From assembly GCA_002269645.1 (NCBI GenBank), contig NIVC01001961.1, forward strand, positions 9,641 through 73,640: a DNA stretch of 64,000 nt, read 5' to 3'. Shown here piece by piece: positions 1 through 64,000 of the stretch (its first letter is position 1; the number at the start of each line of letters is the position of its first letter). Below the pieces are notes generated by a model. The model was not told where the DNA came from and did no database searches. It was given only the letters and a program-made list of their open reading frames with translations. The DNA is from Macrostomum lignano. Its lineage: Eukaryota. The translations under genes and the position numbers were made by a program.

Positions 1-295
1 ATCAAGGTCAGACTCCAGGCCCACCTAAGTGACATTAGGCTCGCTAAGGACACCCCTGTTAGCAGACATTTTTGCTCTCCGAATCACTGCCTCGACGATC
101 TTCGCTTCATGGGGCTCTGGTATCTCAGCACCGAGAGCGAGACCAGCAAAGAAGGAGCGCTACGCAGACGCAGGGTCATGGAACAGAAACTCATCTCCCT
201 GCTGAGCACGCAGTCACCTGCAGGCCTCAATACAATTAACAGCAACACAAGCGCTTGTATCCCAATAGTTATTCCTTTTACGGATAGATCGACTA
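1..295 (+). mobile_element. Penelope-like retroelement fragment, C-terminal half of GIY-YIG endonuclease (continues off the left edge)
   Basis: Frame 1 from base 1 reads IKVRLQAHLSDIRLAKDTPVSRHFCSPNHCLDDLRFMGL...RRRVMEQKLISLLSTQSPAGLN. This fits the PLE endonuclease pattern R..H...IR.....V..HF....H....L...R...E...I..L.T..P.GLN, recognised by eye. Confidence 0.75.
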
Positions 296-397
296 ATATT
301 GATATATTGATATATTGATATTTGATATTGATGATGATATTGATATATTGATGATATTATTGATATATTGATACTTATATTGATACGGATAGATCGA

Positions 398-1446
<1,049 letters not shown>

Positions 1447-2055
1447 ATGTAGCCCGGCTGCAGCAAGGCCTTTGTGAGCAGAGTCAGTAAATCACGGGAA
1501 AAAGAGCCGCGAGCTCCCAGATATCCAGAGCCGCGGAGCCGCAGAGATAAGACACAGTCGGGCAAACACAAATAAATATCAGGTTGGGAAGAGGCTACTC
1601 CGCAGTTTGGGATTAATAAATTCCTAGCTCCGCCTCTGGAGGATTTTCTCTCTACAATGAATCGGGGAATTTTTTATTGGCAGCCAGCCTGATCCCGAGC
1701 GGGTGGCGGCCGCATCAGCGCTGATAATTGAATGAAAACCTTCCCAAAAAATCCTTCAGTTAGAAGCCAGCAAAAGTCCTGTACAGTTTATTGAGGAGCT
1801 GTGCCAGCGAATGCTAGACGAAGGAGTTCTTATGAGCTGTCTGTGCTCAGTGGGGAATTTATTCAGCTTTCAAACTAAATCGACAGGGACCCGCAGTCAG
1901 CCAGGAGGCAAGCAGCAGTCTGGCTTGATCCCTGAGCACCCAATTGTACACGCTCGCACAGAGTGTACAGCGTCCCTGGCTCTCTTGTCCTCAGGCAGTG
2001 CGTACATTTGTGCCTGGGTTTGGGCCCTTAGGGGTGTGAATCACAAACTCGATAT

Positions 2056-2548
2056 TCCCACCTGTGCTCACCCACCTGTGCTCACCCACCTGTGCTCACC
2101 CACCTGTGCTCACCCACCTGTGCTCACCCACCCACCTGTTCTCACCCACCCACCCACCTGTGCTCACCCACCCACCTGTTCTCACCCACCCACCCACCTG
2201 TGCTCACCCACCTACCCACCTGTGCTCACCCACCCACCTGTTCTCACCCACCCACCCACCTGTGCTCACCCACCTGTGCTCACCCACCCACCTGTGCTCA
2301 CCCACCCACCTGTGCTCACCCACCCACCTGTGCTCACTTTCCCACCTGTGCTCACCCACATGTGCTCACTTACCCACCCACCTGTGCTCACCCACCCACC
2401 TGTGCTCACCCACCCACCTGTGCTCACTTTCCCACCTGTGCTCACCCACCTGTGCTCACTTACCCACCCACCTGTGCTCACCTACCCACCCACCTGTTCT
2501 CACCCACCCACCCACCTGTGCTCACCCACCTACCCACCTGTGCTCACC
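2056..2548. repeat. Minisatellite, variable ~14-22 bp unit cacctgtgctcaccc(accc)
   Basis: Visible tandem units, ending ~20 nt before the acceptor at 2571. Confidence 0.95.
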
Positions 2549-2571
2549 CGCCGCCGCCTCCGCGCCCTCAG

Positions 2572-10950
<8,379 letters not shown>

Positions 10951-11044
10951 TGAGCGGCTGGTGCGCTTTTCTACCAATGAATGTACTTTCTAGCCAGCAT
11001 CGACGCTGAAGTTTATCATTGTCGATAGAGTGATAAATCCAGTC

Positions 11045-11760
11045 TCTAGATGAGTGACTTGTGCGGTCGCTAGAGTGACTCTTGCGGTCGCTAGAGTGAC
11101 TCGTGCGGTCGCTAGAGTCCTTACCCAATCTGTAACAGTGCTGTTTTCGTTTATATAAACGTACTTTTACAAGAATCCTGTCTATAGAATGACATGCGTA
11201 TACTATGTACATGCACTCCCCGCTACCCCCCCCCCCCAATACGAGCGTCTCTAGAGTGACTCATCCGGTCTCTGAGGGACGCATGTCTCTAGAGTGACTC
11301 ATCCGGTCTCTGAGTGACACACATGGTCTCTAGAGTGACATGTCTCTAGAGTGACACGTCTCTAGAGTGACTCATCCGGTCTCTGAGTGACACACATGGT
11401 CTCTAGAGTGACACATGTCTCTAGAGTGACACATGTGTTTAGAGTGACTCATCCGGTCTCTGAGGGACGCATGTCTCTAGAGTGACTCATCCGGTCTCTG
11501 AGTGACACACATGGTCTCTAGAGTAATTCATCCGGTCTCTGAGTGACACACATGGTCTCTAGAGTAATTCATCCGGTCTCTGAGTGACACACATGGTCTC
11601 TAGATTGACATATCTCTAGAGTGATACATGTCTCTAGAGTGACACATTTGGTGTTTAGAGTGACTCATCCGGTCTCTGAGTGACAATCTGGTCTCTAGAG
11701 TGACGCATTATTGTCTCAAAAGTTCAGCATCCCGCCTTTAGAGTGACGCATCCTAGCTGT
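11045..11760. repeat. Composite minisatellite built on ctctagagtgac
   Basis: Blocks at ~11045-11125 and ~11245-11760. Confidence 0.88.
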
Positions 11761-12403
11761 CTTATGAGTGACGCATCCTGTCTACAGACAGAGTGAGGTC
11801 CCATACACATGTCAAGTGCATAAGTTACAGTATGTGTACGTAGTTCCTCTTCATGTACTGCACATTAATTTTTAACTGTCCGGAGCACATATCCCGTATC
11901 ATAGGCGGCTGTGCATGTCGCATTCGTACTGGCATGTTCTCTATAATTGTACATGCAGACAATTAGACGAGTAATTAGCATATGTACACATTTTTAACTG
12001 ACATCAACTCCATAGACTCGTATATGCACTTCTTCTATGGTTTAACCATGTGAACTTTGCAAAGCACCTGACCTGAGATTGGCAGTTTTCAGGGAACCAG
12101 GCAATGACACAAATTATATGCTGTTACGTAACCATACTACACTGCCGTGAACTTGCACATTTTTTGTCTTTAATTCTCTCTTACCTCGCAAATTGCTTTG
12201 CATTGCTTATAGACAAATCTAGACTTGTATGCAAATATATATTACACCTGGAAACAGTTAATTAAGCCCTTACTATGATTGTGAAAATAGCGTGGATCGT
12301 CTTTACCTTGAAAAGCAAATTTTTATAAGACCCAGAAGTCTGGAAAACCACTGAGCGTTTCTTCGAGAAATTTGCTGGCCTTCCCAAAAAGGGGCTCTAC
12401 ACT

Positions 12404-13000
12404 CTAAACTCTCTAATCTCTAAACTCTCTAATCTCTGAACTCTCCGATCCCTAAACTCCCCAATTCCTAAACTCCCCAATCCCTAAACTCCCCAATCCC
12501 TAAACTCCCCGATTCCTAAACTCCCCAATTCCTAAACTCCCCAATTCCTAAACTCCCCGATCCCTAAACTCCCAAATCCCTAAACTCCCCAATCCCTAAA
12601 CTCCCCAATCCCTAAACTCCCAAATCCCTAAACTCCCCAATTCCTAAACTCCCCAATTCCTAAACTCCCCAATCCCTTAACTCCCCAATTCCCAAACTCC
12701 CAAATCCCTAAACTCCCCAATTCCTAAACTCCCCAATTCCTAAACTCCCCAATCCCTAAACTCCCAAATCCCTAAACTCCCCAATTCCCAAACTCCCCAA
12801 TCCCTAAACTCCCAAATCCCTAAACTCCCCAATTCCTAAACTCCCCAATTCCTAAACTCCCCAATCCCTAAACTCCCCGATCCCTAAACTCCCAAATCCC
12901 TAAACTCCCCAATTCCCAAACTCCCCAATCCCTAAACTCCCAAATCCCTAAACTCCCCAATTCCTAAACTCCCCAATCCCTAAACTCCCCGATCCCTAAA
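12404..13000. repeat. Minisatellite, 16 bp unit ccctaaactccccaat
   Basis: Visible tandem units. Confidence 0.96.
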
Positions 13001-14253
13001 ACCCACTAAGCATTAGCACTATATACATGCAGAAAAATAAGAGAGACAAGCAAAATCCAAAAGCTTAAATGGCATTTTATCCAGACCATTAGAAAACAGA
13101 ACTAAGCTTTGCAGATGATAATAATAACAATAATAATTGATAAATTGAGTAATTTTTATCTTAGCCGCATAGTCAAAGGCATTGAGACAGATTTGAATAG
13201 CAGACAACAGGCGGGCTAAATATAATTTAGGGTTAAGCGGGACAGACAGGACACACGAACAGCCGCAGAGAGAAGGAAAAACGGGCAGACAGCGGTGTGC
13301 TGCCCAGGCCTGACCACACTGCTCTAGAAGGACACCCAAGGATAATAATGAGCAGATGCTAGCAAAATGACGGACCTTCAGGAGCAGCATGGCATCAGTA
13401 CTACTAGTTAGTAGTAGGCTAGTCAGTAAAGGGTCCATCGAGATGAACTGGGCAGAACTGAGCTGGGACAAACTTACACAGTAGTAAAATAATAAGACTT
13501 GAATTAGACAATATGATGCAGCATTAGCAGGTTGGCACTCAGAGACAAATCCATATACTAAAATCTAAACTAAACACGGGGCCTAATTAATTTACAGTAG
13601 AATATTTGTTTAAATAAATGTAGGCGAATGAAAATTCCGGAATTGTTTTTTTTGTTCAAATTCAGTACTTGGAACACAAAAATGGATACCGGGCCTTTTA
13701 AACAAGTCTCCTAATTCTTATGCCTCAGTTAGGATTGTTAAAATTGAAAAAAGTTACTATTGATACTACAAGTAGTTAACACGATAACTAATGACAATTA
13801 TTATTAATTAAAAACAGGACCAACCACCTTCAGTTTCGGATGGGCATTGAGTGCATTGGTTACTACAGAAAACACAAGGAACTCAGAAACACGAGGAAGT
13901 GTAGAAAAAAAACGCAGTTTATTGATACTACTAACTAACCAGAGTTGGTCAGTAGAGCAGACGAGAATTGTAACTATTTTATATTATATGATTTTTATTG
14001 CCCATTTAAGATGCATGACAAACGAGAGGAGCACATTAAACAGGACAGACTATAATGAAAGCAGAGACGCACAGAGGAAAATGAAAAGAGGAACAAAGAC
14101 GATTAACATCGGGGTTTTGAAGCCAGAAACAATGTAAAAGAAAAAAGAAACAGACTGCTTCGGGCCGCATCAACAAAAACAATTCTAAGAGTTGGTGACT
14201 CGATATTAATTATTCGAATTTCGCATTCATAAGCCTCGAGTTTTGCACGTTTA

Positions 14254-17200
14254 TCAACGATTCCTGGCCGGGCGCTTGCCGCGCACCACTGACGGCTTCT
14301 GGCGCAGGGTGCCCACCTTGTTGCTAAGGGTCTTCCTAGTATTGAAGACTCGAACCCGGGACTTTGGCTGCTCGATCTTATTGCGATTTGGCGGCTGCTT
14401 CACCTTGTAGATCCGGACCATCCAGTGCTCGGAGGTGAACGCCTCCTCCAGGTGCTTCAATGTGAAGTGCTTGCGGCCGATCTCCGCATTCCGAGTTCGA
14501 TCGAATCCTGGCGGAGTTCGAAAATCCGTCTGCATCTCGCCGAACCGATAATAGCTCATCTTGTACATCAGCGAGTTTAGCATGGTCTGCGAGGCCGAGC
14601 CGTCAATCTTGTACTCGCCCTGCGGAGTGAAATAGTCGCTCTCTTTGATGTCGCGCGGGTGCTCGCCCTCGGCGATGCGGACCATCCACAGGAACTTGTT
14701 GATGTCGTCGCCGGAGTAGCCGATGACGCCGCCGAATATGATGAGCACGTAGTCAACGTCCAGCATGCGCATGATCTTGTAGGCCTCCGTCTCGTTGCTG
14801 GCCATGGCCTTGCCGACCAGAGCGATGTGGCTGTTGTTCCACGTGTTGTTGTCAACCAGGGTGGTGCGGTTGGCCATGCCGGCGATCTGGTAGCCGTAGT
14901 CCCACCTGGGCGGTTGGGGGGGGGGCTTTTACATGGGGAATCAGTGGGGATGGGAGGGCGGCTCTTTTACATGGGGAATCAGTGGGGCTGGGAGGGCGGC
15001 TCTTTTACATGGGGAATCAGTGGGGCTGGGAGGGCGGCGCTTTTACATGGGGAATCAGTGGGGCTGGGAGGGCGGCTCTTTTATATGGGGAATCAGTGGG
15101 GCTGGGAGGGCGGCTCTTTCATGGGAAATGCTTGGTCCAAGACAGGTAATTGTCAAACGCCTCACCAGCTCATAACCCGGGCCCTGTCGTGCGTGTTCCT
15201 CCGCAGCCAATAATAAGCTTCCCTGAAGTCGTCAAGAATCACCCGCGATCCGTCCTGATTGTAGCTGGCCAGCACAATGCTCGGGGACGAATAGGCATTG
15301 GAGGTGACCCAGGTGCAGTGCATGCAGAACAGCAGAATCACTATGACAAACACCAGCAGCACCACAGACTTCACGTTCAAGCCGAGCACTTCGTCGTCGC
15401 GTCGATCGCCCTAAAATAGTTTAGCGACACGAGCCACTGCATCAATAAGGCGGGCTGGGGTAGGCAGCCTACAGTACTGGTACTGGCTTTGGCCAAAGTC
15501 TTGTATACTTAATCTCAGTCTCTCAGCCTTAAAATTTAAGCAGAGTTGGGCACGGCTAGTACGCCGCTCTGAGATATCACCCTCACAGCCACCCACACCT
15601 GGCGTATTTCTATTAGGCAGGGTAATCATCGGGGCGTTTAAAGTGAGAAAATAGTGTGTTTATAAAGTGACTATCAGGGTATTTAGGAAACGTTTATCGG
15701 GGTGTTTAGGGACGCGGCTATCGGAGTGTTTAAAGAAGCGTTAATCATGATGCTTACTGCTTAGGGAGCGGTTATCGAGTGTTTAGGAAGCGCTTATCGG
15801 GGTGGATAACAAAGCCGTTTTACGGGGTGTTTAACGAGCGATCCTCGAGAATCGAGCTGTTTCATCTATTCAGAACCTTCCCCAAACCGGAGCTGGTGAG
15901 CATCTCTATACAGACACGGCATGACACGGCTAAATGAACGCACCTGCTGTCCCGTGGCGCTGACAGCCGAGGAGCCGCTGTCTCCCCTCTGCTTAATCTT
16001 GGGCTTGTCGTACAGATTTCGCGGCTCAGACGAAGCCGAACCGGCGCTAGAAGAGGCGCTGGCAGCCTGTTGGCGCCGTTTATTACCAGAGGCGCCAGAG
16101 CCGGCGCCAACAGCCGAAGAAGAATCGCCAGCGGCGCCAGCAGCAGCGCCGGGCTCGACCTCGTCTTTCAAGTAGATGTCAAACAGGCGCGAGAAGGCGA
16201 TAGCGGCCAGCACGCAGACGCAGGGAGTCAGGGTGAGCATCAGGCGGACCATGACGCCGGCGAAGTAGGAGGCGAACACGGCGTACAGGACGATGAAGAC
16301 GCGCTCATCGGTGAGATCCCGGATGCAGAACCAGGCGCCGGCAGGGTAGACGCAGACAAGGATGTGCAAGTCGAAGAAGAAGCTCACCCAGGGAGTTGGC
16401 TGGTGCTCGGAGACGCTGGCGATGATGGGGATGTGGATCTTGGCGTAGCCGGTGTCCCACAGGGAGTAGAACCGGCCGCTCCAGGGCGCCACGTAGCCCA
16501 GGTAGGTGAGGCCCACGACTGAGGCGAACACCAGGCCCGCCGCGGCCACCTGGCGTATGTTTGGGCGTTGGGGCGATTCTTGTAGCTGAGGCTAAGGGGC
16601 GATTCTTGAAGCTGAGGGGCGATTCTTGTAACTGAGGCTAAAGGGCGATTCTTGAAGCTTAGGGGCGATTCTTGAAGCTGAGGCTGAGGGGCGGCTCTTG
16701 TACCTGTGGCTAAGGGTCGATTCTTGTAACCGAGGGCCGAGGCTGAAGGGCGATTCTTGTAACTGTGGCTAAGGGGCGATTCTTGTAACCGAGGCTAAGG
16801 GGCAATTCTTGTAACTGAGGCTGAGGGGCGATTCTTGTAATGAGGCTGAGGGGCGATTCTTGTAACTGAGGCTGAGGGGCGATTCTTGTAGCTGAGGCTG
16901 AGGGGCGACTCTTGTAGCTGAGGCTAAAGGGCGATTCTTGTAACTGAGGCTGAGGGGCGATTCTTGTAATGAGGCTGAGGGGCAATTCTTGTAACTGAGG
17001 CTGAGGGGCGATTCTTGAAGCTGAGGCTGAGGGGCAGTTCTTGTAACCGAGGCTAAGGGGCAATTCTTGTAACTGAGGCTGAGGGGCGATTCTTGTAATG
17101 AGGCTGAGGGGCGATTCTTGTAGCTGAGGCTGAGGGGCGACTCTTGTAGCTGAGGCTAAAGGGCGATTCTTGAAGCTGAGGCTGAGGGGCGGTTCTTGTA

Positions 17201-20200
17201 CCTGTGGCTAAGGGTCGATTCTTGTAACCGAGGCTGAGGGCGATTCTTGTAACTGTGGCTAAGAGGCGATTCTTGTAACTGAGGCTAAGGGGCAATTCTT
17301 GTAACCGAGGCTAAGGGGCAATTCTTGTAATGAGGCTGAGGGGCGATTCTTATAACTGAGGCTAAGGGGCGATTCTTGTAATGAGGCTAAAGATGACGTC
17401 AAACTGAATTAAGCCAAAGATGTGGTTGTCATGGAAGTTTAGGCGAAGCAGCTCACGGCGGACAGAAAGAAGAAATGCCGGAACTGGCTCTTGGTGAGGC
17501 TGTGCTGCAGGTAGCGCAGGGCAGCGTAGGCCTGCAGCAGTACAAACACGCCTGCGCTAGCCATGTGCTCGCTAGTTCTAATCGGCTGAAATCCCACAAA
17601 TGGGATCTGCATGCTGAGCAGCAATCCCAGAATGTAGAATGTAGTGTAGGCAACGTAGATCCTGGCTGAGTAGCGCTGCATGAGCAGCAGAACGAACACG
17701 TGCAGCGGTACGAGATTGATGATGAACACGTAGCCACCCCAGGCTCCGACCATGTAGAAATAGGACACAGCAGCCATGGCCGCCCAGAATATGGTGCCGG
17801 TCTTCACCGCCTTGATCCACAGGTAGTAGGTGAACATCAGGGCGAAGATGGCGATGCCCTCGTTGTCGTAGCTGCCGGCCACGGAGCGGCTGATGTAGCC
17901 GGGGACTGCGGATCGGCGAGGGGGAGGAGAGGGGAGGGCGATGCAACGGTGCAGTACCGGGTTCGACTCTTGTCGTACGGGGTAAGGCAAACTTAATCTC
18001 AGGGGCGGTGAGAGGAGGGAGAGAAGAGGAGGGAGAGAAGAGGAGGGAGAGAAGAGGAGGGAGAAGAGGAGGGAGAGGAGAGGAGGGATAGGAGAGGAGG
18101 GAGAGGAGAGGAGGGAGAGGAGAGGAGGGAGAGGAGAGGAGGGAGAGGAGAGGGGGAGATGAGAGAAGAGGAGATGAGGAGAGCAGAGAAGGAAGAGGAA
18201 AGGAGAGGAGGAGAGGAGAGGAGGAAGAGGAGAGGAGAGGAGGGAGAGGAGAGAGGAGGAGAGGAGAGGAGGAGAGAAGAGGAGAGGAGGAGAGCAGAGA
18301 AGGAAGAGGAAAGGAGAGGAGGAGAGGAGAGGAGAGAGGAGGAGAGGAGAGGAGGAGAGAAGAGGAGGAAGAGGCGTTTGCCAACCCCTGTTTTAATGTT
18401 TGCAGTGTCATTGGGCTAAATATTACTGGCAATGAGCTCATAGTAATATTATGAAATATGATTTCAATAAAATATCACAATCGCTTACCAATCGCAATAA
18501 AGCAGGCTGCAAAAAGTCCAGCGCCTCCATTCCAGAGTTCTTTGGTTAGCAGATAGGTAGCGATGGCAGTCATGCCACTGAAGATTGGCGCCAGAAAGAC
18601 GCACACTTCACGGATGTGCACAGGAATGTTTAGCAGGCTCAGCACATAGTGGATGAAGCCTACAATGTGTTATTGATGGGCTATGTTTTATAAATAAATA
18701 CTTTTATAATAAACTACCATGATAAATTGCCTTTTTTATTTTTATAGCTCAAAACCATATTTAGATTAGTAAGTTTTTAATAAAATAAACAATTAATTCT
18801 AAAGTCAAAACTTTACATTTTCAAATTTAAAATAAAATATGAATTGAAATACTTAGTAATTCAAGTACTTCAAGTAAAAGAAATCTATTCTTTTTAGCTA
18901 TCAACATGCAGCATGCAGAAATATTAATTAGCCTAATTAAAGAATTGGGATTGGTATTTTAAATGCAAAAATTGCTAAAATTCTAAAGTGCTACATTTAC
19001 ACTTAAAATATGTTTTCATTTTAAGGTACATTTTTATAAATATCAAAGGTGTTTTTGCAAATAGCAGTCTTGCCAGAAATGGTTAGTTCCAAGGTGCACT
19101 TAAAGCTCAATTGTTTATAGAAACAAAAAGACTAGCTGTGTTTAATATACTTTAAGCATTTTTCTAATACAATTTGATATTTAGCCACAATATAGGCCCC
19201 TAAGGGCTAACAACCTTAAAGTCCCATAGGAATTAAACATTTGCTTTCTTGACTTGAATGAAAATCTCTCTAAAAGAAACACTTTTGGTTTAGGCTAAAC
19301 TATTTAGTTTTGCAACTCTAAATCTAAAAAGCTTAATACTTTACAGTTACTATAAAACTATTTTGGATCGAGAAATTATCAATATTCTAGAGATAATTGT
19401 ATATATACAAGGATTATGTATCTTGTATATATATACAAGGGGTTATCCCAAAAGTTCCTGGAATTATTTCTCTAGCTCCTTTGTACTTTGACCATTTTTT
19501 GTTCAATGAGTCAAACTAAGGATAATTTTTCAACAAAAGAACTTGTTTTTTGAATTTCTTTTTTATTGAGTTTAGGTTAAGAGTTATACTAGAAAATATG
19601 AAAGAAAGTCAATATTAACATTTCATAACCTCAAATGTCTAGTGTCCTTTTTCTATTATCATTTTTTGCAAATGTTAACTTTGTATGTGTCGGAAAGATA
19701 TGAAAATGTCTATGGATAAAACTAGTATAACTGCACTAGCACAATATCTAGTGCAATTGTATTAGAAAAAATACTAGCATAAGTTTATATGCATACCTGG
19801 CATATGCTTTATGTATTCATATGGAAGAGTTCCTTTGGTTAAGTGAAAAAATATGATGAAGTTTATTTAGCATTAAATTTAGGATTTCTAGTTTTTGTAA
19901 ACTTGTATTAGTGCATTTTAACACATCTTCATGATTTTTTTATTTTTTAGCAAAAGAAATTATAAACCTAAAAATTAGAATTCTTAAACTAGTTTTAATT
20001 TTTTATGCAATTGAATTTACATTGGCTAGTACTTTTATTTTTTTAGTTGGTATACAATCAAAAAAATATGATATACATTGGCATATATTTGTATTTGTTC
20101 AATTTTTGTTCAGCTATACACCTAGCATGATCTAGATTCTAGACTATGGCATAAACCTAATACTTTGGAAGACTCTGTATGTAGCCTAGAAAAAATATTT

Positions 20201-21004
20201 TTTGGTATAGGCATATGCCAATATATATAAAAAATTTATTAGGCCTAAAGATTTTTCATAATTATTTTCTAATTTATCAATTTATATTATCAATTTTAAA
20301 ACTTTTTTTGCTAGACTAAGGATTTTGATATTTCCATAAAAGAATAAAAGCTAAAAACTAAAAAGAATTGTTTAATTTGTATAAAGTTTCGTATATTTAA
20401 AGAAAAAAAGTAAACTTGGTATCTTGGATTCTTGCCAGTTTTTGGCACTTTTAAAATTGAGATTCAATCAATTATCAAGTCAAGATTTAAATTAATTAAA
20501 AATATCAAATTCTAAACATAAGATTATGATCTTATTTGACTTTTAATTTATATATACCTAGATTGTTCAAAATCATAATGCCTACATGGATATTGCCTTA
20601 AAGACAAAATAATAAAGAAGAAAGTCAAAGAGTTTCTAAATATATTTTTTGAGTATTAGTTTCTAATTTGGATGAAAAGATAATATATAATTCAAAATTA
20701 AAATAACAATAGAACACTTACCAGATGTTACCATTAGTCCTGGATATACAGTGCCACCAACAATGCGACCCAATGGATACCAGGCTCGTTCATCAAACCA
20801 GTTAAGGAATTCATAGAATCCATTCTCAACCATATGAGCAGTAGAGCGATAATTGAACCAGGGATCAAACTCATGAATGATGCTTTCATATCTAATCACA
20901 CTAAACAATCTTGAGCTAAAACCAGCAATCCAGGCAAGACCAAGCACAAAAACAGTAATCAAACTGGTCCATCCAGTAGCTCCAATTTGAAGACCTTCAC
21001 CCAT
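14254..21004 (-). CDS. STT3B: Oligosaccharyltransferase catalytic subunit STT3B, ~801 aa
   Basis: Exons (minus) 21004-20722, 18659-18489, 17905-17457, 16549-15944, 15410-15166 and 14905-14254 sum to 2406 nt, in frame. Motifs: [24 protein letters not shown] (split by the last intron), [24 protein letters not shown] (B-type), [13 protein letters not shown]. Confidence 0.96.
14925..15125. repeat. Minisatellite, 38 bp unit, in STT3B intron 5
   Basis: About 5 copies of ggggaatcagtggggctgggagggcggctcttttacat. Confidence 0.93.
15630..15840. repeat. Degenerate ~21 bp tandem repeat in STT3B intron 4
   Basis: Recurrent tatcggggtgtttagg-like units. Confidence 0.6.
16570..17390. repeat. Minisatellite, ~23-27 bp unit ggggcgattcttgtaactgaggct(ga), in STT3B intron 3
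   Basis: Visible tandem units. Confidence 0.96.
18010..18375. repeat. AG-rich low-complexity repeat in STT3B intron 2
   Basis: ggagagaagagga-like units. Confidence 0.95.
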
Positions 21005-22005
21005 TACAAGTTTGTTCAGCTTTACAAATGCCTTCAAATTTATTTAATCTAAAAGTGATTGTAAGGATTCCGTCTAATTTTAAATCACTACTTTAAACGG
21101 TGTCTTCGTATCAACTCTCGGTAAATTAAGTGTTCAACACAAATTCCTCTAACGAGGTTGTTTTAGGATAATTTCAGGTATGACGAAAATGAGTTTATGG
21201 GTGGTTAATCATTCTTTACGAATATTAAATAAACAATTTAAAACTATCTCGTATACTAGAAACTAGAAAGTTAGAGAAACGTCTCGTAAAGCCTAAAGCC
21301 AAAGGTAGTTTAGTCCAGTTCAGAAATTTCAGAAGAAATCTGACTGATTTAAAAGGAAAAAATAAATATTTTAATTTAAATTGCTGCAAAATCGTGGTGT
21401 AGCCCCAGAGAACATTAGTAACAGTATTTTAATTAGAAAGGTTTAAAAAACAAGCTTATATTATTTTATCTTATTAAACTAATAACTTAGTCATTTAATA
21501 CGATAATAATCTTGGCTGTTTGCTTTTACCGTGCGAAAACTTTCAAAACAGGTTTTTGGTGCGTCTTTCTTAGAATGAAGTTGTGTTGTCTCGAAATTCA
21601 ACGACAAAGCTGTTGCGCAATGTTTCTGCTTTACAGTATACAGTGACTGGCCAAATAACAAGTGCCAATGGCAATGATAAATTAAATAGAAGCAAATATT
21701 TTTATTTTACAGTCAGTTATTATTAGATACCGGGCTGAAATACATTTATCATATGAGTCAAAGTGTATTGGCGAGAAATACATTGTGCTTTCCAATTCAT
21801 CCCAGCATTTGGTATTCATGAATAATGTCTGATGATGACAGGCATCAGGTCCAGGCTGAGGCTTTGGATTTGTGTTGAACTAAATGTTGATTCATGGATA
21901 GCACCTTTGGCCTAGTGATGATGCTTTTTATACAAATCAATATTAAAATATTATTATTATTAATATTGATTTATTATTATTAAATCCATACTAAAAAAGA
22001 AAATC

Positions 22006-22266
22006 GGCAATGTCCTAGTTTCCCGCGTTAAATTATTCTTTTGACCTAAAATAAGTGAAACAAACAAACAAAAGCAAGTTTATTCAAGATTTAAAATGAG
22101 TCTTAGGTATTAAAAGGAGTAGTACACGGCGTAGTGTAGTAATGTGTCAGCCAGTACAGAAAGTTGCCAAAGCTCTTTTTGGGTAGGTCCCTAGAGTCAG
22201 CGCCAGAGAAACTTGCTAAGGTGGGAGTCAAAAATTTAATTTAACGCGGGAAAGTAGGACATTGCC
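22006..22266. mobile_element. 261 bp MITE with ~40 bp imperfect TIRs and near-perfect 8 bp TSD (hAT-like)
   Basis: Left end ggcaatgtcctagtttcccgcgttaaatta; reverse complement of right end ggcaatgtcctactttcccgcgttaaatta. Flanks agaaaatc and aaaaaatc match 7/8. Confidence 0.75.
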
Positions 22267-25200
22267 AAAAAATCTTGCTTGTTTGCTTGCTGCCTTGCTT
22301 GCTTGTACGCAGGTCTAAACCATTTTTGTTGAAATAGTTCTGATATACAGAAGGCCATTGGCCATGACTATCCAACATGAAAAAGTGACTTTTTTTACAT
22401 TTCTACTTTTAAGCCATAATAGCCATCTCTATAGTCAATCTATTAAATCAATATAAGAATAAAAGTAAACAATTTTAATTTTTTATACAAAAGCATTTGA
22501 ACAATGTCAATATGCCACTTTTAGTTTTTAGATTGACTAAAGCAAAATAATAGTCTTATTGAGCTTTTTAAAATTGATTTAACCATTCTAATTGTAAGTA
22601 GACCTGGCATTCTACACTTATTGCACAAAAAAGTTCAAAGCCCCAAGGCCTAGCTTTATTTTTTTTACCTATCTAGATATTATATAAAGTGCAAGTCACC
22701 TTAAGGTGTTTTAATATTGACTAAGCCTATTTTTGTTAGGCTATAAATTTTAGTTCTTTTCACATTTTCCTTATTTTTTATCCCTTGTCTATAGGCCTAT
22801 AATGCTTTCATATATTATTTCCTATTTATTTGATAGGTTTTATCCTAGACTAGGCCCTATTTGGCCTAAGCCTAGTAATTTATAATATATAGAGTTTTCA
22901 TAGGCCTATTTTATCAATCAAATATACAGATAATAGACCTTATAGGTTGAAATGTGTTGGTTTTTTGTAATCAACATTGATTTTAATTCGAATTCATTGG
23001 GATATGGATAGGTGTCTATCTGGTGTAGAAAAGGGGATATCTATTATCTATTATAACTAGGCCTAATATTCTGCCATAGGGGGGTCCATATACTGTAGCC
23101 ATAAGCACAACTATGGCTTCTTTCAATTCTCCATATTTCATAGCCATTGGGACCCCAATATTACCATTTTCCCATAGTTATAGTTTTAACAAAAAGTCTA
23201 AGAAAAAAAATAGTTTGAATCAAGAGGATAACTTAGAACTTAAACTATTACAAATAAAGATAAACTCAAACTAACACTCAACTGCCTTTTGTACAATTAC
23301 ATTTTAATCTAGCTACTAAAAAGTACCACTATTAAACTTTTTAACATTGATAAAAAATTTGCTAGTTTTATTGTACTATATTAGTTATAATTTTTAAGTT
23401 TTTGAATCTATGATATAATTTATACTAAGTATCTTAGTTTTATTTTACCTTTTAATATTTTTTTCAATTTATAATTACAACTACAAGAATCTATAAAATG
23501 TGACTGCAATTATTATATTTCCATAGCTATAGCTATAAGAACACCTATCTACCATAGGCTATCCTTGGTATCTGTAGCTGCTAGAAGCACCTAGTTCTAC
23601 TATATATGCCATAGGATCCCTTAGCCATGGATTATAGTCATTTTAGTGACAAGAAAAATATTCTTTGGTAATAGCCATTTCATTTTTAAATAGTAAAATT
23701 ACTTGCAAATCTTAAGGGAAATCAAACCTTAACTTTTTAATTATTTTCTGCAATGGTTGAATATTGCTTTATTTAATTTTGTTTATTTACAATTCCAGAG
23801 TTATGATCTTTTTGAATTTATGTTTTCCAATCTAAATCCAATTATGTTTAATGAATAATGAAAATCTCTGCTTTTTTCATAGTCAGCATTTCATGAGGAT
23901 TCTTTATAGTTTATGGATCAAGGCCTATGTGTTTGAATATGAATATTATGCCTACAAGACAATTCAAAATGATTGACATAGAAAGAAAACCATTAGTTTG
24001 GTTTTTTTAATTATATATACTAGGCTTAATCTTTTGATTTGATGGAAATTTTCAAATATGAATAAAATATAAATCTTAAAAAAATAATTACTTGAATGTT
24101 AAAATTAAAAAATCCACACATTTCTTTTGTGAAAATTTAAATTTATGTTTTTTTCATAGAACTCATTTTTAGTATTTGCAGTTTTTATTGCATTCTATTT
24201 GTTCTTTGGAAATTGGATTGGGGTTTTATATGCATTGTCAAATTGATTCAAATTGTTAGTTATTAAGATAATATTTGCACCTGTAAACTAAAAAAAATAC
24301 AGTAAAAATTTGGCAGGAATTTGATTTTTTTTCAAAGAAAACCATCTGGACTATTATACTTGTAAGTTGATTTTAAAGAAAAAAACAGAACTGTTTCTCA
24401 AGAACAGGATTAAACAAATGTAACTTCACTACATTTATATTCAGTTGATAAAAAATATTAATTATTTTCTAATTTGTAGTTTTTAATTTGTTAAGTTGAA
24501 AATCATAAGGTGCAACAAGTGAAGATTGTTTTGTGCATTATAAAAAATTGCATAGTTCTATTGGACATGCCAAATACAATAATTTCATCCTGTCTTATGA
24601 CTTTCTTTGCTGCCTCCCCAGTGGGAGATAATAAGATTGCTAGTGATCTCATAAAGGGCCAATGCAACCCCCAGGGCACAGAGAGTGTACAGTCTGACAA
24701 TTAGGTCAGGACTGATGTACACCCTGTGTGAGCTTGTGTATGAGCGCATGCCTGCATACAGTATTGACATCTTGTATGTGTTCAGGAGTCAGTGGAATTT
24801 GCGTGCAAGCTACTTTCAGTTCAGTAGTGAGTTAAACAGAAGCATTTTAATGTTATTTTTTAAGCCATGGCTCATTTATGGCTCTTACCTCCCCTAACTT
24901 AAATGCACCTCCAACTGCCCCTTTTCACACTACCCCCATCGCACCCCAATTTTTATTGCCTTTCTGAGAGTTCCAGCCTAAAGCTGCCATGTACATTTTA
25001 GTGGATGGGCTAATGTACATTACTGCTGAACCAATTAGCAAGATGTTTACATCTGCAAACTTATCAAAGTCATTTTAGCCACCTTTATTTTCATAAAATA
25101 GCTTATGTATTCTTCTTTGCTACTGAACTGTAAGTAGAAAGCTGTTTTACTAAGCATATATGCCTGAGTAGCCCATCGAGTCCTTTTAGAATCTGTGGAG

Positions 25201-25279
25201 TGCTCACAGCTTTCATTTGTAATAATATTATATTTATTTAAACAGCATTTCCAAACGAATTTGTTTCCAGCAGGGCAAC

Positions 25280-28200
25280 ATGAAGGCGCCTAAAAAGCAG
25301 TCAAAGCAGCAACAGAAGAAGAACAAGCAGTTGAAAACAAAGAAGCAGTCGGATGAAAGCCAGGAAAATGGGCACAGTGCAGAGGTAGCTGCCGAGGACA
25401 CTGAGAAGCCTGAGGCTGAGCAGCAGCCTGGCGACCGCAGCCTGGAGCAGTTCGACCTTCCAGACTCTGTGCTGCATCAGTTGCGAGAGCGCGGCATTAC
25501 CGGCCTGTTTCCAGTGCAGCAGCAGTCGTTTGATCACGTGATGTCCGGTCACGATCTCATTGTGCAGTCGCGCACCGGCACAGGAAAGACGCTGGCCTTC
25601 GGGCTGCCCATTGTCCTTCAGCTGCTGAAGCAGCAGGACAAGCGGGCTGGCAAAGCCGGGGTGAGAAAATTTTTATTGAGCTCTCTGGCTTCTTTATCGA
25701 CAGCAACGCTTGACAGCTCAAGAACTTCTTGTCAGCTCAATCTCACATCGTTAAGAATGTCTTGTCAGAACTTTCAATCTCACATCGTTGAGAACTTCTT
25801 GTCAGCTCAATCTCACATCGTTAAGAATGTCTTGTCAGAACTTTCAATCTCACATCGTTGAGAACTTCTTGTCAGCTCAATCTCACATCGTTGAGAATGT
25901 TTTGTCACCTCAATCTCACATTGTCAAGAACTTCTTGTCAGCACAATCTCACATCGTTGAGAACTTCTTGTCAGCTCAATCTCACATCGTTGAGAATGTT
26001 TTGTCAGTTCAATCTCACATTGTCAAGAACTTCTTGTCAGCACAATCTCACATCGTCAAGAACTTCTTGTCAGCTCAATCTCACATCGTCAAGAACTTCT
26101 TGTCAGCTCAATCTCACATCGTCAAGAACTTCTTGTCAGCTCAATCTCACATCGTTAAGAACTTCTTGTCAGCTCAATCTCACATCGTTAAGAACTTCTT
26201 GTCAGCTCAATCTCACATCGTCAAGAACTTCTTGTCAGCACAATCTCACATCGTCAAGAACTTCTTGTCAGCACAATCTCACATCGTCAAGAACTTCTTG
26301 TCAGCTCAATCTCACATCGTCAAGAACTTCTTGTCAGCTCAATCTCACATCGTTAAGAACTTCTTGTCAGCTCAATCTCACATCGTTAAGAACTTCTTGT
26401 CAGCACAATCTCACATCGTCAAGAACTTCTTGTCAGCACAATCTCACATCGTCAAGAACTTCTTGTCAGCTCAATCTCACATTGTTAACCTCCTTACTTT
26501 GCCATTCAGACGCCAGCCAAGCGGCGGTCCCCGAATCGAGCCCCGCGCGTTCTCATCCTGGCGCCGACCCGCGAGCTGGCCAAGCAGATCTCTGACGATC
26601 TGACGGCCACCTGCCCGCCGGACAGCGGCCTGGTAGTGCTGCCGGTCTACGGTGGCGTGCCGTACGAGAAGCACCGCTCGGCCCTGGCCGCCGGGTCGGA
26701 CATTGTGGTTGGCACGCCCGGCCGCGTACAGGACCTGGTCGAGCAGGGCTGCCTGCGGATGGACAGAATCCGCCGGGTGGTGCTGGATGAAGTCGATAGG
26801 ATGCTGGATATGGGATTCCGCGACTCGGTTGATCAGCTGATCAAGCGGCTGTACAGCGGCGGCGAGGAAGATGCTGGCCAAGAGGAGAAGAAGAGGCCGC
26901 AGACTCTGCTGTTCTCGGCTACGCTGCCCTCCTGGGTGAGTTAGTCCTGAGTTCGAATCTTTCTCTGATTCTTATTAGTACAATTTCGGATTCTCGATCT
27001 CAAATTCTTAAGATCCTAACCTTGGAGATCTCTAATCCAATATATATGATTCCTTAAATCCCAAGTATGATATCCCAGATCCCAATTCCACTATCCCAGA
27101 TCTCGTTTGCCTAGATCCCAAATCTGGTACCCCAGATCCCAGTTCCTAGATCCCAAATCTGATATCCCAGATCCCAGATCTCATTTGCCTGGATCCCAAA
27201 TCTGATATCCCAGATCCCAGATCTCATTTGCCTGGATCCCAAATCTGATATCCCAGATCCCAGATCTCATTTGCCTGGATCCCAAATCTGATATCCCATA
27301 TCCCAGATCTCATTTGCCTAGTTCCCAAATCTGCGATCCGAGATCCCAGTTCCTAGATCCCAAATCTGATATCCCAGATCTCATTTGCCTGCATCCCAAA
27401 GCTGCGATCCGAGATCCCAGTTCCTAGATCCCAAATCTGATATCCCATATCCCAGATCTCACTTGCCTAGTTCCCAAATCTGCGATCCGAGATCCCAGTT
27501 CCTAGATCCCAAATCTGATATCCCAGATCTCATTTGCCTGCATCCCAAAGCTGCGATCCGAGATCCCAGTTCCTAGATCCCAAATCTGATATCCCATATC
27601 CCAGATCTCACTTGCCTAGTTCCCAAATCTGCGATCCGAGATCCCAGTTCCTAGATCCCAAATCTGATATCCCATATCCCAGATCTCATTTGCCTAGTTC
27701 CCAAAGCTGCGATCCGAGATCCCAAGTGCATAAATCAAACTAGCAAATGCATAAATCCCCATGCAGGTCGAAGAGACCTCTGCCAAGTACCTGGACCCGG
27801 ACAACCTGGTCCGCCTGGACCTGGTCACCGGTGACGGCCAGGGCCGGGCCGCCCAGACCGTCGAGCACCTCGCCATCCTGTCGCCGTTCGCCTCGCGCAG
27901 CGCGGCCATCGCCGACGTGATCCGAGTGAGGTGCGGCGGCCCGCAGGCCCGCTGCATCGTGTTCTGCGAGCGCAAGCGCGACGCCGACGAGCTGGCCTCG
28001 CACGCGGCGATGTCCGGCGACTGTCACGTCCTGCACGGCGACATTCCGCAGGACAAGCGCGAATTGGTGCTGCAAAAATTTCGCGACGGCAAATACCGAG
28101 TGCTGGTGACCACCGATGTGGCCGCCCGCGGCCTGGACATCCCGCATGTTGACCTGGTGATCCTGTGCCACCCGCCCAAGGACACCGAGTCCTACATCCA

Positions 28201-28739
28201 CCGGGCTGGCAGGACCGGCCGAGCCGGCAGGTCCGGCGCCGCCGTCACCTTCTACACCGTCAAGGAGGAGACCGAACTGAAGAGGGTCGAACGGCAGGCT
28301 GGCATCAGGTGCGAATTCTGCAGATGGGGATTTCTGGGATTGGGATATAATTGAATCAGGAGCAGCTAATCACGCCTTCCCCTTTCCCCGACATCCCGCC
28401 CAGATTCAAGCGCATCGGCGCGCCCACAACCGCGGATTTGGTCAAAGCGGCCGGCCGGCACTCGCTGGAGCAGCTGCAGGCGGTGCAGGATCCCACCATC
28501 CAGCTGCTGGCCGAGGAGGCCTCCGAGCTCATCGCCGCCATGGGCGCCGAGCGAGCCGTGGCTGCCGCACTGGCGCTGCTCAGCGGCAAAACTGAAATTG
28601 TTGGCCGCAGCCTCCTGTCTGCCAGGGAGGGCTTCACCGCCTTCGTGCTGCACACTGAGGCTGAGACTGTGAGTCTATCTGTCTGCCTGTCTGTCTGCCT
28701 GTCTGTCTGCCTGTCTGTCTGTCTGTCTGCCTGTCTGCC

Positions 28740-28792
<53 letters not shown>

Positions 28793-29079
28793 GCCTGTCT
28801 GTCTGTCATCCTGTCTGTCTGTCTGCCTGTCTGTCTGTCTGTCTGTCTGTCTGCCTGTCTGTCTGTCTGTCTGTCTGCCTGTCTGCCTGTCTGTCTGCCT
28901 GTCTGCCTGTCTGTCTGTCTGTCTGTCTGCCTGTCTGTCTGTCTGCCTGTCTGTCTGTCTGTCTGTCTGCCTGTCTGCCTGTCTGTCTGTCTGTCTGTCT
29001 GCCTGTCTGTCTGTCTGTCTGTCTGTCTGCCTGTCTGCCTGTCTGTCTGTCTGCCTGTCTGTCTGTCTGCCTGTCTGCC

Positions 29080-29119
<40 letters not shown>

Positions 29120-29630
29120 CCTCATCCCCTGCACAATCACACCTCACCGACCCGCCCAGGTTCGCGGCAAAGGCTATTTATTCGGCGCCCTTCGCCGCTG
29201 CCTGGACCCCGAGCAGGTGGAGAAGGTGCAGTACGTGACCTTCAGCAAGGATCGCAAATCGCTGCTATTCGACCTGCCATCGAACATGGAGGACATCGTC
29301 GAGAAGCGCTGGACTGACGGCCGCTACGACCGGCTTGAGAAGCTCACCGAGCTGCCCGAACTCGAAGAAGTGGAGCGGCCGCCCCATTCTGGATTTGACA
29401 ACTCGCGCAACGGCTACCGAAATGGCAGCGGCGGCGGCAACTTCAGAGGCGGTGGCGGCAACTTCAGAGGAGGCGGCAACTTCAGAGGAGGCGGCAACTT
29501 CAGAGGAGGCGGCGGCGGCAACTTCAGAGGCGGCGGCGGCGGTTTCAGAAACAGTTTCGGCGGCAACAACAAGCGCCAATGGGGCGGCGGTGGAGGCGGA
29601 GGGCCTGATGCCAAGCGGGCCAGGACTTGA
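25280..29630 (+). CDS. DDX21: Nucleolar DEAD-box RNA helicase DDX21/DDX50-like, ~694 aa
   Basis: Exons 25280-25660, 26510-26935, 27767-28308, 28404-28668 and 29160-29630 sum to 2085 nt, in frame. Motifs: LFPVQ, SRTGTGKT, PTRELA, TPGR, DEVD, SAT, HGDIPQ, TDVAARGLD, HRAGRTGRAG, a GUCT-like region and a C-terminal FRGGG repeat. Confidence 0.93.
25715..26480. repeat. 33 bp minisatellite in DDX21 intron 1
   Basis: Unit tgtcagctcaatctcacatcgtcaagaacttct; source of the SAQSHIVKNFL ORF artefact. Confidence 0.97.
27060..27722. repeat. Composite ~43 bp minisatellite in DDX21 intron 2
   Basis: cccagatctcatttgcct...cccaaatctgatat units. Confidence 0.94.
28672..29118. repeat. (TCTG/CCTG)n microsatellite in DDX21 intron 4
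   Basis: Starts immediately after the gtgag donor. Confidence 0.98.
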
Positions 29631-29904
29631 GTAGCGGCTCGAGTAGAAAAGTTTTATCGATGCATTTTTTAAAAAATGAATATCTAAGTGTGCCCTCAGT
29701 TTTAAATAATTGTTGAGCTGCATCGCGTTTTTTTCTGTTGCACTTTGCTGCAATCCAGGGTTGCTCTGAATGAGAACATAGGCTGCTAATGATGACTGAG
29801 AAATCTGCTTTGCGTCTTCGCAGTAACAAGCCGACCAGTTTTTCTTTTGTGAAACATTTTTTCTGCTTGAGACTTTCTTCTTTTTCTTTGAGGCCTTTCT
29901 CTTT

Positions 29905-30440
29905 CACTGGAAATCGCCCTCTCCCTCACTGGAAATCGCCCCGCCCCCTAATTGGGAATCGCCCCCCCCTGACTGGAAATCGCCCTCTCCCTCACTGGAA
30001 ATCGCCCCGCCCCCACAAGCTGGGAATCGCCCCCCTAACTGGGAATCGCCCTCTCCCTAACTGGGAATCGCCTTCTCCGTAACTGGGAATCGCCCTCTCC
30101 CTAACTGGGAATCGCCCTCTCCCTCACTGGAAATTGCCCTCTCCCTCACTGGGAATCGCCCTCTCCCTCGCTGGAAATCGCCCTCTCCCTCACTGGGAAT
30201 CGCCCTCTCCCTCGCTGGAAATCGCCCTCTCCCTCGCTGGAAATCGCCCTCTCCCTCACTGGGAATCGCCCTCTCCCTCGCTGGAAATCGCCCTCTCCCT
30301 CACTGGAAATCGCCCTCTCCCTCACTGGAAATCGCCCTCTCCCTAACTACGAATCGCCCCCCCCCTACTGGAAAGCGCCCTCTCCCTCTAACTGGGAGTT
30401 GAGAATCACCCTCAACCTAATCGAGAGTCGCCCTCAACAA
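29905..30440. repeat. 22 bp minisatellite between DDX21 and NEMF
   Basis: Unit ggaaatcgccctctccctcact. Confidence 0.95.
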
Positions 30441-30537
30441 TTTCAGCCATGGACTGAGTTGGGTATTCAACCCCACATCGCACTGCCAACAGTTTCAAAC
30501 CCGCCTGTTTCTACTCACTTCGTAGTAAGCAACTGAA

Positions 30538-33500
30538 ATGAAGGCTCGCTTCACCACTCTGGACATTGTGGCCGTCGTGGCCGAGATCTCACAGAGCTGC
30601 ATTGGTCTGCGAGTGTCCAACGTCTACGACATCAATAATAAGACCTACTTGATTCGGCTGAGCAAGCCCGATCACAAGGTGAGAGCGATGGTCGTGATTT
30701 TGGTTTTCGAGCATGTTTAATTTAAATTTGGAATTATTTTCTCTTTTAGAAATTACCCCTATGTATAAAGAACATTGTTGCTTTCAGGAATGTCGCCTTA
30801 TAACCTTACAGAAGTCGCCTTCGAATGTTTAGGAATCGCGATCTTCAGAAATCGCCCTCTAATCTTTAAGGATCGCCTTCTTATCTTTAGGAATCGCCCT
30901 TTGATATTTAGGAATCGCCCTTTGATCTTTAGGAATCGCCCTTTGATCTTTAGGAATCGCCCTCTAATCTTTAGGAGTCGCCCTCTTAATATTTAGGAAC
31001 CGCCCTTTAATCTTTGGGAATCGCCTTTAATCTTTAGGAATCGCCTCGGAATCTTTATTAATCGCCCTCTAATCTTTAAGAATCGCCCTGTGATCTTTAG
31101 AAATCGCCCACTTATCTTTAGAAATCGCCCTCTTATCTTTAGGAATCGTCCTCTAATCTTTAGGAATCGCCTTCGACTCTTTGGAATCGCCCTCTTATCT
31201 TTTGGAATCGCCCTATTATCTTTTGGAATCGCCCTCTTATCTTTAGGAGCCGCCCTCTAATCTTTAGGAATCGCCTTTTTATCTTTAGGAATCGCCCTCT
31301 AATCTTTATAAATCGCCTTCCCTCACGCATGCCAACCGTGACTCGCCTGTCCCCAGGTGACCCTGCTATTCGAGTCGGGCATCCGGCTGCACATCACGGA
31401 CTTTGACTGGCCGAAGAACATCACGCCCAGCGGTTTCTCAATGAAGCTGCGCAAGCACATCAAGAACAAGCGGCTGGAGCAGATCCAGCTGGTTGGCATC
31501 GATCGCATTGTTCGGCTGCAGTTCGGCACGGGCGAATGGACTTTCCACCTCATTGTGGAGCTGTACGATAAGGGCAACGCCCTGCTCACTGATCACCAGT
31601 TCACCATCGTGCACCTGCTCAGGCCGAGGACAGACGCGGCAGACCAGACCAAGATCGTCACCAGCGAGACCTACCAGCTGGACAAGGCCAGGCAGGCCTG
31701 CGACTGGAGCCTGGCCGCAATCGCCCCGGTTTGCTATGCAGCCGCCACTCAGAAAGGCCAGCTGGCCAGGTCCCTCACCGGCCTGTTCCCCTACGGAGGT
31801 CCCCTGCTCGATCACTGCCTCCGCGTCGCGTCCGGCCAGTCGCTGAAGTCGCTGGAGTCGCAGCTGACGCCCGACTCAGTGGAAGCCGCGGCCGCTGCCG
31901 CCTTGGCCGCCTTCGAGCTGGGCGAGACGATTGTGGCCAGCCTGCGCGACCGGCCTGACGACTCTGTGCGAGCCTGCGTCACCACCAAGCCGCGCGAGGT
32001 CTCCTCCGTAGCGACGGGTTCCGCTGCGTCTGGCACAGCGCCTGCGGCGGCCTCGGTAGATCCGTACAGCGGACTGGACTTTCTGGAGTTTCACCCTATG
32101 GAGCTGGTGCAGACTGAGGGCAAGGACAAGATCCGCTTTCACAGCTTCAATAAGGTGGGCTGGAGCGCGCCTTGCTCAGATTCATATGCTATGCCCCATA
32201 CCCCAATACCATCCTAAAGTCCCATAACCCAATACCATCCTAAAGTCCCATACCCCAATACCATCCCCGAACCCCATACCCCAGTACCATCCTAAAGTCC
32301 CATAACCCAATACCATCCTAAAGTCCCATACCCCAATACCATCCCCGAATCCCATACCCCAATACCATCCCCGAGCCCCATACCCCAATACCATCCCCGA
32401 ACCCCATACCCCAATACCATCCCCGAACCCCATACCCCAATACCATCCCCGAATCCCATACCCCAATACCATCCCCGAGCCCCATACCCCAATACCATCC
32501 CCGAACCCCATACCCCAATACCATCCCCGAACCCCATACCCCAATACCATCCCCGAATCCCATACCCCAATACCATCCTAAATTCCCATACCCCAATACC
32601 ATCCACGAACCCCATACCCAATACCATCCCAAAGTCCCATACCCCAATACCATCCCCGAATCCCATACCCCCAATACCATCCCCGAATCCCATACCCCAA
32701 TACCATCCCCGAATCCCATACCCCCAATACCATCCCCGAACCCCATACCCCAATACCATCCTTGAATCCCATACCCCAATACCATCCCCGAATCCCATAC
32801 CCCAATACCATCCCCGAATCCCATACCCCCAATACCATCCCCGAACCCCATACCCCAATACCATCCCCGAACCCCATACCCCAATACCATCCCCGAATTC
32901 CATACCCCAATACCATCCCCGAATCCCATACCCCAATACCATTCCCGAATCCCATACCCCCAATACCATCCCCGAACCCCATACCCCAATACCATCCCGA
33001 ACCCCATACCCCAGTACCATCCTAAAGTCCCATAACCCAATACCATCCTAAAGTCCCATACCCCAATACCATCCCCGAATCCCATACCCCAATACCATCC
33101 CCGAGCCCCATACCCCAATACCATCCCCGAACCCCATACCCCAATACCATCCCGAACCCCATACCCCAATACCATCCCGAATCCCATACCCCAATACCAT
33201 CCCCGAGCCCCATACCCCAATACCATCCCCGAACCCCATACCCCAATACCATCCCCGAACCCCATACCCCAATACCATCCCCGAATCCCATACCCCAATA
33301 CCATCCTAAATTCCCATACCCCAATACCATCCACGAACCCCATACCCCAATACCATCCCAAAGTCCCATACCCCAATACCATCCCCGAATCCCATACCCC
33401 CAATACCATCCCCGAATCCCATACCCCAATACCATCCCCGAATCCCATACCCCCAATACCATCCCCGAACCCCATACCCCAATACCATCCCCGAACCCCA

Positions 33501-36500
33501 TACCCCAATACCATCCCCGAATTCCATACCCCAATACCATCCCCGAATCCCATACCCCAATACCATTCCCGAATCCCATACCCCAATACCATCCCCGAAC
33601 CCCATACCCCAATACCATCCCCGAATCCCATACCCCAATACCATCCCCGAATCCCATACCCCAATACCATCCCAGAACCCCATACCCCAATACCATCCCC
33701 GAATCCCATACCCCAATACCATCCCCGAATCCCATATCCTCACAGCCTACTTCATTCCGCAACCCGGATATATTCCCAGCGTGAGCTACAAAATATCATT
33801 ACTGCGATCCCGAACCCAGGCTGTAGACGAATTTTTCCTCAAAATGGAGAGCCAACGCCTGGACCAGAAGGCCCTGCAGCAGGAGAAGGCGGCCCTGAAG
33901 AAGCTGGACAACATCAAGCAGGACCACGAGAAGCGGCTCGCCGAGCTGGCCGAAGCGCAGATCACCGACAGGGAGAAGGGCGAGCTGCTGCAGCTGAACC
34001 TGGCCGCGGTGGAGAAGGCCCTGCTGGTCATTAACAGCGCCCTGGCCAACCAGCTGGACTGGGAGGCCGTGGCTGAACTCGTGTCCACTGCCCGCGCCCA
34101 GGGCGACCCCGTGGCGGCCTTGATCCAGGTGATACTGGGCACTCTGGATTTTTAGTTGCTGGGCCAGCCTCCCAGATCCTCAGTTTCTGGGCCAGCCTCC
34201 CAGATCCTCAGTTGCTGGGCCAGCCTCCCAGATCCTCAGTTGCTGGGCCAGCCTCCCAGATCCTCAGTTGCTGTGCCAGCCTCCCAGATTCTCATTTGCT
34301 GGGCCAGCCTCCCAGATCCTTAGTTGCTAGGCCAGCCTCCCAGATTCTCAGTTGCTGGGCCCACCAGGCTCCCAGATCCTTAGTTGCTAGGCCAGCCTCC
34401 CAGATCCTCAGTTGCTAGGCCAGCCTCCCAGATTCTCATTTGCTGGGCCAGCCTTCCAGATCCTCAGTTGCTAGGCCAGCCTCCCAGATTCTCAGTTGCT
34501 GGGCCCACCAGCCTCCCAGATCCTCAGTTGCTGTGCCAGCCTCCCAGATTCTCATTTGCTGGGCCAGCCTCCCAGATCCTTAGCTGCTAGGCCAGCCTCC
34601 CAGATTCTCAGTTGCTGGGCCCTACCAGCCTCCCTCAGTTGCTGGGTCGCTGCCAGCCTCCCAGATCCCCATTTACTCAGCCGGTACGTTCCTGTCCATT
34701 TAAAGTAGACCTTGCTCTAAATAAAGCCGCGAATTTATGCAGGAGCTCCGCCTTGACCGCAACGCAATTGTGTTGCGCCTATCGAATCCGTTCGACCCGA
34801 GCACCGGAGTCACAACATTGAGATCGACCTGGCCACTAGCGCCTTCGGCAACGTCAAGCGGCTGTTCGACCAGAAGAAGCAGTTCGCAGCCAAAGAGGAG
34901 AAGACTAAGCTGGCGTCGGAGAAGGCGCTCAAAGCTGCCGATAAGAAGACGCATGAGATGCTTAAGGAGGCGCAGAAGGTGGGATTTTGTGGGTTTTCTG
35001 TGGGATTTGTAAGGGTTAAGTGTGGGATTCTGTTGGAATCTGTGAAATTTGTAAGGGCTTAGTGTGGGATTGTTTGGTTTTCTGTGGGATTCTGTGGGAT
35101 TTGTGAGAATTTAGTCTGGGATTCTGTGGGATTTGTAAGGGTTTAGTGTGGGTTTGTGTGGGTTTTCTGTGGGATTCTGTGGGATTTGTGAGGATTTAGT
35201 CTGGGATTCTGTGGGATTTGTAAGGGTTTAGTGTGGGATTGTGTGGGTTTTCGATGGGATTCTGTGGGATTTGTGAGGATTTAGTCTGGGATTCTGTGGG
35301 ATTTGTGATGATTTAGTCTGGGATTCTGTGGGATTTGTGTTGGATTTGTGAGGATTTAGTGTGGGATTCTGTTGGATTTGTGTTGGTTTAGTGTGGGATT
35401 TGTGAGGGTATAGTGTGGGATTCTGTGGGATTTGTAAGGGTTTAGTGTGGGATTGTGTGGTGTGGGACTCCACACGCCATTCCGCAACCCCACAAACATG
35501 GCAGGTGAGCAGCATCGCCAAAGTCCGCAAGCCGCTCTGGTTTGAGAAATTCTACTGGTTCGTCAGCAGCGAGAACTACGTTGTGATTGGCGGCCGCGAC
35601 CAGCAGCAGAACGAGTTGATCGTGAAGCGGCACCTCAAGGCCGGGGACCTGTACGTGCACGCGGACCTGCACGGAGCCAGCAGCGTGGTCATCAAGAACC
35701 CCACTGGAGAGCCGGTGCCGCCAAAGACTCTGAATGAGGCCGGCCAGATGGCTGTGGTGTACTCCAGCGCCTGGGCCGCCAAGGTGGTCAGCAACGCCTG
35801 GTGGGTGCACCATCACCAGGTGTCGAAGGTGGCTCCCACAGGCGAGTACCTGACCAGCGGCAGCTTCATGATCCGCGGCAAGAAGAACTTCCTGCCCAGC
35901 GTGCAGCTCACCTTCGGCTTCGGCTTCCTGTTTCGCATCGACGAGGAGTCGGTGCCGAATCACCGGGGCGAGCGCGCCGCGGCGCCCTACTCGGCCGCTG
36001 ACCTTGTCGGCGACGAGTCTGACGGAGCGGCCGCGGAGGCCAGCCTGCCGACTCTGCCGGAGGTGCTGGAGTTCGGCGAGGATGACGAGCAGCCGGCAGA
36101 CGGCACCAACGACGTGGAGATTCGCTACGAGTACGGCGCCGACGGTCGATTTGAGGTCGCCCGGCAGGCCTCGACGATGTCCGCCGCGGACAGCCACGCC
36201 GCCGAAGATGCCAGTGGGGCCGGCTCGCTTCGCCGCCGGGTTGACAGCGTGGCCTCCGTCACGTCTTCAACCAGCGGCAGGCGCAAGATGGCCGCTCACG
36301 AGAGGCGGGCGGCGCGCAGGCAGCTGAAGGCCCAGCAGCAGGCCAAAGATGGCACTGACTCATCAGAGTCGGCCGCCGCCAAACTCGAAGCTGACGAAGA
36401 CATGCAGAGCCTGCAGGTGGAGGATCTGGAGGCCGACGCCGGAGACACCGACAGCGACAGCGAAGATGACGAGCCCGGACTCGCATTGAAAGCAGAGCAG

Positions 36501-36648
36501 CCTGATAATGGGGGAGAGTCTGGACAGAGCTCAGATGATGATGCCGACACTGTCCAGCCTCTGGTGGCGGCTTCAGCAAAGCAAGAGGAAGCCTCAGCGG
36601 TGCCAGTCGAAACTCTGCAAACTTCTGCGCCTGGAAACAATCAGAAAA

Positions 36649-36694
<46 letters not shown>

Positions 36695-37334
36695 ACAGCT
36701 GGTGAAGCGGGGTCAGCGCTCCAAGCTGAAAAAGATGCAGGCCAAATACAAGGACCAGGACGAAGAGGACAGGCGGCTGGCTATGAGCCTGCTGCAGAGC
36801 GGCGGCAAGAAGCAGCAGCAACAGCAGCAAAAGCAGCAGCAGCAGCAGAAGCAGCAATCAAAGCAGAAGCAAAAGCAACAGCAACAGCAGAAGCAAAGAC
36901 AGCAGCAGCAGCCGCCCCAGCCGCAGCCTCCAGCGGCTGTCGCAGTCGCCGCCGAGGATCATCTGTTCGACGACGCAGACGACGACGAAGAGGCAGGCGC
37001 CGCCTCAGGCGCTGGCGGTCCCGGCGCCCAGGACCGCGAATTGCTGGAGTCCCTGACTGGCCAGCCGCTGCCAGACGACATTCTGCTGTTCGCCATACCC
37101 GTGTGCGCGCCCATCGGCACCCTGGCCTCTTACAAGTTCAAAGCCAAGCTGACCCCGGGCACGACCAAGCGAGGCAGAGCCGTCAAGACCGCCCTGGCCG
37201 TGTTCACCTCCGACAAGTCGTGCAGCCGCGCGGAGCGCGACCTCATGCGCGCAGTGAAGGACAATGACCTGTGCTGCAACCTGCCCGGCAAAGTCAAGCT
37301 GTCTCTGGCTGGAGTGACTAAGCAGAAAAAATGA
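30538..37334 (+). CDS. NEMF: Ribosome quality control subunit NEMF (Rqc2), ~1100 aa, with an apparent 1-nt deletion in exon 4
   Basis: Exons 30538-30678, 31357-32154, 33820-34128, 34743-34978 and 35505-37334. Motifs: MKARFTTLDI, NVYDINNKTYLIRL, SGFSMKLRKHIKNKRLE, ELYDKGN, WFEKFYWFVSSENY..IGGRDQQQNE, YVHADLHGASS, KVAPTGEYLTSGSFMIRGKKNFL, LFAIPVCAP, KAKLTPG..KRG. Confidence 0.94.
30830..31320. repeat. 21 bp minisatellite in NEMF intron 1
   Basis: Unit ggaatcgccct(t/c)t(g/a)atcttta. Confidence 0.95.
32190..33740. repeat. 25 bp minisatellite in NEMF intron 2
   Basis: Unit cccataccccaataccatccccgaa; source of the GMGFGDGIG ORF artefacts. Confidence 0.97.
34155..34670. repeat. ~28 bp minisatellite in NEMF intron 3
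   Basis: Unit gggccagcctcccagatcctcagttgct. Confidence 0.95.
34979..35460. repeat. GT-rich degenerate minisatellite in NEMF intron 4
   Basis: gtgggattctgtgggattt units starting at the donor. Confidence 0.92.
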
Positions 37335-37551
37335 TTATGCTTCATTTTCATATTTGACTTGTACAGGCTCTACTGATGTTGAGAATCGCCCTCTACACCC
37401 TGGTGAATTTTTGTTTGCGTCGGTATCTGGCTCATTCGTTTCCTTTATCGCAATGCAGATTAATGGACACTGTCAATTCTGTCCGAGCCAAGGACTACTA
37501 AAAGTAGAAGGACGGAAAACCTCGTTTCTTAGAAAATTTTAGAATAGGCAG

Positions 37552-37819
37552 AATTGGGACATGTGCAACCGACAGCTCAGCCGCAGCTATTGCGCGGCGC
37601 ATCTGAAGGCTGCGTACGGCTGTTCAGTCCAAGGACTGGGGGGGGGGTCGCCACACACGCCCTCAATTACCCCAGCTAATGCTGGCACCCATTTGAACTG
37701 AAGCAATTCAAAGTTAAGTGTCTTGCTCAAGGACACAATTTGTTCCGAGTGGGATCGGGAATCGAACCCCCGATCTTCCAGTCGTGAGTCAGACGCTCTA
37801 ACCACTGGGCTACAACCCC
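37552..37819 (-). mobile_element. tRNA-derived CORE-SINE, copy 1
   Basis: Reverse complement starts ggggttgtagcccagtggttagagcg (A box), then ggttcgattcc (B box), then the CORE-like tgtgtccttgagcaagacacttaac. Near-identical to 59608-59883. Confidence 0.88.
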
Positions 37820-38189
37820 ATTTGTACCATTTTTATGATTATTAGGCACCGTACATACTCGTATACCGGTGCAAGTCGGCATTTAAACCTAGGATATAAA
37901 GTTAACATAGAATTTCTATTTTCTAAATGAAGAGCTTTATAAATATCAATGAGAGCCTAAGAAATGTAGTTTTCCTCCTACTACTTGAGCAGTCCTTGGT
38001 CTGATTCTGTGCGCTGCAGTGGCGCATAAATAAATAAAATCAACTCTAGTTACCAAGTTTCTGTATTTTGTAGAAATTATCGTGGCTGTTTGTCCTCAGA
38101 TGTAAAAATTCGCTATTGAGAAATCAGTGTTTATTTATTTACTATAGAAACTACTACTTATACTATAGCATGCAACTACTGTGCAAAAT

Positions 38190-38651
38190 CTACGGCACAA
38201 AGTGCAGTCTGCAATTGTCAGCCATTGGTTTCGGCGCCAGCACCCTGGCGCCAAGGCAAGCGCCAACTGCGGCCATCACGGCTCCCCTCCGCCTGGCCTT
38301 GCACTCGAGGTTCTTGTAGCTCGGGCCGCTCGGCCGGCCGTGGCTGGACTCGCAGACCAGCTCTGTGAAAATCCCTGTTGCCGGATGTCCGGTCTGGCAC
38401 AGCCGGCTGCCGCAGGCCTCCCTGCGTAACGGGGTGCAGCTCAGCAGCGTCTTCTGCCTCCGCCAGGCGCTCCTGTTCCACACCGCGAAGTCGGCGCCGT
38501 CTCGCTCTGGAAGCGCCAGCGCGCCACCCGTGCTGAGCAGTTCAGCAAACTGCGGACAGTCCTGCAGGATTCTGGAGCGCAGGTCCGCGGAGGCGTTGAC
38601 CGCTGCCAGCAAGTGCGCGATGATCAGCAATGTCACTAGGCCTGCGGACAT
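38190..38651 (-). CDS. Unrecognised secreted Cys-containing protein, paralog A (153 aa, intronless)
   Basis: ATG-to-stop ORF with a hydrophobic N-terminus (MSAGLVTLLIIAHLLAAVNASA). It shares CPQFAELLSTG and GACLGARVLAP with the paralog at 40116-40568. Upstream TATAAAAG; AATAAA on the minus strand near 38135. Confidence 0.85.
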   Translation of the reverse strand: MSAGLVTLLIIAHLLAAVNASADLRSRILQDCPQFAELLSTGGALALPERDGADFAVWNRSAWRRQKTLLSCTPLRREACGSRLCQTGHPATGIFTELVCESSHGRPSGPSYKNLECKARRRGAVMAAVGACLGARVLAPKPMADNCRLHFVP

Positions 38652-38713
38652 TGTTGCTTGTCAGTTGGATTCTTCTCTTTCTGAGTTGTCTTCGTGTCTT
38701 GCCAGCTGGCTTG

Positions 38714-38721
38714 CTTTTATA
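38714..38721 (-). promoter_or_regulatory. TATA box of paralog A
   Basis: TATAAAAG on the minus strand ~63 nt upstream of the ATG. Confidence 0.55.
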
Positions 38722-39609
38722 CACAAACCTGATGTTCGCAGCAACTGTAACACTTCCTGTAACGCGTAATCTGCGTCACTGACACATGATCCGCGGGTAG
38801 AAAAATTACCTGCCAGGTAGTAGTAGCCCGGGTGTCATTGTTCCTGTGAGTCCTTCCTAATCTCTAGGCGTTCTATCGTCCATATTCTAAAAATTCGAAT
38901 GCTAAAAATAGAAGCGAACACTTCAACACTTGGGCAGACTGCGCGTACTGAGTGCTGTTCTAAATTTATCTGAGCAGCTTGAGCTGCGGTGTTTTGCTGT
39001 GCTGAGCTTATGGCGACGGCAAGCCCAACTCAGTTGAAGGGCATGAATCAGAAGATGGAAGTCAGTGATGACGGAGAATGGAGGTTTCCATTTTTTCAGC
39101 ACCAAAATTTTTATTGCTTTTGATAGCGAGCAGACCCATCTTGCTTAGCTTACGATATAAGTAATAATTTTATCAGCTTCACATTCAGTAAGCGAGCCTT
39201 TATTAAAGTAGAATTAAAAGGATTTAATTATATATTGGGCTAATATAGGCCATACTTATGAATAGAAGCCTGGTCTAGTCAATGTGTCTCATTTATCTGA
39301 ATGCAAAATCAACCAGCTAAGCTTGATAAAAAGATGGAAAAACAAACGAATCACATTGAAAAGTTTTATTTTTAAGGCACAGGGCGTATCCGTAAGATAT
39401 AAAATTTATATAGAATCCGAATTCTGCAAAATCTCTATGAATACTTAATACAGCTCTTTAAGAAAGGCAAGTCACATCAAAAGATGGACATTGGGTCTGC
39501 CATCAAAACAAATCAAAATCAAAACCTAACCCTAAACCTTCATACTCCGATGTACGAGTACCGGTAAATCTGCCTCATAAAAACTTCCAGAGTTGTCCTT
39601 GGTGGTAGC

Positions 39610-39850
39610 ACATTGAAAAGTCAGATGGAAGTCAGCAGTGACACATTGAAAAGTCAGATGGAAGTCAGCAGTGACACATTGAAAAGTCAGATGGAAGTCA
39701 GCAGTGACACATTGAAAAGTCGGATGGAAGTCAGCAGTGACATTGAAAAGTCGGATGGAAGTCAGCAGTGACACATTGAAAAGTCAGATGGAAGTCAGCA
39801 GTGACATTGAAAAGTCAGATGGAGGTAAGCAGTGACACATTGAAAAGTCA
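39610..39850. repeat. 33 bp minisatellite
   Basis: About 7 copies of gacacattgaaaagtcagatggaagtcagcagt. Confidence 0.95.
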
Positions 39851-40115
39851 GGAAATTCGGAAGTGAGGCAGTGAAACTTCGTATCAAATAAAATTTCTGA
39901 TTGAAGCAGACACTTCTACAGACTTTGAGATGCTCCAATTTGCTGGCAGTTAAAAAAGTGAACTCAATTCAGTTTTAAAAAAATTGGATTGTAATGCAAC
40001 TACTGACAATCTACTGTGTAGGTCAAGTGCAAGCATGTATTTTATCATTTAGCATTTAAATAAATCTCGAAGAACATGCAGACATTCACACAAGCGCGGG
40101 GCGGACAGCAAGATT

Positions 40116-40568
40116 TCAGTCAGAATTCTCAGCAAGGCGCAGGTTGCAGTCTCCGGCCATGGCTCTCGGCGCCAACACCCTGGCGCCAAGGCAAGCGCCA
40201 ATCGCGGCCAGCACGTGGCGCCTCGGCCTGGAGCTGCACCGGAAGGATCCGTACTGCGTCGCGGGGCTGGAGCCACCGGGGCAGGCCACCTCCTCGTATT
40301 CGCCACTGCCCACCAGCGGGTGCGCCACTCTCCGCCGCCGGCTGTTGCAGGCGTCCTTGTGGATCAGCCGGACGCTCCTCGGCTGCCTCGCCTCCTTCCA
40401 GGTGCCGCTGGTCCAGACGGCTCCTCCGTTCGGCCGCAGGTCTAATGCTGCACCTGTGCTGAGCAGCTCGGCGAACTGCGGGCACTCCTGCTTGATGCGG
40501 AGCCGCAGGTCGCATGTCGCCAGCGTTGACAGAGCAACGAAAGTCAGGTAGCCGAGCATGTGGCGCAT
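40116..40568 (-). CDS. Unrecognised secreted Cys-containing protein, paralog B (~150 aa, intronless)
   Basis: MRHMLGYLTFVALSTLATCDLRLRIKQECPQFAELLSTG...AAIGACLGARVLAPRAMAGDCNLRL. The start may be 40568 or 40559. Confidence 0.85.
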   Translation of the reverse strand: MRHMLGYLTFVALSTLATCDLRLRIKQECPQFAELLSTGAALDLRPNGGAVWTSGTWKEARQPRSVRLIHKDACNSRRRRVAHPLVGSGEYEEVACPGGSSPATQYGSFRCSSRPRRHVLAAIGACLGARVLAPRAMAGDCNLRLAENSD

Positions 40569-40669
40569 CTTGAGTTGGTCTGCTCTGCAAGGTAGAGAAA
40601 CTTGTTCGGAGTTCTTGAGCTGCGAGTTGGCTGCTGAGGTCGGAGGAGATCGTGGCCCGCATGGTCCTG

Positions 40670-40677
40670 TATTTATA
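40670..40677 (-). promoter_or_regulatory. TATA box of paralog B
   Basis: TATAAATA on the minus strand ~100 nt upstream of the ATG. Confidence 0.55.
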
Positions 40678-41019
40678 GGCTGGGCCAAACCAGCCCAGAT
40701 CCTTGATGGCGGCCAAAAATCAGGAATTAATTCAAGTCTCCCCGGATGCTGCGCAAGTTTTTTATATTGTAAAATGATGGCATGCGTGTCGCTAGCCCGA
40801 ATCTGCCATTGGCCGAGCGAGTCGGAGACTACTAAAAACATATGCAACCTGGAGTTGGCGGAACCGACTGAGTGAAAAATAATTACCCAGAGTTAGCGGC
40901 AATTCAGGAAGCTGAAAATTGCTTAAAGAAAGTTTTTTTTATATTTGAATCAGTAATAAATCTGATATTCAGGTGTGGATTTTTGATTGGGATAATAATA
41001 GGGATATACTAATAGGGAT

Positions 41020-41240
41020 CGCCGATGGGGGCACCGATGGGGCGCCGATGGGGCGCCGATAAGGGCGCTAATTGGTGGCGCCGATGGGGGCGCCGATGGG
41101 GGCGCCGATGGGGGCACCTATGGGGGCGCTGATGGGGCGCCGATAAGGGTGCTAATTGGTGGCGCCGATGGGGGCACCTATGGGGGCGCTGATGGGGCGC
41201 CGATAAGGGTGCTAATTGGTGGCGCCGATGTGGGCGCTGA
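41020..41240. repeat. GC-rich 11-12 bp repeat ggggcgccgat
   Basis: Includes an adjacent ~60 bp block duplication. Confidence 0.92.
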
Positions 41241-41924
41241 TGCCCACGTATTTTCCGCTCTTTTCAGTTGGGTAATTTAAAAATTTGTAAATTAACAAAT
41301 CTTTATTGCCTACCCTATAAGCATCTTTGATAAGTTTTTTCTTTCCATTCCGAGCTTCTCTATCTAGAAGTCTTTGCGTCAATGTAGCTTTTTTTATGAA
41401 ATCTGCATTGTTACCTTGTCTGTTTGACTGTTGCCGCAAAGCGGTTTATGACCGGCAGTGAGTCACTTGAGCGTCTCGTCCCACCCCCCTCTCCTTTCTG
41501 TTTAGCCTCTGGTTGCGGAACAAGTTATTGCAACTGCTACAAGGGTAATAGTGGATGCAATAAAACCGTAGCTTTGTGTTCGTCCGGCACCTTCTTTGCG
41601 ACTGCGCGAAGCCGGGTGCGAGTCAGCTTCTCAGCTTCACGCGATGCGGACGGACACTGAAGCGACTTTCTTAGATGAGGATGTACAGATAGAGCCTTTT
41701 TATATAAATTATTTTTAAGGTCACTAGTACTGGCGTCCTCACCTAAGTTATTGTATAATGCCTGATTTATTGAGGAACTAGGGGGGGGGGGAGGGGCAGC
41801 TCGCTACCCGACAATTCGAAATGAAACAAACGACCTGCCTTGAGACTTGAGTGCAATTTTGAGGACTCGAGTGCACATCTCAGCATTCCAGATGCGTCGG
41901 ATGGCGCTGAATGGGGAGCTCAGG

Positions 41925-42750
41925 TGTGTTAGATATGTTAGACATGGAGTTCCACCTGTTAGATACAACGAGTGTGTGTTAGACATGTTAGACATGGAGT
42001 TTCACCTGTTAGATTCAACAAGGGTGTGTTAGACATGTTAGACATGGAGTTTCACCTGTTAGATTCAACAGGGGTGTGTTAGACATGTTAGACATGGAGT
42101 TTCACCTGTTAGATACAACAGGTGTGTTAAACATGTTAGTCATGGAATTATATCTGTTAGATACAGCAGGTGTGTGTGTGTTAGACATGTTAGACATGTT
42201 AAACATGGAATTCCATCTGTTAGATACAGCAGGCGTGTGTTAGACATGTTAGACATGGAATTCCATCTGCTAGATATAGCAGGCGTGTGTTAGACATGTT
42301 AGACATGGAATTCCACCTGTTAGATATAGCAGGCATGTGTTAGACATGTTAGACATGGAATTCCACCTGCTAGATATAGCAGGCGTGTGTTAGACATGTT
42401 AGACATGGAATTCCACCTGCTAGATATAGCAGGCGTGTGTTAGACATGTTAGACATGGAATTCCATCTGCTAGATATAGCAGGCGTGTGTTAGACATGTT
42501 AGACATGGAATTCCACCTGTTAGATATAGCAGGCATGTGTTAGACATGTTAGACATGGAATTCCACCTGCTAGATATAGCAGGCGTGTGTTAGACATGTT
42601 AGACATGGAATTCCACCTGCTAGATATAGCAGGCGTGTGTTAGACATGTTAGACATGGAATTCCATCTGCTAGATATAGCAGGCGTGTGTTAGACATGTT
42701 AGACATGGAATTCCACCTGCTAGATATAGCACGCGTGTGTTAGACATGCT
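41925..42750. repeat. ~50 bp minisatellite
   Basis: Unit ttagacatgttagacatggaattccacctgctagatatagcaggcgtgtg. Confidence 0.96.
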
Positions 42751-43129
42751 AGACTTAAAATTTGTGCTTTTTTACATGCTTATATTTCCTTTGGTATGCA
42801 CCTCAAAGGCACCAAATTATTGCACTGACACCCTTAATAAATCTTGCAAAAAGAAGTTGCAGTTTAACTTGCTTACTATAAGTAGGCGCAATTGGCATGT
42901 TACGAGTATATTTGTTATGGGCATTCGATGTGAAAAAGCAATGAGCTGTTATTTGACGGCTGTCAACATTGACAAAGAGTGGCGGAGAACGAAATGCGTG
43001 TAGGTGAGAGGTGAGATAGGAGGTGATATGAGAGACGGAACTGGGAAAGGTTGGAGACCTGTGCGAGCGAGGGGTGGAAAGAGGATAGGAGAGGGATGGG
43101 GCTGTGGGGTAGAGGGGGCATTGGGAGTA

Positions 43130-43662
43130 GAGGGGCAGTGGGAGTAGAGGAGGCAGTGGGAGTAGAGGGAGGCAGTGGGAGTAGAGGGGGCATTGGGAGT
43201 AGAGGGGGCAGTGGGAGTAGAGAGGGCAGTGGGAGTAGAGGGAGGCAGTGGGAGTAGAGGGGCAGTGGGAGTGGGAGTAGAGGGGGCAGTGGGAGTAGAG
43301 GGGGCAGTGGGAGTAGAGGGAGGCAGTGGGAGTAGAGGGGCAGTGGGAGTAGAGGGGGCAGTGGGAGTAGAGGGAGGCAGTGGGAGTAGAGGGGGCAGTG
43401 GGAGTAGAGGGGCAGTGGGAGTAGAGGGGGCAGTGGGAGTAGAGAGGGCAGTGGGAGTAGAGGGGCAGTGGGAGTAGAGGGGGCAGTGGGAGTAGAGGGA
43501 GGCAGTGGGAGTAGAGGGGGGCAGTGGGAGTAGAGGGAGGCAGTGGGAGTAGAGGGGGCAGTGGGAGTAGAGGGGGCAGTGGGAGTAGAGGGGGGCAGTG
43601 GGAGTAGAGGGGGGCAGTGGGAGTAGAGGGGGCAGTGGGAGTAGAGGGGGCAGTGGGAGTAG
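43130..43662. repeat. 18-19 bp G-rich minisatellite
   Basis: Unit gggcagtgggagtagagg. Confidence 0.96.
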
Positions 43663-44039
43663 AGTGAAGGTAGGAGAAGAACGAATAGAAAGTGTGAGAA
43701 TTTGGGATTAGAAATAAAAATTTAGCGGATTTAAAGAACGCAACAATTATAATTACAACCTTGGATCTCTTTCCGCTAAAATTGAATTTGCTCAAGAGAT
43801 ATTCAAGCGAATTAGTTTTTGAAAGAACTCAAACATTGTTAGAATCGTGCCATTTTCATCTTTTACCTGTCTTTCTGTATAAGTGCGCAATTTTTGAATT
43901 TGGTATTCCCAAGTTATCCCAAGAGAACAGCTAGCTTGAGGATCAAACCAAAACTATTATTTTTTATCAGAATCATCTAAAAAGCATATTAGTAGCATTT
44001 GGCGCCGAATTTTAGTAGAATTCAGCGTCAAGTATTTCT

Positions 44040-45355
44040 TGCATTTAGCGCCAAATATTAGTAGCATTTAGCTCCAAATATTAGTAGCATTTAGCTCCAA
44101 ATATTAGTAGCATTTAGCGCCAAGAATTAGTTGCATTTAGCTCCAAATATTAGTAGCATTTAGCGCCAAATATTAGTAGCATTTAGCGCCAAGAATCGGT
44201 AGCATTTAGCTCCAAATATTAGTAGCATTTAGCGCCAAGAATTAGTTGCATTTAGCTCCAAATATTAGTAGCATTTAGCGCCAAATATTAGTAGCATTTA
44301 GCGCCAAGAATCGGTAGTATTTAGCTCCAAATATTAGTAGCATTTAGCGCCAAGAATTAGTTGCATTTAGCGCCAAGAGTTAGTAGCATGTAGCGCCAAG
44401 AATTAGTTGCATTTAGCGCCAAGAGTTAGTAGCATTTAGCGCCAAGAATTAGTTGCATTTAGCGCCAAGAGTTAGTTGCATTTAGCGCCAAGAGTTAGTA
44501 GCATTTAGCGCCAAGAATTAGTTGCATTTAGCGCCAAGAGTTAGTAGCATTTAGCGCCAAGAGTTAGTTGCATTTAGCGCCAAGAATTAGTAGCATTTAG
44601 CGCCAAGAATTAGTTGCATTTAGCGCCAAGAGTTAGTAGCATTTAGCGCCAAGAGTTAGTAGCATTTAGCGCCAAGAATTAGTAGCATTTAGCGCCAAGA
44701 ATTAGTTGCATTTAGCGCCAAGAATTAGTTGCATTTAGCGCCAAGAATTAGTTGCATTTAGCGCCAAGAGTTAGTTGCATTTAGCGCCAAGAGTTAGTAG
44801 CATTTAGCGCCAAGAGTTAGTTGCATTTAGCGCCAAGAATTAGTAGCATTTAGCGCCAAGAATTAGTTGCATTTAGCGCCAAGAGTTAGTAGCATTTAGC
44901 GCCAAGAGTTAGTTGCATTTAGCGCCAAGAGTTAGTAGCATTTAGCGCCAAGAGTTAGTAGCATTTAGCGCCAAGAATTAGTTGCATTTAGCGCCAAGAG
45001 TTAGTAGCATTTAGCGCCAAGAGTTAGTTGCATTTAGCGCCAAGAGTTAGTAGCATTTAGCGCCAAGAATTAGTAGCATTTAGCGCCAAGAATTAGTTGC
45101 ATTTAGCGCCAAGAATTAGTTGCATTTAGCGCCAAGAATTAGTTGCATTTAGCGCCAAGAGTTAGTTGCATTTAGCGCCAAGAGTTAGTAGCATTTAGCG
45201 CCAAGAGTTAGTTGCATTTAGCGCCAAGAATTAGTAGCATTTAGCGCCAAGAATTAGTTGCATTTAGCGCCAAGAGTTAGTAGCATTTAGCGCCAAGAGT
45301 TAGTTGCATTTAGCGCCAAGAGTTAGTAGCATTTAGCGCCAAGAGTTAGTTGCAT
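44040..45355. repeat. 23 bp minisatellite
   Basis: Unit gcatttagcgccaaga(g/a)ttagt(a/t). Confidence 0.97.
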
Positions 45356-45894
45356 GAGATGTTACTTAGGCGCATTCCAGTAAGCTGTCGAATAGAATAC
45401 TTCATAGCATTTCGGATGCAAATACAATGATGACTTTCAATGATGCACTTTATGCACTTTATTAATCAATAATTTCGGATATAGCATCCAGATAAGAGTA
45501 TACACACATTGAGTACTTATGCACTAAGATATTATCACAATCAAAAGTACAAGGCAGTCAGCGTTATGCCTTTTAGTACAATAAAGAGCCACTCAAGCCA
45601 CTCAATCCAAGAGGGTAAACCAAGACGCACAATAATTTTAGGCAGTTTATCATCCTCTGCAGTTGCCACGTCGTGTGCTGAGCAGGCGAAAGGTTATGAA
45701 TATTAAACAAAGGGCCCGGAGCTGATGCAGGGGCTTCTCAGCCATCAACTTTGACATCAATCGAGTGGGCCGGAATCTGACCGCGATGCAATCAATGCCT
45801 TCGCTCTGTTGCAGAGCAGCGTAGAGTGACCGAGCCTTGTGAGCTTGTTTGAGCATTAGGAATGGGAGCGATTGGAGTCAGATTTATGGACACA

Positions 45895-46400
<506 letters not shown>

Positions 46401-46543
46401 CAGTGTGGAGGTACAAGAGCAACTGCAGCTCAAGCAGATTAGTTTAATTAGTTCTCTAAACCCAATAAAAAAGTTAGAAGTATTAAACAAATTTGTCCTC
46501 CGATACAAACGCTAGAGCCAAACAGTTAGTGTGCTCAGGCTGC

Positions 46544-49500
46544 TCAGCAAAGACTCGATCTGCCGTTAGCTCCGCTCTGTCGCAGCCAGACAAAATTGCT
46601 GCCACCAAATTTGTCAGACGGATTTTGCTGCGGCTGCATCGACGGAGGCTGCAGCAGCAGCTCCAAGTTCTCGGTGGGCTGCTCCGACAAGTCCACAACC
46701 TGTAGCTGCCGCTGCTGTCGCTGCTGCTTGGGCTCGCCCGAATTGGAAGGCCGGGTCCTCTCAGCCACCAGCCGGTAAAGCAACTCGATGCATTCGACAA
46801 AGAATGCCAGAGTCAGGCCGATGTACATGGAGCAGAGGCCGCCGATGCGGCTGAACAGAGCGTTGACGGTGAGGACGATCTTCTCCTGCCTCACCAGAGT
46901 GTTGTTGGCGCGCCGCTTCACCATCACGTAGGTGAATCGCTCGTCGAAATGAAAATTGGTGTTGTTGGCCAGCAGCGCCGGGTCAGTGATGTTCCTCATG
47001 CGCAGGTAGTCTTTGACGCGACGCAAACCCCGTTTAAAATTTTCGGGAGTATCCAGCAGCAGGTTCAGCTTCATCAAGTAGTCGTTCCATCGCTCCGACA
47101 CCTCCTTGATCCAGTGCAGCATCCAGTGGGTGTCGCGCCACTTCGTGACCGAGAGCTCCTTGCGGTAACTGAGCTCGGTGCACCTGGGCAGGCAGTCGGT
47201 CGCCTCGAACTGCTGCCGAATCCTTCGCTGATCGATGCTCTTGGCGCACCTCAGCCTGCTGAACAGTTTGTCGTCGATGAAGCCGCAGTAGGGATGGCTG
47301 GCGTTTGCCTGCGTCACCAGGGGCAGCTCGACGTACAGACAGCCACAGGCGCTGAGGAAGGCCTCCTGCACCTTGGTGTTGAGGCACAGCTCCTGGTCGT
47401 AGTTGTACATCTGGCCGTGATCGGCGAAACGTCGTCGACGAATCTCGGCGTCGTCCAGGCAGAGACTGCGCGGTGTGTTGGCGCGGACGAAGCGCTCGGT
47501 CTGGTACTTGATCTCGTTCATCTTGCCCGGCTCCGTCTGGACACCCTGCCGCAGCATCTGCGAGCGCAAATGGTAGATTGCGTAGTAGGTAAGGGCCTGA
47601 AATAATGGCCAAACACGAGTGCGCGTAGCAACGTCATTGTCTATAAGACACATAGAGGCCATTATTTCAGCATAGCGCAGTCTGGCGGCCATTATTTCAG
47701 CGTGCCGGAAGCGGACAATATTTCACACTTTTTTAATTGGCTGTTTTGAGAGTTATTTTACCCATAGACGACTAAGATGTGTGTCTTAGTTTGACCATAG
47801 ACAACACTGTGATGAGTGCTGATTTCGTTTGCGTCTTGCTAAGCTATTGCGTAAGCTATTTGTCTTGTCAAACAACTATGGCTGGTGCATCTCGTCAAAC
47901 AACTATAGCTGGTGCATCTCGTCAAACAACTATGGCTGGTGCATCTCGTCAAACAACTATAGCTGGTGCATCTCGTCAAACAACTATAGCTGGTGCATCT
48001 CGTCAAACAACTATAGCTGGTGCATCTCGTCAAACAACTATAGCTGGTGCATCTCGTCAAACAACTATAGCTGGTGCATCTCGTCAAACAACTATAGCTG
48101 GTGCATCTCGTCAAACAACTATAGCTGGTGCATCTCGTCAAACAACTATGGCTGGTGCATCTCGTCAAACAACTATGGCTGGTGCATCTCGTCAAACAAC
48201 TATGGCTGGTGCATCTCGTCAAACAACTATGGCTGGTGCATCTCGTCAAACAACTATGGCTGGTGCATCTCGTCAAACAACTATAGCTGGTGCATCTCGT
48301 CAAACAACTATGGCTGGTGCATCTCGTCAAACAACTATGACTGGTGAATCTCGTCAAACAACTATGACTGGTGAATCTCGTCAAACAGCCCCGCTTATTA
48401 ATTGGAAAAATCTTCTTGTCAACGACTGAACGATCCGGGCGACCTATGCTTCAGTGGAGGTGACACAGGATATGCGGGTGAAGCATGGTAAGTATAATAT
48501 GTCAACATTGTAAATAAATTAGTGGCTATACTAATGGCCATAGAGAAACTGTGGATTTTTTACAATGTCCATTAATCTGCAGGTCGGATGGATTCGGAAC
48601 GCGCAGTTCGCTTCTTCGAGAACTGCCACTTCAAGAATTGCACGTTTTAGTTTTAATGAACAACTTCTGATGAAGAGACCATGACTACTGTGCTGTTTTT
48701 GTGCTTAATGTGCGCGTTTTCCATGGATTGTTAGCTAAAATGTCTTGACTATCCTTATTTTGAGTGTATTCCATGCCATGTAGACTGTTTGCGAACATCA
48801 TTCCCTTATGTCAGTTAATAAGTGCATAGTTAACTAAACGTCTATGGTTCAAACGCCTGCTAAAGCTGAACTAATGGCCATTTGAGTTTTTCATTACGCC
48901 AGGCTGTGTCTTATGGACAATAGCGGAGTGGGGAAATGGCTGCGCCGATTATTGGACAACAGGAAATGTTTTTTATTGCTGGGGGAATTGTGACTGACTT
49001 GGGACTGTTATTTCCCTTGTAAATAACAACTCAATAAGTAACTTCCTTGTAACGTGCATAAAATCCAGCAAGGTCTTCGCTAAGTCTATTTTGGCTCATT
49101 TCAAGCTGCGATTTGCAACCACTCCGGGCCAAAAATCGCTAAAGACGCAGTATTCATCTATTTTTTTCAGGCTTTTTAAAGCGAAGAAAATAGCTCAGAT
49201 CTCAGGTCTCTGGCAACCATGATTCCAGATTTTTCTGTAGGACCAATTCCCTATTCCTCGATTCTCCACTCCCCATTCCCCAATTCCCTATTTCCCATTC
49301 CAGATTCCCCGATTCCCCATTCCCCATTCCCCGATTCCCCATTCCCCGATTCCCCATTTCCTGATTCCCCACTCCTCGATTCCCCATTCCCCGATTCCCC
49401 ATTTCCTGATTCCCCACTCCTCGATTCCCCAATTCCCCGATTCCCCAATCCCCGATTCCCCATTTCCCGATTCCCCATTTCTCGATTCCCCATTCCCGGT

Positions 49501-52500
49501 TCCCCATTTCCCAATTCCCCATTCTCCGATTCCCCATTCCCCGATTCCCCATTTCCCGATTCCCCATTTCCCGAATCCCCATTTCCCGATTCCCCGATTC
49601 CCGATTCCCCATTCCTCGATTCCCCATTCCTCGATTCCCCATTCCCCGATTCCCCATTTTTCGATTCCCCATTTCCCGATTCCCCGATTCCCGATTCCCC
49701 ATTCCTCGATTCCCCATTCCTCGATTCCCCATTCCCCGATTCCCCATTCCCGATTCCCCGATTCCCCATTCCCCGATTCCCCATTCCCCGATTCCCCATT
49801 CCCCGATTCCCCATTTCCTATTCCCGGTTTCCGATTCCCCATTCCCCGATTTCCCATTCCCCGATTCCCCATTCCCCGATTCCCCATTCCCCGATTCCCC
49901 ATTCCCCGATTCCCCATTCCCCGATTCCCCATTCCCCGATTCCCCATTCCCCGATTCCCCATTCTCCGATTCCCGATACCGCAACCGCTACAGTCAGTTA
50001 ATAATAATTATTTTTCTGGAGTCAGCTGTCTCGTAGACAATAAAATATGCCTACAAAAACATATTGTCTCCCTGCACCTGGCCGCGTCTTGCGCGGGCAA
50101 ACTGCCTCTACTTCCTTAGGGAAAAAACAAACTTGCTCTCTGGCCCTGCGAACAGTAAGAAATTGAGAAGAGGCGAACGGTCCTGGAGTAATTTGGTAGC
50201 GGAGATCACGGAATCCCAGCGACCTCAGGCTCAGGGCGTTTTGGGGGCCAGCGTTATTGTTATATTCTATATCTGGAATAAATCTGGGAGGGAAAAAGCT
50301 TTTATTCAGATCGAGATGGATTTCTCCCATCCCCTCTCTGCCCTCCCAGCGCCATGCGGCAGTCAAATCAGGCTGTTTTGCAAATGGGTTCTGTACGGAA
50401 GTAGAAGAAAAGAGAAGTAATAAAATGAATGCACCTTTATCGTCTCTACACCTGATCAAAATAGTGCATTGTTTGCTTTTCAAGATTTAGAAATTCAAGT
50501 GGTTTCTTTTGCGAGCATCTAGAAAAATTTAAGTGTATATACGAGTGACGTCACGCACTGCCCTCAGCCGGTGCAGGAAGTGCGTGAGCTGATGCCGCGG
50601 CCACCCTACCAGCAGGGACAGTCTAGCTCTCGGCCTCTTTTCGATTTCCCGCATAAGAATCCTCAACTATTTAAATTATTTTATTCCAATTCCTCCAACT
50701 GGAGAAGCGCCAGTGAATGATTGACGACTTTCTGAGTCAGTACGGATCGGAGTACTTGCGCCAACCAGCCGCAGAAATAAATCTTCAACTATCTTTGCAT
50801 CGAGTTAAATCGCGCCCACTGATTCATCGTTTACGCTGGAGCCGCAAGTTACACTGCCGGCAGCAACTGAATGCAATAAACAATTCAGCGACATTTAACT
50901 CTGATGCAAATCGACCGATAAAGCTGTGGTGCGCCATAAACTGAACCTTTCGCTGGCTTCCAGCCAAAAGGTTAGTTCGCTAAAAGCCGCGATTTCTATT
51001 GACTTGACATCTCTGTGGCGGGAGCTCGATTGGATTTTGGGACAATTTTTTTCACCGGTCGCGTTGGGATCGATTGGATTTGCTACTATTATGGGCTTCG
51101 GACGCACTGGCACAGCGAACACTCGTTGAGGGCCTTTAAAGTGTTTTTTGCTATTGTAAGCAGAGTTTGATCTGCAGGGAAAATAGTTTTGATCAAATTG
51201 GATAAGTATGACGCTTAGGACACTTAGACACGAGATGATGTAACTACGAGCTATTTCAGACACTATTGAAGGCGTGTTAGACACTAGTTAAGGCGTGTTA
51301 GACACTAGTTAAGGCGTGTTGGACACTAGTTAAGGCGTGTTAGACACTAGTTAAGGCGTGTTAGACACTAGTTAAGGCGTGTTAGGCACTAGTTAAGGCG
51401 TGTTAGACACTAGTTAAGGCGTGTTAGGCACTATTTAAGGCGTGTTAGACACTAGTTAAGGCGTGTTAGACACTAGTTGAGGCGTGTTAGGCACTATTTA
51501 AGGCGTGTTAGACACTAGTTAAGGCGTGTTAGACACTAGTTAAGGCGTGTTAGACACTAGTTGAGGCGTGTTAGACACTAGTTAAGGCGTGTTAGACACT
51601 AGTTAAGGCGTGTTGGACACTAGTTAAGGCGTGTTAGACACTAGTTAAGGCGTGTTAGACACTAGTTAAGGCGTGTTAGGCACTAGTTAAGGCGTGTTAG
51701 ACACTAGTTGAGGCGTGTTAGGCACTATTTAAGGCGTGTTAGACACTAGTTAAGGCGTGTTAGGCACTTTAAATGTTCAAGCGTCTCACAAGGACCACAA
51801 GATATTTTTGTTCGCACTTTTCCCTAGAAACTGAGTTAGATTAACGATCCCAGCTCACCGCAGGGTGGCTTCCCGGCTCGTGCACAGCCACACGCAGTCC
51901 GTAGGCCTGCTCGAATATGTCGAAAAGGAAGCCCTGCTTGTGCTGGACTCCGTAACTCTCCACGGGACCCAGCCAGATAATGAGCGCCAGGCTGAACACG
52001 TCCTGAATGACATCCGGGTTGAACTGCAGCGTGTAGCAGTTGAAATAGTTCGGGTGGCTGAACGTCGTCACATCTAGCAGCCTGTCGTAGCAGCCCTTCG
52101 TGCCCTGCACCTGCGCAGAGGAGAACTTGAAAATGCAGTCGACGAATGAATCGTTCCTGGAGTGGCCCAGCATCGCCGCTTGGGACGCCTTCAAGTTTTG
52201 AAAGTAGAGCCTGGATGAGTCCATAGGGAGGGTCAGCTGAAGCGCTTTCATGCTGGCGGACAAGACCTCCTTGTACTCTTGGTCGGTGGCGTCGCTCTGC
52301 GGTTCGGTCACTTTCTTCTCGTACGCGCCTTCGATGTCCAGCTCCGAGAGCAGTCGAAGACCATGCTGGCGCAGCTGCCAGTTGAAGTCAGTCGGTGATG
52401 GCACGGTTTTGTCCGTCCAGAGTCGGAAAGCATTCTTCGAGAACGGCTGGTTGTTGCAGATGCTCACCGCCGGGAACGGGCTGACGTCGTCCAGATCGAG

Positions 52501-52695
52501 CCGGGTCTGGATGTTCACGTCGTACTGCAGGTAGTCGAGGGTGACGTTCACGGCGCTGTAGAACAGCAGGGAGGTGGAGCCGAGCACGAACAGGACCCAC
52601 AGGTGGCTGAGAAAGCGGCTCGGACTCTTGAAAATCCGACCGACACCGCGAATGCTGGTGCTCTCGAGGAAGGCTCTGGTCTCTTCTGAGATCAT
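46544..52695 (-). CDS. DEG/ENaC (amiloride-sensitive sodium channel family) subunit, ~616 aa, two exons
   Basis: Exons 52695-51859 and 47557-46544 join in phase 0 (HEPGSHPA|[11 protein letters not shown]). TM1 [47 protein letters not shown], a Cys-rich thumb region, and TM2 [25 protein letters not shown]. Confidence 0.93.
47868..48386. repeat. Near-perfect 27 bp minisatellite in the ENaC intron
   Basis: About 19 copies of tcgtcaaacaactat(a/g)gctggtgcatc, with no spacers. Confidence 0.97.
49240..49975. repeat. 15 bp minisatellite in the ENaC intron
   Basis: Unit ttccccgattcccca. Confidence 0.96.
51262..51768. repeat. 21 bp minisatellite in the ENaC intron
   Basis: Unit gacactagttaaggcgtgtta. 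Confidence 0.97.
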
Positions 52696-54062
52696 CGTTC
52701 GGTGTGCGACTGCCGCAGGTGAGGAAGTTGTGGGCGTTTAGCTTAGGGTGGTCCAGAAAGGCATAACAAACTGAGTTTCCCCTAGAGCTCCATGGATGCT
52801 TTTTAATCCATTTTAATCTAAAACAATATTGGTACTTGCTTCAAAAAACATGAGGACACAGCATGAAATCGGCAGTGCAGTTTTTTAGGCACTGCTCAAA
52901 GTCATCGTCAGCTGCGTGATGAATGCCTTCAGCTGTAGATACTTCAGTTATTGAAACGGGTGTTCTTTAAGAAAACTTCTGCACCTTCCTAGTTTTCAAA
53001 GCAAGTAGCAAGATTTTTCAAGTAAAAATATCATCAGAAAAAGGTCTATAAGCATGCATGTATCAAATTTCAACCCAATCCACCAACCCAGTGCATAGAA
53101 AACTCAATTTGTCATCTGGGAGACCTTTCGGGACCATCAGCTGTAATCGCTATAGTCAGGGAAGAAATTCTTGACGACTTTTAAAGGATTAAGGAGGCTG
53201 CCGAAGATACGCAACAAATTATGGCCTCGCAATCATGAAAAAATTCAAATAAAATACAGCTCCTGCTCCGTCGTTTCCCCGCCTACATAAAAACTCACTC
53301 AGTGACTCCCGATATTTGATAAACAACTCAAGCGCTTTTCCAAATGCAATTAAATAAATTAATTTTCAAACCCAATTCAAGTTATGATTTGCTTAATCAA
53401 CACAAAATTTCTCCAATAGATTACTCACGCTATAATTGTTGCGAATGCGCTGCACCTGCGGCTTAAGCTGAAAGATAAAGTTTCAGAGCTCAAGGTGGAT
53501 TCCAGAAGTCAGCTAGCAATGGAATGCTGGGCGGATGCCAATAAGGCCGTTGGAATTGGTTGGAGGGAGATATCCTCGATTTGAGATCCTCGGCTCTGGC
53601 TCTGCCATTGGCTGGGGATTTTGCCAGTCCACGCTGGGCGCTGCAAGTCCGGCAAAGCCCCAGCCTTCTCCCTTGAGCAGGCGGAGAAGTGCTCCCGGAT
53701 TGACAAAATCTGTAATCAGCATTCTGAGTAAACAGCGGGGGCTGCGGCCCCCTGCTCCTGGATTTGTGTACTCATTTTCAGCCAGGGCGACTCAGGTTAG
53801 GGCAGCCCGGTCGCTTAGCAACCAAAACTGGAGATGTCATTCTCGGGTGAAATGAAAAGCCTGAAAAGTTGGGGATAAGTTATACAAGCGTGTAACGACT
53901 GTCAGATGCGATGGCAATTTGCGGGGACTACGAGGTCAATCCAGAGTGAAATGATGAATTTCTAGATGCAAAAGAACGGTTCAAATAGGATCCTCCAAAT
54001 GAGAAATTCAGTGCCAATGTAAAACCCTGTATGAGTGCGTGCCTTCGCTCGTACCAGTGAGT

Positions 54063-55310
54063 ATTGCTGGCACAATCGCCATTCAGGATGCAACAGTTGC
54101 TGGCACAATCGCCATTCAGGATGCAACAGTTGCTGGCACAATCGCCATTCAGGATGCAACAGTTGCTGGCGCAATCGCCATTCAGGATGCAACAGTTGCT
54201 GACACAATCACCAAACAGTTGCTGGCACAATCGCCATTCAGGATGCAACAGTTGCTGGCACAATCACCATTCAGGATGCAACAGTTGCTGGCACAATCGC
54301 CATTCAGGATGCAACAGTTGCTGGCACAATCGCCATTCAGGATGCAACAGTTGCTGGCACAATCGCCATTCAGGATGCAACAGTTGCTGGCGCAATCACC
54401 ATTCAGGATGCAACAGTTGCTGGCACAATCACCATTCAGGATGCAACAGTTGCTGGCACAATCACCAAACAGTTGCTGGCGCAATCACCATTCAGGATGC
54501 AACAGTTGCTGGCACAATCACCATTCAGGATGCAACAGTTGCTGGCACAATCACCATTCAGGATGCAACAGTTGCTGGCACAATCACCATTCAGGATGCA
54601 ACAGTTGCTGGCACAATCGCCATTCAGGATGCAACAGTTGCTGGCACAATCACCATTCAGGATGCAACAGTTGCTGGCACAATCACCATTCAGGATGCAA
54701 CAGTTGCTGGCACAATCACCATTCAGAATGCAACAGTTGCTGGCACAATCACCAAACAGTTGCTGGCACAATCGCCATTCAGGATGCAACAGTTGCTGGC
54801 ACAATCGCCATTCAGGATGCAACAGTTGCTGGCACAATCGCCATTCAGGATGCAACAGTTGCTGGCACAATCACCATTCAAGATGCAACAGTTGCTGGCA
54901 CAATCACCATTCAGAATGCAACAGTTGCTGGCACAATCACCAAACAGTTGCTGGCACAATCGCCATTCAGGATGCAACAGTTGCTGGCACAATCGCCATT
55001 CAGGATGCAACAGTTGCTGGCACAATCGCCATTCAGGATGCAACAGTTGCTGGCACAATCACCATTCAGGATGCAACAGTTGCTGGCACAATCACCAAAC
55101 AGTTGCTGGCACAATCGCCATTCAGGATGCAACAGTTGCTGGCACAATCGCCATTCAGGATGCAACAGTTGCTGGCACAATCGCCATTCAGGATGCAACA
55201 GTTGCTGGCGCAATCGCCATTCAGGATGCAACAGTTGCTGGCGCAATCGCCATTCAGGATGCAACAGTTGCTGGCACAATCGCCATTCAGGATGCAACAG
55301 TTGCTGGCGC
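54063..55310. repeat. 33 bp minisatellite with a recurrent short variant unit
   Basis: Unit ttgctggcacaatcgccattcaggatgcaacag; variant ...caatcaccaaacag near 54207, 54463, 54749, 54935 and 55091. Confidence 0.97.
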
Positions 55311-55730
55311 AAGTGTGACGTCAATGCAAATTGCGGCTGAATCACGCCAGCCCGCCGTCATGAACTGACGAATGTCTGTCGCACTGGCAAGGTGGCAATG
55401 AATAATCATTGTATTTGTAGTCCCATGTAAATTTCTGCTCCAGCTGTAGACTGCTGTGCCCTCGGCCTGTTAGCGTGAAATTGCTTTTGGCATCGACACG
55501 CCAGGGCAGGGCAGCTCTGGGAGTTGCGCCGGGAGTGAAACCCGTCGGATCATTCTAAGAAAATAGCTGGAGCCGATCGAAAATATTGCAATTTTGTATG
55601 CGACTGACGGATCCCGCTGCGGATTGACTGGGCTCGTTCTGAATTTTAGAATGCTGGAGTAATGTGATGCTCGGATTCCAGCTGATCTCTTCAAATATAC
55701 TATTGAAACTAGTTAAACATTACTTTATCG

Positions 55731-56012
<282 letters not shown>

Positions 56013-56413
56013 ATATTAAAGAACAAAAAAATTGTTTATTGCCTACATTTACTTGAATCAACAACTTTAATATGCATTTAGCCATTTGCTTTATTGCTCA
56101 TGATTGTAACCAATAAAAATATGATTTCGTAGGGATCATTTTTAAAGATGAAAATTTCATAACTTAAAGTAAAACAGACTGCCGAGATTAAGCATGATAT
56201 TAAATGTAGCGGATAATTTTCATCCCAGTCGCGGCTGAGTGACTAATTTGATCGCACACCTGAAGTTGCTTTAACCTGCCGGATTGAAAGCTCCGATTTA
56301 TTGCTAATTAGACATGAACTGGCCCGCATGGCAACTCGTTCTAATTAGTTCTGAGCTCAACCCAAGCTTGGGGCATAGCGATCCGTCACAACGTGCTCAA
56401 TTTGTCGGTAAAG

Positions 56414-59400
56414 TCACACGGATGTAACAGCCCCGTTGTGATGGCGCTCATCACAGCCTCCTTGCGGATGCGAGCGACGCTTCTCCAGCAGCTGACTCGA
56501 CAGTCGGCGCTCAGTCTTGTAGTAGCGGTAGACTGGCCTCATCGGGCCCTGGGCCTGCTCCAGCTCCATCAGCGAGTGCTCAATGATGTCGCCAGTGAGA
56601 AAGTCGAAGTGAGCAAAGCACGATGCAACTGAAAATGAGTAGAGTATTGTAGACCAGCTTGTAGTAAACTCTAAGAAGAAATAACTCTCCAAACCCTGCC
56701 GACCCTACTGGCAGTAGCACTGAAAAAAGCATTTAAATTTGATGGAAGTTGAAAAATTTTGCAGCCAGTTTTTGTGAGCCCTCTTTGATGCCTATTAATT
56801 ATGCAGCCGAAACCTGCGTGTTTGATCCAGAAGCAACACAGATACAGACTGCTTACCGAGATTAGCGCTGGACAAGGCTGAGTTCTCAAACGGAACCGTT
56901 CCGATCACGACTGGCACGGAGAGCTGAAGAGATTCGCTGTGCCCGAGCACGCCAGAGGCTTCAATCTTGACCTGCCGAAAATTAAAATTGCAAATACACG
57001 AAGGTTCATATTGGAGTAAATAAGAAAATGCTGGTATTTTACAATGGCAAGAAAATTGAAAACATGAAAGCTAAATACACAATTAACTGTTTATTAAAAA
57101 TTAATTACATCATCATAACTAATTGCGATATCGTATTCTCTAGCTTACTTAGTTGAAATGCTATCTAGCATAGACAGATGCCAAGACTCACTGGGGAGTT
57201 GCTGAGATGCCAAGGCTCACGGGGGAGTTGCTGAGATGCCATGGCTTACGGGGGAGTTGCTGAGATGCCATGGCTCATGGGGGAGTTGCTGAGATGCCAT
57301 GGCTTACGGGGGAGTTGCTGAGATGCCATGGCTTACGGGGGAGTTGCTTAGATGACAAGGCTCAGTAGGGGGACGCTGATGTCCTAGGCTTGAAGGGGGT
57401 AAGACACTTACATGTACTACATAAGTGCATTTACTAGTTGTGAAGCGAGCTGCCTTTGTCTAAATTACAGTCGTGCTTATTCTTCTTTTCTTCAAGCAAC
57501 CCATTGTAACTGGGTGCTTAGTCGTTTATCGACCATTTTTACTGCAATATTTAGCGTGCACTTACAAGCTTCACTACGAGCGTATCTAAAGGAGGGTTGG
57601 CAAAATTTTGTTAAAATGAAATAAAGATAAGAAGAAATTTTTGGTGTTCTTTCCATGTAAGCAGCGCCTCGGCTGGTTCCGCATTCGCTCGAGCAGGGGG
57701 TGGGGGGGGGCGCGGTCACGCCATTTCGAGTTCGCAGCCTAGAAACATCAATAAACTGACTTTTTACGCCTAAATGTATTGTAGAGCTCGGAAAAAAAGA
57801 GACTAGCCTGGATCAGTTCCATCCTCTATGCTTCCCACAGCCCACATCATCGATCGCTGGATCGCCAGAGGTCAGCATTGCTTTTTCATTCCCAGCATCA
57901 TCTTGCCCAGCGCTAATGGCTTTCGCCAGGCTCGTATTTGTTTGCACAGGGTAAATTTATGCGGCCACTCACTCACCTGCACTACGTACTCAATGCTGAG
58001 CACTTGGCAGCAGTGTCGGCCTGTCGGCGGCAGCGGCGGCACGTGAATGACGTCGTGATAAAACCCGGACGCACCTGGCCGCACGCGCTGCCCGGAGATG
58101 CTGAAGATCAGGGCGCTAGCAGTGTGAGACCGCTGGCCGGCTTTGAGAACCAGTCGCTGCTGGAACGTGATATGCGTGCTGTCGACGCAGGCGGAGGAGC
58201 CGTTGACCACCTGCATACCGATGTCCATGGTCTCGCCCGGCACGTAGCCAGACCTCGGCAGGGACAGCTCGCAGCGAATTCGGCCCTTGCTGATGCAGCA
58301 ACAGCAAGTCACGATCGCGTCCTTTTTCAGGCTAACGCCCTCCTTTTGAATAGAAGCAACGGCATTGTATTAAGATCGTGCTGTACTCATTGACCGGAGG
58401 TAATTACATTCTGAACATTTTCCTGCGTCTGAATTGGGCTGAATTATATCCTGCTTATGATCTCTTTTGCGTCCTTTGTGCTGAGAAAAATTCAATTTTT
58501 CCCCAAAGCCGAAATTTTCATTTTGCTGACATCGACAACCAGATTCATTCATAAACTCAATAGTCTGTACTTTTCCAACATGCACAGCCCCGCCTGTCAA
58601 AACACGCGGGCAACTCACAGTCAGACTCTTGCAGCGGTTCAGGTCGCGGGATCGCAGAACCAGGATACGTCGCTCCCGGCTGTGTCCCGCAGTTCGCCAG
58701 GAATTCTCCAGATCAACGCGCAGACAGTAGGCAACTCTGGCCTTCACCCGGCCAGTGTCGGAGAAGTGCTCAAATGACGAAGGCAGTCTCTCCGGCAGTT
58801 GGAAGTGAAACCGGAACTGGTGAAATCCGGCTCGGATCAGGTGGCCTGGCTGGGATGCCTTCTCGTCCGGGCCTTGGAAATGGGAGACGGGAGATTGGGG
58901 AACTTCTCTACGCTAGCTCTGATGACGAACGAGGATTCCATTTTGTTCCAGGGGCCACGCACAGTAAGGAGAGTCGCCTGGCTTTTAGCTCCTGCATTTT
59001 CTATCTGGTCTGGCGGTGCAGTGTTGTCAGTCTCGGGGGAAGCCACATGGAGCAAAAAAAGAGTTTCATGCGCTTCAAGCTGAAGCACTTAACACGACGA
59101 TTGAGTAGAAGTGTTCCATGCTCGCATATTCTGCACTTTGAAAGTGGCGTTGAGTCAGGATCCTTGTGCAGCATCTCGGTGGGTTTTCTTTCATACTAGA
59201 AGTTGTATTGCTCAAACTGGAGCTTGAGGACAGAACTACACTTGTACGATATACAATTTATGCACTGCGCATGGAAGTCATCAAAGTGGAACTCAGAAGA
59301 GGCTAAGATGGTCTTCTAACTTGAGTTGGGGCCGGCCGGCCTTCTCCGATAAGCAGATATGGTGATAATCAGCCATCGAGGAAAGTTATGCTTCAATGCG

Positions 59401-60072
59401 GATTTTCCGCTTCGCTAGAGAGTGGCCTTCTGTGGGCGGGGCCGGGCGCGATGGAGTAAAAGTGCAGAGCAGGCTAAGGGAGTGAAAGTCTCTCCAATGC
59501 TCACCGCTAAGAACTCAGCCACTGAGTAGAAGTTTTCTTCAATTTTGCTCAGGTTCCTGTTCAGTTTAAATCGCATTAAAACTGACAGTCGGTGTTGCTG
59601 AACGGACGGGGTTGTAACCTAGTGGTCAGAGCTTCTGACTCACGACTTGAAAGTCGGGGGTTCGATTCCCGATCCCGCTGGAACAATTTGTGTCCTTGAG
59701 CAAGACACTTAACTCTGCATTGCTTCAGTTCACCCAGCTGTAAAATGGGTGCCAGCATTAGCTGGGGTGATTGAGGGTGTGTGTGGCGACCACCCAGTCC
59801 TTGGACTGAACAGCCGTAAGCAGCCTTCATATGCGCCGCGCAATAGCTGCGGCTGAGCTGTCGGTTGCACATCTGGCCCAATTAAGGCAGGTGTAATCAG
59901 TTATTACTATTATTATGAACGGTTTAAAAGTGCTTTTTACCTTTCCCAAACAGCTGGCTGCAGCACTGGAACAGGGTCTGCCGCCCGACCACTGTCTCGG
60001 GTTGCGAGGCGTCCTTCTGCCGGGCCTCAACCCAGGAGACCTCGGCCTGCCCGGTGAATACAATGCGACAGC
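56414..60072 (-). CDS. Alpha-arrestin (arrestin domain-containing protein, ARRDC-like); first coding exon not found
   Basis: Exons 60072-59941, 58872-58619, 58342-57977, 56971-56857 and 56628-56414 have consistent phases. Reads GCRIVFTGQAEVSWVE / AGFHQFRFHFQLPERLPSSFE / TCCCCISKGRIRCELSLPRSGYVPGET / LSVPVVIGTVP / MRPVYRYY. Confidence 0.88.
57180..57365. repeat. 29 bp minisatellite in an arrestin intron
   Basis: About 6 copies of gggggagttgctgagatgccatggcttac. Confidence 0.93.
59608..59883 (+). mobile_element. tRNA-derived CORE-SINE, copy 2 (in an arrestin intron)
   Basis: ggggttgtaacctagtggtcagagc...ggttcgattcc...tgtgtccttgagcaagacacttaactctgcattgcttcagttcacccagctgtaaaatggg, resembling the MIR CORE. 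Confidence 0.88.
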
Positions 60073-60403
60073 CTGCGGGTCGGGGGGAGGGGGTCGGCTA
60101 GTGGCTCCCAGAGATTGAATTCGTGCATCGCTTCATCTGCTCTCACGCCAATATTGGCGCCGCAATTGTTCGGCCCCACAATGCGTTCTACATGCGAATA
60201 CAATGGATACCCAGTGAGCCGTGCAGTCTTCAGTCCCACCTCAGGCTGGGCCTCCCTTCAATTATCGTGAGCAATCAGTTGCTAAATAATGCACAGCTCA
60301 GACCACAGTCAGTGTGCCCATCAGGGTCAGAAATTTTCTTCAAGCTGGGTTCGATCAAAGAGGCCCTTGAATCAGAATTTGATTTACAAGAAGGCTAACT
60401 GAC

Positions 60404-61074
60404 GTGGGGGCATCACAAACCCGAAAAATCATAACTCCGAAAAGCTCTTTCCATCACAAACCCGAAATATCACAATACCCAAAATATCACAATACCCAAA
60501 ATATCATAAACCCGAAATATCATAAACTCGAAATATCACAAACCCGAAATATCATAAACCCGAAATATCACAATACCCAAAATATCATAAACCCGAAATA
60601 TCATAAACCCGAAATATCACAATACCCAAAATATCATAAACCCGAAATATCCGAAATATCACAAACCCGAAATATCACAAACACGAAATATCATAAACCC
60701 GAAATATCACAAACCCGAAATATCACAATACCCAAAATATTATAAACCCGAAATATCAACAACCCGAAATATCATAAACCCGAAATATCACAAACACGAA
60801 ATATCATAAACCCGAAATATCATAAACCCGAAATATCAAAAACCCGAAATATCACAAACCCGAAATATCAACAACCCGAAATATCATAAACCCGAAATAT
60901 CACAAACACGAAATATCATAAACCCGAAATATCACAAACACGATATATCATAAACCCGAAAATAGCATTGGACACTGCTAGAACTTTCGGGGTTATGATA
61001 TTTAGGGTTTACGATGGGTGTTGCTATTTTGGTTTTCGGATTTGTGATTGTTTGAGTTTGTGATGGCGACCCAC
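60404..61074. mobile_element. Foldback/MITE-like element with an internal ~16 bp tandem array
   Basis: Left end gtgggggcatcacaaac; reverse complement of right end gtgggtcgccatcacaaac. Internal (cccgaaatatcataaa)n with inverted degenerate copies at 60983-61074. No TSD seen. Confidence 0.55.
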
Positions 61075-62169
61075 CGGTTGGTTCGGTTTGCACACACAAC
61101 ACACAGGAAATGCCTTTTTTCAGTTTTCTTTTTATAATTTAGTCTCATTTAAACTTCCATTCCTAGACGATTTTATACGAACCATTTTTGTTCCAAACAA
61201 GCGGCTCAGTGAAATTTCAAACTGTAGAAACGAACAGAAACTTTAATCAGCTCACGCGGTAGCTATTAAGTGAATTTCACAGCAAAGCATTTCTCACTGC
61301 AACATTATTTATACCTTTTGTATCTTTTCAGCCAAAACTAGTCCAGCTTCCAGTTGCTCCATCTGCTCCCTTCTTTTCCAGTTGCGTCTTCGTTCAACCT
61401 CTTCACTTGCCCCCCCCTCTAATGGCCGCTATAGGGGGATTTCGGCAACAAGCACCTCCTTTCTTCTCCAATCTCTCTCCCTGTGCTCTCTTTCCCTCAT
61501 TAACTATTCAAGCCGGGCCTGATGAGAGCGCACACAGGCTCCCTGTCCCGGCAGGTGCAGCAAGATATCGATTCTCTCCTGCAGATTCAAGCAAAGCCGG
61601 TCTCCAGTACCTGGGAGACTCAGACACCGAGACTGAGACTGACGAGTTCTCTCCAGAGCCTAGCGAATCCCAGGAAGCTTTGCTTTCCTTGAGAAACACG
61701 GTGCATTGTCCGCAAGAACACTCTGCGTAAGGGCTCAAGAAAAATGCCCCTAGAAGAAACCAAGCGCTTTCCATCGCAAGCAGCCAAATCCTTAGGGAAA
61801 TTCCGACCAAAATAACTCATTCCCAGCAGAGAGCTGGTGACTCGGGCGCGGCCTCGCGTAAATCATTTTTACAGAGCCATGCAGACGCGCAGTTCGTCCC
61901 TGCAAACTGCGTGTCCGAAATTGTGTTTGCCAACTCTGCAATGGTTTTCACTTACTTTATAGCTTTACTTATATGTAAATCTGATATTACTAGCGCAGCT
62001 TCCCCTGCCTGCTAGAGCAACTGCAGCCACAAGAAGCCCAGGTCCACACCGAATCGAGACAACTTTCTTAAAGCTCAGCCGAGAAATAAAGCTCTATTTG
62101 GCTTGGCGAGAGGAGAATATTTCGGGAAGTGTTAACTATTTTGGAAATTTGAGTTTACAGATTTTGAAG

Positions 62170-63912
62170 GGAGGTCAGGGAAGCTGCAGAGAATTGGGAA
62201 GCCAGGGAAACTACAGGGGATCTTTAAGGTCAGGGAAGCTGCAGAGAATTGGGAAGCCAGGGAAACTACAGGGGATCTTTGAGGTCAGGGAAGCTGCAGA
62301 GAATTGGAAGCCAGGGAAACTACAGGGATCTTTGAGGTCAGGGAAGCTGCAGAGAATTGGGAAGCCAGGGAAACTACAGGGGATCTTTAAGGTCAGGGAA
62401 GCTGCAGAGAATTGGAAAGTCAGGGAAACTACAGGGGATCTTTAAGGTCAGGGAAGCTGCAGAGAATTGGAAGCCAGGGAAACTACAGGGGATCTTGAGG
62501 TCAGGGAAGCTGCAGAGAATTGGGAAGCCAGGAAACTACAGGGGATCTTTGAGGTCAGGGAAGCTACAGAGAATTGGGAAGCCAGGGAAACTACAGGGGA
62601 TCTTTGAGGTCAGGGAAGCTACAGAGAATTGGGAAGCCAGGGAAACTACAGGGGATCTTTGAGGTCAGGGAAGCTGCAGAGAATTGGGAAGCCAGGGAAA
62701 CTACAGGGGATCTTTAAGTCAGGGAAGCTGCAGAGAATGGGAAGCCAGGGAAACTACAGGGGATCTTTGAGGTCAGGGAAGCTGCAGAGAATTGGGAAGC
62801 CAGGGAAACTACAGGGGATCTTTGAGGTCAGGGAAGCTGCAGAGAATTGGGAAGCCAGGGAAACTACAGGGATCTTTGAGGTCAGGGAAGCTGCAGAGAA
62901 TTGGGAAGCCAGGGAAACTACAGGGGATCTTTGAGGTCAGGGAAGCTGCAGAGAATTGGGAAGCCAGGGAAACTACAGGGGATCTTTAAGGTCAGGGAAG
63001 CTGCAGAGAATTGGGAAGCCAGGAAACTACAGGGATCTTTGAGGTCAGGGAAGCTACAGAGAATTGGGAAGCCAGGGAAACTACAGGGGATCTTTGAGGT
63101 CAGGGAAGCTGCAGAGAATTGGGAAGCCAGGGAAACTACAGGGGATCTTTGAGGTCAGGGAAGCCTGCAGGAGAATTGGGAAGCCAGGGAAACTACAGGG
63201 GATCTTTGAGGTCAGGGAAGCTACAGAGAATGGGAAGCCAGGGAAACTACAGGGGATCTTTGAGGTCAGGGAAGCTACAGAGAATTGGGAAGCCAGGGAA
63301 ACTACAGGGATCTTTGAGGTCAGGGAAGCTGCAGAGAATTGGAAGCCAGGGAAACTACAGGGATCTTTAAAGTCAGGGAAGCTGCAGAGAATTTGGAAGC
63401 CAGGAAACTACAGGGATCTTGAGGTCAGGGAAGCTGCAGAGAATTGGGAAGCCAGGGAAACTACAGGGGATCTTTGAGGTCAGGGAAGCTGCAGAGAATT
63501 GGAAGCCAGGGAAACTACAGGGGATCTTTGAGGTCAGGGAAGCTGCCCAGAGAATTGGGAAGCCAGGGAAACTACAGGGGATCTTTTGAGTCAGGGAAGC
63601 TGCAGAGAATTGGGAAGCCAGGGAAACTACAGGGATCTTTAAGGTCAGGGAAGCTGCAGAGAATTGGGAAGCCAGGGGAAAACTACAGGGATCTTTGAGG
63701 TCAGGGAAGCTACAGAGAATTGGGGAAGCCAGGGAAACTACATGGGATCTTGAGGTCAGGGAAGCCTACAGAGAATGGGAAGCCAGGGAAACTACAGGCG
63801 GATCTTTGAGGTCAGGGAAGCTGCGAGAATTGGGAAGCCAGGGAACTACATGGATCTTTGAGGTCAGGGAAGCTACAGAGAATTGGGAAGCCAGGAACTA
63901 CAGGGATCTTTA
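62170..63912. repeat. ~55 bp minisatellite
   Basis: Unit gaggtcagggaagctgcagagaattgggaagccagggaaactacaggggatcttt, with many homopolymer-length variants. Confidence 0.97.
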
Positions 63913-63915
63913 AGG

Positions 63916-64000
63916 TCAGGGATTGAAGAAGCAGAACAGAGAGGGACACACCGTGAACCCTCGCATCTTCTACGAAGTCGCAGCAGACGTGGCCGGCCAC
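63916..64000 (+). CDS. Possible exon at the right edge (unidentified, weakly cyclophilin-N-like)
   Basis: After the array, gtcag|GGA TTG... reads GLKKQNREGHTVNPRIFYEVAADVAGH, open to the window edge. Confidence 0.25.

Follow-up and report, generated by a model that had tools for sequence, protein, structure and literature searches.

Precursors of the natriuretic-peptide type consist of a signal peptide, an RxRR-type site and a C-terminal peptide of ~30 aa closed by one disulfide. In the flatworm Macrostomum lignano, putative seminal fluid proteins (Mlig-pro1-76) have been recognised by their expression in cells of the prostate gland; 31/76 of these prostate-limited transcripts have no BLAST hit, and a signal peptide is found in 38/65 of the predicted proteins of the set (Weber et al. 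2018, PMC5977470). Genes related to reproduction evolve fast in the genus Macrostomum (PMC7336406). The SCRiPs of corals are taxonomically restricted secreted Cys families, in which a signal peptide and a Cys framework with variable loops are found in tandem paralogs, the homologs being confined to a narrow clade (PMC2652719).

The two genes considered here, A and B, lie in a stretch of DNA of 64,000 nucleotides (the window). They are best read as a taxonomically restricted family of putative secreted, disulfide-bonded proteins. With a probability of about 0.72, A and B are old tandem duplicates and real single-exon, TATA-driven coding genes, whose products would be secreted precursors with disulfides. 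The gene models and their flanking signals are the following.

38190..38651, minus strand: coding sequence of gene A, single exon, precursor of 153 aa, stop included (basis: ORF list and paralogy)
40116..40568, minus strand: coding sequence of gene B, single exon, precursor of 150 aa, stop included (basis: ORF list and paralogy)
38714..38721, minus strand: TATA box of A, TATAAAAG, consensus, starting 70 nt upstream of the A ATG
40670..40677, minus strand: TATA box of B, TATAAATA, consensus, starting 109 nt upstream of the B ATG
38134..38139, minus strand: polyadenylation signal AATAAA of A, 51 nt past the A stop codon

The first-pass annotation had described two co-oriented ORFs of ~150 aa lying 1.5 kb apart. 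Both are found at these positions on the minus strand, with 1,464 nt separating the A ATG from the B stop. The length of B (150 aa) is counted from the Met of 'MRHMLGY'; the mechanical ORF extends to 40847, the extra part lying upstream of the B TATA box. A tBLASTn search detects exactly two copies in this window. It had also contrasted the intronless structure of the pair with the neighbouring genes. Both genes are single-exon, but the contrast is weak, all genes here being intron-poor with very large exons. Since the neighbours are intron-poor and the mean exon length in Macrostomum genomes is near 800 nt (PMC10468722), a single-exon coding sequence of 150 codons is unremarkable. RNA-seq and Iso-Seq data exist for Macrostomum hystrix and M. 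cliftonense (PMC10468722).

A TATA box of its own, proposed earlier for each gene, is borne out by the consensus boxes, which precede the start codons by 70 and 109 nt, against a background of 1–3% per 80-nt window (2.6% of the 80-nt windows of this sequence on that strand, 1.2% at a local GC of 0.5 or more). Both genes also have A at position -3 of the ATG (Kozak context). For B, no canonical AATAAA or ATTAAA is present within 400 nt of the stop codon.

A and B are paralogs: the BLASTP alignment spans 150 aa at 41% identity (E 4e-33). The identity is unevenly distributed, with two conserved blocks at the ends of the mature protein.

38517..38591, minus strand: conserved N block of A, SADLRSRILQDCPQFAELLSTGGAL, start of the mature protein, 19/25 residues identical to B, DNA repeat D6
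38211..38300, minus strand: conserved C block of A, KARRRGAVMAAVGACLGARVLAPKPMADNC, 19/30 residues identical to B, DNA repeat D5, holding a Cys-x14-Cys loop
38286-38300, minus strand: basic site KARRR, inside the A C block
40443..40517, minus strand: conserved N block of B, TCDLRLRIKQECPQFAELLSTGAAL, DNA repeat D6
40146..40235, minus strand: conserved C block of B, SSRPRRHVLAAIGACLGARVLAPRAMAGDC, DNA repeat D5, holding a Cys-x14-Cys loop
40218-40229, minus strand: basic site RPRR, a consensus R-x-R-R convertase motif, inside the B C block

The shared motifs DLR.RI.Q.CPQFAELLSTG.AL and AA.GACLGARVLAP...C.L, first read by eye, are both present in A and B. Identity amounts to 76% (19/25) in the N block and 63% (19/30) in the C block, which holds a run of 11 identical residues, versus 28% (19/67) in the middle, in agreement with the strongly diverged middles noted before. 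Independently, a repeat finder returned the two blocks (D5 and D6) as the only long direct repeats joining both genes. The landmarks retained in the ~70-residue middle are Cys, Trp, His-Pro, Gly and Tyr. The conserved core, i.e., DLRxRIxQ[DE]CPQFAELLSTG at the N-terminus and the hydrophobic GACLGARVLAP within the Cys-x14-Cys loop at the C-terminus, could be functional or structural. An RNA-level cause of the near-identity of the C-block DNA found no support: its conserved hairpin of 8 bp, GGCGCCAG/CTGGCGCC, is no more stable than shuffled sequences (z -1.1 and -1.6).

Coding constraint is evident from several properties of the pair. DNA similarity between A and B ends at the boundaries of the coding sequences, the flanks having diverged beyond alignment, and every indel of the mature part has a length divisible by 3. 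When the bases of each coding sequence are shuffled, the frame remains open in only ~2% of trials. GC content by codon position is 0.61/0.56/0.80 in A and 0.63/0.57/0.83 in B; GC3 (0.80 and 0.83) is at the level of the neighbouring bona fide exons (0.78–0.85). In the N block, dN is 0.23 against a dS of 1.0 (dN/dS ~0.23; columns 23–45, most of the block), whereas in the middle dN is 0.76 against 0.79 (dN/dS ~0.96), about the neutral rate. Overall dN/dS between A and B is ~0.7, and substitutions per codon position are almost even (0.39/0.40/0.43); the constraint therefore rests on the two short blocks and the Cys residues. Fast evolution, which had been claimed for the family as a whole, holds for the middle, but the ends are constrained.

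The near-equal substitutions over the codon positions would also be expected if the pair were non-functional, i.e., duplicates in decay or ORFs open by chance in GC-rich DNA, where several frames remain open. Other long frames are indeed present (195 aa on the same strand in B, 134/135 aa antisense), and neither protein is on record in the annotation or transcript-derived collections searched. However, no frame other than that of A/B is open in both genes; the same-strand alternative is closed in A (87 aa). The flanks are unalignable, yet over the coding sequence the proteins are still 41% identical, the indels are in frame and all six Cys persist; dN of the N block is well below dS; and TATA boxes, Kozak context and predicted signal peptides are retained in both copies. 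A non-functional origin of the pair is very improbable.

The missing records carry little weight. The neighbouring genes, NEMF (best matches 72–76% identical, NFACT-R domain only) and a DEG/ENaC channel gene (63% identity to Macrostomum lignano, 36–39% to neodermatan flatworms), were taken as controls. They have no near-identical match in the collections either, so the absence of A and B is uninformative. The Logan contig of widest coverage has a GC3 of 0.39 and does not come from a close relative. By its DEG/ENaC gene the window belongs to a flatworm nearest to M. lignano, most likely a macrostomid.

No known relatives of A or B were found, in line with the initial statement that no domain is recognised. 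Neither protein matches a Pfam family up to E 10, nor an NCBIfam or PHROGs family up to E 1. A word-index search of 5.8 billion sequences with B returned no match, B itself included, and an exact-sequence look-up of A returned no record. Exhaustive phmmer over 1.84 billion representative proteins yielded no credible homolog, the M. lignano UniRef proteins included. Relatives were likewise absent from the metagenome contigs scanned, from IMG/VR viral contigs and from 185,579 bacterial and archaeal species genomes; a horizontally acquired bacterial gene is not indicated. Nothing between 37300 and 42000 points to a mobile element: inverted repeats are absent, and neither gene is flanked by direct repeats. 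Searching the literature for these peptide motifs yielded no match.

The PDB sequences revealed no relationship to solved structures (including RNase A, IL-17, saposins, cystine-knot factors and defensin-like folds). The only phmmer match of A there, to a chain of NADH-quinone oxidoreductase (E 0.029), is spurious, and the A+B profile matched only an algal leader peptide through its C block (E ~1), which is noise. RNase A-like (C-terminal 'LHF'), IL-17-like ('EAC...C', 'VGAC') and insulin-like assignments were rejected: they have no Pfam or PDB support, and the residues concerned are not conserved in B. The sole match of the metagenome scan with the back-translated C block, a GC-rich contig (L001), shares only the 11 searched residues. 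In the phmmer search A matched only two giant, internally repetitive proteins, P0001 (protist-type, with HRM-like Cys repeats) and P0002. Residues 57–92 of A resemble one P0001 unit (W...QxTLxC...SRLCxxGxP), with 31.6 bits per pairwise comparison; an E of 1.2e-29 arises only when the repeats are summed. For B, comparison with the repeat unit has an E of 31, and the matched Cys are the A-specific pair. Because a weak short match is summed over 19 (P0001) or 5 (P0002) repeats and B has no match, both were rejected as chance.

The pair had been called lineage-specific. This stands for taxa outside Macrostomorpha, where the searches found no relatives. The term is limited to that range, because the collections appear to hold Macrostomorpha only as M. 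lignano UniRef proteins. Within this scope the pair looks like an ordinary kind of lineage-restricted gene, predicted to be secreted and with a putative function.

Secretion could proceed via the predicted N-terminal signal peptides.

38592..38651, minus strand: predicted signal peptide of A, MSAGLVTLLIIAHLLAAVNA, by inspection, with putative cleavage after VNA
40512..40568, minus strand: predicted signal peptide of B, MRHMLGYLTFVALSTLATC, by inspection, weaker than that of A

The signal-like N-termini pointed out by the first-pass annotation have a hydrophobic core and follow the -3/-1 rules in both proteins, as judged by inspection. In A, the best 10-aa Kyte-Doolittle mean is 2.71, with small residues at -3 and -1; B has a basic n-region, a core LGYLTFVALSTLA of only moderate hydrophobicity, and A/C at -3/-1. 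Such a cleavable signal peptide would route the ~150 aa precursor into the secretory pathway.

The mature protein would be of ~14 kDa and basic (predicted pI 9.4 for A and 9.75 for B). The Arg-rich composition with di- and tribasic sites reported earlier is reproduced: 15 Arg in mature A and 17 in mature B, with RR/RRR/RRRR runs. The six-Cys alignment is also retained, C12/60/80/97/112/127 of mature A corresponding to C10/55/77/92/107/122 of mature B, and the extra pair of A consists of C52 and C65. The Cys would be disulfide-bonded, with three such bonds in B and four in A. AlphaFold2 models built from the alignment of the two sequences reached pLDDT values of only 40.7 (precursor) and 36.6 (mature), too low for a meaningful fold search, and so lend a disulfide scaffold no support.

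Alternatively, A and B could be membrane-anchored, as small type I proteins, and not soluble. Once the signal peptide is removed, the Gly/Ala-rich C block AVMAAVGACLGARVLA, with its small-xxx-small spacing, would serve as a transmembrane helix, and a cytoplasmic tail of 10–15 residues with a conserved Cys, possibly palmitoylated, would follow it. No other internal stretch is as hydrophobic as the C block (Eisenberg mean 0.3–0.5, with almost no amphipathic moment; Kyte-Doolittle mean ~1.56 over 18 residues by hand tally). It counts as the best-conserved segment, and its G-x3-G and A-x3-A spacings are those usual where helices pack against each other; the ectodomain would then hold an even number of Cys (6 in A, 4 in B). 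Nevertheless, the stretch is short, only weakly hydrophobic and carries a conserved Arg. The positive-inside rule would be reversed, with RRR/RPRR on the would-be outside and a neutral or acidic tail, and the sole database similarity of the block, non-significant at E ~1, is to a signal/transit-like peptide. Membrane anchoring is considered unlikely.

In the preferred reading, secreted disulfide-bonded proteins, the precursor may be processed further. A basic site (RPRR in B, KARRR in A) directly precedes the hydrophobic C-terminal segment in both proteins, with an even number of Cys on each side (6+2 in A, 4+2 in B). At the level of the motif, both proteins resemble convertase precursors in having an R-x-[KR]-R site that is conserved and adjoins a conserved peptide. 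Processing at this RxRR-type site is possible on the strength of the motif; such a short motif could be fortuitous in Arg-rich proteins. A furin-type convertase may cut the R-x-R-R or K-A-R-R-R site, which would produce either a two-chain protein or a free, disulfide-looped hydrophobic peptide of 31–33 aa.

A sharper form of this processing step treats A and B as prohormone- or antimicrobial-peptide-like precursors. Their only active product would be the looped C-terminal peptide cut at RxRR, and the remainder a fast-evolving pro-region. The position of R-P-R-R and K-A-R-R-R immediately ahead of the conserved block suits this proposal, as do the maintained Cys-x14-Cys loop and the diverged region upstream of it (dN/dS ~1). 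It is quite unlikely, since the N block beside the signal peptide is at least as conserved (76%, dN/dS 0.23) and the four upstream Cys are conserved too, which is not as expected of a disposable pro-region. Moreover, the amidation signal G[KR][KR] is absent from both A and B. No conserved dibasic site follows the N block, which in B has no bounding dibasic site, B lacking any before residue 58.

It could be imagined, as an unlikely conjecture, that the pair represents a new flatworm peptide or effector family, in which a furin-type cut frees the hydrophobic looped peptide to act on membranes or on a receptor. The released peptide would have the form GA[VI]..GACLGARVLAP....C. The Cys-bonded N-terminal domain, with loops evolving neutrally or adaptively, could be a chaperone or a specificity module. 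In Macrostomum, it might for example manipulate through the seminal fluid or defend the epithelium as a peptide.

For the secreted pair as preferred here, the likeliest role would be reproductive (seminal fluid type) or defensive, by analogy with the known systems. The antimicrobial, toxin, mucus/adhesive and reproductive roles listed in the first-pass annotation are likewise candidates by analogy. If expressed, the pair adds an unannotated, homolog-less secreted family to a model flatworm lineage (regeneration, bioadhesion, sexual conflict), in which the main candidates for functions in seminal fluid and glands are secreted orphans that evolve fast. Two tight short blocks on a drifting Cys scaffold give RNAi, in situ hybridisation and peptide assays clear targets. 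By itself, this is one further taxonomically restricted secreted family, with no bearing on a long-standing open question.

Among the described systems, A and B are placed in the general class of taxonomically restricted, putatively gland-secreted proteins. With natriuretic-peptide-type precursors, offered as a lead, they would share a signal peptide (predicted in A and B), an RxRR-type site and a conserved, putatively disulfide-closed C-terminal peptide. Their ring sequence is unrelated, however, and their N-terminal part is itself conserved and putatively Cys-bonded. With the SCRiPs (PMC2652719) A and B have in common the signal peptide (predicted in A and B), the Cys framework, the variable loops, the tandem paralogs and the lack of homologs outside a narrow clade, in the collections searched for A and B. 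There is no sequence or Cys-pattern relationship between the two families; A and B are larger (~130 aa mature), and their Cys density is lower (6–8 Cys, the last ones 15 residues apart). The likeness to Mlig-pro1-76 (PMC5977470) consists in the probable genus-level lineage, the small size and the signal peptides, which in A and B are predicted; as with A and B, many of these proteins have no BLAST hit, and their class is reported to be fast-evolving (PMC7336406). Membership of the Mlig-pro1-76 set depends on expression in cells of the prostate gland, whereas A and B are known here from sequence and are dissimilar to the M. lignano UniRef proteins.

Genes A and B, two paralogous single-exon genes of the minus strand, probably (probability about 0.7) represent a real gene pair encoding secreted, disulfide-bonded, basic proteins of ~14 kDa. 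Their putative taxonomically restricted family combines a conserved N-terminal segment and a conserved hydrophobic C-terminal Cys loop with a freely evolving middle.

38190..38651, minus strand: ORF A, complete, 153 aa
40116..40568, minus strand: ORF B, complete, 150 aa, starting at the Met of MRHMLGY

The first-pass annotation described two co-oriented minus-strand ORFs of ~150 aa lying ~1.5 kb apart, and 1,464 nt indeed separate the ATG of A from the stop codon of B. The mechanical ORF of B extends to 40847, its extra part being located upstream of the B promoter motif. The two proteins share 41% identity over 150 residues (BLASTP, E 4e-33). The tblastn search proposed for family size, performed within the 64-kb window, returned exactly two copies, A and B. 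A repeat finder independently recovered their two conserved blocks, and no other long direct repeats connect A with B (D5, 107 nt, 78% identity; D6, 61 nt, 79% identity).

Each gene has its own TATA box, as was claimed earlier: TATAAAAG begins 70 nt upstream of the ATG of A, and B has TATAAATA, starting 109 nt upstream of its ATG (such a motif occurs in 2.6% of 80-nt windows on that strand and in 1.2% in GC-rich context). Both genes carry A at position -3 of the ATG. AATAAA of A is located 51 nt past the stop; a canonical polyadenylation signal of B was not found within 400 nt of its stop. A good splice-acceptor-like site (tttctctaccttgcag, 40585-40600, minus strand) lies 16 nt before the ATG of B and could be a 5'UTR intron acceptor or a trans-splice acceptor. 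Spliced leaders of Macrostomum terminate in ATG (PMC10468722); joined at this site, such an ATG would not share the reading frame of B.

Non-functional or chance ORFs are a very improbable explanation. The GC-rich DNA here does open other long frames (195 aa on the same strand in B, ~135 aa antisense). However, the proposed frame alone is open in both copies, begins with Met and a hydrophobic leader, and terminates at the edge of the similarity. When the CDS of either gene is base-shuffled, it remains open in ~2% of trials. Nucleotide similarity is confined to the CDS (alignment extended 140-200 nt into both flanks), and indels in the mature part are all 6 or 9 nt. GC by codon position is 0.61/0.56/0.80 in A and 0.63/0.57/0.83 in B, the third-position values matching those of neighbouring bona fide exons (0.78-0.85). 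Differences between A and B are nearly equal over codon positions (0.39/0.40/0.43), which calls for caution and does not contradict coding, since the flanks are diverged beyond alignment. The 195-aa ORF (40129-40716, minus strand) overlaps gene B, and its frame is closed in A.

Nei-Gojobori estimates for A versus B
Whole CDS: dN 0.53, dS 0.75
N block (conserved start of the mature protein): dN 0.23, dS 1.00
Middle (diverged centre): dN 0.76, dS 0.79
C block (conserved C-terminal segment): dN 0.28, dS 0.37

Constraint is thus concentrated in two short blocks and the cysteines, and the middle evolves at an approximately neutral rate.

The predicted leaders, judged by inspection, are MSAGLVTLLIIAHLLAAVNA in A (strong hydrophobic core, Kyte-Doolittle hydropathy 2.71) and MRHMLGYLTFVALSTLATC in B (moderate core), both with small residues at -3/-1. 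Predicted mature A has 133 aa (pI 9.44, 15 Arg) and mature B has 131 aa (pI 9.75, 17 Arg), with Arg arranged in RR, RRR and RRRR runs. Six Cys are aligned (A 12/60/80/97/112/127 with B 10/55/77/92/107/122), the last ones spaced 15 residues apart, and C52 and C65 are an extra pair in A only; the Arg-rich composition with di/tribasic runs and this whole Cys pattern agree with the first-pass annotation. The N block (consensus DLRxRIxQ[DE]CPQFAELLSTGxAL) is identical at 19/25 positions and the C block at 19/30, compared with 19/67 for the middle.

A basic site directly precedes the C block in both proteins: KARRR in A and RPRR in B, the latter a consensus R-x-R-R convertase motif. After this site come a Gly/Ala-rich hydrophobic stretch, whose amphipathic moment is almost nil, and a Cys-x14-Cys loop. 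A convertase could cut at this site, and the even Cys number on either side (6+2 in A, 4+2 in B) would be compatible with such processing. A pure prohormone or AMP-type precursor is nevertheless unlikely, since the N block and the upstream Cys are conserved. Only slightly less doubtful is a type I membrane protein in which the C block would serve as a weak transmembrane helix, against which speak the Arg embedded in this block and a reversed charge bias. The first-pass observation is thus borne out, and its reading of A and B as secreted disulfide-bonded proteins is partly supported.

Eleven consecutive C-block codons show a single synonymous difference between A and B. They hold a conserved 8-bp hairpin, GGCGCCAG-GGTG-CTGGCGCC (~38238-38257, minus strand, in A and the equivalent place in B), whose folding energy is no better than that of shuffles (z -1.1 and -1.6) and so not significant.

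No credible relatives of A and B emerge from sequence comparison. In agreement with the absence of a recognised domain noted earlier, no families were found in Pfam (even at E up to 10), NCBIfam or PHROGs, and PDB sequences gave noise only. A word-index search of 5.8 billion proteins with B gave no match, and no relatives came to light on metagenome, prokaryotic-genome or viral contigs. AlphaFold2 on two-sequence alignments reached pLDDT 40.7 and 36.6. Exhaustive phmmer with A against 1.84 billion representatives matched two giant repetitive proteins, P0001 and P0002. Both were rejected as chance matches. One repeat unit of P0001 reaches 31.6 bits against A, and the reported E of 1.2e-29 is an artefact of adding up 19 units; the match uses the two private Cys of A, and B has no similarity to it (E 31). 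These negative results show that the family lacks homologs beyond Macrostomorpha and among the M. lignano proteins of UniRef. To this extent it is lineage-specific, as proposed; youth or small size of the family is not implied, because the collections searched contain next to nothing from the source species or its close relatives.

A and B are surrounded by intron-poor animal genes, whose GC3 is ~0.8.

14254-21004, minus strand: STT3, named by eye from ORF translations (last exon without Pfam match)
25-29 kb: DEAD-box helicase
31.3-37.3 kb, plus strand: NEMF (NFACT_N, NFACT-R_1 and NFACT-C domains)
46544-47692 and 51841-52695, minus strand: exons of a DEG/ENaC (ASC) channel (Pfam)

The two very large channel exons are split by a ~4 kb intron full of minisatellites. 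The channel is most similar to three Macrostomum lignano proteins (63, 54 and 51% identity) and next to those of cestodes and trematodes (36-39%), which groups the window among macrostomid flatworms; near-identical database matches were not found for the channel or NEMF. Large exons and few introns fit published Macrostomum assemblies, in which mean exon length is ~800 nt (PMC10468722).

A sharp compositional switch (against the composition of 18000-25000) occurs inside the gene read as STT3: the first coding exon (20663-21004) lies in a 29%-GC stretch with GC3 0.27, and downstream exons have GC3 0.64-0.83. Predicted STT3 bears an Ala/Ser/Gly-rich insert. The last NEMF exon (35415-37334, plus strand) encodes >600 aa in one piece; from NFACT-R to NFACT-C the protein contains long poly-Gln and Gln/Lys tracts as well as acidic inserts of low complexity. 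A tRNA-derived SINE-like element (37590-37819, minus strand) is located in the spacer that separates the NEMF stop codon from the 3' end of gene A; its head (37750-37819) is a tRNA by Rfam (34.5 bits), ARAGORN called no tRNA, and its body has a core of the 'gtgtccttgagcaagacacttaac...aaatgggtgcc' type. Minisatellite density is extraordinary across the whole window (units of ~12-100 nt); many arrays are intronic or intergenic, and the arrays give rise to long, spurious ORFs of repetitive sequence in several reading frames.

Minisatellite examples, first half of the window: 368-1477, 1811-2796, 3485-4237, 5027-6791, 8369-9235, 25788-26603
Further on: 32292-33762, 39609-39851, 41020-41242, 41924-42500, 47779-48429, 49202-50001, 54039-55368

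The products of A and B would be secreted by glands. For this putative secretion, a reproductive or a defensive function seems most plausible, because many prostate-limited transcripts of Macrostomum are orphans with a signal peptide (PMC5977470) and reproduction-related genes evolve fast in Macrostomum (PMC7336406). In sequence A and B constitute a new family, but its type is well known, that of lineage-restricted, predicted secreted Cys proteins.
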